DNA from: a virus
IMG/VR virus record: IMGVR_UViG_3300034069_000591
Coordinates: 1-60,561 of that record
Strand: one strand, 5' to 3'
DNA: 60,561 nucleotides
Shown: positions 1 to 60,561 of the stretch, in pieces
How positions within the stretch are numbered: position 1 is the stretch's first letter
Layout of the letters: the number at the start of each line of letters is the position of its first letter
Position numbers and translations under genes: made by a program
Notes under the pieces: generated by a model
What the model saw: the letters and a program-made list of their open reading frames with translations, nothing else
Databases searched by the model: none
What the model was told of the DNA's origin: nothing

Positions 1-141
1 GTCCGTGCAGGGCGAGGACCGGTTCAAGTGCGAGCCCGGCTCCCCGGACTCCCGCAAGGCGTCGCTCGACGGCCGGTACTGCGGCGGCTACCACGCCCTC
101 TCGATCCACCTCGACTACGTGGGCCACGCCGCGATCACCGA
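1..141. repeat. Terminal overlap copy 1 (identical to 60421-60561), a contig circularisation overlap
   Basis: Read directly. Both copies begin gtccgtgcagggcgaggacc and end gcgatcaccga. The repeat lies inside the annealase ORF. Confidence 0.95.
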
Positions 142-613
142 CCGGCTCCTCGACGCCGACCCCGGGTGGAACTGGGAGCCGCTCGCGTTCAACAGCGACG
201 GGTTCCCCCGGTTCGACGCGCAGGGCGGCCTGTGGATCAAGCTCACCGTGCAGGGCGTCACCCGCCTCGGCTACGGCGACGCGCAGGGCAAGAACGGCCC
301 GAACGCGACCAAGGAGGCGATCGGCGACGCGCTCCGCAACGCCTCCATGCGGTTCGGCGCCGCGCTCGACCTCTGGCACAAGGGCGACCTGCACGACGCC
401 GGCGACGCCGCTCCGACAGGATCCGCGCCCGAGGTCGTCGCCCGGGACTGGATCGCCGAGGCGCACAACCTCACGACGTTCGACGCCGTGCGCGCCCTCT
501 GGGGCGAGGCCCGCGCCGGCGGTGCGCCGGCGTCCGTCCTCGATCAGATCGTCGAGCGCGGCAACGACCTCGCCGAGGCCGAGCGCGCCCGCGAGGCACA
601 GGAGCGTGCATGA
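1..613 (+). CDS. Rad52/Sak-type single-strand annealing protein, 3' part (the ORF starts at 60296 and wraps across the junction; about 245 aa in total)
   Basis: In frame with 60296-60561 through the 141-nt overlap. YVGHAAITDRL..PGWNWEP and KEAIGDALRNASMRFGAALDLW resemble Rad52-family annealases. It follows a YqaJ exonuclease gene. Confidence 0.8.
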   Translation, partial: SVQGEDRFKCEPGSPDSRKASLDGRYCGGYHALSIHLDYVGHAAITDRLLDADPGWNWEPLAFNSDGFPRFDAQGGLWIKLTVQGVTRLGYGDAQGKNGPNATKEAIGDALRNASMRFGAALDLWHKGDLHDAGDAAPTGSAPEVVARDWIAEAHNLTTFDAVRALWGEARAGGAPASVLDQIVERGNDLAEAERAREAQERA

Positions 614-900
614 TGCAGACCGTCTACAAGCAGGCGATCCCGGTCGTCTCCGACGGCATCCCCGTCGTCAGCATGCCCGGCTCCGCGCGCCTCGTGCGGC
701 TCGAGGTCGACGACCGCGACCCGTCCGTCGTGCTGTCCTGGTGGTACGTCCCCGACGCCGACGCGGAGCCCGAGCGGCACCGCGTCTCCGTCCTCGCGAC
801 CGGGCAGGGCGCGCCGGCCGCGTGGATCTACCTCGCGTCGACCGCGCCGCACCCCCGGACCGGCCTCGTCTGGCACCTCTGGCGCGTCGTCGATGCCTGA
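610..900 (+). CDS. hypothetical protein (96 aa)
   Basis: ATG 610 overlaps the upstream stop (ATGA). Internal start within track ORF 28..900. Confidence 0.6.
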   Translation: MMQTVYKQAIPVVSDGIPVVSMPGSARLVRLEVDDRDPSVVLSWWYVPDADAEPERHRVSVLATGQGAPAAWIYLASTAPHPRTGLVWHLWRVVDA

Positions 901-1375
901 CCAGTCGATCGGTCAGCAGTACGCGCAATCGGTCCGCTCGTGGCAGCAGAGCGTGTCCGAGTTCGAGGAGGCCATGTTGATCCAGGCCAACGCGACCGCG
1001 GACTACAAGCAGGCCCGCGGCCGGTTCATCGTCCGCCTCCGGTTCGAGGAGCCGAAGATCAGCGCCGTCGCGCTCGAGGCCGCCGCAGACGGGGACGACG
1101 TCGTCGGCAAGGCGCTGCACGACCGGCTCCTCGCCGACGCGGTCGTCGACTCCCTCAAGCAGCGCCTCCAGTGGCACCGCGCGCAGGCCGACAACCTCCG
1201 CACGCAGGTCGTCGACGAGCGCGAGCAGAACCGGTTCTCCTCGGCCGCGGGCGCAGGCCCCGGCCGAGGGCAGGTCGACCCGACCTACGACCGGCCGGGC
1301 GGCCGCAGCGCGCTCCCGCCCCCGGACCCCTGGCCGAGTTCCGACCCGTGGGCCGACGGCCCCCCTCAGAGGTGA
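893..1375 (+). CDS. hypothetical protein, coiled-coil with a Pro-rich tail (160 aa)
   Basis: Track ORF. Overlaps the upstream gene by 8 nt. Confidence 0.65.
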   Translation: MPDQSIGQQYAQSVRSWQQSVSEFEEAMLIQANATADYKQARGRFIVRLRFEEPKISAVALEAAADGDDVVGKALHDRLLADAVVDSLKQRLQWHRAQADNLRTQVVDEREQNRFSSAAGAGPGRGQVDPTYDRPGGRSALPPPDPWPSSDPWADGPPQR

Positions 1376-1377
1376 GC

Positions 1378-1572
1378 ATGCACGACGACGACCCCCGCCG
1401 CATCGTCCCGACGGTCCGCCTCGAGCCCGACGTCCGCGTCGAGCGGAACCGCGCCAGCGGCTACGCCCTCGTCTCGAATGAGGAGCCGCTTCAGCGCGTG
1501 CTCATCACCGACCGGCAGGCGCAGCAGATCGTCGACGGGCTCGCGGCGCTCGGGATCCGGGCGAGCTCGTGA
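1378..1572 (+). CDS. hypothetical protein (64 aa)
   Basis: ATG 1378 with GAGG about 6 nt upstream. Internal start within track ORF 940..1572. Confidence 0.55.
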   Translation: MHDDDPRRIVPTVRLEPDVRVERNRASGYALVSNEEPLQRVLITDRQAQQIVDGLAALGIRASS

Positions 1573-2234
1573 TCGAGTACCCGCGCCGGTGCGCACTCTG
1601 CGGCGAGGAGCTCTACAGCGACGACGAGCTCGTCGAGCACATCGGCGTCGAGCTCCGCCGCGCGGCCGAGCGTCACGCCGCCGCGGCTCTCGTGCGGGCG
1701 CAGGAGGAGGCGGCGCGCGCCGAGGTCACCCCGGCCGCGCCGCGCTCCCTCGGCCGCCTGTTCGACCAGCGGATCGGCGCCACGTTCATGGTCGACCCCT
1801 ACCACCTGCTCACCGCCGGCCGGGAGCAGCGCGACGCGATCGCCGAGCGGGTGCAGGACACCCTCCACCGGCAGCTCGCGCAGTACGTCGAGCCGTGGGG
1901 CGTCGACCTCCGCCGCGAGTCCGTCTACCTCCGGCAGACCGAGGAGTACGACGGCCCCGTCCCCCGCATCCGGTTCGAGGCGACGTGGTCCCCCGACCCG
2001 GCGCGCGGCTGCCTGTTCCGCGGCGGCCCGATGGACGGCGAGGTCCTCGGCCTCCCCCGCGAGGACGACCTCGGGCGCCCCCGCCGGCTGATCGTCCGCG
2101 CCGCCATGGCGCAGCCCGCGTGGCGCTCCGACGCGACCGAGCCGCCGCGCGAGCCGCTCGTCACCGAGACGCGCTACCGCCTCGCCGGGATCGACCCCGA
2201 CGTCGACCAGTGGGTCTACGCGTGGGACCGCTAG
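1569..2234 (+). CDS. hypothetical protein with an N-terminal CxxC (221 aa)
   Basis: Track ORF. GTG 1569 in a GTGA overlap with the upstream stop. Confidence 0.65.
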   Translation: MIEYPRRCALCGEELYSDDELVEHIGVELRRAAERHAAAALVRAQEEAARAEVTPAAPRSLGRLFDQRIGATFMVDPYHLLTAGREQRDAIAERVQDTLHRQLAQYVEPWGVDLRRESVYLRQTEEYDGPVPRIRFEATWSPDPARGCLFRGGPMDGEVLGLPREDDLGRPRRLIVRAAMAQPAWRSDATEPPREPLVTETRYRLAGIDPDVDQWVYAWDR

Positions 2235-2605
2235 GCGTCACCGTCCGCACCCGCGCGCTCGTGATCGAGCGCGACGACCGGCGATGCCAGTTCGACGGCC
2301 GCGAGCTCGACCTCGCGATCCCCCGCGGCGACTACTCCCTCCAGCACCGGCGAGCGCGCGGGATGGGCGGCTCCCGCGACCCCGAGACCAACGGCCCCGC
2401 GAACCTCGTCCTGGTGTGCGGCTCGGCCACGACCGGGTGCCACGGCTACATCGAGCAGCACCGCGAGCACTCCCGCCGGCGCGGCTTCACGCTGCTCCAG
2501 GCGCAGATCCCGACCCGCGTCGCGCTCCAGGACTGGGCCGGCCTCTGGTGGTGGCTGAACGACGACGGATCCCGGGTCGCCGTGACCCCCGGCGAGGGGG
2601 CATGA
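2222..2605 (+). CDS. HNH endonuclease
   Basis: RALVIERDDRRCQF ... LQHRRARGMGGS ... NLVLVCGSATTGCHGYIE is an HNH-type motif. The start is uncertain (GTG 2222 or GTG 2261). Confidence 0.7.
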   Translation: MGPLGVTVRTRALVIERDDRRCQFDGRELDLAIPRGDYSLQHRRARGMGGSRDPETNGPANLVLVCGSATTGCHGYIEQHREHSRRRGFTLLQAQIPTRVALQDWAGLWWWLNDDGSRVAVTPGEGA

Positions 2606-2632
2606 TGAGCACGGGAACAGCAGGGGAGCACC

Positions 2633-3061
2633 ATGCCTAGGTACGGCGACCGGACCGACGTCACGCCGGCGCGATCGCGCGCCGAGCTCGAGCGGATCGT
2701 CGAGCGCTACGGCGTCGCGGAGTACGGCGTCGTCACCGCCCCGACGCACGCCGTCGTCGCGTTCGCGTTCCAAGAGCTCCGCGTCCGGATCCGTCTCGAC
2801 CTCCCGACCCGCGGCGCCCGCACGACCGCCGCGCAGCACGACCAGGCGATCCGGCAGCGCTGGCGCGCGCTCGTGCTCGTCGTCAAGGCGAAGCTCGAGG
2901 CCGTCGAGTCCGGGATCGAGACGGCCGAGCAGGCGTTCCTGCCCTACATCGTCCTGCCCGACGGGACCACCGTCGGCGAGCAGGTCGCGCCCGCCATGCG
3001 CGCGGCGCTCGCGTCCGGCACCGTGCCGGCGCTGATCAGCGAGAGGAGCCTCACCCCGTGA
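2633..3061 (+). CDS. hypothetical protein (142 aa)
   Basis: Track ORF. GGGGAG lies upstream of the ATG. Confidence 0.65.
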   Translation: MPRYGDRTDVTPARSRAELERIVERYGVAEYGVVTAPTHAVVAFAFQELRVRIRLDLPTRGARTTAAQHDQAIRQRWRALVLVVKAKLEAVESGIETAEQAFLPYIVLPDGTTVGEQVAPAMRAALASGTVPALISERSLTP

Positions 3062-3684
3062 AGCTCAGAGCAGCGCTCCCGAAGCAGGAGCTGAACGGCA
3101 TGACGGCGGTGCACGGCGACGCCGTCGGCCACGTCGGCAAGGCGTACCTCGTCGTGGCGCTCGTGCGCGTCGTCGAGTCCACGACCGCGATCGACAAGTC
3201 CCGCGAGGCGAAGTTCTCCCTCGAGCGCATCGAGACGGTCGGGGAGGACGCGCAGCCGTACATCGCCGAGCTGCTCGAGACGACGTTCGAGGAGCGCACC
3301 GGCAAAACGCCGCTCGACCTCGACATCCCGGGCGTCGACGACCTCCGCAAGACGTTCAAGCCGGCGGGGTCCGGGCGCGGCCGGAAGAAGCCCGACCCGA
3401 CGCTCCTCCGCGAGCCTGACGCCCTCACCGCGACGCCGGCGCCCGTGCTCGTCGACACGTCGCTCATGACGCCCGAGGAGCAGGCCGAGGCCGAGGGCGT
3501 GATCGACGCCGAGGTCGAGGAGGACGACGCCGCCGCCGGCGATGCGGCTCCGGAGTGGGAGCAGGCCGGCAGCACCTCATCCGACCCGGACTGGACGTCC
3601 GGCTACCCCGAGGGCCACCCGGCCGACGAGCACGACGAGGACGAGGCCGCGAGCTCCGCGACCACGCCGTCGTTCTCCGGATGA
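3058..3684 (+). CDS. hypothetical protein with an acidic C-terminal region (208 aa)
   Basis: Track ORF. GTGA overlap with the upstream stop. Confidence 0.6.
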   Translation: MKLRAALPKQELNGMTAVHGDAVGHVGKAYLVVALVRVVESTTAIDKSREAKFSLERIETVGEDAQPYIAELLETTFEERTGKTPLDLDIPGVDDLRKTFKPAGSGRGRKKPDPTLLREPDALTATPAPVLVDTSLMTPEEQAEAEGVIDAEVEEDDAAAGDAAPEWEQAGSTSSDPDWTSGYPEGHPADEHDEDEAASSATTPSFSG

Positions 3685-4235
3685 CACCTCGCCCCGAGTC
3701 CGTCCTCGGCGTCGACCTCTCCCTCGTGCAGACCGGCCTCGCGTCGGCCGTCTGGGGCGAGGCCGGCGCCGAGCCGGTGCTCACCACCGCGATCGTCAAG
3801 CCCACGCTCCGCGGTCACGCTCGCCGGCAGTTCATCGTCCGTAAGATCATCGCCGTCGCGCAGGGGTACGACCTCGTCGGCCTCGAGGGCATCAGCTACG
3901 GCTCCAAGGGCAAGGGCCACGCCGAGGTCGTCGGCCTCTGGTACGAGCTCCGCTCCGCCCTCTGGCGCGCCGACCTCCCCGTCGCCGTCATCAGCCCCGG
4001 CACCCGCGCGAAGTACGCGACCGGCAAGGGAGGCGGCCCCGACGCCGCGAAGCCTCGCGTGCTCGCCGCGACCCGGGGCCTCTGGCCCGCCCTCACCCTC
4101 AAGACCTCCGACGAGGCCGACGCGCTGCTCCTCGCCGCGATCGCCGCCCGCGTCGCCGGCCGCCCGTTCGATGCGCAGCCGTCGCTCGAGCGGTTCGCCC
4201 CCGTCAACGGCATCACGATCGGAGTCGAATCATGA
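3681..4235 (+). CDS. RuvC-like Holliday junction resolvase
   Basis: GVDLSLVQTG, LEGISYG and SDEADALLLAA match the acidic catalytic motifs of RuvC-fold resolvases. ATGA overlap. Confidence 0.8.
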   Translation: MTPRPESVLGVDLSLVQTGLASAVWGEAGAEPVLTTAIVKPTLRGHARRQFIVRKIIAVAQGYDLVGLEGISYGSKGKGHAEVVGLWYELRSALWRADLPVAVISPGTRAKYATGKGGGPDAAKPRVLAATRGLWPALTLKTSDEADALLLAAIAARVAGRPFDAQPSLERFAPVNGITIGVES

Positions 4236-4372
4236 ACCCGTGGCTCATCGCGCAGTGGGCGCTCGTGCTGCTCGTCGTCGTCGCGTGCGGATGCGCCGCG
4301 GTCGCCGTGATCGCGCAGACCTACCGGTCGATCCGCGACGCCGCCAGGCCGCACCGCACCGGCCGCGAGTAG
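4232..4372 (+). CDS. small membrane protein (46 aa, one TM)
   Basis: ATGA overlap. Translates MNPWLIAQWALVLLVVVACGCAAVAVIAQ... Below the ORF-track size cutoff. Confidence 0.45.
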   Translation: MNPWLIAQWALVLLVVVACGCAAVAVIAQTYRSIRDAARPHRTGRE

Positions 4373-4409
4373 GCCCCTCGAGCTGGGGGCGCGGCGCGCC
4401 ACGCCCGGG

Positions 4410-4446
4410 TTGCGCGCCGTGTTTCCCCGGTAATACGCTCGCGGTC
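4410..4446 (+). promoter_or_regulatory. leaderless-type promoter (TTGCGC, 18 nt, TACGCT)
   Basis: TACGCT at 4434-4439 lies 8 nt before ATG 4447. CCCCGGTAATACGCTC box. No SD. Confidence 0.55.
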
Positions 4447-4638
4447 ATGGGAACAGACACCATCACCGCACGGCCCGCCGTCGGCTCCATCATCGTCCGC
4501 GACGGCGTCGAGTACGTCGTCACCGCCTACCCGACGGCGAACCTCGACGTCCTCTCCGACGTCGTGTTCATCCGCAAGGTCGGCGGTAAGCGCTCCGTCC
4601 GCGCGAACCTCTCCAAGCTGCTCGGCGGTGCCCGATGA
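4447..4638 (+). CDS. hypothetical protein (63 aa, starts MGTDT)
   Basis: ATG lies 8 nt after TACGCT with no SD. Internal start within track ORF 4171..4638. Confidence 0.6.
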   Translation: MGTDTITARPAVGSIIVRDGVEYVVTAYPTANLDVLSDVVFIRKVGGKRSVRANLSKLLGGAR

Positions 4639-5000
4639 TCGGCTGCACCCGCGTCGCCGAGGGCGACACCATCGTCGACGGCCGCCGCACCGGCACCGTC
4701 ACCCTCGTCTCGCGCGACATGCCCCGCATCGTCGCCGTCGACTTCGAGGGCGTCCTCTCGATCGTCGACCTCGACGCCGTGCTCGTGCGCGACGTCCACT
4801 CCACGGCCGACTTCACCGCGTACCTCGCCTCCGAGAACGGGTGGGAGCTCGGCCGCACCGAGGTCGTCGTCCGGCAGATGCTGCTCGACGCCGGCCTCCC
4901 GCGCTGGTCCGCCATGACCGAGCTCGCATGGCTCGCGCTGTCGGCCGCGTACTTCGCCGCCGACGTCCACGCGGCGACCTGGCGGGAGCTCGGCGCATGA
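4635..5000 (+). CDS. hypothetical protein (121 aa)
   Basis: Track ORF. ATGA overlap. Confidence 0.65.
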   Translation: MIGCTRVAEGDTIVDGRRTGTVTLVSRDMPRIVAVDFEGVLSIVDLDAVLVRDVHSTADFTAYLASENGWELGRTEVVVRQMLLDAGLPRWSAMTELAWLALSAAYFAADVHAATWRELGA

Positions 5001-5482
5001 CCGTCGCGCGGATCCCCGCTGACCTCGACCAGGACGCCGTCGACGCGCTCCAGGCCGGCGTCGCGCAACCCGGCGTGTTCTACGTCACCTTCGGGCAGAA
5101 GTACCGCTCCGAGCCGCACCCCGCGTGGATCAACGCGGACCCCGACGGCGTGCTCGTCGTGCTCTACACGCCCGACCTCGACGAGCCCGCGAGCCCCGTC
5201 CCGTGCGCGCACTGCGGCCTCCGCGTCGTCGCCGCCGAGCGCGGGACGTGGGTCCACGAGGACGGCCACGTCGCGTGCTACGGCTACGAGCAGACCGGTG
5301 GCAGCGTCGCGACGCCCCGCACCGCGACGGACGCGAACGGACGACTGCTCACCGACGCCCGCGAGCGCGCCCGGCAGGCCGTCTACGCGTGGCTCGGCGG
5401 CCTCTACGCGTTCGACTACGACTCCGTCGCCCCCGAGCACAACCCCCGCGGCGTGCTCGGCGTGCTCGACCTCCGAGCATGA
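4997..5482 (+). CDS. hypothetical protein (161 aa)
   Basis: ATG 4997 in an ATGA overlap. Internal start within track ORF 4628..5482. Confidence 0.65.
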   Translation: MTVARIPADLDQDAVDALQAGVAQPGVFYVTFGQKYRSEPHPAWINADPDGVLVVLYTPDLDEPASPVPCAHCGLRVVAAERGTWVHEDGHVACYGYEQTGGSVATPRTATDANGRLLTDARERARQAVYAWLGGLYAFDYDSVAPEHNPRGVLGVLDLRA

Positions 5483-5838
5483 GCAACCTCCCCGAGGGCG
5501 TCACGCCGGCGATGATCGACCGCGCGTTCGGCGGGCCCCTCTCGGACGCGTGGACGGGCGACCTCGAGTGCGACCACGAGGACCGCCTCGGCGAGCTCTG
5601 GGAGGAGGGCGAGGCCGGGTCCTACGACGACCCGGGCGACCCCGACACCGGCTACCCGCCGTACCTCGCGCTCGCCGCGCAGCCGACCAAGTTCACCGAC
5701 CGCACCACCGACGTCACCGTCTGGGACGCCGGCGGGGCCGTCACCGTCACGTGGGTCTGCCCCGCGTGCGGACGCGGCCACGAGGAGACGTACGACGCCT
5801 CCGACTTCGCAGACGACACCGACCCGTACGAGGACTAG
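5479..5838 (+). CDS. hypothetical acidic protein with a CPACG motif (119 aa)
   Basis: ATG 5479 in an ATGA overlap. Confidence 0.6.
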   Translation: MSNLPEGVTPAMIDRAFGGPLSDAWTGDLECDHEDRLGELWEEGEAGSYDDPGDPDTGYPPYLALAAQPTKFTDRTTDVTVWDAGGAVTVTWVCPACGRGHEETYDASDFADDTDPYED

Positions 5839-5842
5839 GACC

Positions 5843-6352
5843 ATGACCAAGCAGCACGACCACACCACGTTCGCCGCGAACCTGCACGAGGTCGCGACCT
5901 TCATCGGCCGCCTCCCCGCGGACGTCCCGATCCCGAGCGTCACGAACGACCTCATCCGGTTCGCCGTCTACTCCGAGGTGCGCGACGAGCAGTTCCGCGT
6001 CGTGCGGACCGTCCCGCAGGAGGTCCGCGCGATCGCCCGCGCGCTCGGCGGCCGGTGGGAGAAGAACGACCCCGAGGCCAACACGTTCGACGAGCTCTAC
6101 TACACGCTCACCTCCGCGATCGTCGTCGGCGGGCGCCCCGTGCAGATCCTCTGCTCCCGCAACGACGTCTGCGAGCGGATCGAGGTCGGCCGCGAGAAGG
6201 TCATCGTGCCCGCGAAGGAGGCGCAGGAGGCCGAGCCCGAGCGCGAGGAGGAGCGCCCCGTCTACCGGTTCGAGTGCCGCCCGCTGAACGACGCCGCCGG
6301 CCGCGAGCTCGCCGACGTCCTCCAGGAGCTCGAGGAGGTGCAGCCCGCATGA
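5843..6352 (+). CDS. hypothetical protein (169 aa)
   Basis: Track ORF. Confidence 0.65.
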   Translation: MTKQHDHTTFAANLHEVATFIGRLPADVPIPSVTNDLIRFAVYSEVRDEQFRVVRTVPQEVRAIARALGGRWEKNDPEANTFDELYYTLTSAIVVGGRPVQILCSRNDVCERIEVGREKVIVPAKEAQEAEPEREEERPVYRFECRPLNDAAGRELADVLQELEEVQPA

Positions 6353-6666
6353 CGCACCTCGACGTCGTGTTCGACGGCGCTCCCGGCCCCGAGGGTCCCC
6401 GCTTCATCGAGGTCGAGGACGAGCAGGGCGCGAGCGTCTCCGCCGGATCGTGGGTCGACCGAGGCGACGGCACCTGGGCGCTCCGCCTCGAGCGGCCGAT
6501 CCTGCCCGGCGACCTCGTCGAGCACCGGTCCAAGCCCGAGCTCGACGAGCGCGAGGTCGTCTCGGTCGGCCGAGACTTCCTCACGCTCAACCTCCTCGGC
6601 CGCGAGTCCACGCGACTCCCGCTCGACAACTACCGCGTCACCCGACCGCGCGAGGGCGTGCTCTGA
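6349..6666 (+). CDS. hypothetical protein (105 aa)
   Basis: ATG 6349 in an ATGA overlap. Confidence 0.6.
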   Translation: MTHLDVVFDGAPGPEGPRFIEVEDEQGASVSAGSWVDRGDGTWALRLERPILPGDLVEHRSKPELDEREVVSVGRDFLTLNLLGRESTRLPLDNYRVTRPREGVL

Positions 6667-7055
6667 TGCTCCTCCGCGGCTCGCATCCGATGATCCGCGG
6701 CGACGTCGAGGTCACGATCCCCGACGACTCCGACCTCGCGCAGCGCATCAAGTCCGGGGGGCTGCACGGCCTCTCGATCGACCTCTCTGTCCCCGTCACC
6801 AGCCAGGAGCCCAACCTCATGTCCCGCCTCTCTCACGACCGCCCCGACGACTTCGAGCAGGTCATCGAGGACGCCGTCGACCGCGCCGACGCCGACCGAG
6901 GGTCGGAGGCGCCCGTCTCCGACCGCACCCGCGCTGCTCGTGCGGTCGCGTGCCCCGCGTGCTACGCGCCCGCCGGCGAGCCCTGCACGCAGCCGACCGA
7001 CAACGGCCGCCGCGCGGTCGGGTGGCACCACCTCTCCCGCGAGGACGCCGCCTAG
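6666..7055 (+). CDS. hypothetical protein with a C-terminal Cys/His zinc-finger-like motif (129 aa)
   Basis: ATG 6666 overlaps the upstream TGA. Contains CPACYAPAGEPC...WHH. Confidence 0.6.
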   Translation: MLLRGSHPMIRGDVEVTIPDDSDLAQRIKSGGLHGLSIDLSVPVTSQEPNLMSRLSHDRPDDFEQVIEDAVDRADADRGSEAPVSDRTRAARAVACPACYAPAGEPCTQPTDNGRRAVGWHHLSREDAA

Positions 7056-7076
7056 CGCCTCCGACCGTCCGACCCG

Positions 7077-7112
7077 CGCGCCGTCCTGCTCCCCCCGGAG
7101 TGGGGCGGCGCG
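7077..7112 (+). terminator. GC-rich hairpin (factor-independent terminator candidate)
   Basis: CGCGCCG/CGGCGCG outer stem plus CCCC/GGGG inner stem, 22 nt after the stop at 7055. Confidence 0.45.
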
Positions 7113-7137
7113 TTCGTGCGCGACGCGCCACGACGCG

Positions 7138-7173
7138 TTGTGCGCGGTGCTTCCCCGGTAATACGCTCTCCAC
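7138..7173 (+). promoter_or_regulatory. leaderless-type promoter (TTGTGC, 18 nt, TACGCT)
   Basis: TACGCT at 7162-7167 lies 7 nt before ATG 7174. Same CCCCGGTAATACGCTC box. Confidence 0.55.
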
Positions 7174-7386
7174 ATGGGAACCGCCACCGCCACCTCGCTC
7201 AAGCAGCTCCGCGCCATGCGCGCCGAGTTGCACACCGACCTCGCCAAGCAGGCGCTTATCGTCGAGTCGCTCGACCGACCGGGCGTCGACCCCGCCCGCC
7301 TCGAGCGCGCCTCCGAGCAGATGGAAGCCATGCACATCGAGCTCACCGACCTCGACCGCGTCATCGCCAAGGCGGTCGCGGCATGA
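7174..7386 (+). CDS. hypothetical coiled-coil protein (70 aa, starts MGT)
   Basis: Track ORF. ATG lies 7 nt after TACGCT with no SD. Confidence 0.6.
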   Translation: MGTATATSLKQLRAMRAELHTDLAKQALIVESLDRPGVDPARLERASEQMEAMHIELTDLDRVIAKAVAA

Positions 7387-7940
7387 CGCTCCACACCCGC
7401 GTCCGCGTCACCGCGCCGCTCGGCGACGTCACCCTCGACGTCCTCTGGGACAAGGTGCTCGCCGACCTCGTCGCCGTCTCCGACCCGACCGCGCCGCACG
7501 AGTCCCGCTCGCACGGCGAGCACGGCCGCGGCACCGTCCTCGGGCAGGGCCTCGCCGGCATCCTCGAGGCCGAGGTCGGCCCCGACGGCGCCGAGCTGCC
7601 CCGCGACGATCACCCCGAGTGGGCCGACCCCGAGGAGGACTACGACGGCCTCGACCACGACCCGCACGCGTGGGCCGAGGTCGGCTGGGACACCGCCTAC
7701 GGCTACGACGACGAGCACGGCGGGTGCGGCACCCTCCACGCCCGCCTGATCGTCTCCCTCGGCGCGTGGCTCGACGAGCGCGGCCTCCCGTGGTCCTGGT
7801 ACAACGAGTTCCGCGGCGACTGGCACGAGGGCGGCGCGGAGCTCGAGACGCTGCTCGACGGCGGACGCGCGGCCACGACGTGGTTCGCGTCCATCGCGCC
7901 CGCGCTCGAGGCCCGCCTCGGCACCGAGGGCACCCGCTGA
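7383..7940 (+). CDS. hypothetical protein (185 aa)
   Basis: ATGA overlap. Confidence 0.65.
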   Translation: MTLHTRVRVTAPLGDVTLDVLWDKVLADLVAVSDPTAPHESRSHGEHGRGTVLGQGLAGILEAEVGPDGAELPRDDHPEWADPEEDYDGLDHDPHAWAEVGWDTAYGYDDEHGGCGTLHARLIVSLGAWLDERGLPWSWYNEFRGDWHEGGAELETLLDGGRAATTWFASIAPALEARLGTEGTR

Positions 7941-8440
7941 TGCGCACCACGACCGAGGTCTACACCGTCCCCTCGACGTTCCTCAACGCGGCCCTCGTGA
8001 CCCTCGACGGGCTCCCGCTCGTCGTCACCGACCGCCCCGACGCGTTCCTCCACGCCTACCAGCCGCAGTCCGTCGACTACGCGCTCGAGCACGGCGGGTA
8101 CGAGGTCCGCCGCCCCGGCGACGGCATCGTCCCGACCCTCGACGCGACCGACCTCCGCGCCGCCGCCGCGTACCTCACCATCGCGCACTCGCCCGGCGCC
8201 GGCCGCAAGGTCCTCGCCGTGCGGCTCATCGAGCAGCTCCGCGGCCTCGTCGACGACGGCGACGCGTTCCCGGACTACGTCCTCTCCGGCGACGTCGTCG
8301 AGCCTCTCGCGTCCGCCGCGATCGGCGCACTCTCCTGCTGCGACGACCGCATCAACGCGCTCCGCGGACGCCTCGACGGCGCGGTCCGCCGCCTCGCACG
8401 CCGCGGCGGCCTCACCGAGCAGGAGGCCGACGCCCTCTAG
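7940..8440 (+). CDS. hypothetical protein (166 aa)
   Basis: ATG 7940 overlaps the upstream TGA. Confidence 0.65.
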   Translation: MRTTTEVYTVPSTFLNAALVTLDGLPLVVTDRPDAFLHAYQPQSVDYALEHGGYEVRRPGDGIVPTLDATDLRAAAAYLTIAHSPGAGRKVLAVRLIEQLRGLVDDGDAFPDYVLSGDVVEPLASAAIGALSCCDDRINALRGRLDGAVRRLARRGGLTEQEADAL

Positions 8441-8443
8441 GGT
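8438..8443 (+). promoter_or_regulatory. TAGGGT -10-like box facing a non-coding hairpin region
   Basis: Shares its TAG with the stop of 7940-8440. Followed by the 8476-8507 hairpin. Confidence 0.25.
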
Positions 8444-8475
8444 GGACGACAGCGCGAGCCGCTACCCAAGCCCCG

Positions 8476-8507
8476 AGGCCCCTCCTGCACACGCGGGAGG
8501 GGCCTCT
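8476..8507 (+). terminator. 11-bp hairpin GAGGCCCCTCC/GGAGGGGCCTC
   Basis: Perfect stem with a 10-nt loop. Lies between the stop at 8440 and the promoter at 8546. Confidence 0.5.
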
Positions 8508-8545
8508 CCGCGTCCCCGCCCCTAGCAACGACGGTACGTCCACGG

Positions 8546-8557
8546 TAGACTCGTCCG
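8546..8557 (+). promoter_or_regulatory. leaderless-type promoter (TAGACT)
   Basis: The hexamer ends 7 nt before GTG 8558. Confidence 0.5.
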
Positions 8558-8836
8558 GTGCCCGAGACGCCCCGCGAGCCCCGCCCCGAGCCCGACCTCG
8601 CGTCCCTCCACGAGGCGATCACCGCCCTCGGCCGCGCGCTGTTCGAGGCGATCCGCCCCGTCGCCGAGCAGATCATCCGCGCGCTCGCCGAGCTCGAGCG
8701 CCACATCCGCAAGACCGACGCCGCCCGGCAGGACGCCGACGCCCTCCGCGCCGCCCGGGACTTCACCCGGCTCCCGTCGCTGCCCCCGGCCGACCCCCGC
8801 CTCCGCGGCGCAGCGTTCCGCCACCGCGGACGCTGA
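8558..8836 (+). CDS. hypothetical protein (92 aa)
   Basis: Track ORF. GTG lies 7 nt after TAGACT. Confidence 0.55.
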   Translation: MPETPREPRPEPDLASLHEAITALGRALFEAIRPVAEQIIRALAELERHIRKTDAARQDADALRAARDFTRLPSLPPADPRLRGAAFRHRGR

Positions 8837-8840
8837 CCCC

Positions 8841-9023
8841 GTGACCGTCTACGACATCGCCGCGCTGATCCTCGGCCTCGCGTTCAGCCTCGCCGGCCTC
8901 GTCGTCGTCCTCGCCACCGTGATCCGCCGCCGCGCGACCTGGGAAGGATCCCGAGCCCCGTATTACGTCGCCGCCGCGATCCTCATCCTCGTCGGCGCCT
9001 CGTGGCTCGTCGACCTCCGCTGA
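8841..9023 (+). CDS. membrane protein (60 aa, two TM)
   Basis: Track ORF with two hydrophobic stretches. Confidence 0.55.
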   Translation: MTVYDIAALILGLAFSLAGLVVVLATVIRRRATWEGSRAPYYVAAAILILVGASWLVDLR

Positions 9024-9157
9024 TGCGCCGCGTCCTCATGCGCAACGTCCTCACCGACGAGCGCCGACACCTCGTCATCAGCGACGAGCTCGGCGCCCTG
9101 ATCGACGACGCCCACGAGCCCGTCGCCGTCGGACTGTGGGTCGTCGAGTCCAAGTGA
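9023..9157 (+). CDS. hypothetical protein (44 aa)
   Basis: ATG overlaps the upstream TGA. Open frame checked by hand. Confidence 0.4.
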   Translation: MRRVLMRNVLTDERRHLVISDELGALIDDAHEPVAVGLWVVESK

Positions 9158-9312
9158 GCGACGTCCAGAAGCGTCCCGACGCGTGGCGCTACGTCTGCCC
9201 CCGATGCGGCGAGGTCGGCGAGTACCGCGACCGGAAGTGGTGGGCCGCCGAGGAGCTCGCCGCGCACAACGTCGACCGCCACGGCGGCGCCGCCTACGAT
9301 CCGACCCCATGA
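9154..9312 (+). CDS. hypothetical CxxC protein (52 aa)
   Basis: GTGA overlap. Open frame checked by hand. Contains CPRCG. Confidence 0.4.
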   Translation: MSDVQKRPDAWRYVCPRCGEVGEYRDRKWWAAEELAAHNVDRHGGAAYDPTP

Positions 9313-9935
9313 CCCTCACCCCGACCTCCAACGGCCGGCGCGGCGGACAGACCAAGGTCAGCCTCCCCCGCCTCAAGCGGTTCATCCAGCTCGTCTCCTC
9401 CGGCCTCACCCTCGGCCAATCCGCCAAAGGCATCGGCATCGGCGACCAGACCCGCCGCGACTGGATGCGACGAGGACAACTCGAACTCGTCCGCATCAGC
9501 GACGACGGACACGACCCCTTCGACGACCTCGACACCTCAGAACGAGGCTGGCCCACCGAGCAGACCTGGACCCAGATCCCCCCCGACTTCGACCCCTACG
9601 AGTGGCCGTTCGTCGTGTTCGCCGTCGCCGTCGAAAAAGCGCTCGCCGAGTTCGAGGCCCGCAACGTCGCGATCATCCAGCGCGCGGCGTCCGGGGCGCC
9701 GGCTCAGGACGGGCGGCCGGCGGTCGAGCCGACGTGGACCGCGGCGGCGTGGCTGCTCGAGCGCCGGTTCCCCGAGCTGTACGGCCGCAGCGAGGCGCGG
9801 ATCAAGCAGGCCATGGAGGTCACGCTCCGGCCGGCGGGCACGTCGGGCGATGCGGCGCCGCTGACGGTCGACGACCTCGAGGCGAGCCTCCGCGAGATGG
9901 AAGCGGTCGAGGCGGAGCGGTCGCGGCAGTCGTGA
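9309..9935 (+). CDS. HTH DNA-binding protein, terminase-small-subunit-like
   Basis: The HTH LTLGQSAKGIGIGDQTRRDWMRRG and the C-terminal AAAWLLERRFPELYGR are typical of actinophage TerS proteins. It lies about 12.7 kb from TerL. Confidence 0.5.
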   Translation: MTLTPTSNGRRGGQTKVSLPRLKRFIQLVSSGLTLGQSAKGIGIGDQTRRDWMRRGQLELVRISDDGHDPFDDLDTSERGWPTEQTWTQIPPDFDPYEWPFVVFAVAVEKALAEFEARNVAIIQRAASGAPAQDGRPAVEPTWTAAAWLLERRFPELYGRSEARIKQAMEVTLRPAGTSGDAAPLTVDDLEASLREMEAVEAERSRQS

Positions 9936-10009
9936 CGAGGGCGGAGCGGATCGCGGGCGTCATCGCGGCGGTGCTGGTCGTGGTCGTCTCGATCGTCGTC
10001 GGCCCGTAG
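9932..10009 (+). CDS. tiny membrane peptide (25 aa)
   Basis: GTGA overlap. Translates VTRAERIAGVIAAVLVVVVSIVVGP. Confidence 0.3.
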   Translation: MTRAERIAGVIAAVLVVVVSIVVGP

Positions 10010-10024
10010 CGGACTGGCACTCGC

Positions 10025-10049
10025 GCGTATTACGTAATACGCTCGCGGG
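10025..10049 (+). promoter_or_regulatory. 18-bp perfect palindrome GCGTATTACGTAATACGC overlapping the TACGCT -10 (operator plus promoter)
   Basis: Palindrome at 10025-10042. TACGCT at 10038-10043 lies 7 nt before GTG 10050 of the RHH gene. Confidence 0.6.
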
Positions 10050-10343
10050 GTGGCTGACGACATCGCGAAGGTGCGCTCGATCCGCACCACCGACGCCCTC
10101 TGGGCCGACCTCGGGGAGCGGGCCAAGGTCGCCGGCAAGCCGCGCGGCACGTACGTCGTGGATCAGCTCGAGCGGCCGTCGTTCTCGGCCGCGCTCGAGA
10201 CGGCGGAGACGGTCCTCGACGAGGACGGCCGCGCCGCGGTGCTCGAGCTCGCCGGCGAGGGGCCGCTCGCCGGGTGGACCGCGTCGAGGATGCGGGCGCT
10301 CGCGGCCGGCCTCAACGCCCTCGCGAGCCGGTGGCCCCGCTGA
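10050..10343 (+). CDS. ribbon-helix-helix (Arc/CopG-like) DNA-binding protein
   Basis: VRSIRTTDALWADLGERAKVAGKPRGTYVVDQLE fits a beta-alpha-alpha RHH pattern. The gene sits behind an 18-bp palindrome. Confidence 0.6.
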   Translation: MADDIAKVRSIRTTDALWADLGERAKVAGKPRGTYVVDQLERPSFSAALETAETVLDEDGRAAVLELAGEGPLAGWTASRMRALAAGLNALASRWPR

Positions 10344-10477
10344 TGCAGTGGACCGACGTCTCCGACGACTGCTCGCGGTGCGGGCACGCCCTCGACGCGC
10401 ACGACGCCCCGCCCCTCGGGTGCGGTGTCCACGTCGGCCTCGCCGGCGGCGAGTGCCCGTGCGAGGCGGCCCAGTGA
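10343..10477 (+). CDS. Cys-rich small protein (44 aa)
   Basis: ATG overlaps the upstream TGA. Confidence 0.45.
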   Translation: MQWTDVSDDCSRCGHALDAHDAPPLGCGVHVGLAGGECPCEAAQ

Positions 10478-10845
10478 GCGTCCGCGACGACGAGTTCCGC
10501 GACCCGAACCCTGGCCGCGAGCTCCGCATCGGCGACTCCCTCCGCCGCAACCGCGTGCACCTCGTCACGAGCGCTGACCAGTGCTCGTGCCCGATCGGCG
10601 CCGACCACAGCATCGACGAGCTCCGAGCCGAGTTCCCCGAGCTCGCGGCCGACATGAAGCGCGTCGCCACCGCCGCCGAGGCAGACCGCATCGAGGCGCA
10701 GATCCGCGAGCACGCCCCGCAGTGGGTCGGCGCGACCGTCCTCGGCGACCGCGTCTGGTCCTGCTCGTGCGGGCAGGGCCTCGACCTCAACGCGAAGGAC
10801 TGGCCCGCCCACATGGCCGCGATCCTGACCGGCGGCGCCTCGTGA
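10474..10845 (+). CDS. hypothetical protein (123 aa)
   Basis: GTGA overlap. Confidence 0.6.
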   Translation: MSVRDDEFRDPNPGRELRIGDSLRRNRVHLVTSADQCSCPIGADHSIDELRAEFPELAADMKRVATAAEADRIEAQIREHAPQWVGATVLGDRVWSCSCGQGLDLNAKDWPAHMAAILTGGAS

Positions 10846-11003
10846 GCGACGCCGCCCGGATCGTGCTCGGCGTGCTCATGCTGATCGTCCTCCTCGTCAT
10901 CGTCGGCCTCTCGGTCAAGGGGTGCGCGGACTGCACCGCCCGCGGCGGCGCGTGGGTCGAGCCCAAGGCCGGGTGGCCCGTGTGCGTCGAGCGGCTCCCA
11001 TGA
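10842..11003 (+). CDS. membrane protein (53 aa)
   Basis: GTGA overlap. Hydrophobic N-terminus. Confidence 0.5.
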   Translation: MSDAARIVLGVLMLIVLLVIVGLSVKGCADCTARGGAWVEPKAGWPVCVERLP

Positions 11004-11194
11004 GCCCGATGCAGCGTCAGGCGCGCCTCGTCCGCCGCGCCGCCCGCCTCTCCGCGAAGGCGCGACTCCTCGACCGCGAGGCCGAGCTCCTCCTCGACCT
11101 CGCGAAGCTCGAGGGCAAGATCGCGCGCGCCGAGGCGCAGCACGAGCGCGCCGCCCGCGACGTCGCCGGCCTCCCCGATTGGCTCCGCGGATGA
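11000..11194 (+). CDS. hypothetical coiled-coil protein (64 aa)
   Basis: ATGA overlap. Confidence 0.5.
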   Translation: MSPMQRQARLVRRAARLSAKARLLDREAELLLDLAKLEGKIARAEAQHERAARDVAGLPDWLRG

Positions 11195-11433
11195 TCGCGA
11201 TTCTCGACGAGCTCACGGACCCCCGCCTCGTCGACCTCGACGCGGGCGCCGACGACCTCACGCACACCGTCTGCGACTGCATGCTCCTCACCCCCGGCGT
11301 CCGCCAGATCGCTATGTGCGGCCTCGACGTCACCGAGGACGAGCTCAACCTCGACCCCCCGCCCGAAGAGGAGTGCGTCGTCTGCCGCGAGCTCGACGAG
11401 GCCAACGTCCCGTGCGCGCGGTGCGGCCGATGA
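11191..11433 (+). CDS. Cys-rich protein (80 aa)
   Basis: ATGA overlap. Contains CVVC...CARCG. Confidence 0.55.
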   Translation: MIAILDELTDPRLVDLDAGADDLTHTVCDCMLLTPGVRQIAMCGLDVTEDELNLDPPPEEECVVCRELDEANVPCARCGR

Positions 11434-11906
11434 CCAACGACGACGTCCGCGTCCTGACCGTCCGGCAGCCGTGGGCCTCCGCGATCGCCGACGGCACGAA
11501 GCCCGTCGAGAACCGCACCCGGCCGACGTCGTACCGCGGGCCCGTTCTGATCCACGCCGGCCTCGCCCCGGCGGACGTCACCCGCGAGACGGCGCCCGAG
11601 GTGCTCCTCCGCTGGTCCGCGACCCGCCCCCACCGCAACGCCGAGCTCCCCGTCGGCGTCGTCCTCGCCGTCGCGAACCTCGCCGGCGTCCACGCGGACC
11701 GCGGCTCGTGCTGTGGCCCGTGGGCCGAGCGCGGCGCGTGGCACTGGCGCTTCGACGAGGTCGTCGCGCTCGAGCGCCCCGTCGCGCACCGCGGCGCGCT
11801 CGGCCTCCCCCGCGCCACCCCCGAGCTGCTCGCCGACGTCGCCCGCGCGCTCGGCATCCGATCCCCGTCCGCCACCTTCATCCGAGGAGACACCCCCCAT
11901 GCCTGA
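11430..11906 (+). CDS. ASCH (PUA-like) domain protein
   Basis: LTVRQPWASAIADGTKPVENRTRPTSYRGPVLIHAG is a typical ASCH N-terminal motif. Confidence 0.7.
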   Translation: MTNDDVRVLTVRQPWASAIADGTKPVENRTRPTSYRGPVLIHAGLAPADVTRETAPEVLLRWSATRPHRNAELPVGVVLAVANLAGVHADRGSCCGPWAERGAWHWRFDEVVALERPVAHRGALGLPRATPELLADVARALGIRSPSATFIRGDTPHA

Positions 11907-13083
11907 GGTCGACAGCCCGTACCCGTACCGCGACGACGACGAGGTCCGCCTCCAGGAGACGCTCGAGGCGCGCGGCGGGTTCATCTGCCCGCTGTGCGGC
12001 CGGCCGGACTCCCGCGGCAAGGCGGTCCACGACCGCACCACCCACGCCGGCGTCACGCAGATCAACGACCCCACCGTCGAGCTCGGGCAGGCGATCGCCG
12101 CCGAGCGCGCGTTCGCCGAGCGCTCGATCGAGGCCGAGCGTCGCACCGCCGGCGAGCACGCCCTCGCGCTGCTCGACCTCGACAACCCGGTCCACGCCAA
12201 CGCTGTCGCCGCCGCGATCACCCGCTACAACGGCGGCCGGTACGTCCCGCTCGACGAGCGCTACCCGTGGATCCGCCCCGGCCGCCCCGGGTTCGAGGGC
12301 GTCCGCCCGCTTCAGCCGGACGAGGCCGAGCACGGCCACCGGTTCCGCATCGCGTTCACCTCCGCCATGTCCGCCGGCCGCTGGAACGACGATCGCTCGA
12401 CCGTCGAGGACTGGCGCGACGCGGATTGGTGGGGCGAGGCCCGCGAGATCACGGTCCGCGCGTTCGACCTTCCGACCGCGCTCCGCCTCGCCGCCGCGTA
12501 CCCGCTCACCGCCTGGTACGACGACGAGGAGCTCATCCCCCCGACGCCGGCCGCGGTGCAGTACGGCGAGGGCGAGGCGATCAACCACGTCCGCGCGATC
12601 CTGTCCAGGCTCGTCAACGACGTCGCCACGGGCACGCTGGTCGACCTCGACGTCTACGAGGGCGAGGTCCGCGTGCAGATCGCGCACGAGGCCGACCTCC
12701 GGTTCGACGGCGGCAAGCCCCCGACCGATCCTGACCCGCTCGGCCTCGGGATCCGCCTCGACCAGGAGGAGGCCCGCCTCGCCGCGATCCGCTCCGCCCT
12801 CGCCGAGCTCGACGAGTACGCGCTCCTCGGCGACGGCGCGGCCGAGTTCGTGGACCGGGTCCGTGTGCTCGTCGGCCCGCAGACCGACCTCGCCCCGCTC
12901 GATCCCGCCTCGGCCGCCGATGTGGTCGGCGCGTTCGACGACGACGTCACCGAGGAGCAGCGGGCGGAGTACCGCCGGCTCGTCGAGTCCGGCCTCAGCG
13001 ACTACGAGGCCCGCGCCACTGTGTTCCCCGACGAGCCCCCCGCGGCCGAGGACAACCCGAACGTCACCGAGGAGGACGCATGA
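11899..13083 (+). CDS. hypothetical protein (394 aa)
   Basis: ATG 11899 with GAGGAGA upstream. Longest early ORF. Confidence 0.7.
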   Translation: MPEVDSPYPYRDDDEVRLQETLEARGGFICPLCGRPDSRGKAVHDRTTHAGVTQINDPTVELGQAIAAERAFAERSIEAERRTAGEHALALLDLDNPVHANAVAAAITRYNGGRYVPLDERYPWIRPGRPGFEGVRPLQPDEAEHGHRFRIAFTSAMSAGRWNDDRSTVEDWRDADWWGEAREITVRAFDLPTALRLAAAYPLTAWYDDEELIPPTPAAVQYGEGEAINHVRAILSRLVNDVATGTLVDLDVYEGEVRVQIAHEADLRFDGGKPPTDPDPLGLGIRLDQEEARLAAIRSALAELDEYALLGDGAAEFVDRVRVLVGPQTDLAPLDPASAADVVGAFDDDVTEEQRAEYRRLVESGLSDYEARATVFPDEPPAAEDNPNVTEEDA

Positions 13084-13391
13084 CGCACCAGGCAGTACGA
13101 GAGACGCTCGCGCAGCGGCTCGGTGAGCTCCAGACCGAGGTCGTCGCGGCCGAGGCGACCGCCCGACGATCGCGCGAGCAGGCGCAGAAGGACTACGAGA
13201 CGTGGCAGTCGCTCCGGGACGAGAAGCAGGCGGTCCAGCAGTTCCTCGCCGACGAGGTCGCCACGCCGCCGACGACGCCCCCGCCGGCCTCCGAGCAGCC
13301 GTCGCCGGACGGCTCCACGCCCGCGCCTCGCGCGCAGACGTACCCCGAGGGCGAGACGCCGCCGCCGGCCGAGAGGGCGCCCTCCGCATGA
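13080..13391 (+). CDS. hypothetical protein, coiled-coil plus Pro-rich region (103 aa)
   Basis: Track ORF. ATGA overlap. Confidence 0.6.
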   Translation: MTHQAVRETLAQRLGELQTEVVAAEATARRSREQAQKDYETWQSLRDEKQAVQQFLADEVATPPTTPPPASEQPSPDGSTPAPRAQTYPEGETPPPAERAPSA

Positions 13392-13579
13392 TGCTGGGGG
13401 GCGCGATCACCGGCCTCGTGCTGCACGTCGACCGGCAGTGCCCGTGCGGGGCCCGGCTCGCGGCCGAGCTCCGCCCCGACGGGCGCGCGATCGAGCTCCC
13501 CCGCGAAGAGCTCGACTTCCGGTGCGTGCTCGTCGTGCTCCAGCTCGTCGCCCCGCACACCGTCCAGGGGCACGTGTGA
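13388..13579 (+). CDS. hypothetical protein (63 aa)
   Basis: ATGA overlap. Confidence 0.5.
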   Translation: MMLGGAITGLVLHVDRQCPCGARLAAELRPDGRAIELPREELDFRCVLVVLQLVAPHTVQGHV

Positions 13580-13926
13580 CCGGGCTCGAGGCGGTGCGTA
13601 CGATCCGCGCCGGCCTCGCGGTCGGCGCCTCGGTCGTCACGTCCGTCCACGCGCCCCGCGACCGCGTGATCGTCGCCGACGAGGGCCGCACCCTCGTCCT
13701 CCACCCGATGCTGCTCCGCGAGCTCGACGCCGACAACCTCGACGACTTCATCGGCGCCGCCCTCGCTTACCTGCACCAGCGCATCGGTCAGCGCGTCAAC
13801 CGCCTCATCGCGGCCCTCGACGCGGCGCGCGAGACTGAGGTTGTCGACGTCTCGGTCGACACCATGACCTACGGCGGCGCGGCCGAGCGCCACCACGTCA
13901 CCTACACCGTCCTCAGGAGGCCGTGA
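13576..13926 (+). CDS. hypothetical protein (116 aa)
   Basis: GTGA overlap. Confidence 0.6.
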   Translation: MTGLEAVRTIRAGLAVGASVVTSVHAPRDRVIVADEGRTLVLHPMLLRELDADNLDDFIGAALAYLHQRIGQRVNRLIAALDAARETEVVDVSVDTMTYGGAAERHHVTYTVLRRP

Positions 13927-13928
13927 CC

Positions 13929-14231
13929 ATGCAGTACCGCAAGAAGCCCGTCGTCATCGAGGCCGTGCAGCTCCGCGCCACCGAGCCCGGCGACCCGCTG
14001 TCGTTCGACGCCACCCCTTCGTGGCTCACCGAGGGGTTCGACGCCGGCGTCCTCGAGCGTCGCGACGGCGACTTCATCGACGGCGGCGACTGGGACTACG
14101 TCGCCGTCAAGACCCTCGAAGGCGTCATGCTCGCCGCGCCCGACGACTTCATTATCCGCGGCGTCCAGGGCGAGCTCTACCCCTGCAAGCCCGCGATCTT
14201 CCGCGCCACCTACGACCGAGTCGAGGACTGA
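13929..14231 (+). CDS. hypothetical protein (100 aa)
   Basis: AGGAGG at 13915-13920 is 8 nt upstream of ATG 13929. The track ORF starts at GTG 13923. Confidence 0.65.
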   Translation: MQYRKKPVVIEAVQLRATEPGDPLSFDATPSWLTEGFDAGVLERRDGDFIDGGDWDYVAVKTLEGVMLAAPDDFIIRGVQGELYPCKPAIFRATYDRVED

Positions 14232-14234
14232 CCC

Positions 14235-14465
14235 ATGGCAACCGCCTTCACCCCGCTCGAGCGCCCCGACGCGCGCCGCCTCTACGGGTTCGCGACCCGC
14301 GGCGGGATCGTCTGGCGCCCCCTCGACCCCAACCGGATCCCGTGGGCCGAGCACCGCGGGCAGCGGATCATCGACTCCCTCCGCTCGCGCTACGCCCGCG
14401 AGCTCGCCGAGGAGGCCAAGGTCGCCGACGCGATGCGCAACGCCGCCCCGGAGAAGCTCAAGTGA
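14235..14465 (+). CDS. hypothetical protein (76 aa)
   Basis: Track ORF. Confidence 0.6.
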   Translation: MATAFTPLERPDARRLYGFATRGGIVWRPLDPNRIPWAEHRGQRIIDSLRSRYARELAEEAKVADAMRNAAPEKLK

Positions 14466-14650
14466 GCACCGCCCTCCCGGGGCTCGAGCCGCCCCCGCGC
14501 CGCCGCAAGCGCCCGCCGGCGCCGCGCTGCTACCTCGTCGACGTCGACGGCGAGGTCGCCTCCGCCCGGTTCACGCGCGAGCCGACCGAGGAGGACCTCG
14601 AGGCGTTCCGCGAGGTCGTGCGGGCCCTCCGACGGCGTCTCGTCTCATGA
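14462..14650 (+). CDS. hypothetical protein (62 aa)
   Basis: GTGA overlap. Confidence 0.5.
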   Translation: MSTALPGLEPPPRRRKRPPAPRCYLVDVDGEVASARFTREPTEEDLEAFREVVRALRRRLVS

Positions 14651-14799
14651 TGCGGCTCCTCGCGCTGCTCGCGGAGTGGCTCGACCGCGTCGACGAGGGC
14701 CAGGCCGAGCGCGACCGGCTCCGCGCCGACCCCGTCACGCGCGACGCGTACCGGGCCGGCTACGTCGACGGCCTCGCCGCCGGCCGCTGGCGCCCATGA
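14647..14799 (+). CDS. hypothetical protein (50 aa)
   Basis: ATGA overlaps at both ends. Frame checked by hand. Confidence 0.4.
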   Translation: MMRLLALLAEWLDRVDEGQAERDRLRADPVTRDAYRAGYVDGLAAGRWRP

Positions 14800-15077
14800 C
14801 CACGTGCCACTGCGACGGCCCGCCGCACCCCTACGACCCGTCATGGTGCATCCGCCCCCGGTTCGACGTCGAGCCGTCCCGCCCGCTCCCCGCCGGCGCG
14901 ACGATCGTCGGCCTCGAGGGCGCCTACGCGATCGTCGCTGTCCCGCTCGCGGCGTCGTGCCCCGGATGCGGCCACCTCGCGTCGCAGCACGGCCCCAACG
15001 GGTGCCTCGAGTGGGTCGGGACCGCATGCACCTCGCCGTGCTCCTGCTCGATCCGGACGGTACGCTCCCGGCCGTGA
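14796..15077 (+). CDS. Cys-rich protein (93 aa)
   Basis: ATGA overlap. Confidence 0.55.
   Translation: MTTCHCDGPPHPYDPSWCIRPRFDVEPSRPLPAGATIVGLEGAYAIVAVPLAASCPGCGHLASQHGPNGCLEWVGTACTSPCSCSIRTVRSRP
15061..15073 (+). promoter_or_regulatory. internal leaderless-type promoter (TACGCTCCCG)
   Basis: TACGCT lies 8 nt before GTG 15074. Same 10-mer as at 29861. Confidence 0.35.
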
Positions 15078-15280
15078 CCGTCGCCGAGCTGATCGACCTA
15101 CTCGCGAAGTACGACTCCGAGACGCCCGTCGAGTTCCTCTCGACCGACGGCCCCGACTACGGGTGGCTCGAGGTCGGACCCGGGCTCGGCCCGCACCTCC
15201 CGATGCGCGACGGCACCCTCTCCTCGACAGCCTCGGCGCTCGCGCAGATCGGCAACGACGGCGTCGAGCGGTTCTCGTGA
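15074..15280 (+). CDS. hypothetical protein (68 aa)
   Basis: GTG 15074 in a GTGA overlap, 8 nt after TACGCT. An alternative ATG lies at 15026. Confidence 0.5.
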   Translation: MTVAELIDLLAKYDSETPVEFLSTDGPDYGWLEVGPGLGPHLPMRDGTLSSTASALAQIGNDGVERFS

Positions 15281-15444
15281 CCGACGACCCGTCGTTCGAC
15301 CGCGGACGCGTCGTCTCGTACCTCGAGTCGTCGATCGTGGACGCCGAGAACGACCGGGACATGGGCGCCGCGCTGGTGCGCGACTCCGAGGCCCGCCTCG
15401 TCGACCTCCGCGACCGCCTCGCGAAGATCAAGGCGCTCCCGTGA
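15277..15444 (+). CDS. hypothetical protein (55 aa)
   Basis: GTGA overlap. Confidence 0.45.
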   Translation: MTDDPSFDRGRVVSYLESSIVDAENDRDMGAALVRDSEARLVDLRDRLAKIKALP

Positions 15445-15830
15445 CCGCCGGCCTCGTCTGGTCCGTCGTGCTCGCCGCGCTCGGCGTCGTCGGGCTCTGG
15501 CGCGCTGGGAGCGGCAAGCGCAGCGGGTGGGTCATCGGCCTCGCCGCGCAGCTCCTCTGGCTCACCTACGCACTCGTGAGCGCCCAGTACGGGTTCATCC
15601 TCTCCGCCGTCGCGTACGGCGTCGTCTACGGCCGCAACCTCCTCCGCGCCCGCCGGCCCGCCGCCCCTCGAGGCGCGACGTCCGCGCACTTCGGGCTCGA
15701 CGCCCGCCGCGCGCACGCCCGCGGGTTCGGCGAGGGCTACGACGCCGGGATCGCGGCCGAGCGCGAGGTCCGCCGCCGGCAGTCGCTCATGGGCCCGGCG
15801 TGGCCCCGCGACGTCGAGCGCGAGGACTAG
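15441..15830 (+). CDS. membrane protein (129 aa, about 3 TM)
   Basis: Track ORF with hydrophobic helices and a Trp-rich motif. Confidence 0.65.
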   Translation: MTAGLVWSVVLAALGVVGLWRAGSGKRSGWVIGLAAQLLWLTYALVSAQYGFILSAVAYGVVYGRNLLRARRPAAPRGATSAHFGLDARRAHARGFGEGYDAGIAAEREVRRRQSLMGPAWPRDVERED

Positions 15831-15831
15831 C

Positions 15832-15843
15832 CACACTGCTCGG
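15832..15843 (+). promoter_or_regulatory. leaderless-type promoter (CACACT)
   Basis: Ends 7 nt before GTG 15844. Confidence 0.4.
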
Positions 15844-16086
15844 GTGGACTGGACCAGCCTCCCCGTGACCGTCGAGCGCCTCGACACGTTCACGTGGCCG
15901 GACCACGACCTCCAGGCCGAGCACCTCGAGCGGCCGCACGAGGCCCGCCCCGCCGACGCGCTTCCCGTCCACGCCGAGCAGCTCGTCGACGGATCGCTCT
16001 ACGTCCACGACGGCCGCCACCGGATCCTCCGCGCCCTCGCCCGCGGCGACGAGACGATCGAGGCACGAGTCCTCGAGCACCCGTGA
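15844..16086 (+). CDS. small ParB/Srx-like domain protein
   Basis: LVDGSLYVHDGRHRILRALARGDETIEARVL resembles the DGxHR core of ParB N-terminal domains. GTG lies 7 nt after CACACT. Confidence 0.5.
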   Translation: MDWTSLPVTVERLDTFTWPDHDLQAEHLERPHEARPADALPVHAEQLVDGSLYVHDGRHRILRALARGDETIEARVLEHP

Positions 16087-16256
16087 CCGACGCCGAGCCG
16101 TTCACCTGGTCGGACCTCACCGAGGAGGCCGCCGTCGGGCTCCCGTATTACGCGCAGCACGGGTCCCCGTCGGGTCCGCACCTCTGCATCGTCGCCGAGC
16201 CGCACCTCGAGGCGCACCGCTGCCGGTGCGGTCGCCGTGTCAGGGTGCAGGCATGA
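16083..16256 (+). CDS. hypothetical protein (57 aa)
   Basis: GTGA overlap. Confidence 0.45.
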   Translation: MTDAEPFTWSDLTEEAAVGLPYYAQHGSPSGPHLCIVAEPHLEAHRCRCGRRVRVQA

Positions 16257-16492
16257 AGGCGTCCGAGATTGCACGCAGCCACGGCCGAGCGCACCGCCGC
16301 GTCTACGTCGACGTCCCCGAGCCGCGCTCCGCGGTCGGCCTCGCCGTCGGCATGCTGCCCCTCGGTGTCGACGTCGAGGTCCGCGGCCGACGCCTCGAGC
16401 TCGAGGTCGGCCCCGTGTTCGCCGGCGCCGCCGCGATGTTCCTCGAGCGCTTCACCGGCATCCGCGCCGTGAACGAGTGGGAGACGCCGTGA
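16253..16492 (+). CDS. hypothetical protein (79 aa)
   Basis: ATGA overlap. Confidence 0.55.
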   Translation: MKASEIARSHGRAHRRVYVDVPEPRSAVGLAVGMLPLGVDVEVRGRRLELEVGPVFAGAAAMFLERFTGIRAVNEWETP

Positions 16493-16707
16493 TCGACGAG
16501 GACGGCGACGGGCTCGACGACCTCGACGTCGCGTGCGTCGTGTTCCCCTCTCGGTGGCTCGGGTGGCGCTGCACCGTCCACACCCGCCACGTCCGCGACC
16601 GGCCCCCGTGGACTCTGACCGTCTCGACGTGGCACCTCACCAAGCGGCTCGCGCTGACCTACGCGCAGTCCTGGCGACCGATCCGCGTCGACACGATGGA
16701 CCGGTGA
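16489..16707 (+). CDS. hypothetical protein (72 aa)
   Basis: GTGA overlap. Confidence 0.5.
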   Translation: MIDEDGDGLDDLDVACVVFPSRWLGWRCTVHTRHVRDRPPWTLTVSTWHLTKRLALTYAQSWRPIRVDTMDR

Positions 16708-16874
16708 CGACCCGCACCCCGTGCCCCGGCCGCTGGCGCCTCGACCGCGTCGAGGTCGTGCAGTGCATCCTCGCCGCCGGTCACGAGCACGCCCTCGACG
16801 CGCACGACAAGGCCGAGACGTGCCACCACGGCCTCACCCGCGCCGGCGGCAAGATCACCTGGTACGACTCGTGA
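16704..16874 (+). CDS. hypothetical Cys/His-rich protein (56 aa)
   Basis: GTGA overlap. Confidence 0.45.
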   Translation: MTTRTPCPGRWRLDRVEVVQCILAAGHEHALDAHDKAETCHHGLTRAGGKITWYDS

Positions 16875-17041
16875 ACACCGCCGAGCCCGGCACGACCCCG
16901 TGCGGTGCCCGCATGCCGATGGGCCGCCACCCCGCCCGCCCGCACCGCGGCGACCACCAGTGCGTCGAGGCCCCGCACGTCGCGACACACTGGCACCGGT
17001 GCTGGTGCGGATACCAGTGGGGCGAGGTCGACCCGGCGTAG
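16871..17041 (+). CDS. hypothetical Cys/His-rich protein (56 aa)
   Basis: GTGA overlap. Confidence 0.45.
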   Translation: MNTAEPGTTPCGARMPMGRHPARPHRGDHQCVEAPHVATHWHRCWCGYQWGEVDPA

Positions 17042-17051
17042 CCTCCCGGGC
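17039..17051 (+). promoter_or_regulatory. leaderless-type promoter (TAGCCT, sharing its TAG with the upstream stop)
   Basis: Ends 8 nt before ATG 17052. Confidence 0.4.
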
Positions 17052-17333
17052 ATGGCCACCACCAGCAAGACCAGCGCCCGCGCGACCGCGATCGAGTCGC
17101 CCGTCGAGGCGACCGCCACCGAGCAGGAGTCTGTCACCGCCCTCACGCCCGACGACGTGCAGGACGTCGCGCCCGCCGACCCGCGGCAGGTCGGCGAGAA
17201 GGTCCGCCTCACGAACGACCGCGGCGAGGACGTCATCGGGACCGTCGTCGCGCCCGTCGACGACCACCACGTCCTCGTGCAGGCGCACGGCGTCGAGGCG
17301 TCCGTCGCCCTCTCCAAGCTCAAGTCCGCGTAG
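17052..17333 (+). CDS. hypothetical protein (93 aa)
   Basis: ATG lies 8 nt after TAGCCT with no SD. Confidence 0.55.
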   Translation: MATTSKTSARATAIESPVEATATEQESVTALTPDDVQDVAPADPRQVGEKVRLTNDRGEDVIGTVVAPVDDHHVLVQAHGVEASVALSKLKSA

Positions 17334-17336
17334 GGT
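17331..17336 (+). promoter_or_regulatory. TAGGGT -10-like box facing a 202-bp non-coding region
   Basis: The GTAGGGTCGTCG 12-mer is shared with 46299. Confidence 0.3.
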
Positions 17337-17501
17337 CGTCGGCGCAAGGTCCGTCCCGCGAACTGTCACCGTATGGTGCGCGTGCCCCCCGCGGGCTAGC
17401 GGGCGGACCGCAAGCCTCGGCCGCCGGCGCGGGGCTCGGCCTCCAAACCCGAGCTCGCGGGGATCGACACCTCGACGGGGTGCGACGCGCCACCGCATCT
17501 G

Positions 17502-17518
17502 GCCCCCCGCCGGGGGGC
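17502..17518 (+). terminator. 7-bp hairpin GCCCCCC-GCC-GGGGGGC
   Basis: Read directly. Lies just upstream of the TAGTGT promoter. Confidence 0.35.
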
Positions 17519-17522
17519 GCCC

Positions 17523-17535
17523 TAGTGTGGCCGTC
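17523..17535 (+). promoter_or_regulatory. leaderless-type promoter (TAGTGT)
   Basis: Ends 8 nt before ATG 17536, followed by ATGGGAACAGACACCA. Confidence 0.5.
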
Positions 17536-17931
17536 ATGGGAACAGACACCACCACCATGACCGCGCCCGACCTCCCGGGCCCCGACCGCCTCGACCCCGA
17601 CGGGCTCCTCGCCGGCACCGCCGAGGTCTACGCGTGGGCCGGCGCTCGCGGCCACAGCTTCACCGAGGAGGACGACCTCCGCCGGCGCGGTTCGACCCCC
17701 GTCCCGTACCGCGCCGCGCTGCTCGACGCGTGGCTCCTCGCCGGGCAGCACGACCACGCTCGCCTCCGCACGATCCACCCCGAGTACGCGGGCGCGATGC
17801 TCGTCTACAAGATGCGGGGCCTCGCCGGCGTCCGAGAGTTCCTCGACGCGCTCGAGGCCGACGTCGCCGACCTCACCGAGCAGCGTCGCCGCTCGACGTG
17901 GCAGCCCGCCCGCGCGACGGTGACCCGATGA
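17536..17931 (+). CDS. hypothetical protein (131 aa, starts MGTDT)
   Basis: ATG lies 8 nt after TAGTGT. The first 17 nt are identical to the gene at 4447. Confidence 0.6.
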   Translation: MGTDTTTMTAPDLPGPDRLDPDGLLAGTAEVYAWAGARGHSFTEEDDLRRRGSTPVPYRAALLDAWLLAGQHDHARLRTIHPEYAGAMLVYKMRGLAGVREFLDALEADVADLTEQRRRSTWQPARATVTR

Positions 17932-18377
17932 CCGCCGCACGCGAGCTCGCGATCACCGCCCTCCGCTTCATGGTCTCCAAGACCCGCCTCGCGGATCCGC
18001 GCCACGACGAGTATCAGGGCCTCGTCGACGACCTCGTCGCCGGCCGCCAGGTGATCGAGCCCGAGCTCCCGACGCTCCTCTCGGAGCCCCAAGCGATGAT
18101 GCGCGCCCTCGCCAAGGCGTCGCGGGAGCGCAAGCCGCTGATGATCGGGGGCGTCGAGTACGTCGCCGCCATGCCGATCCCCGAGGACGCCAACGTCGAC
18201 CCGGCCGGGTTCCGCGCGGTGCTCGCGCTCCTGCACTCGGCGTACCGCGGCGACGACCTCGGCGGCCAGATCCTGCTCTCCATGAGCAAGCAGCAGCTCG
18301 ACGGCGCCCACGTCATGCTCGCCGTCGCGGCCGAGGTCGTCGGCACCGTCCGCGCCGCCACCGAGGTGCGCTCGTGA
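17928..18377 (+). CDS. hypothetical protein (149 aa)
   Basis: ATGA overlap. Confidence 0.65.
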   Translation: MTAARELAITALRFMVSKTRLADPRHDEYQGLVDDLVAGRQVIEPELPTLLSEPQAMMRALAKASRERKPLMIGGVEYVAAMPIPEDANVDPAGFRAVLALLHSAYRGDDLGGQILLSMSKQQLDGAHVMLAVAAEVVGTVRAATEVRS

Positions 18378-18820
18378 GCCTCCGCGACGAGCTGCTCGCC
18401 CTGTTTGCGGTGCGCCCGTTCGGCGACGACATGCCGTCCGAGGGCATCGACGTCTACGGGACCGGGCAGCCCGAGCGCCTCGTCGACGCGATCGTCGCCC
18501 TCCTGCAGAAGCGGCCGGTCGACGGGTGGCAGATCGTCAACGGATGGATCGTCGAGGAGCTCCCGCCCGAGCTGCAACGCGCCGGCTCGCCCTTCACGGG
18601 ACCCGAGGAGCGGTTCGAACCGCTCCTCAACCTCAAGACGCTGCCCGGCTACTGGTCCATGGTCGAGTCGTGGGTCGACCTCATGGCGGGCCAGTTCGCC
18701 GACGACCTCCAGTACGACGGCGCCGAGGTCATCGGCCGGCTCCGCGCGATGCAGCACGCCGCCGAGCCGCACGAGCCCGGCGTCCCGTGCCCGGTGTGCG
18801 AGGACGGGGCGGGGCTGTGA
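18374..18820 (+). CDS. hypothetical protein (148 aa)
   Basis: Track ORF. GTGA overlap. Confidence 0.65.
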   Translation: MSLRDELLALFAVRPFGDDMPSEGIDVYGTGQPERLVDAIVALLQKRPVDGWQIVNGWIVEELPPELQRAGSPFTGPEERFEPLLNLKTLPGYWSMVESWVDLMAGQFADDLQYDGAEVIGRLRAMQHAAEPHEPGVPCPVCEDGAGL

Positions 18821-18969
18821 CGTGGGAGGGCGAGCTCCCCGGCATGTGGCAGGCGTCCGACCTCGGCGGCGGGCAGGACGACCGCGAGGCCGGCTGCACG
18901 TGCCCCTGGACCGGCGACATCGTCGAACTCGACCCCTCGTGCCCGCTGCACGGCGAGGTGACGGCATGA
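18817..18969 (+). CDS. hypothetical protein (50 aa)
   Basis: GTGA overlap. Confidence 0.45.
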   Translation: MTWEGELPGMWQASDLGGGQDDREAGCTCPWTGDIVELDPSCPLHGEVTA

Positions 18970-19217
18970 CGGACGAGCAGGTCCTCCGCTACCCGCCGAC
19001 GATCGACGGCCGGATCGAGTCGATCGCGACGCACGAGGAGGTCCCCGTCACCGCGCGCCGCACCGGCGAGGTCGAGGACGGGTGCGAGGTCTACGTCCTC
19101 GACGCCACCGTCCCGCTCCGCGCGTTCGGCAACGGCCGCGTCGTGCTCCACATGGACTTCCTCCCCGCGAAGTCCACCCTCAGATTCGCGATCGCCGACG
19201 AGGAGTCCCCCCGATGA
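18966..19217 (+). CDS. hypothetical protein (83 aa)
   Basis: ATGA overlap. Confidence 0.55.
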   Translation: MTDEQVLRYPPTIDGRIESIATHEEVPVTARRTGEVEDGCEVYVLDATVPLRAFGNGRVVLHMDFLPAKSTLRFAIADEESPR

Positions 19218-19555
19218 CCGACACCCCCCTCGACCGCGCGCACTCCCGCGTCGCCGCGCTGCTCGGCGCGCTCGGCGAGACGGGCGACGACACCCGAGTC
19301 GAGGTCCGGACCGACACGTACTCGGTCCGCGTCGTCCGCGAGTGGCAGGTCGCCGGCCGGTACGTCGCGATGTTCCGCAACTACCCGCCCGACCTCCTCT
19401 CGACCTTCACCGACGCGCAGCTCGCCGGGCGCCTCCGCGAGGACCTCGACGCGATGGACAAGGGCCTCATCCCGTCCGTCATGGCGACCGTCGCCGACCG
19501 CGGGCACCGGCTCCACCTCTCCGTCGCGGACCTCGTCGGATCGGTGCGGCTGTGA
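19214..19555 (+). CDS. hypothetical protein (113 aa)
   Basis: ATGA overlap. Confidence 0.6.
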   Translation: MTDTPLDRAHSRVAALLGALGETGDDTRVEVRTDTYSVRVVREWQVAGRYVAMFRNYPPDLLSTFTDAQLAGRLREDLDAMDKGLIPSVMATVADRGHRLHLSVADLVGSVRL

Positions 19556-19776
19556 CGCCCGAGCAGCGCAAGGCCGCCGTGCTCGCGCTCGTCGAGGCGT
19601 TCGCCGACATGGTCGAGTCGCCCGACGACCCCGACGTCAACGCGATGGAGACGGACATCCTCAACCTGCACCTCGTCGACCTCGACGAGCGCGGCCTCGT
19701 GATGCTCGCCGCGATCGGCGCGGGCATGATCGCGTCCGCGCACGGCGAGAACGACCGACGGGGGCTGAGGACGTGA
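19552..19776 (+). CDS. hypothetical protein (74 aa)
   Basis: GTGA overlap. Confidence 0.55.
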   Translation: MTPEQRKAAVLALVEAFADMVESPDDPDVNAMETDILNLHLVDLDERGLVMLAAIGAGMIASAHGENDRRGLRT

Positions 19777-19943
19777 GGCGCTACAGCGCCACCGTCCTGA
19801 TCGAGACGGACGGCGATCCCGCCGCCGTCATCCGGTCCCTCTCCGAGGGACACGCGATGCTCACCGGGCTCGGCGCCCGGTACGAGGGGCCGGACGCGCG
19901 GATCGCGTTCAGCCCGCTGATGACCGAAGCGGAGGCACACTGA
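19773..19943 (+). CDS. hypothetical protein (56 aa)
   Basis: GTGA overlap. Open frame checked codon by codon. Confidence 0.45.
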   Translation: MRRYSATVLIETDGDPAAVIRSLSEGHAMLTGLGARYEGPDARIAFSPLMTEAEAH

Positions 19944-20206
19944 TGATCGCGCACATCCTGATCCAGCGAGAGGACGGGTCCGTCCGTCACACCATCCTGA
20001 ACCCCATCAGCGAGTTCAGCCTCACCGTGAAGGACGCCCCGGGCGGCGCCGAGCCGGCCGTCGCGTGGGTCGAGGGCGCGATCGTCTCGACGACGGACTA
20101 CGACGGCGTGCCGGCCGAGCCCGGCGGCGCCGACCGCGTCAAGCCCGTCGTCGACTGGCAGCGCATCCCGCCCCGCGCCGAGGCGACCCCGGACCCCGAG
20201 TCATGA
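19943..20206 (+). CDS. hypothetical protein (87 aa)
   Basis: Track ORF. Confidence 0.55.
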   Translation: MIAHILIQREDGSVRHTILNPISEFSLTVKDAPGGAEPAVAWVEGAIVSTTDYDGVPAEPGGADRVKPVVDWQRIPPRAEATPDPES

Positions 20207-20508
20207 CCGGCGCGCCCGCGCCCGAGGCCGTCCGACGGGCCTCGTACCGTGAGCCGACCGTCACGGGGATCCTCGAGACGATCGACACGGACCTCTGGGG
20301 GGCGGACATGGCGGCGCAGCGCTCCGAGCTGCACAAGGTGCTGTTCATCAGCCTCGGCGGCACGCTCGAGGAGTGGGCCGCCGGCGACCAGCGCGACCGC
20401 GAGGCCGACGCGCTGTTCCGGGCCGCGGGCATCCAGGCCCAGGCCGTCATCGAGTGGCTCGCCGGCCTCCAGGCCGAGCAGCGCCGCCAGCGGAAGGAGC
20501 GACCGTGA
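20203..20508 (+). CDS. hypothetical protein (101 aa)
   Basis: ATGA overlap. Confidence 0.6.
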   Translation: MTGAPAPEAVRRASYREPTVTGILETIDTDLWGADMAAQRSELHKVLFISLGGTLEEWAAGDQRDREADALFRAAGIQAQAVIEWLAGLQAEQRRQRKERP

Positions 20509-20942
20509 TCGAGTCGTGCGAGGCCCACACCCGGTCCGGGGCGCGCTGCAAGCGGGAGCCCGTCGAGGGCGGGACGCTATGCGCGATGCACCTCCGCATC
20601 GCGCAGGAGCAGATCGACGCCGCGCTCGAGCAGGCTCTCGCCGACGACGTCGCGCGCGCCCGGGCCTCACATGTGGAGACGGGTGGGGATACTTCCCTCG
20701 TGGCCGACCTCAGCATCCGCTCCGGCGACGGCACCGAGCAGCCGCCCGCCGTGCTCGCCGTGATGGGCGCCGCGCACCGCGTCGCGCAGGGCTGGGCGCC
20801 GTCCGACGCCGAGCTCTCCCGCTCGATCGTCGACGACCTCGACGCGCTGCACGCCACCGACGCGGACCTCGAGGCGCTCATCGACGAGGGCGTCGTCGAG
20901 GACTGGGCGCGCGGGTACTGGCGCGCACTCCAGACCGCCTGA
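20505..20942 (+). CDS. hypothetical protein with an N-terminal Cys/His motif (145 aa)
   Basis: GTGA overlap. Contains CEAHTRSGARC...CAMH. Confidence 0.6.
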   Translation: MIESCEAHTRSGARCKREPVEGGTLCAMHLRIAQEQIDAALEQALADDVARARASHVETGGDTSLVADLSIRSGDGTEQPPAVLAVMGAAHRVAQGWAPSDAELSRSIVDDLDALHATDADLEALIDEGVVEDWARGYWRALQTA

Positions 20943-20968
20943 CCTACCGGGCGGGCGTGCTTCCCCGG

Positions 20969-20980
20969 TAGACTCGGGGC
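20969..20980 (+). promoter_or_regulatory. leaderless-type promoter (CCCCGGTAGACT)
   Basis: TAGACT ends 7 nt before ATG 20981. Confidence 0.55.
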
Positions 20981-21280
20981 ATGGGAACCGAGTTCATCAA
21001 CGCGCACTCCTGCCCGACGTGCGGCCTCCGCGCCGACGCCGTGACGGGCCTCAAGGACAGCGAGCATCCCGACGACGGGGCGCTCTCCATCTGCATCCGC
21101 TGCCTCACCGTCGCGGTGTTCGAGACGTTCGCCGGGCACGTCGCCGTGCGGCCGATCCGCCCCGAGGAGCTCGAGGCCGCGCGCCGCGACCCGAAGTGGA
21201 CCGAGACCCTCGCGAACCTCGACCGGGCGCGCGAGGACCGGGCGACGCGGCGGCACTTCATGGCCGGCGGCGCCGCGTGA
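20981..21280 (+). CDS. zinc-ribbon-like protein (99 aa, starts MGT)
   Basis: ATG lies 7 nt after TAGACT. Contains CPTCG...CIRC. Confidence 0.6.
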   Translation: MGTEFINAHSCPTCGLRADAVTGLKDSEHPDDGALSICIRCLTVAVFETFAGHVAVRPIRPEELEAARRDPKWTETLANLDRAREDRATRRHFMAGGAA

Positions 21281-21615
21281 GCGCCCTCCCCGGGTTCGAG
21301 GTGTTCGACCGCGTCGCGCACTCCTCGCGGCGCCGGTCCGAGCTCGTCGTCAACGTCACCGACCGCGGGCTCCGCCTCTCGGCCGCGGCCCGCCGGGCGC
21401 TCGGCACGGCCGACGTCGCGCTCCTTCACGACCGGCCCGCGGGGGCGTTCGCGATCGCGCCAGCCGTCGAGGTGAACGCGGGCCCGATGCACTCGTACCG
21501 CCTGTCCCGCGTCGGTCAGATCGGGTGCCCGTCGTTCGTGCGGTTCCTCGACCTCCGCGTCGGCCCGTACCCGGTCCGCGTCGAGGGCCGCACGCTGATC
21601 GGGGCGACGTCGTGA
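21277..21615 (+). CDS. hypothetical protein (112 aa)
   Basis: GTGA overlap. Confidence 0.6.
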   Translation: MSALPGFEVFDRVAHSSRRRSELVVNVTDRGLRLSAAARRALGTADVALLHDRPAGAFAIAPAVEVNAGPMHSYRLSRVGQIGCPSFVRFLDLRVGPYPVRVEGRTLIGATS

Positions 21616-22019
21616 CGTTCGACGCCCGCGCCTACGTCGCCGACCGCGTCATCGAGGGCCTCCGCGCGCTCACGACCGTCGCCGAGGAGCTCCCCGGGAC
21701 GACCCGCGACCTCCTGACCCTCGCCGCGCGGACGTGGCTCGACGAGGACGGCCGGATCCGCGAGGTCGAGCGCGCGCTCGCCGCCGCCTCGCACCCGTTC
21801 GCGGGCATGCACCTCCCGCCCGACCATCACGTCCGGTGGAACGTCGGAGCGGGCGGCGTGGGCGCGTTCGGCGTCCCGTGCGACTGCGAGCAGAACGTCG
21901 ACCACCAGGTCGCGGGCCCGGTCACGCGCGACGAGGAGGCCCTCATGCGCGAGGCCGGCTACAACCCCCACTCGATCGTCGGGCAGACCGCCTGGCGACG
22001 CCAGCAGAAGGAGTCCTGA
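21612..22019 (+). CDS. hypothetical protein (135 aa)
   Basis: GTGA overlap. Confidence 0.6.
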   Translation: MTFDARAYVADRVIEGLRALTTVAEELPGTTRDLLTLAARTWLDEDGRIREVERALAAASHPFAGMHLPPDHHVRWNVGAGGVGAFGVPCDCEQNVDHQVAGPVTRDEEALMREAGYNPHSIVGQTAWRRQQKES

Positions 22020-22022
22020 ACC

Positions 22023-22415
22023 ATGCCGATCGACCGCAACGTCCAGCAGCGCCGCGCCCGCTACCGCGCCGAGGTCCACGCCGAGGGCACGCACGTCAAG
22101 GCGACGATCGACGGCGACGTCGTCGAGCTCGTCCGGCCCGGTGCTCGCGCGATCCTCCGCGTCCCCATCGACGAGTTCGCCGGGTTCGAGGCCCTCGTCG
22201 TCGACGTCCGCGCCGGCCTCGCCGAGAAGGTGCAGATCGAGTCCGCCGAGCTCGTCCTCCCGTGGGCGCCGACCGTCACCACGCCCGATGCGCCGACGCC
22301 TGTCGACGGCGTCGCGACGTTCGATCCGGCCGCCGACGGGGCGCCCGCCGCACACCGGTTCACCGGCCACCCCGACGACGAGCCGACGGTCGGGCGCGGA
22401 GGCGTGACCGCCTGA
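22023..22415 (+). CDS. hypothetical protein (130 aa)
   Basis: Track ORF. Confidence 0.6.
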   Translation: MPIDRNVQQRRARYRAEVHAEGTHVKATIDGDVVELVRPGARAILRVPIDEFAGFEALVVDVRAGLAEKVQIESAELVLPWAPTVTTPDAPTPVDGVATFDPAADGAPAAHRFTGHPDDEPTVGRGGVTA

Positions 22416-22417
22416 TC

Positions 22418-22429
22418 TACCCTGCACGG
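22418..22429 (+). promoter_or_regulatory. leaderless-type promoter (TACCCT)
   Basis: Ends 7 nt before GTG 22430. Confidence 0.45.
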
Positions 22430-22672
22430 GTGGCCCAGCCGACCGCTCAGACCGACCTCTCCCCGCAGGAGCGGAGCGTCGCGTCCCTGTTCGCGGTCGA
22501 CGGGCTCCGCGTCGCCGAGGTGGCCGATCGGCTCGGCCTGACCGTCGAGACGACCAAGTCCTACCTCAAGCGGGCCCGGTCCAAGTACCGGGCCCGCGGC
22601 GTCGACGCCTCCACCCAGCACCGCCTCCGCGTCGCCCTCGAGGCCGACCGGGAGACGACCCCGACGTCGTGA
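22430..22672 (+). CDS. LuxR/sigma-70-region-4-type HTH protein (80 aa), a possible small terminase or late regulator
   Basis: LSPQERSVASLFAVDGLRVAEVADRLGLTVETTKSYLKRARSKY is a GerE-type HTH. GTG lies 7 nt after TACCCT. GTGA overlap with TerL. Confidence 0.6.
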   Translation: MAQPTAQTDLSPQERSVASLFAVDGLRVAEVADRLGLTVETTKSYLKRARSKYRARGVDASTQHRLRVALEADRETTPTS

Positions 22673-24351
22673 GCCTCGACGTAGTCGAGCGGGTCCGCAT
22701 CATGGACCCCGTCCGACGCGCGGCCTACTTCCGCAGCCTCGACCAGCGGCAGCGCGCCGCGATCGACGCCGCGATCCGGGAGCGCGTCGCCAACCCCTAC
22801 TTCCGGTTCCGCGACGACCCCGTCGGCTTCATGACCCACCCGCAGGGCCTCGCCGAGACGGCCTGGTCGCGGCAGCTCGACATCATGCGCTCCGTCGCCG
22901 AGCACCCCAAGACCGCGGTCCCCGCGTGCCACGCCCCGGGCAAGTCGCACATCGCCGCCCGCATCATTGCCTGGTGGGGGTCCGTGCACCCCGCCGGCAC
23001 CGCCCGGATCCTCACGACCGCGACGTCGTACCGCCAGGTGAAGAACGTCCTCTGGCCCTACGTCCGCTCGGTCCACGGCATGCACGGGCTCCCCGGCCGC
23101 ATGAACCTCACCGAGTGGCGGATCGGCCCCCGCAACGACATCCTCGCGGAGGGCGTGAAGCCGCCGGACGAGGACGAGCACGCCCTCTCCGGCCTTCACG
23201 CGCCGCACGTCCTCATCGTCGTCGACGAGGCCGGCGGCATCAGCAACGCGTTCGGGCAGTCGCTCATCGGCCTCATGACCGGCTCGCACACCCGGCTCCT
23301 CCTGATCGGCAACCCCCCGGTCGACGAGGAGGGCTCGTGGTTCGAGAAGCAGTGCGAGGACCCGACCTTCAACGTCATCCCGATCCCCGCCTCGGCCACC
23401 CCGAACTGGACCCGCGAGGACGCCGGTATCTGCAAGGCGCACCCCGAAATGGCGCCCCACCCCGTCGCCGAGCACCTCGTCGACAAGACGTGGGCCGAGG
23501 ACCTCGTCCGCTCGTACGGTGAGGGCTCCGCCGTGGTCCTCGCCCGCCGCGACGCGGTGTTCCCGAAGAACAACGAGTCCAAGGTCCTCCCCATGATGTG
23601 GCTCGACGCCGCGTCCGTCGACGACGTCGGGATCCCGGACCAGCGCCGCCGCGAGGGCGTCATCAAGCTCGGCGTCGACATCGCCGCCGGCGGCACGGAC
23701 GAGTTCGTCATCGCGCAGCTCGACGGCAACGTCCTCTCCGTCCTGCACCGCTCGACCGGCGAGCAGAACGCCGAGCCCGGGTTCATCCGCAAGACGATCC
23801 AGGAGCACGCCCGCGTCGCCGCCGGCAAGATGCGCGAGCGCGGCCTCGGCACCGTCCGGGTGAAGGTCGACACCGTCGGCGTCGGGTTCGGCATCTACAT
23901 GTCGCTCCGCGAGCCCGAGCAGGCAATCGCCGGCGTCGAGTACGTCGAGGTGTCCGCCGGCGCGAACGCGCACGACGGCGACCGGTTCCGGATGCAGCGC
24001 GACGAGGGGTGGTGGGCGCTCCGCGAGGCGATCCAGGTCGACGAGCACGGCCGCCGCGAGCTGCTCCTCGACCTCGGCACCGACACCAAGGCCCGCGACA
24101 AGATCCTCGCGCAGCTCAACGCGCCGAAGTACACCATCGACGTCCGGTCCAAGATCCACGTCGAGTCCAAGGACGACATGAGCAAGCGGGGCATCGCGTC
24201 GCCCGACGTCGCGGACGCCCTGTGGATGGCGCCCTACGAGCCGCGACCGGCGCTGATCCTCCCCGCGGTCGGCCCGATCGTCGTCGGCGGCGAGGGCGAC
24301 GCCGACCGCACCGAGGCGTCGGAGCGGCTCGTCGCCGTGTCGTTCGGCTGA
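22669..24351 (+). CDS. terL: terminase large subunit
   Basis: 560 aa. Walker A-like ACHAPGKSH and Walker B-like HVLIVVDEAGG. Positioned upstream of the portal gene. Confidence 0.9.
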   Translation: MSLDVVERVRIMDPVRRAAYFRSLDQRQRAAIDAAIRERVANPYFRFRDDPVGFMTHPQGLAETAWSRQLDIMRSVAEHPKTAVPACHAPGKSHIAARIIAWWGSVHPAGTARILTTATSYRQVKNVLWPYVRSVHGMHGLPGRMNLTEWRIGPRNDILAEGVKPPDEDEHALSGLHAPHVLIVVDEAGGISNAFGQSLIGLMTGSHTRLLLIGNPPVDEEGSWFEKQCEDPTFNVIPIPASATPNWTREDAGICKAHPEMAPHPVAEHLVDKTWAEDLVRSYGEGSAVVLARRDAVFPKNNESKVLPMMWLDAASVDDVGIPDQRRREGVIKLGVDIAAGGTDEFVIAQLDGNVLSVLHRSTGEQNAEPGFIRKTIQEHARVAAGKMRERGLGTVRVKVDTVGVGFGIYMSLREPEQAIAGVEYVEVSAGANAHDGDRFRMQRDEGWWALREAIQVDEHGRRELLLDLGTDTKARDKILAQLNAPKYTIDVRSKIHVESKDDMSKRGIASPDVADALWMAPYEPRPALILPAVGPIVVGGEGDADRTEASERLVAVSFG

Positions 24352-24767
24352 TGCTCCAGACCTACCTCGACGGCCGTCAGCTCGTCACCGTCGAGTGCTC
24401 GGTCCTCGTCCCAGTGCACGTCGCCGGGCTGTGCGACCGATGCGGCGCGCCGCTGACCGGTCGCCGCACCCGCTGGTGCTCGTACTCCTGCGAGGTCGAG
24501 TACCGGCAGAACCACGACTGGTCCCTCGCCCGCAAGGCCGCCCGGAAGCGGGACGGCTACCGGTGCGTGCGGTGCGGCTCCACCGAGCAGCTCGAGTGCA
24601 ACCACATGATCCCGCGCGAGGGCCGCGGCTACGGGTGGGGGTGCCACAACCACCTCGAGCTGCTCGAGACGCTGTGCCACGTCGACCACGTCCTCGTGAC
24701 CCGAGAGCAGGTCGCCGCCCGCGCGCTCGCCGCGGTGCCTCTCCCGCGCCGCCGCCGCCACCTCTGA
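24351..24767 (+). CDS. HNH endonuclease (terminase-associated)
   Basis: CVRCGSTEQLECNHMIPRE...CHNHLELLETLCHVDH. ATG overlaps the TerL stop. Confidence 0.85.
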   Translation: MLQTYLDGRQLVTVECSVLVPVHVAGLCDRCGAPLTGRRTRWCSYSCEVEYRQNHDWSLARKAARKRDGYRCVRCGSTEQLECNHMIPREGRGYGWGCHNHLELLETLCHVDHVLVTREQVAARALAAVPLPRRRRHL

Positions 24768-24810
24768 GCGCCTCCCGCGCGTCCGGCGGCCTCACGCCCC
24801 ACCTCGGCCT

Positions 24811-24822
24811 CACACTGGCCCC
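24811..24822 (+). promoter_or_regulatory. leaderless-type promoter (CACACT)
   Basis: Ends 7 nt before GTG 24823. Confidence 0.4.
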
Positions 24823-25320
24823 GTGCGACGCCCCAGCCGCGAGCCCGGGCTCGCCGACTCGACGCCCGCCGGCCGCCCGCAGGTGCCCGCCGCGACGCTC
24901 GTCGGCGGGGTGCTCGCCGGCGCCGCGCTCGGGGTCCTCATGGTCGTCGGCGCGATCGTCGTCCTCGCCGCGACGCCGCTCGACCCGCCGCCCGTGTTCA
25001 CCCGCGGCCACGTCCCCGCCGTCGTGACGCCGTCGCCGATGCTCGTCGACAACGACGTCGACTCGGAGCCGCTGCACCGCGACGGGTTCCGCGCCGAGCC
25101 CGCCGAGCCGCCGGCCGCGATCGTGCTTCCGACCCCGACCGCTCGCGCGACCCCGCGGCCCGCGCGCTCGCACCGGCCCGCCGCCCGTGCGACGCCGCAC
25201 CCGAAGCCGCGCCCTCCGGCGTCCGCGGTAGTACCAACGCCGCGCCCGACCGCCGTCCGACCGGCGCCGGCGCCCGACCGGCCGTGCGTGATCGGGGTCC
25301 TCGGCCTCTGCATCGCCTAG
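24823..25320 (+). CDS. membrane-anchored Pro-rich protein (165 aa)
   Basis: Track ORF with one TM and a long Pro/Ala/Arg-rich tail. GTG lies 7 nt after CACACT. Confidence 0.55.
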   Translation: MRRPSREPGLADSTPAGRPQVPAATLVGGVLAGAALGVLMVVGAIVVLAATPLDPPPVFTRGHVPAVVTPSPMLVDNDVDSEPLHRDGFRAEPAEPPAAIVLPTPTARATPRPARSHRPAARATPHPKPRPPASAVVPTPRPTAVRPAPAPDRPCVIGVLGLCIA

Positions 25321-25396
25321 GCGCGTCGCCGCCGCGTACGCCCGCGCGCGACTCGTACCGTGGCACCCGCACCGACCGTCTACCGAGGGAGACTCC

Positions 25397-26917
25397 ATGC
25401 CCGACGACGCAGCGCCCGACGGCGAGGTCGAGCAGGCCGAGCCGCAGCCGACCCCGCTCGGGCTCCTCGAGATTGGCTCCGCCGGCCTCAACATCACCGG
25501 CGGGATGGTGCAGGAGGAGTTCCTGCCCGAGCTCCGCGGAGAGCGCGGCCGACGCGTCTACCAGCAGATGTCCGACAACGACCCCGTCGTCGGCGCGTTC
25601 CTGTTCGGCCTCAACCAGCTCATCGGCGGCCTCCCGTGGGCGTGGGAGGCGCCCGACGAGGCCGACGAGCTCGAGCAGGCCGCCGCCGACTTCGTCGCCG
25701 AGTGCTGGGAGGACATGGAGGATCCGTGGGACGCGATCCTCGAGGACGTCATGAGCTTCGCCACGTTCGGGTGGGCGCTGCTCGAGACGGTCTACAAGAT
25801 CCGGCAGGGCCCCGACGCTGAGGACCCCGCCTACCGGTCCCGGTTCGACGACGACCGGATCGGGTGGCGCCGGTTCGCGCCCCGCGGGCAGTCGACGCTC
25901 CTCCGGTGGGAGCGCGACGAGAACGGCCGCGTGCTCGGCATGGTGCAGTCCGACCCCTACGCGCCGCACTCCCGCGAGGTCTACATCCCCCTCGCCAAGG
26001 CGGCCCTGTTCCGCATCAGCCAGGCCAAGAGCAACCCCGAGGGGCGCTCCCTGCTCCGCACCGCCTACCGGCCGTGGCTGTTCAAGACCCGCCTCGAGGA
26101 GTTCGAGGCCATCGGCATCGAGCGCGACCTCGTCGGCTACCCCGTCGTCACGACCCCGGCCGACTGGCACCTCCCCGAGGCGTCGGCCGCGAACCGCGCC
26201 GCGCTGCTCGGCGCCCGCAACCTCGTCAAGAACATGCGCCGCGGGCAGTCCGAGGGCGCCGTCCTGCCGGCGATGTTCGACGACCGCGGCAACAAGCTGT
26301 TCTCCGTCGAGCTCATCACCTCCGGCGGCACCCGGCAGATCGACGTCGGCGCCGTGATCCAGCGCAAGAGCACCGAAATCGCCATGTCCGTGCTCGCCGA
26401 CTTCCTCATGCTCGGCCACGAGAGCACCGGCACCTACTCCCTCGGCGTCGCCAAGGTCGACCTCTGGACCCTCTCGGTCCAGGCCGTCGCCAAGAGCATC
26501 GCCGAGGTGATGAACCGGACCGTCGTCCCGAAGCTGCTCTACCTCAACGGCTTCGCCCCGACCCGCACCCCCAAGCTCGCGTTCGGCGACATCAGCCGCG
26601 TCGACCTCGCCGCGCTCGGCCCCTTCCTCAAGGTCCTCCTCGACGCGCAGGTCATCACCGCCGACACCGACCTCGAGGCGTGGGCCCGCAAGCTGATCGG
26701 CGCGCCCGGCGCTCCCGCCGACCCGCTGTCCGAGGACGCCCTCGACCCCGTCGCGCAGGTCGTCGCCGCCGGCGGCCGGCCGTCCACCGCGGCCGTCTCC
26801 GACGTGCCCGACCGCCCCACCGCCCCGGTGCCGCCCGCGCCGACCGTCGAGACGCCGACGCCCGTCCCGGTCGCCTCCCCCGGGCCCGCGCCGACCGCCC
26901 CGAAGGTGCAGTCCTGA
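25397..26917 (+). CDS. portal protein
   Basis: 506 aa between the terminase and MuF genes. GAGGGAG SD upstream. Call rests on size and position. Confidence 0.78.
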   Translation: MPDDAAPDGEVEQAEPQPTPLGLLEIGSAGLNITGGMVQEEFLPELRGERGRRVYQQMSDNDPVVGAFLFGLNQLIGGLPWAWEAPDEADELEQAAADFVAECWEDMEDPWDAILEDVMSFATFGWALLETVYKIRQGPDAEDPAYRSRFDDDRIGWRRFAPRGQSTLLRWERDENGRVLGMVQSDPYAPHSREVYIPLAKAALFRISQAKSNPEGRSLLRTAYRPWLFKTRLEEFEAIGIERDLVGYPVVTTPADWHLPEASAANRAALLGARNLVKNMRRGQSEGAVLPAMFDDRGNKLFSVELITSGGTRQIDVGAVIQRKSTEIAMSVLADFLMLGHESTGTYSLGVAKVDLWTLSVQAVAKSIAEVMNRTVVPKLLYLNGFAPTRTPKLAFGDISRVDLAALGPFLKVLLDAQVITADTDLEAWARKLIGAPGAPADPLSEDALDPVAQVVAAGGRPSTAAVSDVPDRPTAPVPPAPTVETPTPVPVASPGPAPTAPKVQS

Positions 26918-26918
26918 C

Positions 26919-27995
26919 GTGCCGATGATCGTCGCGAAGGCCGCCCGGCCGCGGAAGGCGACGCACGACGTCATCGCCCCCACGTTCGGCGAGCCCTCGA
27001 CCGACGTCTACCGGAACATGGCGTCGATTGGCAACCGCCTCGTCGAGGGCTGGACCGCCCTCGCCGCGCCGCTGACCGGCGACAAGCTCCGCGACGCGAT
27101 CGAGGCCGGCGACGTCGACGCGATCGTCGCGGGCCTCGACTGGGAGGCGTTCACCCTCGCCGCGAACGACACCGTCACCCCCGTCCGCCACACCCTCACG
27201 TCGTTCGCACGCCTCGAGCTGACCCCCGACAGCAAGCGCCGCCCGATCCGCAAGGCCCGATCCGCGACCGTCGAGGTCCCGCTCCCCCCGCCGCTGCTCG
27301 ACGAGGAGACGCCGCTCGACGCGAAGCTCCGCCGGCGCCTGTTCGCCGACGTCGACCAGCGCGCCCTCGACTTCGCGTCCGTGTCCGCCGGCCGCCTCAT
27401 CACCTCCGTGCAGGAGTCCACCAAGCAGGCCGTCCGCGAGCAGGTCGTCGAGGCGCTCAAGGGCGCGATGACCACCGACCAGCTCGCCCGCCGACTCCGC
27501 GCCGTCGTGCCCCTCTCGCCCGTGCAGGCCGGGTCCGTCGCGAAGATCCACGCCGCCGCGATCCGTGACGTCCTCGAGGCCGCCGAGAAGGCCGGCCGCG
27601 CCCCGACCGCGTCCGCCCTCGCCGGCGCCGACAAGATCGCCGAGCGCGCCGCGGCGAAGAAGCTCCGCTACCGGGCGTCCCTGATCGCGCGCACCGAGGT
27701 CGTCGCGGCGAGCAACCAGGGCCGCAACCTCGCGTGGCAGTCGACCGTCGCCGCGGGCGTCTCCGCGAAGAACAGCGTCAAGGAGTGGATCGCCGCCCCC
27801 GACGCGTGCGACGTGTGCGCGGCGATCGACGGCGAGCAGGTCCCCTGGGATCAGCCGTTCTCGACCGGCGACGACATGCCCCCCGATCACCCCGCGTGCC
27901 GCTGCTCCGCCGTGCTGCTCCCGCCCGACATGGCGAACGAGCCCGAGGACCCGATCTACGCGACCGACGACCTCCTCATCGGCGCCGGCGCGTAG
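26919..27995 (+). CDS. MuF/SPP1-gp7-like head morphogenesis protein
   Basis: KEWIAAPDACDVCAAIDGEQVPWDQPF...DHPACRCSAVLLP is typical of the Phage_Mu_F family. Confidence 0.8.
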   Translation: MPMIVAKAARPRKATHDVIAPTFGEPSTDVYRNMASIGNRLVEGWTALAAPLTGDKLRDAIEAGDVDAIVAGLDWEAFTLAANDTVTPVRHTLTSFARLELTPDSKRRPIRKARSATVEVPLPPPLLDEETPLDAKLRRRLFADVDQRALDFASVSAGRLITSVQESTKQAVREQVVEALKGAMTTDQLARRLRAVVPLSPVQAGSVAKIHAAAIRDVLEAAEKAGRAPTASALAGADKIAERAAAKKLRYRASLIARTEVVAASNQGRNLAWQSTVAAGVSAKNSVKEWIAAPDACDVCAAIDGEQVPWDQPFSTGDDMPPDHPACRCSAVLLPPDMANEPEDPIYATDDLLIGAGA

Positions 27996-28035
27996 CCTCC
28001 GCGCGTCGCGCGTGGACGGCCGTACTCCCGCGCGC

Positions 28036-28047
28036 CACAATGCACGC
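28036..28047 (+). promoter_or_regulatory. leaderless-type promoter (CACAAT, weak)
   Basis: Ends 7 nt before ATG 28048. The upstream CGTACTCCC resembles the sequence at 59399. Confidence 0.35.
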
Positions 28048-29232
28048 ATGACGCAGATCCGGCAGACCGTCGACCTCGACACCGCCCGCGACCTCGCGGA
28101 GCGCGGCCTCATCGGCGACGGCTTCGAGAAGTCCCTCGCCGAGCTCGGCGCCATGAACTACGCGCAGGTCGACGTCGTGATCGACTACGGCCCGAACGGG
28201 ACCAGCACCGTCGGGATCGCTCCCGTCAACGGCATCATGGTCGGATTCTTCCTCCCCTCGTGGGTCGGCGAGCAGGTCGCGCTCCCCGGCGGCGAGCAGG
28301 TCAACGGCCTGCACATCACGCTCGCCTACCTCGGCGAGCTCGACGCGCTGAACGTGAACCAGCAGCGCACCCTCATCGGCGTGTGCGCCGAGCTCGCCCG
28401 CGACTCGCACGCGCTCCGCGGCGTCCTCCGCGGCATCAACACCTTCCCCGCCGAGGAGGGCGGCGACGGCGCCGGCTACACCTCGGACTCGATCCCGCTC
28501 TACGCCGGCGTCGACGTGCCCGGCCTGTTCGAGCTCCGCGGCGCGCTGCTCCGCGCGCTCGACGACGCCAAGATCCCGTACGACAAGACGCACCCGAACT
28601 ACGTCCCCCACGTCACCCTCGCCTACGTCGACCCCGAGGCCGCCGACGAGGACGCCCTCACCGCGTTCCAGCTCGAGCCCGTCGACGTCACGCTCCGCGA
28701 ACTCACCGTCGCGATCGGCGGCGCGCACTTCACCTCGACGCTGTTCGGCGAGGTGTGGGACGACTACGGCGTCGCGCCCGAGTACCAGCGCACCGGCCCG
28801 TCCGCGTACCGGCCGACGATCGCCGTCGCCAAGGCCCTCACCCTCGAGGAGGAGCGCCGCTTCACCCTCGCCCCGATGTACCTCCCCGACACCCTCGACG
28901 GGCACGGCGAGTGGGTCGACGGCCTCGACCTCGAGCAGTCGTTCCACGACTTCATGGCCGACTTCGCCCACGAGGGGATCCGCCTCCAGCACGAGCCGGC
29001 CGTCGTCGCCGGCAAGGTCGTCGAGGGCTACATCCTTCGCGAGCCGCTCGAGGTCGAGGTCCCCGTCCCCGGGAACGAGACGGTCATGGAGAAGCACCTC
29101 TACCCCGCGGGCACGCCGATGATCGGCACCCGGTGGGAGCCGTGGGCCTGGCCCCTCGTGAAGGACGGCACGATCCGCGGCTACTCGATGGGCGGCACCG
29201 CGACGCCCGTCGACGAGTCCATCGGTGCCTGA
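28048..29232 (+). CDS. 2H phosphoesterase (LigT-like) fused to an XkdF-like putative prohead protease domain
   Basis: Two HxTx motifs: LH89ITLAYLGE (28312) and PH188VTLAY (28609). The C-terminal half (RFTLAPMYLPDTLDGHGEWV...FHDFM...GYSMGG) resembles the XkdF/S78_2 family. Confidence 0.65.
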   Translation: MTQIRQTVDLDTARDLAERGLIGDGFEKSLAELGAMNYAQVDVVIDYGPNGTSTVGIAPVNGIMVGFFLPSWVGEQVALPGGEQVNGLHITLAYLGELDALNVNQQRTLIGVCAELARDSHALRGVLRGINTFPAEEGGDGAGYTSDSIPLYAGVDVPGLFELRGALLRALDDAKIPYDKTHPNYVPHVTLAYVDPEAADEDALTAFQLEPVDVTLRELTVAIGGAHFTSTLFGEVWDDYGVAPEYQRTGPSAYRPTIAVAKALTLEEERRFTLAPMYLPDTLDGHGEWVDGLDLEQSFHDFMADFAHEGIRLQHEPAVVAGKVVEGYILREPLEVEVPVPGNETVMEKHLYPAGTPMIGTRWEPWAWPLVKDGTIRGYSMGGTATPVDESIGA

Positions 29233-29422
29233 GACGGCCCAGCGCGCGCCCGGCTACGTCTCGCCGTACACCCGCCCGCGCTGCCCCGCGCTCTACACCG
29301 GCGTGATGCACCCGACGATGCTCCGATGCGACCGCATCGAGCACCCGAAGGACCGCCGCCACGAGGCCGTCCTCCCGCCGCTCGAGGGCCGCGAGGAACC
29401 CCGTACCGTCTCGTGGGTCTGA
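29225..29422 (+). CDS. hypothetical protein (65 aa)
   Basis: Track ORF. Third codon positions are almost all G/C (checked by hand). Confidence 0.45.
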   Translation: MPETAQRAPGYVSPYTRPRCPALYTGVMHPTMLRCDRIEHPKDRRHEAVLPPLEGREEPRTVSWV

Positions 29423-29543
29423 GGCCCTACGATCAGCACCGCTGGGGCGCGGCGGAATGGGTAGCCGACGCGTGACGCCCGAGCGGGCGGGCACCTTGGG
29501 CGGTGCTGGGGCGCTCGTCTCGGGCTCCCGGCCTCTCGCGTAT

Positions 29544-29556
29544 TACGCTGCTCCGG
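29544..29556 (+). promoter_or_regulatory. leaderless-type promoter (GCGTATTACGCT)
   Basis: TACGCT ends 8 nt before GTG 29557. Confidence 0.5.
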
Positions 29557-29877
29557 GTGAACACCACCCTCAGCAACGTCGCCGAGAGGCTCGCCCGCCT
29601 CGCCGAGCTCGTCGACGCACTCCCGCAGGACGTCGTCGGATGGGTCCAGACCATCGGCGACCATCAGGCCGCAGTCCACGTCGACCGCGACGGCGACTCC
29701 CCGATCGACCCCGACGAGGCGTTCGACCGCGTCGTCCGCGCGTTCCACGACCTGCACGTCGGCGGTGACGAGCACCGCGACGGCGATCCGGGCTACACGC
29801 CGGGGTTCCGGACGTGGGTCGCGGGCGCGTCCGTGCACGGCTGGTCCCTGTCCGTGGTCGTACGCTCCCGCGCATGA
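29557..29877 (+). CDS. hypothetical protein (106 aa)
   Basis: GTG lies 8 nt after TACGCT. Internal start within track ORF 29503..29877. Confidence 0.5.
   Translation: MNTTLSNVAERLARLAELVDALPQDVVGWVQTIGDHQAAVHVDRDGDSPIDPDEAFDRVVRAFHDLHVGGDEHRDGDPGYTPGFRTWVAGASVHGWSLSVVVRSRA
29861..29873 (+). promoter_or_regulatory. internal leaderless-type promoter (TACGCTCCCG)
   Basis: Ends 8 nt before ATG 29874. Confidence 0.35.
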
Positions 29878-30122
29878 TGGATTCAGCAGAGGCCCGCCGC
29901 AAGCTCGAGTGGGCCGAGACGGTCGCCGAGGGCGGCACGGTCCGAGACACGGTCCGCGTGCAGGCGCTCGTCGAGGTCGGCGAGCAGATCCGCGCCTCCA
30001 ACCTCATCGCCCTCGCCGCGCGCGCGGAGGACCAGGAGCGCGACGAGCTGCTCGACGAGGCCCGCGCGATCGTCCTCGGGACGACCCCCGTCCCCGACAC
30101 CGAGCCGCCCGCCTCGGAGTAG
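29874..30122 (+). CDS. hypothetical helical protein (82 aa)
   Basis: ATGA overlap. ATG lies 8 nt after TACGCT. Confidence 0.5.
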   Translation: MMDSAEARRKLEWAETVAEGGTVRDTVRVQALVEVGEQIRASNLIALAARAEDQERDELLDEARAIVLGTTPVPDTEPPASE

Positions 30123-30130
30123 CGCGACGG

Positions 30131-30155
30131 CCCCCGGCTGACCGCTCGCCGGGGG
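30131..30155 (+). terminator. 8-bp hairpin CCCCCGGC/GCCGGGGG
   Basis: 9 nt after the stop at 30122 and before the TACCCT promoter. Confidence 0.45.
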
Positions 30156-30178
30156 TCGCCGTCGCGCGGCGCGCACCG

Positions 30179-30190
30179 TACCCTCGCCCC
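30179..30190 (+). promoter_or_regulatory. leaderless-type promoter (GTACCCTCGCCCC)
   Basis: Ends 7 nt before GTG 30191. Same 13-mer as at 46467. Confidence 0.5.
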
Positions 30191-30568
30191 GTGCGCGCCT
30201 CCTGGATCCTCGTCGGCGTGTCCGCGTTCGTCGGCGCCGCGATCGCCGGCCTCCCGCCCGTCCGCGATGGGTTCGATCACGCCTACGAGCGCGCCCGCGC
30301 GGCGCAGCGTCGCCCCCGCTGGCCCGACGTCGTGCGCGGCGTCCGATGGTTCGAGGACGACCGCCGCCTCGCCGCCCGCCTCGACCCCGCCGGCGTCGAG
30401 CGCGTCGTCCGCGCCCGCGTGCTGAGCCTCCGCCCGCGCGAGAAGCGCGTCTACTCCGAGGCCGCCCGCCGAGACGCCCGCCGAGCGCTCCGCCGGCCGC
30501 CCGCCACCGTGACCCCCGGCCCGTGGCCACACACCGGACCGATCGAGCTCCCCATCCCGCGCCACTGA
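30191..30568 (+). CDS. membrane-anchored Arg-rich protein (125 aa)
   Basis: GTG lies 7 nt after TACCCT. N-terminal TM WILVGVSAFVGAAIAGL. Confidence 0.5.
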   Translation: MRASWILVGVSAFVGAAIAGLPPVRDGFDHAYERARAAQRRPRWPDVVRGVRWFEDDRRLAARLDPAGVERVVRARVLSLRPREKRVYSEAARRDARRALRRPPATVTPGPWPHTGPIELPIPRH

Positions 30569-30574
30569 ATCGCA

Positions 30575-30601
30575 CCGGCGTGTCGCCGCGTGGCACGCCG
30601 G
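30575..30601 (+). terminator. 8-bp hairpin CCGGCGTG/CACGCCGG
   Basis: Lies after the stop at 30568. Confidence 0.4.
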
Positions 30602-30612
30602 AGCGCCCTCCG

Positions 30613-30647
30613 TACTGTGCAGCCGTACAGACACCGGGAGGTCGGGC
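30613..30647 (+). promoter_or_regulatory. possible leadered promoter (TACTGT) plus GGGAGG SD for the scaffold/capsid operon
   Basis: TANNNT at 30613-30618. SD at 30636-30641. ATG at 30648. Confidence 0.35.
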
Positions 30648-31604
30648 ATGCCGGAGAGCGTGACCAAGCAGCGCAAGCTCGTCGCGCCGCGCATCACCGA
30701 GGTTTCCGGCGTCGACCGACCGGCGCACCTCCGCGACGGTTTCTTCATTCGCAAGAGCGTCGGCACCGAGGGCGCGGACGCGCTGCTCGCCGCGCTCGGA
30801 CGAGGAGCATCCATGCCGAAGACCGTCGAGGCGGCCACCGCGGCGACCCTGCTCAAGTCCCTGACCCCCGAGCAGCGCACCACGCTCGGCGGCGAGGACG
30901 GCGCAGCGGCGCTCGCGAAGGCCCTCACGCCCGAACAGACGACCGAGTTCACCAAGGCGGCCGGCGGCGACCTCGCCCCGATCCTGGACCAGCTCGCGAC
31001 CGTCTGGCAGGCCGTCCGGGACCTCTCCGAGAAGGAGGATCCCGACGTCCCCAGCACCGAGGGCGCGATCGACCCGACGACCGGGCAGCCCGCCGTGCAG
31101 CCGGCCGCGCCGGACGCCGCCGCGGTGCTCGCGTCCCCGGCCCTCGCGAAGGCGCTCGGCGACGACGCCGTCGCGATGCTCAAGAGCCTCGCCGAGCGGG
31201 CGTCCGCCGCCGAGGCGCGAGAGGCGGAGACGATGCAGAAGGCGCTCGACGCGACCGCGGTCACCGAGTTCGAGAAGGCGTACGGCGGGATCGGCGTCGA
31301 CGCCGGCGTCGTCGCTCCGGCGCTCCGCCAGTTCGCGGAGTCGTCCCCCGAGGCCGCGGACGCGATCCGCACCGGCCTCGCGAAGGCGGTCGAGACGACC
31401 AGGGCCAACCGGGCGATCATCGTCAAGGAGCTCGGCACCGTCGCCGCCCCCATGCCCGACTCGCCCTCCGGCCGGGTCGAGAGCATGGCCAAGAGCCTCG
31501 TCGAGTCCGGCGAGCAGAAGACCATCGAGCAGGCGAGGGCGGCCGTGTACTCGGCGCACCCGGACCTCTACGACGCGGCGCGCAACGGCGCCGGGGAGGA
31601 GTAG
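30648..31604 (+). CDS. capsid scaffolding protein
   Basis: 318 aa, Ala/Glu-rich and helical. N-terminal ITEVSGVDRPAHLRDGFFIRK. GGGAGG SD upstream. Lies immediately upstream of the decoration and capsid genes. Confidence 0.6.
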   Translation: MPESVTKQRKLVAPRITEVSGVDRPAHLRDGFFIRKSVGTEGADALLAALGRGASMPKTVEAATAATLLKSLTPEQRTTLGGEDGAAALAKALTPEQTTEFTKAAGGDLAPILDQLATVWQAVRDLSEKEDPDVPSTEGAIDPTTGQPAVQPAAPDAAAVLASPALAKALGDDAVAMLKSLAERASAAEAREAETMQKALDATAVTEFEKAYGGIGVDAGVVAPALRQFAESSPEAADAIRTGLAKAVETTRANRAIIVKELGTVAAPMPDSPSGRVESMAKSLVESGEQKTIEQARAAVYSAHPDLYDAARNGAGEE

Positions 31605-31607
31605 ACC

Positions 31608-31985
31608 ATGGCTTTCGAGTGGGGTCCCCGGCACGCCGAGACCTACCCGGCGGGCGCCGACCTGACCGACAAGCAGTACTTCGTGGGCGTGCGCCAGGCC
31701 GACGGGACGATCGTCCTCGCCGGCGCGGGCCTCGGCGACGGCATCATCGAGTACACGGTCCCGCCGAAGGTGGGCGCCTCGATCGCGCTCGTCGACGACG
31801 GCACGAACAAGGTCCGGCTCGGCGGCACCGTCGCGATCGGCGACCAGCTCATCGCGGGGGCCGACGGCCGCGCGATCAAGCGCGTCGCCCAGACCGGCAA
31901 GGTGTTCGGCGTCGCCCGCGAGGCGGGCGTCGCGGGGCAGATCATCGCGGCGCGCGTCGACTTCGCCGGCGCCCAGAGCTACTGA
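31608..31985 (+). CDS. head decoration protein (DUF2190-like)
   Basis: 125 aa Gly/Ala-rich beta protein between the scaffold and the MCP. GGAGGAG SD upstream. Confidence 0.55.
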   Translation: MAFEWGPRHAETYPAGADLTDKQYFVGVRQADGTIVLAGAGLGDGIIEYTVPPKVGASIALVDDGTNKVRLGGTVAIGDQLIAGADGRAIKRVAQTGKVFGVAREAGVAGQIIAARVDFAGAQSY

Positions 31986-32002
31986 GAAGGGGGAGCTAGG
32001 CC

Positions 32003-32977
32003 ATGCCTCAGCCCAACAACAGGGTCTTCATCGACCAGCCGCTCACCAACCTCTCGGTGGCGTTCGACCAGCAGGACACGCAGTTCATCGCCGACCGGAT
32101 CTTCCCGGTCGTGCCGGTGGACCAGATCAGCGGGCTCTACTGGTCCTACCCCAAGGAGGACTGGCTCCGCGACGAGGCCCAGCGCCGCACGGGCGGGTTC
32201 GAGTCGGCCGGGTCCGGCTTCGGCGTCCAGACGGACACCTACTCGTGCAACGTGTGGGCGTTCCACAAGGACATCGACGACATCACCGCCGCGCAGGCGT
32301 CCTCGGCGCTCGACCTCGACTCCGCCGCCGCGCGGTTCGTCGTCTCCCGCCTCCGCCTCCGCAAGGAGCGGCAGGTCATGTCCGACTTCTTCAAGACGGG
32401 CGTGTGGGGCACCGACTTCACCGGCGTCACCTCGGCGCCGGGCGCGAACCAGTTCGTGCAGTGGTCGAACACCGCGAGCTCGCACCCGATCACGGACATC
32501 AAGGCCGCCGCGCGCCAGATCCTGTCCGTCACCGGGTTCCTGCCGAACACGCTCGTGCTCGGGTACGACGCGTACCTCGCGCTGACGACCCACCCGGACA
32601 TCCTCGACCGGATCAAGTACACCGACTCCGGCGCGATCACCGAGGCGATCATCGCCCGGTACTTCGACGTCGACCGGGTGCTCGTCTCCACGTCGATCGT
32701 GAACACCGCGGCCGAGGGCCTGACCCCCTCGTACGGGTTCAACCTCGGCAAGTCCGCGCTGCTCTGCTACTCGGCCCCCAACCCGGGCCTGATGACGCCG
32801 AGCGCCGGCTACACGTTCTCGTGGACGGGCGTGTCCTACGGCCTCGGCGCGACGATCGGCACGAAGCGCTTCCGCATGGAGGAGCTCGCGGCCGACCGCG
32901 TCGAGTCGCAGATCGCGTTCAGCAACAAGATCGTCGCGCCCGAGCTCGGCGTCTACTTCCAGAACGTGGTCGCCTGA
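32003..32977 (+). CDS. major capsid protein (lambda gpE-like family)
   Basis: 324 aa. The N-terminal FIADRIFPVVPV..YWSYPKEDWLRDEA pattern is typical of Phage_cap_E. Strong SD AAGGGGGAG and a strong hairpin after the stop. Confidence 0.85.
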   Translation: MPQPNNRVFIDQPLTNLSVAFDQQDTQFIADRIFPVVPVDQISGLYWSYPKEDWLRDEAQRRTGGFESAGSGFGVQTDTYSCNVWAFHKDIDDITAAQASSALDLDSAAARFVVSRLRLRKERQVMSDFFKTGVWGTDFTGVTSAPGANQFVQWSNTASSHPITDIKAAARQILSVTGFLPNTLVLGYDAYLALTTHPDILDRIKYTDSGAITEAIIARYFDVDRVLVSTSIVNTAAEGLTPSYGFNLGKSALLCYSAPNPGLMTPSAGYTFSWTGVSYGLGATIGTKRFRMEELAADRVESQIAFSNKIVAPELGVYFQNVVA

Positions 32978-32993
32978 CCCACCAGCACACCAT

Positions 32994-33038
32994 GACGGCC
33001 CCTGGCCCGGCCCCTCGAGGTCGGGTGCGGGGGCCGTC
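32994..33038 (+). terminator. Long hairpin after the major capsid gene (GACGGCCCC/GGGGCCGTC with further internal pairing)
   Basis: 9-bp perfect outer stem, 17 nt after the MCP stop. Confidence 0.55.
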
Positions 33039-33058
33039 GTCATGAGAGGACACGTCCC

Positions 33059-33985
33059 GTGGAGTTCCTGACCGACGCCGGCATCCGCCAGCAAGTGACC
33101 CCGTCCAACCCGCTCCCCGTCGTCGGCGGAGGTGGGGGCGGCGCCGCGTCGCTGCCGGCCGACGTCACCGCCTCGGGCACGCTCGGCGCGCTCAACGCGA
33201 CGGTCCCGATCACCCCGGGCCCGCGCGACACCCTGGTCGCCGCTGTCTCGGGCACGTTCGTCGAGACGATCAGCCTCCAGGGCTCCCTCGACGGCGTCAC
33301 CTGGTTCACCGTCAACGGGCCCGCGACGTGGCTCAACGTCGCGACCGGTGCCTCGGCGACCGCGATCACTGGCGCCGGCCTCTGGCAGGCGACGATCAGC
33401 GCCCTCCCGTACGTCCGCCTCGCTGCGACCTCGTACACCTCGGGCTCCGCCGCGGTCGTGCTCGACGCGACCGACGGCAACGCGATGATCGCCCTCGACG
33501 CGCCGCTCCCCGCCGGCTCGAACGTCATCGGCCTCGTCCGCGTGCAGGACGGCTACGGCGCCGGCACGAGCGTCGTCGTCAAGGCCGCGAACACCGCCCC
33601 GGTGGCCGGCGACACCTCGCAGGTCGTCACGCAGTCCCCGAACTACGTCGCTTCCGCGACCGGGCAGCACATCGCGGTTGCGACCGGCACCCCCGCCGGC
33701 GTCATCAAGGCGTCCGGCGGGTCCCTGTTCGAGCTCGACGTCTCGAACAACAGCGGCGCGACCGTGTACGTCAAGCTGTTCAACAGCGCCTCGGTGCCCG
33801 TCCCGGGCACGACGCCCGCGAGCCAGGTCATCCCCGTCGCGACCGGGCAGGCCGTGGTCGTCGAGTTCGGGCAGTACGGCAAGCGGTTCGCCGCCGGCAT
33901 CGGGTACGCCGTCACCGGCGGCATGGCCGACACCGACACCACCGCGATCGCCGCCGGCGTCAAGCTCGGGCTCACGCTCATCTAG
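33059..33985 (+). CDS. beta-rich structural protein of unknown role (308 aa, two-domain)
   Basis: Track ORF. GAGAGGA SD upstream. G6 run near the N-terminus. Positioned after the MCP. Confidence 0.6.
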   Translation: MEFLTDAGIRQQVTPSNPLPVVGGGGGGAASLPADVTASGTLGALNATVPITPGPRDTLVAAVSGTFVETISLQGSLDGVTWFTVNGPATWLNVATGASATAITGAGLWQATISALPYVRLAATSYTSGSAAVVLDATDGNAMIALDAPLPAGSNVIGLVRVQDGYGAGTSVVVKAANTAPVAGDTSQVVTQSPNYVASATGQHIAVATGTPAGVIKASGGSLFELDVSNNSGATVYVKLFNSASVPVPGTTPASQVIPVATGQAVVVEFGQYGKRFAAGIGYAVTGGMADTDTTAIAAGVKLGLTLI

Positions 33986-33989
33986 CCCG

Positions 33990-34145
33990 ATGGACGTCCT
34001 GCCGGGCATGGTGCCGTGCCCCCGCTTGTGCGCGGGGAGCGTCGATCCGCTGACGCTCCCCGCGCACCTCGCGTGGCACGATGCGCAGGACGCCCGCATC
34101 CTGGCGCTCGAGACGAGGCTCCTCAGCCTCGGCATCCGCATGTGA
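33990..34145 (+). CDS. hypothetical protein (51 aa)
   Basis: ATG 33990. High GC3 checked by hand. Confidence 0.4.
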   Translation: MDVLPGMVPCPRLCAGSVDPLTLPAHLAWHDAQDARILALETRLLSLGIRM

Positions 34146-34156
34146 GAGGAACCCCC

Positions 34157-34369
34157 ATGGCCGACCAGACGCCCCGCTCCTACTCCACCGACGACGTCGT
34201 CGTCACCGTCGAGGGCGGCGAGAAGCGCACCCTCGCCGGGTGGCTCGGATCCGGTGAGGAGGCCAAGACGATCGCGGTCGAGGACCTCGACGGGAACGCG
34301 TTCGACTTCGACGACCCGACCGGGATCCCCGCCGACGTCGTCGTCTACGTCGACGGGCGCCCCGAGTGA
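34157..34369 (+). CDS. hypothetical protein (70 aa)
   Basis: GAGAGGA SD 7 nt upstream of the ATG. Confidence 0.55.
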   Translation: MADQTPRSYSTDDVVVTVEGGEKRTLAGWLGSGEEAKTIAVEDLDGNAFDFDDPTGIPADVVVYVDGRPE

Positions 34370-34791
34370 CCTTCAGCTACGCGGGCCCGAACGCGCAGGG
34401 GGCGTTCCCGACCCCCAAGGACGAGGTCCGGTTCCTGATCGAGGACCAGCTCGAGGGACCGTTCTCGATCAGCGACGAGGACATCGCGTATTACCTCGTC
34501 GCCGCGGGCCAGAACGTCCGCACCGCCGCGGCCGTCGCCGCCCGCAAGCGCGCCGGCCTCTACTCCGCGACCGCGAAGAAGCAGATCACCGTCGGCCCGT
34601 TCTCGACCACGAAGGACTACTCGCAGAACGCCGCCGACATGCGCATGCTCGCCGCGTCCCTCGCCGACGGCACCGCGACCGCCGGCGGCGTTCCGGTCGT
34701 CGGCCTCGGCGACGGCTACGACGACGACCAGCCGCCCGTGTTCGGCATCGGCATGACCGACGGCGCCGGGTTCCCCGAGCGCTACCGGTGA
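34366..34791 (+). CDS. head-tail adaptor/connector protein
   Basis: 141 aa. Call rests on position and on the KDEVRFLIEDQ..ISDEDIAYYL motif common in actinophage adaptors. Confidence 0.55.
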   Translation: MTFSYAGPNAQGAFPTPKDEVRFLIEDQLEGPFSISDEDIAYYLVAAGQNVRTAAAVAARKRAGLYSATAKKQITVGPFSTTKDYSQNAADMRMLAASLADGTATAGGVPVVGLGDGYDDDQPPVFGIGMTDGAGFPERYR

Positions 34792-35150
34792 CGTTCGACA
34801 CCGACCTCCTCGAGGTCATGACCAGCACGCCGCTGCTCCTCCCGCAGGGCGGACCCGCGCAGTACGGCCGCCGCGCCTACGGTTCCCCCGTCCCGATGCG
34901 CGCCTACTGGGTAGCGGGCGGCTCGACGACCGAGGGATCCGAGGGCGAGTCCGCGAACACCTCGGGGACGCTGTACCTCCCGCCGCCGGCGTACTGGCCC
35001 GACGTCGACCCGCCGTTCGCGCCTTTCACCCGGTTCCCGACCGTCGACGACGGCCTCGAGCTGCCCGACGGGTCGCGGCCGACCATCGCAAAGGTCACCG
35101 TCTACCGTGACGAGGACGGCGAGTACGGGGCGGAGGTGGAGTACGCATGA
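34788..35150 (+). CDS. head-tail connector protein (120 aa)
   Basis: GTGA overlap. Call rests on position. Confidence 0.5.
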   Translation: MTFDTDLLEVMTSTPLLLPQGGPAQYGRRAYGSPVPMRAYWVAGGSTTEGSEGESANTSGTLYLPPPAYWPDVDPPFAPFTRFPTVDDGLELPDGSRPTIAKVTVYRDEDGEYGAEVEYA

Positions 35151-35563
35151 TGCACGCGTTCAAGGTCGACAAGCGGGGCATGGACTTCCGGCTCAAGACC
35201 GTCGCCGACGGCGCCCCGCAGGCGGCCGCTCGAGCGATCCACGAGGGGATGCAGGGCGCGTTCCGGCAGTCGCAGCGCGAGGTGCCTGTCTCGCCTCGGC
35301 AGAAGGGCCGCACGTCCGGCACGCTCAAGAACAGCGGGCAGCTCAAGGATCCCGAGATGATCGGCGACGCCCGCGTCGAGGTCGCGATCACCTACGGCGG
35401 CGCCGCGACCGCGTACGCCGAGGTTCAGCACGAGAACCGCACCCTCAACCACCCGCTCGGCGGCAAGGGCGGGTACGTCATCGACCCCGTGCGCGCGGCC
35501 GTGCCCGACATGCAGCGCCGCCTCGAGCTCGCGCTCAAGCGCCTCGGGACGGCGAGCTCGTGA
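35147..35563 (+). CDS. HK97 gp10-like head-tail joining protein
   Basis: GTLKNSG...ITYGGAATAYAEVQHE pattern. Confidence 0.55.
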   Translation: MMHAFKVDKRGMDFRLKTVADGAPQAAARAIHEGMQGAFRQSQREVPVSPRQKGRTSGTLKNSGQLKDPEMIGDARVEVAITYGGAATAYAEVQHENRTLNHPLGGKGGYVIDPVRAAVPDMQRRLELALKRLGTASS

Positions 35564-36036
35564 GCGCCGCGCAGCCGGCCCTCGAGCCGAACACGTGGCT
35601 CGACGCGCTCGCGCTGTTCGCGCTCGACAACGGCCTCGGGGACTTCGGGATCGTCGACGTCGGCCGCCGTTCCGACGACCAGGACCTCCCGGCCGCCTGC
35701 ATCATCCTCACCGAGGTCCGCGGCCTCGTCTCGAGCACGATGGGTTGGGGCAACGACGTGATCGGCCCCTACGCGAACCTCTACGTCCGCGGCGAGCCCG
35801 ACGACTACCTCGGCCCCCGCAACGCCGTCTGGCGCCTGATGACGCTCCTCCACCGCGCTGGGCAGCTCGCCCCCACCATCCACGGGTTCCCGTTCCTGAT
35901 GATCGGCGGCGACAACGCCCCGACGCCGAACCCGCTCGGCCGCGATGAGCAGCGCCGCGCGCAGTGGTCCGTCGACGTCCCGGTATGGCTCCGCGTCGTC
36001 TCCCCGGTCGCTCCCGTGATCGTGGCGGCGCCGTGA
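35560..36036 (+). CDS. tail terminator-like protein (158 aa)
   Basis: GTGA overlap. Positioned upstream of the tail tube genes. Confidence 0.5.
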   Translation: MSAAQPALEPNTWLDALALFALDNGLGDFGIVDVGRRSDDQDLPAACIILTEVRGLVSSTMGWGNDVIGPYANLYVRGEPDDYLGPRNAVWRLMTLLHRAGQLAPTIHGFPFLMIGGDNAPTPNPLGRDEQRRAQWSVDVPVWLRVVSPVAPVIVAAP

Positions 36037-36338
36037 GCGTCGACCGCGAGGACCTCATCGTCGCCGTCGACGCCGTCATCGCGAGCATGCTCACGCTCCG
36101 CAAGCTGCTCGAGCAGCCCGGCGAGCTCGACGAGCAGCCCGTCGAGCTCGACCCGTGGCAGGAGGAGTGCCCCGAACGCGAGGGCAAGCCGCACCGCGTC
36201 GAGTGGGTGCGGGGCGCGTTCACCCCGGAGGGCGTCGAGCAGGGCGTCTGCCACGCGTGCGGCGCCGAGTTCGAGCGTCCGGCCCCGACGGACGCTGTCG
36301 GCGTGTCAGGCCCGGAGGAGGGCGAGGAGCAGCCCTAG
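36033..36338 (+). CDS. hypothetical protein (101 aa)
   Basis: GTGA overlap. Confidence 0.5.
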   Translation: MSVDREDLIVAVDAVIASMLTLRKLLEQPGELDEQPVELDPWQEECPEREGKPHRVEWVRGAFTPEGVEQGVCHACGAEFERPAPTDAVGVSGPEEGEEQP

Positions 36339-36361
36339 CCTCCACTCCGAGAGGGGGGCGG

Positions 36362-37096
36362 ATGCCCATTCACGGCAAGGCGACGAGCATCGTCCTCGGC
36401 GCGTACCCCATCCACCAGTGGTTCAACGACATGTCGACCGCGGAGTCGCAGGACACCGCCGAGACGACCGCGTTTCAGGACCAGGACAAGACCTACGTCA
36501 TCGGCCTCTCCGACGCGACCGTCGACGCGTCCGGCCGCTACGAGGGCAACGTCGGCGAGATCCGCGACATCGTCCGCCAGCAGATCAGCACGCAGGGCGA
36601 GTCGGTGCTCACGGTCGGCTGGGGGATGGGCGGCCCGAAGGCGGGCAACCCGTGCGAGTTCGGCCGCGAGCTGCACACCGCCTGGGGCATCACCTCCCCC
36701 ATGGACGGGATCGTCTCGACGTCGCTGTCCGCGCAGGTCAACGACGGCCTCGCGCACGGCAAGCACCTCCTCGACCTCGTCTCCCGGACCGTGACGACGA
36801 CCGGCCCCACCGTGCAGCTCGACGCCGCAATCCCGGCGGGGATGCGATGGGCCGCCGCGTTCCACCGCACGGCCGCGACCGGCTCCGCCGTCTCAGCCCT
36901 CAAGATCCAGACCTCGGCCGACGGCTCGACCGGCTGGACCGACCTCGCCGGGGCCACCACAACGTTCGCGGCGACGGCCAAGGGCTCCGTGCTCGTGGCC
37001 GGCACCGCGACCACCGCCGGCGCGTTCGTGCGCGCCGTCGAGACCATCACCGGCACCGGGGCCAGCACCGCGCTCGCGGCGTTCGGCCTCTACTGA
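36362..37096 (+). CDS. major tail (tube) protein paralogue with a C-terminal extension (244 aa)
   Basis: The N-terminus MPIHGKAT...TAESQDTAETTAFQDQDKTYVIG aligns with the next gene. SD GAGAGGGGGG upstream. Confidence 0.6.
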   Translation: MPIHGKATSIVLGAYPIHQWFNDMSTAESQDTAETTAFQDQDKTYVIGLSDATVDASGRYEGNVGEIRDIVRQQISTQGESVLTVGWGMGGPKAGNPCEFGRELHTAWGITSPMDGIVSTSLSAQVNDGLAHGKHLLDLVSRTVTTTGPTVQLDAAIPAGMRWAAAFHRTAATGSAVSALKIQTSADGSTGWTDLAGATTTFAATAKGSVLVAGTATTAGAFVRAVETITGTGASTALAAFGLY

Positions 37097-37111
37097 GAAG
37101 GAGCCTGATCC

Positions 37112-37537
37112 ATGCCCAACCACGGCAAGGTCACCTACGTCGGCATGGACAACGCGTCCGGCACGCTGACGGACATCAGCGCATACTCGCGCTCCGCTTC
37201 CCCGTCCGAGTCGATCGACACCGCGGAGTCGACCAACTTCGGGCAGAACGACAAGACGTACGTCATCGGCCAGGGCGACGAGACGTTCTCGGTCGAGGGC
37301 ACGTTCGAGACGGCGTTCCTCACGATGGTCCGCCAGGTGAAGGCGGCGCAGCAGGCCGGCACGCAGCCGACCTGCACCGTCCGGTTCGGCCCCGCCGGCT
37401 CCGGCACCGGCAAGTACTTCAGCGAGCGGGAGACGCTCATCACCGGCATCAACGTCTCCTCCAGCACCGGAGACTTGGTCACCATGACCGTTGACTTCCA
37501 GCGGACTGGGTCGACGACCGAGGGCGTCTTCCCCTGA
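37112..37537 (+). CDS. major tail (tube) protein (141 aa)
   Basis: MPNHGKVT...TAESTNFGQNDKTYVIG. AAGGAG SD upstream. Lies directly upstream of the chaperone genes. Confidence 0.65.
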   Translation: MPNHGKVTYVGMDNASGTLTDISAYSRSASPSESIDTAESTNFGQNDKTYVIGQGDETFSVEGTFETAFLTMVRQVKAAQQAGTQPTCTVRFGPAGSGTGKYFSERETLITGINVSSSTGDLVTMTVDFQRTGSTTEGVFP

Positions 37538-37557
37538 TCGAGTAGAAGGGCCCACCT

Positions 37558-38004
37558 ATGGGTGCCAAGTCGCAGCGGATCGCCGCTGTCCAGGACTCCG
37601 AGCGCGAGGTCGTCTCCGTCCCCGAGTGGGACGGGGAGCGCTTCGAGGTCCGGTCGCTCACGCTCGCGGAGCGCAACCGCATCGCCATGGCGACGCGGGA
37701 CAAGAAGGGCAACACCGAGGTCAACCGGTACTACGCGGCGCTCGTGATCGCGTCCGCGTTCGTGCCGGAGGACGAGGTCGGCGCGGGCGAGCGCGCGTTC
37801 GACCACTCGGACATGGACATGCTCCAGGGTAAGAACGGCGCCGCGACGGACCGTCTCGCCAAGGTGGCGATGCGACTGTCCGGCCTCACCAACGACGACG
37901 ACTCCGACGGCGACGACGAGGAGCAGAAGTCGTCGCTCGAGGAGGCGATCGAGACGGCGGGAAAAGCCTCCTCCTCGACGGGGACCTCCGAGCCCGCTTC
38001 ATAG
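37558..38004 (+). CDS. tail assembly chaperone (gpG-like)
   Basis: 148 aa between the tube and tape-measure genes. Contains the slippery G_GGA_AAA near its 3' end. Confidence 0.8.
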   Translation: MGAKSQRIAAVQDSEREVVSVPEWDGERFEVRSLTLAERNRIAMATRDKKGNTEVNRYYAALVIASAFVPEDEVGAGERAFDHSDMDMLQGKNGAATDRLAKVAMRLSGLTNDDDSDGDDEEQKSSLEEAIETAGKASSSTGTSEPAS

Positions 38005-38132
38005 TCGCGGAGCGGATCGGATGCACCGTCTCGGAGCTCGAGGAGCGGATGAGCACCGCCGAGTGGGCGATGTGGCTAGCGGTGCTGACGATCGTCGAAC
38101 CGGCTGAACGCGAGGAGGCCCGGAGGGGCTGA
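37558..38132 (+). CDS. tail assembly chaperone frameshift product (gpGT-like, -1 at 37959-37965)
   Basis: The -1 frame is open from 37965 to TGA 38130-38132 and encodes ...FIVAERIGCTVSELEERMSTAEWAMWLAVL... Confidence 0.7.
37959..37965 (+). other. programmed -1 ribosomal frameshift slippery heptamer G_GGA_AAA
   Basis: Zero-frame codons are GCG GGA AAA GCC, which fit the X_XXY_YYZ pattern. Confidence 0.7.
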
Positions 38133-38150
38133 ACCAGGAGAGGAGGTCGG

Positions 38151-41100
38151 GTGTCTGACGTCAACATCACCGCCGGCGGTGACGTCACCGACCTCCTCTC
38201 GGCCATGGCGAAGGCCGGCAAGGCCGGCGGCAAGATGGCCTCCGACCTCGAGCGGGCGGGCCAGCAGGGCGCGAAGTCGACCGAGTCCTCCTCGCAGTCG
38301 ATCGTCGGGTCGCTCAAGAAGATCGCGGCCGGCGCGGGGCTGCTCGTCGCCGGCAAGGCCGTCCTCGGGTTCACGAAGCAGCTCGTCGACGCCGCGGCCG
38401 AGTCGCAGGTCGTCGGCGCGCAGACGGACGCGGTCCTCAAGTCGACCGCGAACGCAGCGGGGCTGACCGCGAAGGGGGTCGGCGACCTCGCGACCGCGAT
38501 CAGCAAGAAGAACGCCGTCGACGACGAGGGCGCGCAGTCCGGCCTCAACATGCTGCTCACGTTCAAGAACATCCGGAACGAGGCCGGCAAGGGCAACGAC
38601 GTCTTCAACCAGACGGGGCAGACCCTCGCCGACATGTCGAGGGCCATGGGCACCGACATGTCGACGTCGGCGATCCAGCTCGGGAAGGCGCTAAACGACC
38701 CGGTCAAGGGCGTCGGTGCCCTGTCCAAGGTCGGCGTCACGTTCGACGACCAGCAGAAGTCGATGATCAAGTCCATGGTCGCCTCGGGCGACGTGATGGG
38801 CGCGCAGAAGGTCATCCTGAAGGAGCTCAACGGGGAGTTCGGCGGGTCGGGGGCCAAGTACGCCGAGACCTACGCGGGCAAGATGGACGCCCTCAAGATC
38901 GCGGGCGGCAACCTCCAGGAGACGCTCGGCGGTCTGCTGCTGCCCGTGCTGTCCAAGCTCGCCGGCGTGGCCACGAAGGGCCTCGACTGGCTCACGAAGG
39001 ACCAGGGCGGGTTCTCGATCTTCACCAACGCGGCGAAGGACGCGTTCGGGCAGCTCCTCCCCGTGATCCAGCCCCTCGTCGCCGGGTTCCAGACCGCGCT
39101 CGGCCCGGCCGTCGGCGGGCTCGGGAAGGACTTCCTCGCGCTGCTCCCGGCCCTCTCGCCGGTCATGACGATCCTCAAGGCGCTCGCGCCGCAGTTCCCG
39201 CTCCTCGCGGGCATGATCGGCACCCTCGCCGGCGTGCTGGTCGGCGGCCTTATGCAGGTCCTCCCGACCATCGCGGGCCTGTTCACGACCCTCGGCGGGG
39301 TGCTTGGCACCGTGTTCGCCGCGGTCGTCCCGATCGTCGTTCAGCTCGTCACGCAGCTCGCCGGGATCTTCACCGAGCTCATGCCGTCGATCACGACCAT
39401 CGTGCAGCTCATCAGTGGTGCGCTCGCGGGCGCCATGACGACCTTGGCGCCGATCATCGCGCAGGTCGCCGGCGTCATGGGGCACCTCGTCACCGACGCC
39501 CTCGGCGTGCTCGCGCCGATCCTGCCCGTCGTCGCCGGCCTGATTATCGACCTCGTCGCCGCGCTGCTGCCCGTCGTCGGCGCGGTCCTCAAGCTCGTCG
39601 CGCCGCTCGCCGGCGCGCTGCTCCCGCTGCTCTCGCAGCTCGCCGGGGCGGTGCTGCCCCTCGTCGGGACCGTCATCACCGCGCTCCTGCCGATCATCAC
39701 CCCGCTGGTCAAGATCCTCGGGACGACCCTCGTCAAGGTCATCAGCGCCCTCCTCCCGATCGTCTCGGCCGTGTTCGGGGCGCTCGTGCCGATCATCAGC
39801 GGCGCGATCACCGTCGTCACCGGCGTCATCGACGTCTTCACGGGGCTGCTCACCGGGAACTGGTCCAAGGTCTGGGGCGGCCTCGGCAAGATCGTCTCGG
39901 GCGCATTCCAGGTCGTCGTCGGCGTGCTCACGGGGGCGGTCGGGATCGTCGTCGCGGCGGTCAAGGGGATCGTCACCGGCGGCATCGCCGCGTTCCAGGG
40001 GTTCGTCTCCGGGGTCGCCTCGATCGGCGGCAACGTCGTGCAGGGCATCGTCGACGGCATCACCGGCGCCGGAGACTCGGTGCTCAAGGCGATCGGCGGC
40101 GTCGTCTCCGGCGCGATCGACTGGGCGAAGAGCCTCCTCGGGATCCACTCCCCGTCCAAGGTGTTCAAGGCCATCGGCGAGTTCGTCAACGCCGGCTTCC
40201 GAGACGGCCTCAACGGCTCCGCCGGCGAGGTGCAGAAGGCCATGACGAGCCTCGTCTCCAAGGTCACGGGCGCGTTCGACTCTCTGATCGCGAACCGGAC
40301 CGCCGCGCAGAAGAAGCTCGACAAGCTCGAGGACCAGTACAAGGACGCCTCGGCGAAGCGGAAGAAGGTGCTCGCCGGGCAGATCGACGACGAGAAGAAG
40401 GTCATCGCCGCGATCAACAAGGACCTCCCGTCGAAGAAGCAGCGCGGGGGCCTGATCGACAAGCTCCAGTCCGACACGAAGGCCCTCGGGACCCTCGCGC
40501 GCGAGCGCGACCGCGTCGCCGACCGCCTCGCCAAGGCGCAGGACAAGCTCGCCGGGCTCAAGGACGACAAGAAGCAGATGCAGGCGGACGTCGCGTCCAA
40601 CGCGATCGCCGGCGGCGACGTCGTCAACAGCTACGGCAAGGCGGTGCAGGACCGGCTCGACGCGATCGCGAAGGCCGACGACGACGCGAAGGACGCCCGC
40701 GATCAGGTCACCGACCTGACCTCCGACCTCGCCGATGCGGCCAAGACCCTCGCGCAGCAGCAGGCCGACCGGCAGACGATCAACGACAAGCTGAACCTCG
40801 CGCTCCAGCAGTCGACGACCGGGTCCGCGAGCGACCGCAACAAGGCCGTCGCCGACATCATCCAGTACACCGCCGACCTGAAGAAGGCAGACGGCGCGGT
40901 CGCTGATGCGGCGAAGGCGGCCGACGGCGTGCAGGGGAAGCTCGACGCCGCGAACAAGGCCGTCTCCGACGCCTCGACTGCGGGCGCGAAGGCGCAGGCG
41001 TCCAACCCCGTCTCCTCGATCGTCGACACCCTCAAGAAGCAGGTCGCGGACACGCAGGAGTTCCAGACGCTGCTCGCGCAGCTCAAGACCAAGGGCCTCG

Positions 41101-41864
41101 ACCAGACGTCCTACTCGCAGCTCGTCGCCGGCGGCGTCGAGAACGGGCTCGCGACGGCCAAGGCCCTCGCCTCCGACGGGTCCGGCGCCGTGCAGCAGAT
41201 CGCCGCGCTCCAGGGGCAGCTCGACACCGCGGCGAACCAGCTCGGGACCTCGACGTCCAAGCAGATGTACGACGCCGGGATCGCCGCCGCGCAGGCGAAC
41301 GTCACGGCGCTGACGTCGCAGGCGACCTCGATCGACGCGGCGATCGGCGTCCTCGAGCAGGCTGCCCTCAACCGGGTCAAGGGCCTCGGGATCAACACGT
41401 CCGGGGCGATGAAGGACGCCGGCCGCGACATCGTCAAGGGCCTCGCGCAGGGCGTGAAGGCCAACGCGAAGAACCTCGACGACGTGTTCGACGACCTCTC
41501 CAAGGGGGCGGTCAACCGGCTGAAGAAGGCCCTCGGGATCAAGTCCCCGTCGCGGGTGATGGACCGCGAGGTCGGGCAGATGATGGGCGCCGGCGTCGTG
41601 CAGGGCGTGAAGCGCACCTACTCCGACGTCAACGCGGCCGTCTCCGGCCTCGTGAGCGTCCCGCGGGTGTCCGGCTCCAGCGTCGGCCCCGCGTCGGCCG
41701 TGAGCGGCGCGAGGGGCGCGGGCGGGGCCGGTTCCGGCGACACCCACCACCACGAGTGGCACCTCGAGGTGCCCGCCGGTGCCGACCGCGACGACGTCGA
41801 GTACGCCGAGAACCTCCTCGGCAAGGTACGGTTCGCCGTCGAGTCGCTCACCGGAGGGCAGTAG
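38151..41864 (+). CDS. tape measure protein
   Basis: 1237 aa. Central Gly/Ala/Val/Leu-rich hydrophobic block and long coiled-coil region. AGGAGAGGAGG SD upstream. Confidence 0.9.
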   Translation: MSDVNITAGGDVTDLLSAMAKAGKAGGKMASDLERAGQQGAKSTESSSQSIVGSLKKIAAGAGLLVAGKAVLGFTKQLVDAAAESQVVGAQTDAVLKSTANAAGLTAKGVGDLATAISKKNAVDDEGAQSGLNMLLTFKNIRNEAGKGNDVFNQTGQTLADMSRAMGTDMSTSAIQLGKALNDPVKGVGALSKVGVTFDDQQKSMIKSMVASGDVMGAQKVILKELNGEFGGSGAKYAETYAGKMDALKIAGGNLQETLGGLLLPVLSKLAGVATKGLDWLTKDQGGFSIFTNAAKDAFGQLLPVIQPLVAGFQTALGPAVGGLGKDFLALLPALSPVMTILKALAPQFPLLAGMIGTLAGVLVGGLMQVLPTIAGLFTTLGGVLGTVFAAVVPIVVQLVTQLAGIFTELMPSITTIVQLISGALAGAMTTLAPIIAQVAGVMGHLVTDALGVLAPILPVVAGLIIDLVAALLPVVGAVLKLVAPLAGALLPLLSQLAGAVLPLVGTVITALLPIITPLVKILGTTLVKVISALLPIVSAVFGALVPIISGAITVVTGVIDVFTGLLTGNWSKVWGGLGKIVSGAFQVVVGVLTGAVGIVVAAVKGIVTGGIAAFQGFVSGVASIGGNVVQGIVDGITGAGDSVLKAIGGVVSGAIDWAKSLLGIHSPSKVFKAIGEFVNAGFRDGLNGSAGEVQKAMTSLVSKVTGAFDSLIANRTAAQKKLDKLEDQYKDASAKRKKVLAGQIDDEKKVIAAINKDLPSKKQRGGLIDKLQSDTKALGTLARERDRVADRLAKAQDKLAGLKDDKKQMQADVASNAIAGGDVVNSYGKAVQDRLDAIAKADDDAKDARDQVTDLTSDLADAAKTLAQQQADRQTINDKLNLALQQSTTGSASDRNKAVADIIQYTADLKKADGAVADAAKAADGVQGKLDAANKAVSDASTAGAKAQASNPVSSIVDTLKKQVADTQEFQTLLAQLKTKGLDQTSYSQLVAGGVENGLATAKALASDGSGAVQQIAALQGQLDTAANQLGTSTSKQMYDAGIAAAQANVTALTSQATSIDAAIGVLEQAALNRVKGLGINTSGAMKDAGRDIVKGLAQGVKANAKNLDDVFDDLSKGAVNRLKKALGIKSPSRVMDREVGQMMGAGVVQGVKRTYSDVNAAVSGLVSVPRVSGSSVGPASAVSGARGAGGAGSGDTHHHEWHLEVPAGADRDDVEYAENLLGKVRFAVESLTGGQ

Positions 41865-41866
41865 CC

Positions 41867-42730
41867 ATGGTCGCCACGATGACGGTCACCCTCGGCGAGC
41901 TGACCCTCACGGACGACCCGGTCGGCGACCCGTCGTGGAAGGTGCAGGAGCTCGACGGCTGGTGGTCGCCGCCGCCCGTCGAGACCAACATCGAGAACAT
42001 CCCCCTCGGCGACGGCGGGTTCGACGCCCCGACGTTCCGCCGGCCCAAGACGTTCTCGATCAACGGCGTCGTGCAGGCGTCGACCCGCGCCGCCGCGCGC
42101 ACGGCCGCGTGGGACCGCCTCGCGGGCCTGTCGCCCACCGGTGGCCCGATGACCCTCACCGTCATGGACGAGGCCGGGACGCGGCAGATGCAGGTCCGCC
42201 TCGCCTCCAACCCGCAGGTCCTCCCCTACGGCGGGCAGCGCGCGTTCTTTCAGATCCCGCTCGTCGCCGCCGACGGTCGCAAGTACGGCCCGCTCATCAG
42301 CCAGCAGCGCGGGATCGGGCTCCCCGCGGCGACCGACGGCCTCACCTTCCCCCTGTTCTCGGACGGCACCCTGTCGTTCGGATCCTTCACCGGCACGAAC
42401 AGCGTCGCGCTCGCCAACACCGGCACCGCCCCGACGTTCCCGACGTTCGCCGTCTCCGGGTACTTCGACTCCGCCGGGTTCGTGATCGTCTCCGACGCCG
42501 GCGAGGTCATCACCTTCCAGCGCACCGTCTCGCCCGGCTCGACCGTGATCCTCTCGCCCTACGCTGGCGGCCGAGCGACGATCGACGGCTCCGACCAGAC
42601 CACCTACCTCACGTCCCCGAGCTGGACCCCGATCCCGCCGAAGGGCTCGCGCGCCTACACCCTGTTCGCCGCCGGGCAGTCCGACGCCGGGGCCGGCATG
42701 ACCGTCACCTACAGAGAGGCATGGTGGTGA
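41867..42730 (+). CDS. distal tail protein (Dit-like)
   Basis: 287 aa immediately after the tape measure gene. Confidence 0.6.
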   Translation: MVATMTVTLGELTLTDDPVGDPSWKVQELDGWWSPPPVETNIENIPLGDGGFDAPTFRRPKTFSINGVVQASTRAAARTAAWDRLAGLSPTGGPMTLTVMDEAGTRQMQVRLASNPQVLPYGGQRAFFQIPLVAADGRKYGPLISQQRGIGLPAATDGLTFPLFSDGTLSFGSFTGTNSVALANTGTAPTFPTFAVSGYFDSAGFVIVSDAGEVITFQRTVSPGSTVILSPYAGGRATIDGSDQTTYLTSPSWTPIPPKGSRAYTLFAAGQSDAGAGMTVTYREAWW

Positions 42731-42733
42731 CCG

Positions 42734-43861
42734 ATGGTCAACATCGACACGGGCCTGTTCATCAACACCCCGACCAAGGCCGACCTCGCCACCGCGGCGA
42801 TGGCGCGCCGTGCGCTCTCCGCGCTGCTCGTCTCCGACGTCGCCGCGGGCATCCCGAAGCCGGGCGTGATCCAGAACGGCAACAACCCGTTCGCGGTCGG
42901 CTCCGCGTCCTCGAGCGCCCTCACGCTGAACCTCAACCCCGGCTACGCCGTCACGACCCGGTCCGCGTCGCCCGGCCTCGGCGGCTACCTCGTCGGCTCG
43001 TCGACCACGGTCCCGCTGACCCTCACGGCCGCGTCCGCGAGCAACCCGCGCATCGACACCGTCTACGTCTGCCAGCCCGACCCCGAGGCCGGCGATGCCA
43101 CCCACGCGCGAATCGACGCTCTCGTCGGCACCCCCGCGGCGTCGCCGACCGCGCCCGCCGCGACGGGCCTCCCGCAGGGCGCGCTCGTGCTGTTCGACGC
43201 CCTCGTCCCCGCCGGCGCGACCGCGGGCACCGCCGTGCAGATCACCGACCGCCGCACCTACACCGGCCTCGTCACCGGCATGCCCGTCTACGCGAACAAC
43301 GCCGCGCTCCCCGCGAACCCCGGCGCGTACGGCGCGCTCGCCGTCGTCCTCGCGTACACCACGAACAACGGCACCTCCGCGACCAACATGGTCGTCCGCT
43401 ACAACGGGACCGCCTGGAAGCCGTGGGACTGCGAGTGGCAGACGTGGACCAACCCGCAGGTGTCCGGCCTCCAGGGCTCGCAGAACGCCGACCCCGGGTG
43501 GGGCTTCACCCGCCAGCCCGAGTGGCGCGTCGCCGCCGGACGCGTCACCTACCGCGGGACGATCCGGCAGACCAACGGGTCGTTCAACGGCAACCCGTCG
43601 CTCTACATCCAGCAGCCGATCCTCGCGCGATCGCAGGAGTACGAGGGCGCCTTCATGGGCGTGCAGGGCAGCAACCCGGGCACGATCATCAAGCTCTCCG
43701 GCCGGCAGAACGGGCAGCAGTTCCTGGGGCTCGACTACTGGGCCGCCTCGGGCGCCGGGCAGTACGCCTACGTCTCCCGGTGGAACATGTACGGCAACAC
43801 CCCGTTCGTCTGGAACGACGGGTCGCTGTACTACTGGGACTACACCTACGACCAGGCGTAG
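42734..43861 (+). CDS. minor tail protein / putative receptor-binding protein
   Basis: 375 aa. The ASNPRIDTVYV motif is common in actinophage minor tail proteins. Trp/Tyr-rich C-terminal domain. Confidence 0.6.
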   Translation: MVNIDTGLFINTPTKADLATAAMARRALSALLVSDVAAGIPKPGVIQNGNNPFAVGSASSSALTLNLNPGYAVTTRSASPGLGGYLVGSSTTVPLTLTAASASNPRIDTVYVCQPDPEAGDATHARIDALVGTPAASPTAPAATGLPQGALVLFDALVPAGATAGTAVQITDRRTYTGLVTGMPVYANNAALPANPGAYGALAVVLAYTTNNGTSATNMVVRYNGTAWKPWDCEWQTWTNPQVSGLQGSQNADPGWGFTRQPEWRVAAGRVTYRGTIRQTNGSFNGNPSLYIQQPILARSQEYEGAFMGVQGSNPGTIIKLSGRQNGQQFLGLDYWAASGAGQYAYVSRWNMYGNTPFVWNDGSLYYWDYTYDQA

Positions 43862-43864
43862 ACC

Positions 43865-45037
43865 GTGGTCACGACCCTGATCGCGGGCGACCTCGTCACC
43901 GGCCGGATCCGGCAGCGGAACATCCCCGCGCGCTCCGGCGGGGTCGAGGTCGTCCTCAACGGCGCCGGGACGATCAGCGGGTCCGTGCGGCTCCCGGTGA
44001 CCGACCCCACCGTCATCGACCCCGTCACGGGCGCCGCCGCCGTCATCCCGATCGCGACCGACCTCGGCGAGGGCCGATCGTTCCTCGGCTACGTCCAGGA
44101 CGGCAAGCTCCTCAACGCGGGCCCGATCTGGTCCTCGAGCTACGACGGCGACTCGCAGGTCTGGTCCCTCTCCGCCGCCGGCCTCCGCTCGTACTTCGAC
44201 TACCGGTTCGTGCTCCCCCTGCTCAACGACTTCGACACCTCCTCGACGCCCGTCGGCAAGACCGTCGCGTTCAACGCGTCGACGCGGACGATCGCGAAGC
44301 AGCTCGTGCAGCTCGCGCAGTCCGCGACCGGCGGCAACGTCCCCGTCGACTTCGAGGCCGACATCGCCGGCTCCGACACCCGCACCTTCACCGGCGAGAC
44401 GCTTAAGACCGTCGGCGCCGCCCTCGACGACATCGTCGCCGCCGGCCTCGACGTGATGTTCCAGCCGTACATCACCGACGACGGGCAGTTCGTCCGGTGG
44501 CGCCTGATGACCGGCAACCCCGAGCTCCGCCAGGCCGGCACCCCGCACGTCTGGGACACCTCCGCGCCGACCCCGACCGCGACGTCCGTCTCCGTGAACC
44601 GGTCCGCGACGACGCTCCTCACGACCGCGTACGAGTTCGGCGCGACGCTCGACTCCACCCCGGACGGCGTCAACGTCGTCTCGACGCTGCTCGCCCGCAA
44701 GCGGCACGACGGCTACCTCATCAGCCTCGGCTACCCGCGCCTCGAGTCCGCCGGGCAGTACAACGACGAGGTGTCCGCGAGCAACCTCCAGGTCTACGCC
44801 GACGGCGACGTCGCGGCCGGCCGGTTCCTCACCACGACCCTCACGTTCAAGGCGCGAATCGACCTCGCCCCGAAGCTCGCCGACGTGAACGCGGGGGACT
44901 ACGCGACGCTCGTCGTGAAGGGTCACCCGCTGCTCGGCTCCGCCCGCATGGACGTGCGCATCCTGTCCGTCGCCGCGTCGCTCGCGGACTCCTCCGCGTC
45001 GATCCAGGTCGCGCCTCTCCGGACGGCCGCGGCATGA
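43865..45037 (+). CDS. minor tail protein (Tal-like)
   Basis: 390 aa. Call rests on position within the baseplate block. Confidence 0.55.
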   Translation: MVTTLIAGDLVTGRIRQRNIPARSGGVEVVLNGAGTISGSVRLPVTDPTVIDPVTGAAAVIPIATDLGEGRSFLGYVQDGKLLNAGPIWSSSYDGDSQVWSLSAAGLRSYFDYRFVLPLLNDFDTSSTPVGKTVAFNASTRTIAKQLVQLAQSATGGNVPVDFEADIAGSDTRTFTGETLKTVGAALDDIVAAGLDVMFQPYITDDGQFVRWRLMTGNPELRQAGTPHVWDTSAPTPTATSVSVNRSATTLLTTAYEFGATLDSTPDGVNVVSTLLARKRHDGYLISLGYPRLESAGQYNDEVSASNLQVYADGDVAAGRFLTTTLTFKARIDLAPKLADVNAGDYATLVVKGHPLLGSARMDVRILSVAASLADSSASIQVAPLRTAAA

Positions 45038-45516
45038 AGTACGAGACGGACCCGCAGGGCAACCGGGCGTGGTTCGCGGGCGAGCTCGCGAAGATGCGGA
45101 GCCTCATCGACGACGCGAACGCCCGCGCGCGCGCCGCGCAGGCCGACCTCCGCGACTACCAGTCGCAGCAGCAGCTCGTCGACGGCACCTCGCAGCTCTC
45201 GGTCGCGTCCTACGCCGTCACCGTCGCCCCGACCAAGCTCGTCCGCTCCGGCGGCGTCGTGACGTTCGAGGCGTGCTTCAACACCACGACGTCCGTCTCC
45301 GCCGGCGCGCGGCTCTGCACGCTCCCGCCCGGATTCCGCCCGATGCTCCAGGGCACCGGCGACAACGGGTTCGGCGGCATGGCGTACAACGGCTCCGCGT
45401 GGGTCGCGGCCGGGTTCTACGTGAGCAACTCCACGTTCGACCTGTTCATCCTCACGACCGGCCTCCCGAACGGCGGCTCGGCGCGATTCTGCGTCCCCTG
45501 GCCCGCGCTCGCCTGA
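45034..45516 (+). CDS. minor tail / fibre protein (160 aa)
   Basis: ATGA overlap. N-terminal coiled coil and beta-rich C-terminus. Confidence 0.5.
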   Translation: MKYETDPQGNRAWFAGELAKMRSLIDDANARARAAQADLRDYQSQQQLVDGTSQLSVASYAVTVAPTKLVRSGGVVTFEACFNTTTSVSAGARLCTLPPGFRPMLQGTGDNGFGGMAYNGSAWVAAGFYVSNSTFDLFILTTGLPNGGSARFCVPWPALA

Positions 45517-45553
45517 CGGCGCGTCGCGGCGGCCGCACGGCGGGCGCATCCCG

Positions 45554-45565
45554 CACCCTGGTCGC
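45554..45565 (+). promoter_or_regulatory. leaderless-type promoter (CACCCT, weak)
   Basis: Ends 7 nt before ATG 45566. Confidence 0.3.
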
Positions 45566-46201
45566 ATGACCGTCGGCCACCTCACCTCCGCGCAGCTCGT
45601 GACCGTGCAGGGCTCGATCGCCCTCGGCAAGGTCGCCGCGGCGGACTTCCGATCCCTCAAGGCGGAGGTCAAGCGCAAGCTCGGCCGCACCATCGCGATC
45701 GCGGGCCCCGCCGGCGGCTACCGGTCCGAGGCCGTGCAGCACGCCATGCACCTTGCCGGCGCCGGCTCGTCCGCCGCCGCGAAGGTCCGGTGGGGCCTCA
45801 ACCCCCGCTCGACGGTCGCGATCGCCGACCACCCGCTCGGCACTCACGAGGACGGCCTCGCGTTCGACGTCGTCGGCACCCCGCTCGACTCCGCGTTCCT
45901 CGCGATCGCGCTCAAGTGGGGCTTCAAGCTCCAGTTCCCGGGACGCGACCCGAACCACCTCCGCCACTACGGCGCGCAGCGCACCAAGCCGGTCGTCGCC
46001 GCGGTGCACAAGGTCACGAAGCCGGCCTCGGCGAAGGTCACCTACGTCGTGCGCTCCGGCGACACCCTCACGAAGATCGCGGCGCTCTACTCCGACCCCC
46101 GCGACAAGAAGGTCGACGTCGACGTCGAGGACCTCCTCCGCCTCAACCCGGGGATCGTGCCGACCGCCCTCCGCATCGGGCAGAAGGTCCGCGTCGCGTG
46201 A
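45566..46201 (+). CDS. endolysin: M15 (VanY-like) peptidase plus LysM domain
   Basis: PLGTHEDGLAFDV and DPNHLRH are Zn-peptidase motifs. The C-terminal YVVRSGDTLTKIAALY...LRIGQKVRV is a LysM domain. Confidence 0.75.
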   Translation: MTVGHLTSAQLVTVQGSIALGKVAAADFRSLKAEVKRKLGRTIAIAGPAGGYRSEAVQHAMHLAGAGSSAAAKVRWGLNPRSTVAIADHPLGTHEDGLAFDVVGTPLDSAFLAIALKWGFKLQFPGRDPNHLRHYGAQRTKPVVAAVHKVTKPASAKVTYVVRSGDTLTKIAALYSDPRDKKVDVDVEDLLRLNPGIVPTALRIGQKVRVA

Positions 46202-46302
46202 CGCGCGAGCCCGCGACGGCCTACGTTCCGCTGCTCGCCGCGGCGGTCATGGTCGTCGCGGGCGCGCTGTTCGTCCTCGGCCGCCTCGCGCACCTCGAGT
46301 AG
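46198..46302 (+). CDS. small single-TM protein (34 aa)
   Basis: GTGA overlap with the endolysin stop. Translates VTREPATAYVPLLAAAVMVVAGALFVLGRLAHLE. Confidence 0.4.
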   Translation: MTREPATAYVPLLAAAVMVVAGALFVLGRLAHLE

Positions 46303-46305
46303 GGT
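46300..46305 (+). promoter_or_regulatory. TAGGGT -10-like box facing the tRNA-containing non-coding region
   Basis: The GTAGGGTCGTCG 12-mer is shared with 17330. Confidence 0.3.
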
Positions 46306-46467
46306 CGTCGACGGTCGTCCCGGAGGACGGTCATCGGCATCGGCGATCCGAGAACGAGGCGTCCGAGCACGCCTACCTCCGGGACGATCACCGCGGGGGG
46401 CGCTAGGCGCCGCTCGAACCGGGATCCGGCCTCAGAAGCGCACTGGCCCCCGACCCTCGCGGCCATG

Positions 46468-46479
46468 TACCCTCGCCCC
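46468..46479 (+). promoter_or_regulatory. TACCCT promoter upstream of the tRNA-like element
   Basis: GTACCCTCGCCCC. The predicted +1 at 46480 lies 49 nt before the tRNA-like 5' end. Confidence 0.45.
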
Positions 46480-46524
46480 ATGCACACGCCGGTCGAGCTC
46501 CGCTCCCGGTATCCGCGCGCCTGA
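46480..46524 (+). other. 14-codon mini-ORF (MHTPVELRSRYPRA) at the predicted 5' end of the tRNA-like transcript
   Basis: ATG lies 7 nt after TACCCT. May be incidental. Confidence 0.2.
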
Positions 46525-46528
46525 GCAC

Positions 46529-46606
46529 GCCGCGGGCGCAGGGACGCACGGCCGACTGTAAATCGGCCCCCGATCGGGTAGCGAGGTTCGAGTCCTCGAC
46601 GCGGCA
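46529..46606 (+). tRNA. tRNA-Tyr(GTA)-like element with a non-canonical D-arm
   Basis: Anticodon arm GCCGA-CTGTAAA-TCGGC. Long variable arm. T-arm CGAGG-TTCGAGT-CCTCG. Six-bp acceptor helix (46529-34/46600-05). The D region is only about 15 nt. No encoded CCA. Confidence 0.5.
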
Positions 46607-46626
46607 CGACAGGCGGGCGTGACCCG

Positions 46627-46638
46627 TACCCTGCATCC
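46627..46638 (+). promoter_or_regulatory. leaderless-type promoter (TACCCT) of the modification operon
   Basis: Ends 7 nt before GTG 46639. Confidence 0.5.
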
Positions 46639-47283
46639 GTGACCGACACCCCCATCGAGGTCGCCACCGTCCCGCTCGCGGAGCTCCGGGAGTACCCCGG
46701 CAACCCCCGCCGCGGCGACGTCGAGGCGATCGCCGCGTCCCTCGAGGCGAATGAGCAGTTTCAGCCCCTGATCGTGCAGCGCTCGACCGGGTTCGTCCTC
46801 TCCGGCAACCACACCCTCGCCGCCATGCGGATGCTCGGATGGGAGGCGGCCGACGTCCGCTACGTCGACGCCGACGACGACCGCGCCGCGCGCATCGTGC
46901 TCGCCGCGAACCGCACGCACGAGCTCGGCGGGTTCGACGACACCGCGCTCCTCGCGCTGCTCCGCGCGACGCCCGACCTCGACGGCACCGGCTACGACTC
47001 CCGGTTCCTCGACGACCTCGCCTCGTCGCACGCCGAGCCGTACACCGACGACGAGGTCAAGGCCCTCGTCCACAAGCCGATCTTCACCTCGGACGGATCC
47101 CGCACCTCCGCCGGCCGCCGCATCATCGTCCTCGACATGCCCTCGCCCGTGTACGGGTGGGTCGTCGAGGCCCTCGGCGTCGTGCGCGAGCGACACGGCC
47201 TCGCCTCGAACCTCGACGCCCTCGCGTGGCTCCTCGGCGCGCACGTCGCGACGCTGCCCGAGCGCCCGGCGGTGATCGCGTGA
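46639..47283 (+). CDS. ParB N-terminal (Srx-fold) domain protein with a C-terminal RHH-like domain, paralogue 1
   Basis: ELREYPGNPRRGDVEAIAASLEANEQFQPLIV...VLSGNHTLAAMRMLG. C-terminal RIIVLDMPSPVYGWVVEALGVVRERHGLASNLDALAWLL. Confidence 0.7.
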   Translation: MTDTPIEVATVPLAELREYPGNPRRGDVEAIAASLEANEQFQPLIVQRSTGFVLSGNHTLAAMRMLGWEAADVRYVDADDDRAARIVLAANRTHELGGFDDTALLALLRATPDLDGTGYDSRFLDDLASSHAEPYTDDEVKALVHKPIFTSDGSRTSAGRRIIVLDMPSPVYGWVVEALGVVRERHGLASNLDALAWLLGAHVATLPERPAVIA

Positions 47284-47897
47284 ACGGCGAGCTCCGCTCG
47301 ATCCCGCTCGAGAAGCTCGCCGAGTACCCCGGCAACCCCCGCCGCGGCAACGTCGACGCGATCGCGACGAGCCTCCAGGCCAACGGGCAGTTCGCGCCGA
47401 TCGTCGTCCGCGGCAGCGACTACACCGTCCTCTCCGGCAACCACACGCTCCAGGCCGCCCGCGCGATCGGCCTCGAGGCCCTCGACGCGTGGGTCGTCGA
47501 GGCCGACGAGGACCGCTCCCGTCGGATCGTGCTCGCCGCGAACCGCACGGCGTCGCTCGGGTCCTACGACGAGGGCGCGCTCCTCGAGCTGCTCGAGTCC
47601 GTCGACGACCTCGGCGGGACCGGCTACTCCGACGACGACCTCGGCGACCTCCTCGCCTCGATCGAGGAGCACGTCGAGCCCGACGCGCCCGCGCCGCGCG
47701 ACCCGGCCGAACGCCCCGACCCGGGCCAGCGCATGCTCGTGCTCGACCTCACCGTCGAGGGCTACCTCTGGGTGCAGGACGGCCTCCGGGAAGTGTGCGA
47801 CCGGTTCGGCGTTGCCTCCAACGTGTCCGCGGTCGTCGAGCTGCTCAAGGCCGACCTCGGCGACGACGCCCCGCCCTACCCCCCGGAGGAACCGTGA
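47280..47897 (+). CDS. ParB N-terminal domain plus RHH-like protein, paralogue 2
   Basis: Shares a 27-nt identical stretch (GAGTACCCCGGCAACCCCCGCCGCGGC) and the same architecture with paralogue 1. GTGA overlap. Confidence 0.7.
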   Translation: MNGELRSIPLEKLAEYPGNPRRGNVDAIATSLQANGQFAPIVVRGSDYTVLSGNHTLQAARAIGLEALDAWVVEADEDRSRRIVLAANRTASLGSYDEGALLELLESVDDLGGTGYSDDDLGDLLASIEEHVEPDAPAPRDPAERPDPGQRMLVLDLTVEGYLWVQDGLREVCDRFGVASNVSAVVELLKADLGDDAPPYPPEEP

Positions 47898-48817
47898 CCG
47901 AGACTCTCCTCGCGTTCGAGCGCATCGTCGATTCCAAGGCGGCCTCCGCCCTCGTCGGCACCCCCGTCGGCGTCGACCTCGAGGCGTCGTTCCGCGCGCC
48001 CCGCCCCGGCGACACCATCCGCGTCATCGACGCCGAGACGCACGCGACCATCGGGTTCGTGACGACGCTCCCCGCGGACCTCCGCGCCGGCCTCCGCCAC
48101 GCGGTGCTCGGGCTCAAGATGACCGGCTCGACCGGCGCCGCCCGGCACGGCGCCGACATGAAGCAGCGCGGCGCGACGTTCGGCTACGCCACGAAAAAGC
48201 CCATGGCGATGCGCGAGGGCTGCCGGATCACCGTCACGAGCCGGGACAACCCCGACGTCGCCTCGACGCTCGACGCGATCGCGGACCACCTCACGCACGA
48301 GTTCGAGGACCTCAACCCCGAGCAGGCCGCGCACGACCGCGAGCTCGTCACCGGCGCGATCCTCGACGACTGGCGCATGGGCAAGGACAGCCTGTGGACT
48401 TCCGGCGTCATCAACCAGTCCGCGGTGCTCCCGTACCACCGCGACGGCAACAACGTCGACACCTGGTCGGCGATGCCCGTCGTCCGCCGCGGCATGGACG
48501 GCGGCCTCCTGCACCTCCCCGAGTACGACCTCGTGTTCCCGTGCGGCGACGGCACCGTCACCTGGTTCTACGGCAAGGGCCTCGTCCACGGCGTCACCCC
48601 GATGCGCCGCCGCACCGAGGACGCCTACCGGTACTCGGTCGTGTACTACGCGCTCCAGGGCATGAAGGACTGCGCGACGTACGCCGAGGAGACGGTCCGC
48701 GCCGCGACCCGCCGCACCGACCGGGAGCGCGCCGAGGCAGCCCGGATCCGCGCCGAGCAGGGCCTCGGCGACGAGGTCGACGTCGTCATCGACGTCCCCG
48801 AGCTCGCGGGCGCGTGA
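47894..48817 (+). CDS. TET/JBP-like 2OG-Fe(II) dioxygenase (putative DNA base hydroxylase)
   Basis: SGVINQSAVLPYH182RD184GNN ... GLVH232GVTP ... R246YSVVYY fits the HxD...H...R facial triad plus 2OG arginine. Flanks resemble TET HRD and RISLVFY. GGAGGA SD upstream. Confidence 0.7.
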   Translation: MTETLLAFERIVDSKAASALVGTPVGVDLEASFRAPRPGDTIRVIDAETHATIGFVTTLPADLRAGLRHAVLGLKMTGSTGAARHGADMKQRGATFGYATKKPMAMREGCRITVTSRDNPDVASTLDAIADHLTHEFEDLNPEQAAHDRELVTGAILDDWRMGKDSLWTSGVINQSAVLPYHRDGNNVDTWSAMPVVRRGMDGGLLHLPEYDLVFPCGDGTVTWFYGKGLVHGVTPMRRRTEDAYRYSVVYYALQGMKDCATYAEETVRAATRRTDRERAEAARIRAEQGLGDEVDVVIDVPELAGA

Positions 48818-49728
48818 CCGGCAACGCGGACGCGATCGCCACGTACGCCCGGTGGCACCGCGCGCAGGTCGAGACCAACGACCTCGACCCCGCGTACCCG
48901 GTCCTCCGGTTCGTCGCCGACGGGTGGCACCTCGACGCCGAGCAGCGCGCGTGGCTCGCCGTCTGCCACGTCACCCTCTACCACCTCGCCTCCACCCTCG
49001 CGATGTTCGAGCGCTACCCGTCGCCGGCGGACCTCCCCGAGGACGGCGAGGCCCTCATCGGCCTCCCGACCGCGACCGAGCGCCGCGGCCTCCGCGACCC
49101 GCGCGCCCGCGTCCGGCACCTCCGAGCGCTCCGCCGCGCGATGGTCGGCGGCGCCCGCGAGTGGCTCGGCGGCGACGGGTGGCAGTGGGACGTCCTGAAC
49201 GACCGCATCACCCGCATCCACGGCAACGGCCGGTGGGCGTCGTACAAGCTCGCCGAGCTGCTCCAGAAGGTCGCCGACGTCCCCACGCAGGCCCTCGACG
49301 CCGGCCACGCGCACTCCTCCGGCCCCCGCAAGGGCCTCGGGCTCCTCTGGTCGCACCTCCCCGCCGACAACGGCCCCGCCGCGATCGCGCTCCTCGACTG
49401 GGCCACCGCCGACCTCGGCCGCCGGATCGGCGAGCCCGACGTCGCGCAGGTCGAGACGTCGCTATGCGACTGGTACTCCCTGAACCGCGGTCACTACTAC
49501 CTCGGCCACGACATCGACGCCATGCTCGCGCAGCTCCGCTCGCCCTACGCGCCCCGCCTCGGGTACGAGCTCGCGATGGACGCCCGCTCGGCCGTGTTCG
49601 CCGGCGAGAGGCTCGGCGAGCTCGGCGGCTGGGAGGGACCGCGGCGCCACGCGAAGCAGCTCTACCTCGCCACGGGTACGTTCGACCCGTGCTGCACATC
49701 GAGGGCCTCGGAGTTACCGGCGCGCTGA
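48814..49728 (+). CDS. aGPT-Pplase-like protein (putative amino-acid:DNA transferase)
   Basis: All-helical. NGRWASYKLAELL, SSGPRKGLG and ETSLCDWY resemble the family as recalled. Lies between the dioxygenase and kinase genes. Confidence 0.5.
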   Translation: MTGNADAIATYARWHRAQVETNDLDPAYPVLRFVADGWHLDAEQRAWLAVCHVTLYHLASTLAMFERYPSPADLPEDGEALIGLPTATERRGLRDPRARVRHLRALRRAMVGGAREWLGGDGWQWDVLNDRITRIHGNGRWASYKLAELLQKVADVPTQALDAGHAHSSGPRKGLGLLWSHLPADNGPAAIALLDWATADLGRRIGEPDVAQVETSLCDWYSLNRGHYYLGHDIDAMLAQLRSPYAPRLGYELAMDARSAVFAGERLGELGGWEGPRRHAKQLYLATGTFDPCCTSRASELPAR

Positions 49729-50540
49729 TCGCCGACGAGCTCGACCGGCGAGGCGTCGACTTCACCTGGTCGGACAACGACAGCCCGTGGGTCGCGTGGC
49801 ACGCCTCGACCGGGTGCGTCTACCCCTCGGACCACCGCGACCTCGAGGCCGGCCGCGGCGCGTGGGCCGAGTTGTACGCCACCGGCCGGTTCCGCGGCCT
49901 CGTCGAGCTCGCCCCGTACCTGTTCGCGCACAAGACGCCCCCGCACGGCGCCAGCTACCCCTTCACCCGCCGCGGCGCGCTGAATCTCGCCGAGCCGTTC
50001 GCGCTCACCGTCGACGTCGAGGGCCTCGTCCTCGCGATGCGCACCCGCCACGAGGAGCGCCGCGTCGAGCGTTCACTGAAAAACGGCGTCGCCCTCGTCG
50101 CGCACCAGACCGCCGAGCGCGGCGACGGCTACCTCTGGGGCTGGTCCGCCCGCGTCCGGTTCCGCGAGCCCGACGAGGCGCCCGCCCGCGCCGTCTACAC
50201 CGCCAAGCGCCACCGGTTCGACAACACCTACGCCTACCCCGTCCCGAGCACCGACGAGTGGTGGGCCGGCTCGTCGCTCGTGCTCCAGAAGACCCCGAAG
50301 GAGCGCCCCGACCTCTCCGAGCTGCTCGCGACGTGGCAGGTCAATGCGCACGCGCTCCTCGGCATCAGCGACGTCGAGGTCCTCCGCACCGTGCAGGGGT
50401 GGCGCCCCCGACCCCGCGCCGGCGACTCCGGCCGCGTGATCCGCGCCGCGAACCGCGTCACCATGACGCCGGCCGCGTCCTCCGGGGTGCAGCTCGGCCC
50501 CATCGTCGCCCGGCAGATGATCGACGCGGCGCTCGCGTGA
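49689..50540 (+). CDS. FAD-dependent oxidoreductase (DAO/glycine-oxidase-like)
   Basis: The N-terminal VLHIEGLGVTGALIADELDRRGVDF is a GxGxxG Rossmann start. The C-terminal GWRPRPRAGDSGRVI...SSGVQLGPIVARQMIDAA is DAO-like. Confidence 0.65.
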   Translation: MLHIEGLGVTGALIADELDRRGVDFTWSDNDSPWVAWHASTGCVYPSDHRDLEAGRGAWAELYATGRFRGLVELAPYLFAHKTPPHGASYPFTRRGALNLAEPFALTVDVEGLVLAMRTRHEERRVERSLKNGVALVAHQTAERGDGYLWGWSARVRFREPDEAPARAVYTAKRHRFDNTYAYPVPSTDEWWAGSSLVLQKTPKERPDLSELLATWQVNAHALLGISDVEVLRTVQGWRPRPRAGDSGRVIRAANRVTMTPAASSGVQLGPIVARQMIDAALA

Positions 50541-51112
50541 CTGCGACCCTCTACGTCGTCGGCCCGCCGGCGGTCGGCAAGTCGACGCTCGTCTCCGCGC
50601 TGCTCGAGCGCTACGTCTCCGCCGGCCCCGTCGACGTCGGCCACCCGCCCCTCGTCGTCGAGCACCTCCGCCTCGTCGCGGACTCCGCCCAGCCCGACGG
50701 CGTGTACCTCGGGATCCGCCGCGACGAGTTCCCCGGCACCGACGCCCTCTCCATGGGCGTCCTCCCGCACGCCGAGGAGTGGGCGCAGCACGCCGCCCTC
50801 CCGCCGCTGATCGTCGGCGAGGGCGACCGCCTCGCGCACGAGCGGTTCCTCGCGCCCCTCGCCGAGCGCGGGCAGCTCGTGATCGTCTACCTCGCCGCGA
50901 GCCCCAAGATCCTCGCCGCGCGACGCCTCGAGCGCGGCTCGCAGCAGAACGAGACGTGGGCGACCGGTAGGGCCACCCGCGCCCGAAACGTCGCAGAGGC
51001 GGCCGAGCGGCGCGGCTGGGACGTCGTCAAGGTCTACGCCTCCGCCCCGGCCGACACGATCGCCGTCCGCGTCCGCGACGAGCTCTGGCGCCGCAGCTTC
51101 CCCCTCGCCTAG
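50537..51112 (+). CDS. P-loop kinase (putative 5-hmdU DNA kinase)
   Basis: Walker A VVGPPAVGKST. 191 aa. Last gene of the modification operon. Confidence 0.65.
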   Translation: MTATLYVVGPPAVGKSTLVSALLERYVSAGPVDVGHPPLVVEHLRLVADSAQPDGVYLGIRRDEFPGTDALSMGVLPHAEEWAQHAALPPLIVGEGDRLAHERFLAPLAERGQLVIVYLAASPKILAARRLERGSQQNETWATGRATRARNVAEAAERRGWDVVKVYASAPADTIAVRVRDELWRRSFPLA

Positions 51113-51128
51113 CGTTCGACGAAAAACG

Positions 51129-51144
51129 CCCCCTCGTCAGGGGG
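51129..51144. terminator. Hairpin CCCCCT-CGTC-AGGGGG preceded by A5 (canonical only when read on the minus strand)
   Basis: A-run at 51122-51126. On the minus strand this reads as a hairpin followed by TTTTT. Confidence 0.4.
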
Positions 51145-51196
51145 TCACCCCATGTGGGTCTGCCCCGCGGCACGCGAGCTCGCGAAGGTGAAACCC

Positions 51197-51487
51197 ATGA
51201 CCGCCACCAACACCCTCATCCGCGACCTCGACGCCCTCGACGCGATCGACCTCGAGCTCCCGCCCGCCGGCGTCGTGCTCGTCGGCGAGGCTGCCCGCGC
51301 GCAGGACGCGTCCGTCGCCGTCCGCGACGCCGACACCGTCGCCGCCGCCATGGCCGAGCTGCTCGAGCTCATCAAGACCGACCGCCACGACGCGGCCAAC
51401 GTGCAGGACATCGCCACCGACGTCCTGCCCCGCCTCGCCGCGCTCCAGGCGTTCATCGCCGAGCAGGTCGCCGAGGTGACCCGATGA
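51197..51487 (+). CDS. hypothetical helical protein (96 aa)
   Basis: GAAGGTGA lies upstream of ATG 51197. An alternative start is ATG 51152 (the track ORF start). Confidence 0.5.
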   Translation: MTATNTLIRDLDALDAIDLELPPAGVVLVGEAARAQDASVAVRDADTVAAAMAELLELIKTDRHDAANVQDIATDVLPRLAALQAFIAEQVAEVTR

Positions 51488-52461
51488 CCGCCCCCACCGC
51501 CACCGTCCGCCGGTCGCTCGCGCAGGCCGGCGCCCGCGGACGCGTCCACCCCGCGTCGCGCCACGAGTCCGGCGCGTGGGTCGCGCTGTGCGGCTCGCAG
51601 GTCCGCGGCCTCGACATCCGCGAGCACGACCTCGCCGAGCTCGACGCGCTCCCGCTGTGCGCGCGGTGCGCCGACCTCGCCGAGTCGCTCGGCGCCGACG
51701 TCCGCGCCGGCCTCGCCGCGTTCCTCGGCTCCGGCGCGCCCGACGCCGAGTCCGTGACGCTTCGCGCCGTGCCCGTCGCCGACGTCGTGATCCGCAACGC
51801 ACACCCGCGCAACACGATCGACGAGGGCCTCGCCGACAGCGTCCGCGAGCACGGCGTCCTCACCCCGATCGTCGTCACCCGCGGCGTCGCCGGGTACGAC
51901 CTCGTCGTCGGCGCCCGCCGCCTCGTCGCCGCCCGCGCCGCCGGCCTCGCCGCGATCCCCGCCGTCGTGCGCGAGCCGTCGCCGCTCGCGTCGCTGGTCG
52001 AGAACCTCCACCGCGAGGACCTCAACCCCGTCGACCTCGCGCACGCGTTCAGCGCCCTCGTCCACAAGGGCATGTCGATCGCGGCGCTCGCGAAGTCCCT
52101 CGGCCTCTCGCGGCCGCACGTCTCCAACACGATCCGGCTCCTCGGCCTCCCCCGCGAGGCCCTCGATGCCCTCGCGGCCGGGACGATCACCGCCGGCCAC
52201 GGCTCCACGATCCTCGCCGCGGAGACGCACGAGGAGCGCCTCGAGCTCACCCGCGCGGCCGTCGCCGGCGCGACCGTCGCCGAGGTCGCGAAGCGCGCCC
52301 GCCGCGAAACGACCCGCGTCGACGCGCCCGACCTCGCCGCCGCGCTCGCGAAGCACCTCGGCGTCGAGGTCCGCGCGTCTCGCGACGGCGGCGTCACCCG
52401 CCTCGTCCTCGACGTCCCCGACATCGACCTCCCGCGCGTGCTCGCCGCGCTCGAGCCGTGA
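51484..52461 (+). CDS. parB: ParB/Spo0J-type partition protein with an N-terminal Cys-containing extension
   Basis: GVLTPIVVTR...LVVGARRLVAARAAGLAAIPAVV is a GxRR box. HTH MSIAALAKSLGLSRPHVSNTIRLLGLP. Confidence 0.8.
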   Translation: MTAPTATVRRSLAQAGARGRVHPASRHESGAWVALCGSQVRGLDIREHDLAELDALPLCARCADLAESLGADVRAGLAAFLGSGAPDAESVTLRAVPVADVVIRNAHPRNTIDEGLADSVREHGVLTPIVVTRGVAGYDLVVGARRLVAARAAGLAAIPAVVREPSPLASLVENLHREDLNPVDLAHAFSALVHKGMSIAALAKSLGLSRPHVSNTIRLLGLPREALDALAAGTITAGHGSTILAAETHEERLELTRAAVAGATVAEVAKRARRETTRVDAPDLAAALAKHLGVEVRASRDGGVTRLVLDVPDIDLPRVLAALEP

Positions 52462-52718
52462 GCCTGTTCCACCGCCGGGTCCGGCGCGAGCACGTCGTCG
52501 CCGTGCGCGCCGGATCCGGGTACGTCCACCTCGGCGTCCCGACCGGCCGCGGCTACGACACGATGTGCTGCTCGACGATCGTCTCCGAGCACACCCGCAT
52601 CGCCGCCGGCGCCGACATGGTCCCGTACTGGCGCGCGAAAGCCCGCTACCAGTGCCCGGACTGCAAGGTCCTCGCCGCCCGCCCCTGGAGCAAGGTCCGC
52701 CAGATCACCGGCTGGTAG
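52458..52718 (+). CDS. hypothetical Cys-containing protein (86 aa)
   Basis: GTGA overlap. Confidence 0.55.
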   Translation: MSLFHRRVRREHVVAVRAGSGYVHLGVPTGRGYDTMCCSTIVSEHTRIAAGADMVPYWRAKARYQCPDCKVLAARPWSKVRQITGW

Positions 52719-52724
52719 AACGCC

Positions 52725-52743
52725 GAGCGCGTGTCCCGCGCTC
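52725..52743 (+). terminator. 7-bp hairpin GAGCGCG/CGCGCTC
   Basis: 7 nt after the stop at 52718. Confidence 0.45.
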
Positions 52744-52762
52744 GAGCACCCCGCGCGTGCCG

Positions 52763-52774
52763 CATCGTGGGAGC
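52763..52774 (+). promoter_or_regulatory. leaderless-type promoter (CATCGT, weak)
   Basis: Ends 7 nt before GTG 52775. Confidence 0.3.
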
Positions 52775-53230
52775 GTGCCGAACCAGTCTCCTCCGCGACT
52801 CCTCGACATGCCGGGGCTCGCGGGGCCGAACATGCTCGGCACCATCGCGTTCCGCAACCTCATGCAGGTCGGCTACGGGCTCAACGTCCTGATCGCCGGC
52901 GGAGGCTCGGTGCAGTTCCTGCTCGGCGACGACGCCGCGAAGGTCTGGGCGCTCGTCGTCGTCGCGTGCTCGATCACCGCCCTCGCCGGCTGCTACCTCA
53001 CCGCCAAGACCGGCGACACCCGCCTCGAGCTCTGGTCCTCGATCGGCGTCCTCGCGACCTACGCCGGGCAGATGGTCGCCGTCATCCTCTGCGTGCTCTA
53101 CGCGATCGGCCCCAACGGGCTCCTCCCGTTCTGGTGGCCGGCCGCGATCGCCGCGCAGACCCTCTGGCGGATCCGCAACATTGTCCGCTCGGAGAGGGCG
53201 AAGGACGCAGCAGCAAGGCGCCGCGCATGA
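52775..53230 (+). CDS. membrane protein (about 4 TM), a holin candidate
   Basis: GTG lies 7 nt after CATCGT. Alternative starts at ATG 52808 and ATG 52832. Confidence 0.55.
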   Translation: MPNQSPPRLLDMPGLAGPNMLGTIAFRNLMQVGYGLNVLIAGGGSVQFLLGDDAAKVWALVVVACSITALAGCYLTAKTGDTRLELWSSIGVLATYAGQMVAVILCVLYAIGPNGLLPFWWPAAIAAQTLWRIRNIVRSERAKDAAARRRA

Positions 53231-53643
53231 ACGACGACCTCCTCAAGATCGTCGTCACCGGCGCGTTCATGGTCCTCGTCGCCGTCATCACCGGCCTCTG
53301 GGCCCGCAGCAACAAGAAGGTCGCCGAGCCGACCCCGATCGAGCGACTCTGGGACCGCCTCGACAAGCTCGAGGCGAAGGCGCAGACGCAGGGCGAGACG
53401 ATCGAGACGCAGGGCGGCACGATCAGCCGCCTCACCCGCGAGGTCACCGCGCTCAAGGACACCGTCGTCGCGTACCGCGGCGGGTTCCTCGCGCACGTCT
53501 CGTGGGCCGACCGCGTGCAGGCCGCGCACACCGGCTCGACCCCGATCGTCGCGTTCACGCCCGGCGAGCAGGCCGCGATCCGGCGCGGGCTCGACATGGT
53601 CGCGCTCGAGCGACTCTCCGCCGACGAGGACCAACAGGCGTAG
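53227..53643 (+). CDS. membrane-anchored coiled-coil protein (138 aa)
   Basis: ATGA overlap. N-terminal TM followed by a coiled coil. Confidence 0.6.
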   Translation: MNDDLLKIVVTGAFMVLVAVITGLWARSNKKVAEPTPIERLWDRLDKLEAKAQTQGETIETQGGTISRLTREVTALKDTVVAYRGGFLAHVSWADRVQAAHTGSTPIVAFTPGEQAAIRRGLDMVALERLSADEDQQA

Positions 53644-53653
53644 CCTCTCCGCC
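53641..53653 (+). promoter_or_regulatory. leaderless-type promoter (TAGCCT, sharing its TAG with the upstream stop)
   Basis: Ends 8 nt before ATG 53654. Confidence 0.4.
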
Positions 53654-53878
53654 ATGAGCGCCGACGAGATCACCGCCCGGTTCAAGGGCGTCGAGAACAG
53701 CCCTCCCGCGACGCCTGAGCAGCTCGAGCGCGTCGGCAAGATCCGCTCCAAGGTGGTCGAGCTCGCGCACGCGATCGACGAGGGCGACCTCGAGCCGCGC
53801 TACCGTGCGACCGCCCTCACCGAGCTCGAGGGCGCCGCCATGTTCGCGGTCAAGGGCGTGTTCGCGCCGCGCGAGTAG
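53654..53878 (+). CDS. hypothetical protein (74 aa)
   Basis: Track ORF. ATG lies 8 nt after TAGCCT. Confidence 0.55.
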   Translation: MSADEITARFKGVENSPPATPEQLERVGKIRSKVVELAHAIDEGDLEPRYRATALTELEGAAMFAVKGVFAPRE

Positions 53879-53888
53879 CCTCGGCCGC
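53876..53888 (+). promoter_or_regulatory. leaderless-type promoter (TAGCCT, sharing its TAG with the upstream stop)
   Basis: Ends 8 nt before ATG 53889. Confidence 0.4.
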
Positions 53889-54308
53889 ATGGCCACCGAT
53901 CACCTCTCGCCGGCGGACACCACCGCCCTCCTCCTCGCGTTCGGCTATCCCGCGCCGGCCGCCGACGAGCTCACCGCCGGACTCCGCGACGTCGTGCAGG
54001 ACTTCCAGCGCGACGCCGGGCTCAACCCGTCCGGCAACCTCACCCTCGAGACGGTCCGCCGGCTCCGCTCCCGCCCGACGCTCCAGGCCGGCGACGTCCG
54101 CGTCGAGGTCCGCGCGTTCCAGCAGGCGATGCGCGCCCGCGGGTTCCGTCTCCGCGTCTCCGGCGTGTTCGGGCAGGACGACCTCAACGCGCTGAACGAG
54201 TATCAGGGGCAGGTCGGCATCACCCGCTCCGGGGTCGTCGACGCCGAGACGTGGGAGGCACTGGGATGGGCACTGCCGGCAACGGACGGATCACCGTCGA
54301 CGGACTGA
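53889..54308 (+). CDS. tandem peptidoglycan-binding (PG_binding_1-like) domain protein
   Basis: Two repeats of the VxxFQ..xGLxxxGxxxxxT pattern (DFQRDAGLNPSGNLTLETV; EYQGQVGITRSGVVDAETW). Confidence 0.65.
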   Translation: MATDHLSPADTTALLLAFGYPAPAADELTAGLRDVVQDFQRDAGLNPSGNLTLETVRRLRSRPTLQAGDVRVEVRAFQQAMRARGFRLRVSGVFGQDDLNALNEYQGQVGITRSGVVDAETWEALGWALPATDGSPSTD

Positions 54309-54478
54309 GGGTCGCGAAGAAGGCGATCGTCGGAGGCGTCTCGGGCCTGATCGGCTCCCTCGTCACCGCCCTCTCCGACGGCGCGATCAGCCCCGTCGAG
54401 GTCGGCGTCGCCGTGCTCACGGGCCTCGCCGCGTCGCTCGCCGTCTACCAGACCACGAACGACGCCCCGCTCGAGTGA
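54266..54478 (+). CDS. small membrane protein, holin-like (70 aa)
   Basis: GGGAGG lies 7 nt upstream of ATG 54266. Two hydrophobic helices with DGAISPVEVG between them. Confidence 0.5.
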   Translation: MGTAGNGRITVDGLRVAKKAIVGGVSGLIGSLVTALSDGAISPVEVGVAVLTGLAASLAVYQTTNDAPLE

Positions 54479-54487
54479 CGAGCCCGC

Positions 54488-54493
54488 TAGGGT
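54488..54493 (+). promoter_or_regulatory. TAGGGT -10-like box (candidate sRNA unit 1)
   Basis: GCTAGGGTGATCGC, followed by the 54538-54575 hairpin. Confidence 0.3.
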
Positions 54494-54537
54494 GATCGCG
54501 GGGCACAACCCCGGTGAGCTGTTCCCAAAGCACTCAC

Positions 54538-54575
54538 GACGGCCGGGACGAGGCGCAAGCAGCGGCCCGGCCGTC
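54538..54575 (+). terminator. 10-bp perfect hairpin GACGGCCGGG/CCCGGCCGTC
   Basis: 18-nt loop. Lies inside the 361-bp non-coding region. Confidence 0.45.
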
Positions 54576-54603
54576 CCCCTGTCGCCACTCGCCCTGTCGG
54601 GGC

Positions 54604-54609
54604 TAGAGT
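54604..54609 (+). promoter_or_regulatory. TAGAGT -10-like box (candidate sRNA unit 2)
   Basis: GCTAGAGTGACGC, followed by the 54762-54794 hairpin. Confidence 0.3.
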
Positions 54610-54761
54610 GACGCTCGGATCGCCCCAGCGACACGGCTCCGCCTGAGTCGCACGTTCAAGCGATAACCCCGGATGCGGCTGGGAAGGCCGGGGAGCCGCC
54701 TCGCGACGGCATGGTCACCGCGTAGGGACTCGCGAGGAGCAGAGCAGGCCCAGACGACCAA

Positions 54762-54794
54762 GACGGGGCGGACGCGGCGGCGTGCCGCCCCGTC
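54762..54794 (+). terminator. 10-bp perfect hairpin GACGGGGCGG/CCGCCCCGTC with an additional 4-bp inner stem
   Basis: Followed by GCCTCTCT. Lies 34 nt upstream of the HNH promoter. Confidence 0.5.
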
Positions 54795-54827
54795 GCCTCT
54801 CTGGCGGGCGTCTGGCGTCGCTCCGGC

Positions 54828-54839
54828 TACCCTCAGCGC
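54828..54839 (+). promoter_or_regulatory. leaderless-type promoter (TACCCT) of the HNH gene
   Basis: Ends 7 nt before GTG 54840. Confidence 0.45.
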
Positions 54840-55277
54840 GTGGTGGACGAGCACGTAGCGCGATTCTGGTCGAGGGTCGCGGTCCGCGGCAGGCACAAGT
54901 GCTGGCTATGGCGCGGCCCGACCGACGACGACGGCTACGGCCTGACCCGGTTCCGCGGGCCCAACCGACGAGCGACGCACGTCGCGCTCGAACTCGACGG
55001 TCGCCCGCTGCTTCCGGGCGAGGTCGCTCGGCATACGTGCGACACCCCGCGATGCGTGAACCCCCTGCACCTCGTCGCCGGCACACAGCGCGACAACGCG
55101 CAGGACAAGCTCGATCGAGGGCGCGGTCACCGTCAGCGCCTAATGCTGGCCGACGCGCTCGAGATTCGGCGACGTGCCGGGCTTGGTGAACGACCGGCCG
55201 ACCTCGCTCGCGAGTATGGCGTCTCGCCCGCGCACATCAGCAACATCATCGCTGGAAGGACGTGGATCAGTGGTTGA
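54840..55277 (+). CDS. HNH homing-type endonuclease (HNH_3-like) with a C-terminal HTH
   Basis: CWLWRGPTDDDGYG...ATHVA...HTCDTPRCVNPLHLVAGTQRDNAQD. GTG lies 7 nt after TACCCT. Confidence 0.85.
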   Translation: MVDEHVARFWSRVAVRGRHKCWLWRGPTDDDGYGLTRFRGPNRRATHVALELDGRPLLPGEVARHTCDTPRCVNPLHLVAGTQRDNAQDKLDRGRGHRQRLMLADALEIRRRAGLGERPADLAREYGVSPAHISNIIAGRTWISG

Positions 55278-56208
55278 CGAGTCGCTCGGAAATCCGAACC
55301 AGAAGCACTTCGTCATCCGGTACATCGTGCCCGTGACGTTCGGCGGGGTCACCGTGCGGGTCCACCGCGAGGTCGCCCGGATCATGCTCGCGTTCCTCCG
55401 CGCCGTGTCCGACACTTACCAGGACGTGCCCGACACCGCCCTCGGGTGGGTCGCGATGGGCGACGAGGACCAGCGCGCCGGCCTCCGCCTCTCCCTCCCC
55501 GCCGTCGACCTCCGCCCCCTCGGCGACGTCGCCGCGCGCCTCGGGCTCACCGTGCTCGACGGCGCCGTCCGGTTCGAGGGCACCGCCTACGAGGCCGAGC
55601 TCATCACCCGCCGCCTCGTCCAGGACCAGACCACCGCCGAGGACTCCATCGACGTCGGGTTCGTCGACCGGTTCCGCCCCGGCACCCGCCCGCTCGAGGT
55701 CGGTGACAGCGGCCCCGACGTCGCGTTCCTCCAGGACTTCCTCCAGCACGACCAGCACGACGGCGTGTTCGACGAGGGCCTCGCCGACCGGCTCCGCGGG
55801 TTCCAGCGCGTCCGGTTCCTGCCCGAGACGGGGCGCGCGGACCAGGCCACGTGGCTCGCGATGTTCCCCGAGCGCCCGCGACCGGTCGACCCCGGCGACG
55901 GCGGCATGTGGGTCCTCATGGTTCAGTCGCTCCTCGCCGCCCTCGACTACTCCCCCGACGTCCCGACCGCCGTCTACGGCACCCGCACCGTCCGGTCCGT
56001 GCGCGAGCTGCAACGCCTCCACGGCCTCCGCGTCACCGGCACGATCCGCGGCGCCGAGTGGGGCGTCCTCACCCACCGCCCCGTCGACGGGTTCCCCCTC
56101 GCCGACCCCGGCACCCCCGAGCCCCCCGCCGCCCCGCCGGCCGAGACGACCCCGCCCGCCGAGCAGACCGCCGCCCGACCCTCGCGCCGGCGAGCCGTCT
56201 CCGCCTGA
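55270..56208 (+). CDS. peptidoglycan-binding protein: unknown N-terminal domain plus two PG_binding_1-like repeats
   Basis: GDSGPDVAFLQDFLQ...RLRGFQRVRFLPETGRADQATW and MVQSLLAALDY...ELQRLHGLRVTGTIRGAEW. The start is uncertain (GTG 55270). Confidence 0.6.
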   Translation: MVDESLGNPNQKHFVIRYIVPVTFGGVTVRVHREVARIMLAFLRAVSDTYQDVPDTALGWVAMGDEDQRAGLRLSLPAVDLRPLGDVAARLGLTVLDGAVRFEGTAYEAELITRRLVQDQTTAEDSIDVGFVDRFRPGTRPLEVGDSGPDVAFLQDFLQHDQHDGVFDEGLADRLRGFQRVRFLPETGRADQATWLAMFPERPRPVDPGDGGMWVLMVQSLLAALDYSPDVPTAVYGTRTVRSVRELQRLHGLRVTGTIRGAEWGVLTHRPVDGFPLADPGTPEPPAAPPAETTPPAEQTAARPSRRRAVSA

Positions 56209-56267
56209 CTCGCGCCCCGATCGGGGGGTTCACGGCGACCGGTTGTGCGTGTCCGCTCGAGTCGATC

Positions 56268-56273
56268 TAGGGT
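56268..56273 (+). promoter_or_regulatory. TAGGGT -10-like box upstream of the 56409 gene leader
   Basis: Followed by the 56291-56322 hairpin and then GAAGGGAA-ATG. Confidence 0.3.
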
Positions 56274-56290
56274 CCAGCTCACACGCAAAG

Positions 56291-56322
56291 GGCCGCCGCC
56301 CGCGTGGGGCGGGACGGCGGCC
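56291..56322 (+). terminator. Hairpin GGCCGCCG/CGGCGGCC with an inner CCCG/CGGG stem
   Basis: Lies in the 200-bp gap after the stop at 56208. Confidence 0.4.
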
Positions 56323-56408
56323 GACGGCTCGGAGCGGGGCCCAGCGATGCGCGTACTCCCACGGTAGCGGGTGGCGCTGACGCATGCCCCTGCTCAGAAG
56401 GGAACAGC

Positions 56409-56633
56409 ATGCCGATCAGCCCCGAGGTGCCCGACCTCAACCTCTCCGCCCTGCTCCGCGCGGTCGCCGAGCTCGGCACCGACGTGCACGACGTCGCCGT
56501 CGTCGAGCTGCCCGACGGGACGTTCGCCGCCGCGCTCGTGCTCGGCGTCCGCGGCCCCTCGAGGATCACCGCCGGCCTCCGCGCCGACCGCCTCCGCCGC
56601 GACCTCGCCGACACCACCTCCGGGCTGTTCTGA
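56409..56633 (+). CDS. hypothetical protein (74 aa)
   Basis: GAAGGGAA lies upstream of the ATG. Confidence 0.5.
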   Translation: MPISPEVPDLNLSALLRAVAELGTDVHDVAVVELPDGTFAAALVLGVRGPSRITAGLRADRLRRDLADTTSGLF

Positions 56634-57394
56634 TGATCGTCCGGACCGCGCTCGCGTTCGAGCGCTTCACCGCGATCCCGAACACCTGGGCCCGCGACCG
56701 CCGCATCAGCCGCCGAGCGCGCGGGCTCCTCCTGGAGCTCATGTCGCACCGCGAGGGGTGGCGCATCACGGTCGACTCCCTCGTCGAGGGCGGCCCCGAG
56801 GGCAAGGACGCCGTGCGCTCCGGGTTGAACGAGCTCGTGAAGGCCGGCTACCTGACGAGGGTGCAGCGCCGCGCCGAGGGCGGCACGTTCGGCGAGGCCG
56901 ACTGGGAGCTCCACGACCCGTTCGAGGACGTGCCACCGTCGGCGGGAAATCCGCAGACGGCTGACCCGGCCCCTAAGAAGACCACCTCGAAGAAGAAGAA
57001 CCCCCTACCCCCTTCGGGGGTGCTCCCCCTCGACGAGCTCGCGCCCGAGACGCCCCCGGCGAAGAAGCCGAGACGCAAGCCGTCGAGCGCGATCCCGGAC
57101 GACTGGTCCCCGACCGACGCGCACCGCGAGCAAGCCGCAGCCCTCCCCGGTGTCGACGTCGACGTCGAGGCGTCCAAGTTCCGCGACCACGCCGAGGCCA
57201 ACGACCGACGGCAGGTGTCGTGGGACGCCGCGTTCCGCATGTGGCTCACCAGGGCCGGCGAGTACGCCGCGCGCAACGCACCGCCTCCGGGCAGCGAGGA
57301 TGCACCTCCGGCCGATGCGTGGATGTACCTCGGCTCCGGCCAACCCCGCAAGACCTACGCCGACTACGCCGACCCGGAGGCCCCGCGAGCATGA
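56633..57394 (+). CDS. winged-HTH replication initiator / helicase-loader-like protein
   Basis: N-terminal wHTH (RRARGLLLELMSH...GLNELVKAGYLTRVQRR). The C-terminal KFRDHAEANDRRQVSWDAAFRMWLTRA is typical of DnaD-like phage/plasmid replication proteins. Confidence 0.55.
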   Translation: MIVRTALAFERFTAIPNTWARDRRISRRARGLLLELMSHREGWRITVDSLVEGGPEGKDAVRSGLNELVKAGYLTRVQRRAEGGTFGEADWELHDPFEDVPPSAGNPQTADPAPKKTTSKKKNPLPPSGVLPLDELAPETPPAKKPRRKPSSAIPDDWSPTDAHREQAAALPGVDVDVEASKFRDHAEANDRRQVSWDAAFRMWLTRAGEYAARNAPPPGSEDAPPADAWMYLGSGQPRKTYADYADPEAPRA

Positions 57395-58701
57395 CCGACC
57401 TCCACCCGCTCGACGAGACGCCGCCCGACGACCCGTTCGCGCTCGAGGCCGTCGAGGACGTCAACGTCGACCCCGAGCTCGGAGGCGGCACCCGCCGGCC
57501 CGACGCCCCGCTCAAGATCACCGCGGAGGAGCGGCTCCTCGGCGCGCTGCTCCAGGATCCGACGCAGGCCGCCGCGGTCCTCGGCCACGTCCGCGGCATC
57601 GAGTTCGCGAACCCCACCCTCGGGCTCGTGTTCGACGAGCTGTGCCACGCGATCGCTCGCGGCGACCGGCTCACCGCCGACACGATCAGCGAGCGGTTCC
57701 CGGCGTGGGGCGCGCGCTCCCTGACGGCCGCGGACCCGTACCGGTGGGACGACGTCGACGTCCTCCCGTGGCTCGCGCACGAGTACGCGGCGACGATCCG
57801 CTCGGCGTACCTCCGCGCCGAGGGCGACCGGGCGCTCGCCGCCGCGCGTTCCGAGCTCCGCGATTCCGGCGAGGCGCCCCTCACGGTCCTGTCCCGCGCG
57901 CACCAGCACCTCTCGACGCTCGTCGACACGAGCCTCTCCAGCATCAGCCGCATCGAGACGCTCGCGGAGGTCCTCACCATGGAGCAGTCCTACGACTGGG
58001 TCATCCCCGGGCTCCTCGAGCGCGGCGACCGGCTGATCCTTACCGGCGCCGAGGGAGGCGGCAAGTCGACGCTCCTCCGGCAGATCGCCCTCTCCGCCGC
58101 CGCCGGCCTCCACCCGCTCGGCCTGTTCGGGATGCCGCCCCGCCGCGTGCTCATCATCGACGCCGAGAACAGCCGCCGGCAGTGGTCCCGAGCGGCCGCA
58201 CCGATGGTCGCGCAGCTCCACAACTTCGGGTTCGCGGTCGAGCCGTCGCTCCGGGTCGGGCTCGTCTGCACGCCGCGCCTCGACCTCACGACGCCGGCGG
58301 ACCTCGCCGCGGTGCACCGCCACGTCGACGAGTGGAAGCCCGACATTCTGATGATCGGGCCCCTCTACCGCCTCGTGCCCCACGCGATCACGAACGACGA
58401 CCACGCGTCCCCGCTGCTCGCCGCGCTCGACGGGCTCCGCGACCGCGGGCTCGCGCTGCTCCTCGAGGCGCACGCCGGCAAGTCGTCCGACGCCGAGGGG
58501 GATCGCAACATGGCCCCCCGCGGCTCCTCCGCCCTCATGGGGTGGCCGGAGTTCGGGTTCGGGCTCCGACCCCTCAAGGCGGATCCGAACATGGTCACCG
58601 TCGTCCCCTGGCGCGGTGCGCGCGACGGCGACCGGGTCTGGCCCCGGCACCTCGTCCGCGGCTCCCGCATGGCGTGGGAGGACGCCGAGCAGCGGCAGTG
58701 A
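57391..58701 (+). CDS. DnaB-like replicative helicase (DnaB N-terminal domain plus RecA-fold ATPase)
   Basis: AEERLLGALLQDP is a DnaB N-terminal motif. Walker A LTGAEGGGKST and Walker B RVLIIDAE. Confidence 0.75.
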   Translation: MTDLHPLDETPPDDPFALEAVEDVNVDPELGGGTRRPDAPLKITAEERLLGALLQDPTQAAAVLGHVRGIEFANPTLGLVFDELCHAIARGDRLTADTISERFPAWGARSLTAADPYRWDDVDVLPWLAHEYAATIRSAYLRAEGDRALAAARSELRDSGEAPLTVLSRAHQHLSTLVDTSLSSISRIETLAEVLTMEQSYDWVIPGLLERGDRLILTGAEGGGKSTLLRQIALSAAAGLHPLGLFGMPPRRVLIIDAENSRRQWSRAAAPMVAQLHNFGFAVEPSLRVGLVCTPRLDLTTPADLAAVHRHVDEWKPDILMIGPLYRLVPHAITNDDHASPLLAALDGLRDRGLALLLEAHAGKSSDAEGDRNMAPRGSSALMGWPEFGFGLRPLKADPNMVTVVPWRGARDGDRVWPRHLVRGSRMAWEDAEQRQ

Positions 58702-58704
58702 TCC

Positions 58705-58732
58705 GGCGCGCCCCCTGTATCGGGGGCGCGCC
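58705..58732 (+). terminator. 11-bp perfect hairpin GGCGCGCCCCC/GGGGGCGCGCC
   Basis: 4 nt after the helicase stop, with a 6-nt loop TGTATC. Confidence 0.55.
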
Positions 58733-58759
58733 CGTCTACCGTCCGCGGTGCTCCCCCGG

Positions 58760-58772
58760 TAATATGCCCCCC
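58760..58772 (+). promoter_or_regulatory. leaderless-type promoter (CCCCGGTAATAT)
   Basis: TAATAT ends 8 nt before ATG 58773. Confidence 0.55.
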
Positions 58773-59063
58773 ATGGCTACCCCGGAACAGCAGGAGCGCG
58801 CGGCCCGGCTCCGCTCCTCACTCGTGCTCAAGGCGAAGGAGCTCGAGGAGGCGGAGAAGGCAGTCGACCGTCTCCGCGAGCAGCGCCGCACCCTCATCCT
58901 CGCCGGCCGCGAGGACGCGACCCTCAGCTACGTCGAAATGGCGAAGGCGTCGGGCCTGTCCAAGCCGCAGGTCTACAAGATCGTCCGCGACGGGTTCAAG
59001 GAGGCGCCCATCGGCGAGTGGGCGAAGGCCAACGCCGACGTCGAGGAGCCCGTCTCCGCGTGA
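58773..59063 (+). CDS. HTH DNA-binding protein (96 aa)
   Basis: SYVEMAKASGLSKPQVYKIVRDG. ATG lies 8 nt after TAATAT. Confidence 0.55.
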   Translation: MATPEQQERAARLRSSLVLKAKELEEAEKAVDRLREQRRTLILAGREDATLSYVEMAKASGLSKPQVYKIVRDGFKEAPIGEWAKANADVEEPVSA

Positions 59064-59374
59064 GCGCCGTACTCCTCGCCCCCACCCTGACCGTCGGCGA
59101 CGCCGCGGAGGCGTTCACCCACGCGCGCCTCGGCGAGCAGCTCGTCTGCCGCGAGCCCGACGAGGACGGCGTCGAGACGCCCGGCCTCACCGCCTCCGAC
59201 TGGGGCGACGACGGCCCCCGCGAGAAGGACGCCGCGGTCGCCTGCATGCGGTGCGCGGTCGTCGCCGAGTGCGGGATCTACGCCCTCGTGGCCCGCGAGC
59301 CGCTCGGCGTCTGGGGCGGCATGACGAGCACCGAGCGTCGACGCATTCTCCGACGGTCCGGCGTCCGTCTCTGA
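59060..59374 (+). CDS. whiB: WhiB-family transcription factor
   Basis: Four Cys (C...CMRCAVVAEC) followed by GVWGGMTSTERRR. Confidence 0.85.
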   Translation: MSAVLLAPTLTVGDAAEAFTHARLGEQLVCREPDEDGVETPGLTASDWGDDGPREKDAAVACMRCAVVAECGIYALVAREPLGVWGGMTSTERRRILRRSGVRL

Positions 59375-59410
59375 CCCCCGACGGGGTGGCCCTCGGTCGT
59401 ACTCCCCCGG

Positions 59411-59423
59411 TAGACTCTGGGGC
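59411..59423 (+). promoter_or_regulatory. leaderless-type promoter (CCCCGGTAGACT)
   Basis: TAGACT ends 8 nt before ATG 59424. Confidence 0.55.
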
Positions 59424-60299
59424 ATGGGAACACCGCACTTCACTGTCCTGACCGACGGCCTCGACGAGGTCACATGGCGCGAGCAGCGCCGCCCCGGCGT
59501 TACCGCCACTGACGTCGCGCGACTGCACTCCGGCGGCGCCGGGACGTGGGCCGCGATCCGCGCCGAGAAGCAGGGCACCGAGCCCGACTTCACCTTCCCC
59601 GCGATGCAGCACGGCAAGGATCGCGAGCCCGTCATCGCCCGGTTCGCCGAGCGCCGGTTCGGTCTCCGCCCCTCGCGCGCCGTGCTCGCCGCGGTCGACG
59701 ATCCCCGGTGGCGGGCGACGCCCGACGGGATCGGCGACGCCGCCGTCGGCGAGTACAAGACCACCGTCGTCGACTGGCCCACCCTCGACGACCTCCCCGT
59801 CCCGTACTACGACCAGGCGACCTGGCAGATGCGCGTCACCGGCCTCCGCGAGGCGCACCTCGTGTTCGAGGCCCACGAGGGCGGGATTCCGCTCCACATG
59901 GAGCCGCGGTCGTTCCTGATCCGGTACGACGACGTCTACGCCCGCGAGCTCGAGGAGGTCGCCGAGCGGTTCCTCGCCGCGGACACCGCGCCGGACCCTC
60001 GCGCCGCCGAGCTCGACGCGCTGATCAGCCTCCACCTCGAGGCGAAGGCCCTCGAGAAGGCAGCGGCCGACCGCGTCGAGGCGATCGGGCAGCAGGTCCG
60101 CGACCTCGTCGGAGGCGACGAGGGCAAGTTCATATTCGAGGGCTCCTACGGCAACCTCACCCTCGGCAAGACCTCGACGCGCGCCGGGTTCGATCGCGCC
60201 GGCCTCGAGGCCGAGGCCCCCGAGCTCGCCAAGAAGTACGCCACCACCATCAGCGTCCGCGGGCGCCTCACGATCAGCGCCCGGAAGGCAGACCGATGA
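59424..60299 (+). CDS. YqaJ/lambda-Exo-like recombination exonuclease
   Basis: GVTATDVARL and the PD-(D/E)xK-like TPDGIGDAAVGEYKTT. ATG lies 8 nt after TAGACT. Confidence 0.85.
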   Translation: MGTPHFTVLTDGLDEVTWREQRRPGVTATDVARLHSGGAGTWAAIRAEKQGTEPDFTFPAMQHGKDREPVIARFAERRFGLRPSRAVLAAVDDPRWRATPDGIGDAAVGEYKTTVVDWPTLDDLPVPYYDQATWQMRVTGLREAHLVFEAHEGGIPLHMEPRSFLIRYDDVYARELEEVAERFLAADTAPDPRAAELDALISLHLEAKALEKAAADRVEAIGQQVRDLVGGDEGKFIFEGSYGNLTLGKTSTRAGFDRAGLEAEAPELAKKYATTISVRGRLTISARKADR

Positions 60300-60561
60300 C
60301 CGAGACCACGAGCACCTTCACCCCTCGCCCGGCCCCCGAGTCGCCCGGCGAGGGCCTCGCGCTGATGCGCACCCCGTTCCCCGTCAACCAGGTGTCGCTG
60401 CTCCCCCGCAACGTCCGCAAGTCCGTGCAGGGCGAGGACCGGTTCAAGTGCGAGCCCGGCTCCCCGGACTCCCGCAAGGCGTCGCTCGACGGCCGGTACT
60501 GCGGCGGCTACCACGCCCTCTCGATCCACCTCGACTACGTGGGCCACGCCGCGATCACCGA
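60296..60561 (+). CDS. Rad52/Sak-type annealase, 5' part (continues at position 1)
   Basis: ATG 60296 in an ATGA overlap. The ORF runs off the window end and is in frame with 1-613. Confidence 0.8.
   Translation, partial: MTETTSTFTPRPAPESPGEGLALMRTPFPVNQVSLLPRNVRKSVQGEDRFKCEPGSPDSRKASLDGRYCGGYHALSIHLDYVGHAAIT
60421..60561. repeat. Terminal overlap copy 2 (identical to 1-141)
   Basis: Same 141 nt as the window start. Confidence 0.95.

What the first reader, a model, noticed from the sequence alone, without database searches (positions are those of the whole stretch)
28048..29232. 2H phosphoesterase (LigT-like) domain fused to the XkdF-like putative prohead protease inside the head-assembly module
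Seen directly: the N-terminal 230 aa or so contain the two HxTx motifs of the 2H superfamily in LigT-like context, GLH89ITLAYLGE and VPH188VTLAYV. The C-terminal 140 aa or so (RFTLAPMYLPDTLDGHGEWVDGLDLEQSFHDFM ... WPLVKDGTIRGYSMGG) resemble the XkdF/S78_2 family.

The gene sits between the MuF gene and the scaffold/capsid genes. No other capsid protease (HK97, ClpP or U9/U35 type) is visible.

Established knowledge: 2H enzymes hydrolyse 2',3'-cyclic or 2'-5' phosphodiester bonds. Viral 2H enzymes degrade host immune nucleotide signals; examples are the anti-OAS phosphodiesterases and the phage anti-CBASS Acb1 fold.

Inference: fusion to a head-assembly domain could package a phosphodiesterase into the capsid, so it would be delivered together with the DNA as an early anti-defence activity. 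A role in RNA repair or in assembly is equally possible.
Basis: partly seen in the sequence, partly recalled or inferred. Interest (0 to 1): 0.62.

Follow-up and report, generated by a model that had tools for sequence, protein, structure and literature searches.

The report
Phosphoesterase fused to phage head protease
One gene of a complete 60-kb actinobacteriophage genome joins an apparently active RNA/nucleotide-cutting (2H) enzyme to the phage's only head-maturation protease, a common and previously predicted but untested design that probably loads the enzyme into the capsid.

Summary
Gene 28048-29232 (+) encodes 394 aa. It has a small N-terminal subdomain (1-58), a LigT-type 2H phosphoesterase (about 60-240, H89xT91 and H188xT190), a disordered linker (245-261) and an XkdF/Peptidase_S78_2 domain (262-386). 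Both Pfam hits exceed their curated cut-offs. AlphaFold plus Foldseek give a 2H fold (E. coli LigT, E 1e-7).

The window is a complete viral genome, and XkdF is the only one of six prohead-protease families tested that hits. No RNA ligase or RtcB was found.

The fusion is not new as an object. It matches PHROG 14859 over its full length and occurs in 15 phage records (Arthrobacter phages and one Microbacterium phage), annotated 'RNA ligase', 'aldolase' or 'capsid maturation protease'. It is also present in 123 of the 150 best 50%-identity cluster representatives. This scan has noted the same design before on other DNA.

Comparative evidence favours packaged cargo. The same 2H clade is fused to three different prohead-protease families (XkdF, HK97-S78, Mu gpI) and to MuF. 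Catalytic residues of both halves are conserved. In Gordonia phage GMA2 a homologous 2H domain was detected in purified virions by mass spectrometry.

Substrate and biological role remain untested. Iyer et al. (2017) already predicted head-packaged 2H effectors. Verdict: a well-supported new member of a known, uncharacterised kind.

The parts
28048..29232 (+). Whole gene, 394 aa plus stop: 2H phosphoesterase - XkdF fusion. An alternative GTG start lies at 28012.
   Evidence: ORF list and translation. Full-length match to PHROG 14859, E 1.8e-75. Homologue N-termini favour the ATG at 28048.
28048..28221 (+). N-terminal alpha/beta subdomain (aa 1-58) of unknown role. It is conserved in the family and travels with the 2H domain.
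   Evidence: AF2 secondary structure E3-9, H10-18, H26-35, E40-47, E53-58, pLDDT 80-87. Present in 7 of 9 related viral loci and in the stand-alone 2H protein GMA6 orf12.
28225..28767 (+). LigT-type 2H phosphoesterase domain (aa ~60-240).
   Evidence: PF13563 and PF02834 above cut-off. AF2 pLDDT is mostly 84-96, lower (68-70) in the 131-150 loop. Foldseek: LigT 5ldm E 1.1e-7, D. radiodurans CPDase 5h7e, T. thermophilus 1iuh, rotavirus VP3 PDE 4ye2.
28312..28320 (+). First catalytic motif H89-I-T91.
   Evidence: Invariant in 37/37 family members. H in 121/125 and T/S in 120/125 diverse representatives.
28609..28617 (+). Second catalytic motif H188-V-T190.
   Evidence: Invariant in 37/37. H in 122/125 and T/S in 122/125.
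28780..28830 (+). Disordered, poorly conserved interdomain linker (aa 245-261). Candidate site of proteolytic separation (inferred).
   Evidence: AF2 pLDDT below 50 for 245-261. Variable, gap-rich alignment columns.
28831..29205 (+). XkdF / Peptidase_S78_2 domain (aa 262-386), the putative prohead serine protease.
   Evidence: PF14550 48.4 bits. Six-frame genome search hit at 28843-29205, 51.3 bits, the only hit. Domain-only AF2 model pLDDT 85.8.
28897..28899 (+). D284, candidate catalytic Asp.
   Evidence: Invariant in alignment A1, in distant Bacillus, Lactococcus and haloarchaeal XkdF proteins, and in 150/150 aligned sequences.
28990..28992 (+). H315, candidate catalytic His.
   Evidence: Invariant. 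It was not part of the retrieval patterns.
29185..29187 (+). S380 in G-Y-S-M-G-G, candidate nucleophile.
   Evidence: Invariant. 149/150; the one exception is a truncated protein.
22669..24351 (+). Large terminase subunit (context).
   Evidence: phrog_2, E 1.5e-27.
25397..26917 (+). Mu-type portal protein (context).
   Evidence: PF06074 E 7.2e-33; phrog_113 E 2.1e-73.
26919..27995 (+). MuF-like minor head protein (context).
   Evidence: PF04233 E 2e-12.
30648..31604 (+). Probable scaffold protein, a likely protease substrate (inferred from position).
   Evidence: phrog_13547, unknown function, E 1.3e-23. Position directly upstream of the capsid genes.
31608..31985 (+). Small head protein (scaffold or decoration-like).
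   Evidence: phrog_673 E 1.4e-16. The gene at the same position in phage Kovu is annotated 'head fiber protein'.
32003..32977 (+). Major capsid protein, with no evident N-terminal propeptide.
   Evidence: phrog_1005 E 1.4e-89, aa 7-324 aligned to profile positions 9-315 of 315.

Best explanation
The gene encodes a two-enzyme head-assembly protein.

Shown: a LigT-type 2H phosphoesterase with an intact HxT/HxT active site is joined by a flexible linker to an XkdF-family domain. That domain keeps a conserved Asp284-His315-Ser380 set. It is the only prohead-protease-family hit in this complete genome, and the gene sits in the canonical protease slot.

Inferred: the XkdF half is co-assembled into the procapsid with scaffold and capsid protein through its free C-terminal end, as other prohead proteases are. 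It thereby carries the 2H half inside. During maturation the protease degrades the scaffold and probably cuts the linker. The folded 2H module of about 27 kDa would then be trapped in the head and leave with the DNA at the next infection, as T4 Alt and the internal proteins do.

In the new host the enzyme would act before any phage gene is expressed. It could act on 2',3'-cyclic-phosphate or 2'-5' RNA ends, or on cyclic or 2'-5' oligonucleotide immune signals. That would be a pre-loaded counter-defence enzyme.

My odds: domain identities about 0.95; entry into the procapsid about 0.7; retention of the 2H domain in the virion and its ejection about 0.45; a counter-defence role about 0.4-0.5.
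For: Domain identity:
- Pfam hits for both halves exceed their cut-offs.
- The AF2 model has mean pLDDT 82.4, with two folded domains and a disordered linker.
- Foldseek matches the 2H half to LigT and CPDase structures at E 1e-7 to 1e-6, prob 1.0.

Active sites under selection:
- H89, T91, H188 and T190 are invariant in 37/37 members that share only 26-76% identity with the window protein.
- 116 of 124 two-domain proteins (123 representatives plus the window's) keep both H-x-[ST] motifs, and 123 of 124 keep D/H/S.
- D284, H315 and S380 are also invariant in XkdF proteins of Bacillus, Lactococcus and haloarchaeal viruses at 28-32% identity.

Protease slot:
- XkdF is the only hit among six prohead-protease families in a 100%-complete genome with terminal repeats.
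- The gene order terminase - portal - MuF - fusion - ... - scaffold - capsid recurs in phages Kovu and ValentiniPuff and in metagenomic relatives.
- In distant viruses the XkdF protein lies directly between the portal/MuF genes and the capsid gene.

Localisation logic:
- With the 2H half alone as query, 20 of 22 non-self hits carry a prohead protease in the same chain: 13 XkdF, 2 HK97-S78, 5 Mu gpI. Others carry MuF or ADP-ribosyltransferase.
- The XkdF end is C-terminal in 80 of 100 two-domain representatives and in 80 of 80 viral loci.
- Extra cargo domains (uracil-DNA glycosylase, zeta-toxin kinase, methyltransferase plus DNA ligase) precede the module in larger relatives.

Direct virion evidence in a relative:
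- Gordonia phage GMA2 orf10 lies next to the portal gene and is a full-length PHROG 2659 member. Its C-terminal domain is homologous to this 2H domain (hhalign prob 97.6, E 2.6e-12).
- It was one of only three GMA2 proteins detected in purified virions. One peptide (aa 825-846) spans its second HxT motif (PMC4524720 Table S5).

Precedent:
- T4 Alt and the internal proteins are targeted to the prohead, trimmed by gp21 and ejected. The C-terminal propeptide of the SPN3US protease targets it to the prohead (PMC7411985).
- Iyer et al. 2017 proposed head-packaged 2H effectors, and noted assemblin-like peptidases at the C-termini of polyvalent proteins (PMC5512222).

No RNA ligase (Rnl1, Rnl2) or RtcB was found in the genome.
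Against: - No experiment shows that any XkdF protein is a protease or that a 2H-XkdF protein is in a virion. The searchable literature holds none.
- The GMA2 protein has a different architecture, with no XkdF domain.
- Prohead proteases usually digest themselves and leave the head, so retention of the 2H part is an assumption.
- The XkdF fold has no significant match in the PDB. The T4 gp21 resemblance (TM 0.49, E 0.22) is only suggestive.
- The capsid protein shows no propeptide, so the need for a protease here rests on scaffold removal.
- The closest structures are RNA-end-processing LigT/CPDase enzymes, not known anti-signal enzymes. Acb1 is not matched.
- A stand-alone copy of the same 2H unit exists in phage GMA6, so fusion is not obligatory.
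Confidence: 0.55

Rival explanations
1. Cytoplasmic RNA-repair or RNA-processing enzyme that is merely co-expressed with head genes. The 2H half heals 2',3'-cyclic-phosphate RNA ends made by host anticodon nucleases or other RNA-cleaving defences late in infection. Fusion to the protease only secures timing and amount, and the enzyme is not delivered by the virion.
For: - The best fold matches are LigT and bacterial or archaeal cyclic phosphodiesterases.
- 10 of 37 family members also hit the RNA-repair '2H-SAK' Pfam model.
- In Streptosporangium oxazolinicum the HK97-S78-type 2H fusion lies about 5 kb from a polynucleotide kinase-phosphatase, RlaP and T4-type RNA ligase 1 cluster.
- A stand-alone copy exists in phage GMA6.
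Against: - This complete genome has no Rnl1, Rnl2 or RtcB hit (the Rnl1 search had no positive control).
- Co-expression needs only operon adjacency, yet the 2H clade is covalently joined to four different head-interior proteins.
- GMA2 virions contain the homologous 2H domain.
- Iyer et al. 2017 reported that these 2H versions do not associate with RNA ligases.
Confidence: 0.2
2. The XkdF domain is not a protease but a scaffold- or capsid-binding assembly domain. The whole protein would be a minor internal head protein, incorporated uncleaved, and head maturation would need no proteolysis.
For: - No biochemical evidence for XkdF proteolysis was found.
- There is no significant structural match to any solved protease.
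- The capsid protein has no evident propeptide.
Against: - Asp, His and Ser are invariant from haloarchaeal to actinobacterial viruses, and the Ser sits in a G-x-S-x-G-G context.
- The gene occupies the protease or protease-scaffold slot in many virus lineages.
- The only PDB hit with a sensible TM-score is the T4 prohead protease.
- No other protease hit in the genome could remove the scaffold.
Confidence: 0.12
3. The 2H domain has a structural or regulatory role in assembly, for example as a pro-domain that holds the protease inactive or as an internal core component. Phosphoesterase chemistry would be irrelevant.
For: - Its position N-terminal to a protease resembles a pro-domain arrangement.
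- A few family members have lost HxT residues (8 of 124, several of them truncated).
Against: - Four of the eight invariant residues in the 2H half are exactly the catalytic H, T, H, T.
- 94% of diverse two-domain proteins keep both motifs.
- The same 2H clade is attached to unrelated partners in different orders, which does not fit a partner-specific regulatory domain.
Confidence: 0.08

Closest known systems
PHROG 14859 proteins of cultured actinophages: Arthrobacter phages Kovu gp20, Laroye/Salgado/LiSara/Wheelbite gp18, Ottawa/Kharcho gp87, and Microbacterium phage ValentiniPuff gp7
   Same: Same full-length architecture (N-subdomain - 2H - linker - XkdF), 33-42% identity over 82-96% of the protein. 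Same slot after portal and MuF.
   Different: Different hosts and lower GC. They are uncharacterised and inconsistently annotated ('RNA ligase', 'aldolase class I', 'capsid maturation protease'). Klyczek et al. 2017 treated Laroye gene 18 as a non-structural 'adolase' (aldolase) insertion (PMC5513430).
Head-packaged 'polyvalent' effector proteins with 2H domains fused to MuF or portal (Iyer, Burroughs, Anand, de Souza, Aravind 2017, PMC5512222). Example: Gordonia phage GMA2 orf10
   Same: A 2H domain of the same clade covalently attached to a head-interior protein encoded next to the portal gene. Predicted delivery with the DNA, acting as an RNase or as a degrader of 2'-5' or cyclic nucleotide signals. 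GMA2 orf10 was detected in virions.
   Different: Here the carrier is the XkdF-type protease, not MuF or portal. The passages of the 2017 paper that I read name MuF/portal fusions for 2H and 'assemblin-like' peptidases at C-termini, but not a 2H-XkdF pair.
E. coli LigT/ThpR and Deinococcus radiodurans 2',3'-cyclic phosphodiesterase (PDB 5ldm, 4qak, 5h7e)
   Same: Best structural matches: the 2H fold with two HxT motifs.
   Different: Only 17-19% identity. It scores 27.8 bits against the TIGR02258 equivalog model, whose cut-off is 65.7. It has an extra 58-aa N-terminal subdomain, is fused to a protease and is encoded in a phage head module.
Phage T4 Alt and internal proteins IPI-III with the gp21 prohead protease
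   Same: The proposed mechanism matches: an enzyme is targeted into the prohead, processed by the prohead protease, kept in the head and ejected with the DNA (PMC7411985).
   Different: T4 uses a short N-terminal capsid-targeting peptide on separate proteins. Here the cargo is fused to the protease itself, and the protease families differ.
Acb1 anti-CBASS nuclease (T4 gene 57B; Erwinia phage FBB1, 2H fold; PMC9117128)
   Same: A phage-encoded enzyme with a 2H fold, which shows that phage 2H enzymes can destroy cyclic oligonucleotide signals.
   Different: The Pfam Acb1 model does not hit this protein and hits only 2 of 37 relatives, weakly. No Acb1 structure appears among the listed top 50 PDB fold hits. 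Acb1 is a small stand-alone protein.
Canonical XkdF proteins: PBSX-like Bacillus phage PBP180 ORF10, Lactococcus phage 28201 gp33, haloviruses HSTV-1 gp13 and HHTV-2 gp38
   Same: The same XkdF domain with conserved D, H and S, encoded immediately upstream of the major capsid gene.
   Different: There the XkdF domain is N-terminal and followed by a long, probably scaffold-like tail. Here it is C-terminal, preceded by an enzyme, and the scaffold is a separate gene.

Membership tests
2H phosphoesterase superfamily (LigT-like) | Two H-x-[ST]-x motifs | tested here: met
   H89-I-T91-L and H188-V-T190-L. Invariant in 37/37 relatives.
2H phosphoesterase superfamily (LigT-like) | Profile match above the curated threshold | tested here: met
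   PF13563 43.3 bits against a cut-off of 27; PF02834 28.1 against 23.3.
2H phosphoesterase superfamily (LigT-like) | 2H fold | tested here: met
   AF2 model. Foldseek: LigT 5ldm E 1.1e-7, prob 1.0, target TM 0.61-0.64. Thirty PDB chains at E <= 1e-3 and seven more up to 1e-2, all 2H-type structures.
2H phosphoesterase superfamily (LigT-like) | Phosphodiesterase activity | not testable with these tools
   Needs enzyme assays.
ThpR/LigT orthologue (NCBIfam TIGR02258 equivalog) | Score above the equivalog cut-off | tested here: not met
   27.8 bits against a cut-off of 65.7. It is a superfamily member, not an orthologue of cellular LigT.
Acb1 anti-CBASS nuclease (PF23474) | Profile match, or Acb1 as closest structure | tested here: not met
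   No hit for this protein at E <= 0.01. Only 2 of 37 relatives hit, with a best E-value of 5.3e-4. No Acb1 entry is among the 50 PDB matches listed.
XkdF / Peptidase_S78_2 (PF14550) | Profile match above the curated threshold | tested here: met
   48.4 bits against a cut-off of 24. 51.3 bits in the six-frame genome search.
XkdF / Peptidase_S78_2 (PF14550) | Conserved candidate catalytic residues | tested here: met
   D284, H315 and S380 are invariant in near and distant XkdF proteins. H286 is not universal: it is Lys in haloviruses.
XkdF / Peptidase_S78_2 (PF14550) | Encoded in the prohead-protease slot of a head module | tested here: met
XkdF / Peptidase_S78_2 (PF14550) | Proteolytic activity on head proteins | not testable with these tools
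   No experimental report was found in the searchable library.
Assemblin / HK97 / T4 gp21-like (SH) prohead protease fold | Structural similarity to solved prohead proteases | tested here: inconclusive
   With the domain-only model, no PDB hit reaches E <= 1e-3. T4 gp21 (5jbl_B) is the only hit with a sensible TM-score (0.49, prob 0.84) but has E 0.22. Iyer et al. 2021 call XkdF unrelated to the SH superfamily.
PHROG 14859 | Full-length profile match | tested here: met
   E 1.8e-75, aa 29-386 aligned to profile positions 25-360 of 373.
Head-packaged effector fusions ('polyvalent proteins', Iyer et al. 2017) | Effector enzyme domain fused to a head-interior protein, encoded beside the portal and terminase genes | tested here: met
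   Architecture and context. The paper describes 2H-MuF/portal fusions and C-terminal assemblin-like peptidases.
Head-packaged effector fusions ('polyvalent proteins', Iyer et al. 2017) | Physical presence in the virion and delivery into the host | not testable with these tools
   The only evidence is indirect: the homologous 2H domain of GMA2 orf10 was seen in virion mass spectrometry.

The most novel reading that the evidence does not exclude
Prohead proteases of at least three different families (XkdF, HK97-S78, Mu gpI) serve as general loading vehicles. They would place tens of copies of an active 2H phosphodiesterase inside each capsid. The enzyme would be freed by cleavage at the linker and ejected with the DNA. 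It would then destroy cyclic-oligonucleotide or 2'-5'-linked immune signals, or cut or heal host RNAs, before any phage gene is expressed. That would be a pre-loaded counter-defence widespread in actinophages.
Probability: 0.3. Interest if true: 0.7.

Novelty: new member of a known kind. Interest (0 to 1): 0.42.

Why it matters
If the 2H enzyme is really carried in the capsid, it would show that phages can meet nucleotide-signalling or RNA-targeting defences with an enzyme already present at the moment of DNA entry. All characterised signal-degrading anti-defence enzymes, such as Acb1, are described only as expressed proteins.

The family is large. 123 of the 150 best 50%-identity cluster representatives carry both domains. 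It occurs in cultured, harmless actinophage-host pairs, so the 2017 prediction is directly testable.

The work also corrects annotation. These genes are labelled 'RNA ligase', 'aldolase' or 'hypothetical', while the neighbouring MuF gene is sometimes labelled as the protease. It further proposes an Asp-His-Ser triad for the uncharacterised XkdF family.

Tried and rejected
- A sequence search of the PDB with the whole protein gave only spurious low-complexity matches to a flagellin-hook protein and superoxide dismutase.
- The Acb1 reading was rejected: no profile hit and no Acb1 structure among the fold hits.
- Orthology with cellular LigT/ThpR was rejected: the score is below the TIGR02258 cut-off.
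- H286 as the catalytic His was downgraded because haloviral XkdF proteins have Lys there. H315 is universal.
- I considered the nearly invariant K262-A263 as a cleavage site and dropped the idea. The same T-K-[AS] motif belongs to the XkdF domain even where that domain is N-terminal.
- Conservation in the 80 viral loci is partly circular for D284/H286/S380, because the retrieval patterns contained those motifs. I therefore relied.
- A pattern scan of one genome per prokaryotic species found no prophage copies. The first attempt failed for lack of a conserved stretch. This suggests, but does not show, a lytic lineage.
- GMA6 orf12, a stand-alone 2H protein, was not among the virion proteins detected. 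That analysis saw only three GMA6 proteins, so it is uninformative.
- Literature searches for experimental work on XkdF proteolysis or on virion proteomics of 2H-XkdF phages found nothing.
Full report
**What is there.** The window is a complete virus record of 60,561 bp with direct terminal repeats. CheckV estimates it as 100% complete. GC content is 70-75% and nearly all genes lie on the + strand. An open frame runs 28012-29232. No clear ribosome-binding site precedes either start.

**Domain identity.**
- Pfam gives 2_5_RNA_ligase2 over aa 88-221 (E 4.9e-11, 43.3 bits, cut-off 27).
- Pfam gives LigT_PEase at 28.1 bits (cut-off 23.3).
- Pfam gives Peptidase_S78_2/XkdF over aa 266-386 (E 1.2e-12, 48.4 bits, cut-off 24).
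- An AlphaFold2 model built on 37 homologues has mean pLDDT 82.4. It shows a small alpha/beta subdomain (1-58), a 2H domain (about 60-240), a disordered linker (245-261, pLDDT below 50) and a compact C-terminal domain.
- Foldseek against the PDB matches the N-terminal half to E. coli LigT (5ldm, E 1.1e-7), D. radiodurans cyclic phosphodiesterase (5h7e) and T. thermophilus TT0787 (1iuh).
- More distant matches are rotavirus VP3 phosphodiesterase, AKAP18, Usb1, the penguinpox cGAMP phosphodiesterase and MHV ns2.
- The protein is a superfamily member, not an orthologue of cellular LigT: it scores 27.8 bits against the TIGR02258 cut-off of 65.7.
- It is not Acb1-like by profile or by top fold hits.

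**The XkdF half.**
- Modelled alone (pLDDT 85.8), it has no significant match in the PDB.
- The only hit with a sensible TM-score is the T4 prohead protease gp21 (5jbl_B, TM 0.49, prob 0.84, E 0.22). I treat this as a hint only.
- Iyer et al. 2021 regard XkdF as a serine peptidase unrelated to the assemblin-like superfamily and as the likely prohead protease of some jumbo phages.
- D284, H315 and S380 (in G-Y-S-M-G-G) are invariant in the family alignment.
- They are also invariant in XkdF proteins of Bacillus, Lactococcus and haloarchaeal viruses at 28-32% identity, and in 149-150 of 150 aligned sequences.
- H286 is Lys in the haloviruses, so Asp284-His315-Ser380 is the best candidate triad.
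- In those distant viruses the XkdF protein lies directly between the portal/MuF genes and the major capsid gene, with XkdF at its N-terminus and a long tail behind it. That is the classic protease-scaffold arrangement.

**Context in the window.**
- The gene order is large terminase (22669-24351), Mu-type portal (25397-26917), MuF (26919-27995), the fusion, about 1.4 kb of small genes, a scaffold-like gene (30648-31604), a small head protein (31608-31985) and the major capsid protein (32003-32977).
- Six-frame searches of the whole genome with Peptidase_S78, S49, ClpP, S77 and Mu-like_Pro found nothing. XkdF hit once. The S77 search had no positive control.
- RNA ligase families Rnl2 and Rnl1, and RtcB, are also absent (the Rnl1 search had no positive control).

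**How common it is.**
- The protein matches PHROG 14859 ('RNA ligase') over its full length, E 1.8e-75.
- tblastn finds full-length relatives (33-42% identity) in 15 phage records: Arthrobacter phages and Microbacterium phage ValentiniPuff (some phages appear as both GenBank and RefSeq records). They sit in the same slot and are annotated variously as 'RNA ligase', 'aldolase class I', 'capsid maturation protease' or hypothetical.
- Klyczek et al. 2017 listed Laroye gene 18 as an 'adolase' (aldolase) among non-structural insertions.
- A profile search of 1.84 billion cluster representatives gave 20,868 hits at E <= 1e-3 and 1,560 at E <= 1e-30.
- Of the best 150, 100 are spanned across both domains by a single match. 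In 80 of those the module ends within 40 residues of the C-terminus.
- By separate half-profiles, 123 of the 150 carry both domains.
- Among the 124 two-domain proteins (those 123 plus the window's), 116 keep both H-x-[ST] motifs and 123 keep D/H/S.
- This scan has recorded the same class of fusion several times on other DNA.

**Why I favour 'cargo loaded into the head'.**
- With the 2H half alone as query, 20 of 22 non-self hits carry a prohead protease in the same polypeptide: 13 XkdF, 2 HK97-type S78 and 5 Mu gpI type. One more carries an ADP-ribosyltransferase.
- A 2H-MuF-ADP-ribosyltransferase protein also exists.
- The Mu-gpI-type and S78-type fusions sit in the protease position of their own head modules.
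- These partners belong to different families. What they share is residence inside the procapsid.
- Larger relatives put further enzymes in front of the 2H-XkdF module: uracil-DNA glycosylase, a zeta-toxin-type kinase, and a methyltransferase plus DNA ligase.
- In 80 of 80 related viral loci XkdF is the C-terminal end of its reading frame, behind variable N-terminal regions.
- This pattern matches the 'polyvalent protein' logic of Iyer et al. 2017. They described 2H domains fused to MuF or portal and assemblin-like peptidases always at C-termini. They proposed that such 2H domains act as RNases or degrade 2'-5' or cyclic nucleotide signals.
- Known precedent for the route is T4 Alt and the internal proteins, which are targeted to the prohead, trimmed by gp21 and ejected. 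C-terminal propeptides target prohead proteases into the prohead.

**A piece of direct evidence from the literature.**
- Dyson et al. 2015 analysed purified Gordonia phage virions by mass spectrometry.
- For phage GMA2 only three proteins were detected: orf9, orf10 and orf16 (Table S5).
- orf9 is the portal and orf16 the major head protein. orf10 (883 aa, next to the portal gene) is a full-length member of PHROG 2659, the family that this window's 2H domain also hits.
- The C-terminal 183 aa of orf10 align to this family's 2H domain with hhalign probability 97.6, E 2.6e-12. The alignment includes both HxT motifs.
- One of the 18 detected peptides, aa 825-846 (SEVGDYDAYTPHITAVTGQQAR), spans the second motif.
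- A 2H domain of this clade, attached to a head protein, is therefore physically present in mature virions. The architecture differs (no XkdF), so this supports the principle, not this protein specifically.

**What remains open.**
- No experiment shows XkdF proteolysis, incorporation of a 2H-XkdF protein, cleavage at the linker, or any substrate.
- Prohead proteases often self-digest and leave the head, so retention of the 2H part is an assumption.
- The capsid protein here has no evident propeptide, so the protease would mainly remove scaffold.
- The RNA-repair alternative keeps some weight. The closest structures are RNA-end-processing enzymes. Ten of 37 relatives hit the RNA-repair 2H-SAK model. 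The Streptosporangium S78-type fusion lies near a kinase-phosphatase/RlaP/Rnl1 cluster.
- A stand-alone copy of the N-subdomain-plus-2H unit in phage GMA6, between a portal-MuF fusion and an ADP-ribosyltransferase gene, shows that fusion is not obligatory.

**Verdict.** The gene is a new member of a large, already catalogued but uncharacterised and mis-annotated family. Its general logic was predicted in 2017. Its value is as a clean, testable example: there are cultured relatives in harmless hosts, and both active sites are intact. One is a candidate Asp-His-Ser triad for XkdF. The other is published virion proteomics showing that a homologous 2H domain is packaged in phage GMA2.

Noticed in passing
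window 24351-24767 (+): The C-terminal part of the frame that ends at 24767 carries CxxC...HNH-type motifs (…CDRCGAPL…CVRCGS…ECNHMIPRE…CHVDH). This looks like an HNH endonuclease gene between the terminase and portal genes, a common partner of terminases.
   Followed up: no
window 29225-30568: About 1.4 kb of small genes separates the fusion gene from the scaffold gene. Relatives also have runs of small genes, or nuclease genes in phage Kovu, at this position, so the interruption is a lineage trait.
   Followed up: partly
L086 (Streptosporangium oxazolinicum GCA_039537505.1, contig BAABAQ010000020) 8001-9764 and 15235-17764: An HK97-S78 protease - 2H fusion lies upstream of an HK97-type capsid gene. 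About 5 kb away on the other strand is a polynucleotide kinase-phosphatase, RlaP and T4-type RNA ligase 1 cluster. This is a possible link of such 2H fusions to RNA repair in that element.
   Followed up: no
L005 (Gordonia phage GMA2, KR063281) 7981-10632: orf10, labelled 'putative structural protein', ends in a 2H domain that Pfam barely detects (only a weak Acb1 hit, E 7.9e-4). It was found in virions by mass spectrometry. Its central region (…FSRGSS…YGGFSGMSG…EREAILP…) looks like an ADP-ribosyltransferase, but no profile confirmed this.
   Followed up: partly
L004 (Gordonia phage GMA6, KR063280) 5324-9977: orf11 is a portal-MuF fusion, orf12 a stand-alone N-subdomain-plus-2H protein, and orf13 an ADP-ribosyltransferase. 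The same effector set occurs as separate genes in the head module.
   Followed up: partly
P0110, P0086, P0040, P0038 (metagenomic proteins): Larger proteins extend the 2H-XkdF module. Examples: methyltransferase + ATP-dependent DNA ligase + 2H + XkdF (1870 aa); zeta-toxin-type kinase + 2H + XkdF; 2H + uracil-DNA glycosylase + XkdF; 2H + XkdF + ferritin-like domain.
   Followed up: partly
L001 (Arthrobacter phage Kovu, PQ184785) genes 18 and 20: Annotation appears to be swapped. Gene 18, labelled 'capsid maturation protease', sits in the MuF position; the window's MuF protein likewise matches a PHROG labelled 'head maturation protease' (phrog_16493). The XkdF-bearing gene 20 is labelled 'RNA ligase'.
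   Followed up: partly
window 32003-32977: The major capsid protein aligns end to end with its PHROG profile and has no N-terminal propeptide. If the XkdF domain is a protease, its main substrates must be the scaffold, itself or minor head proteins.
   Followed up: no
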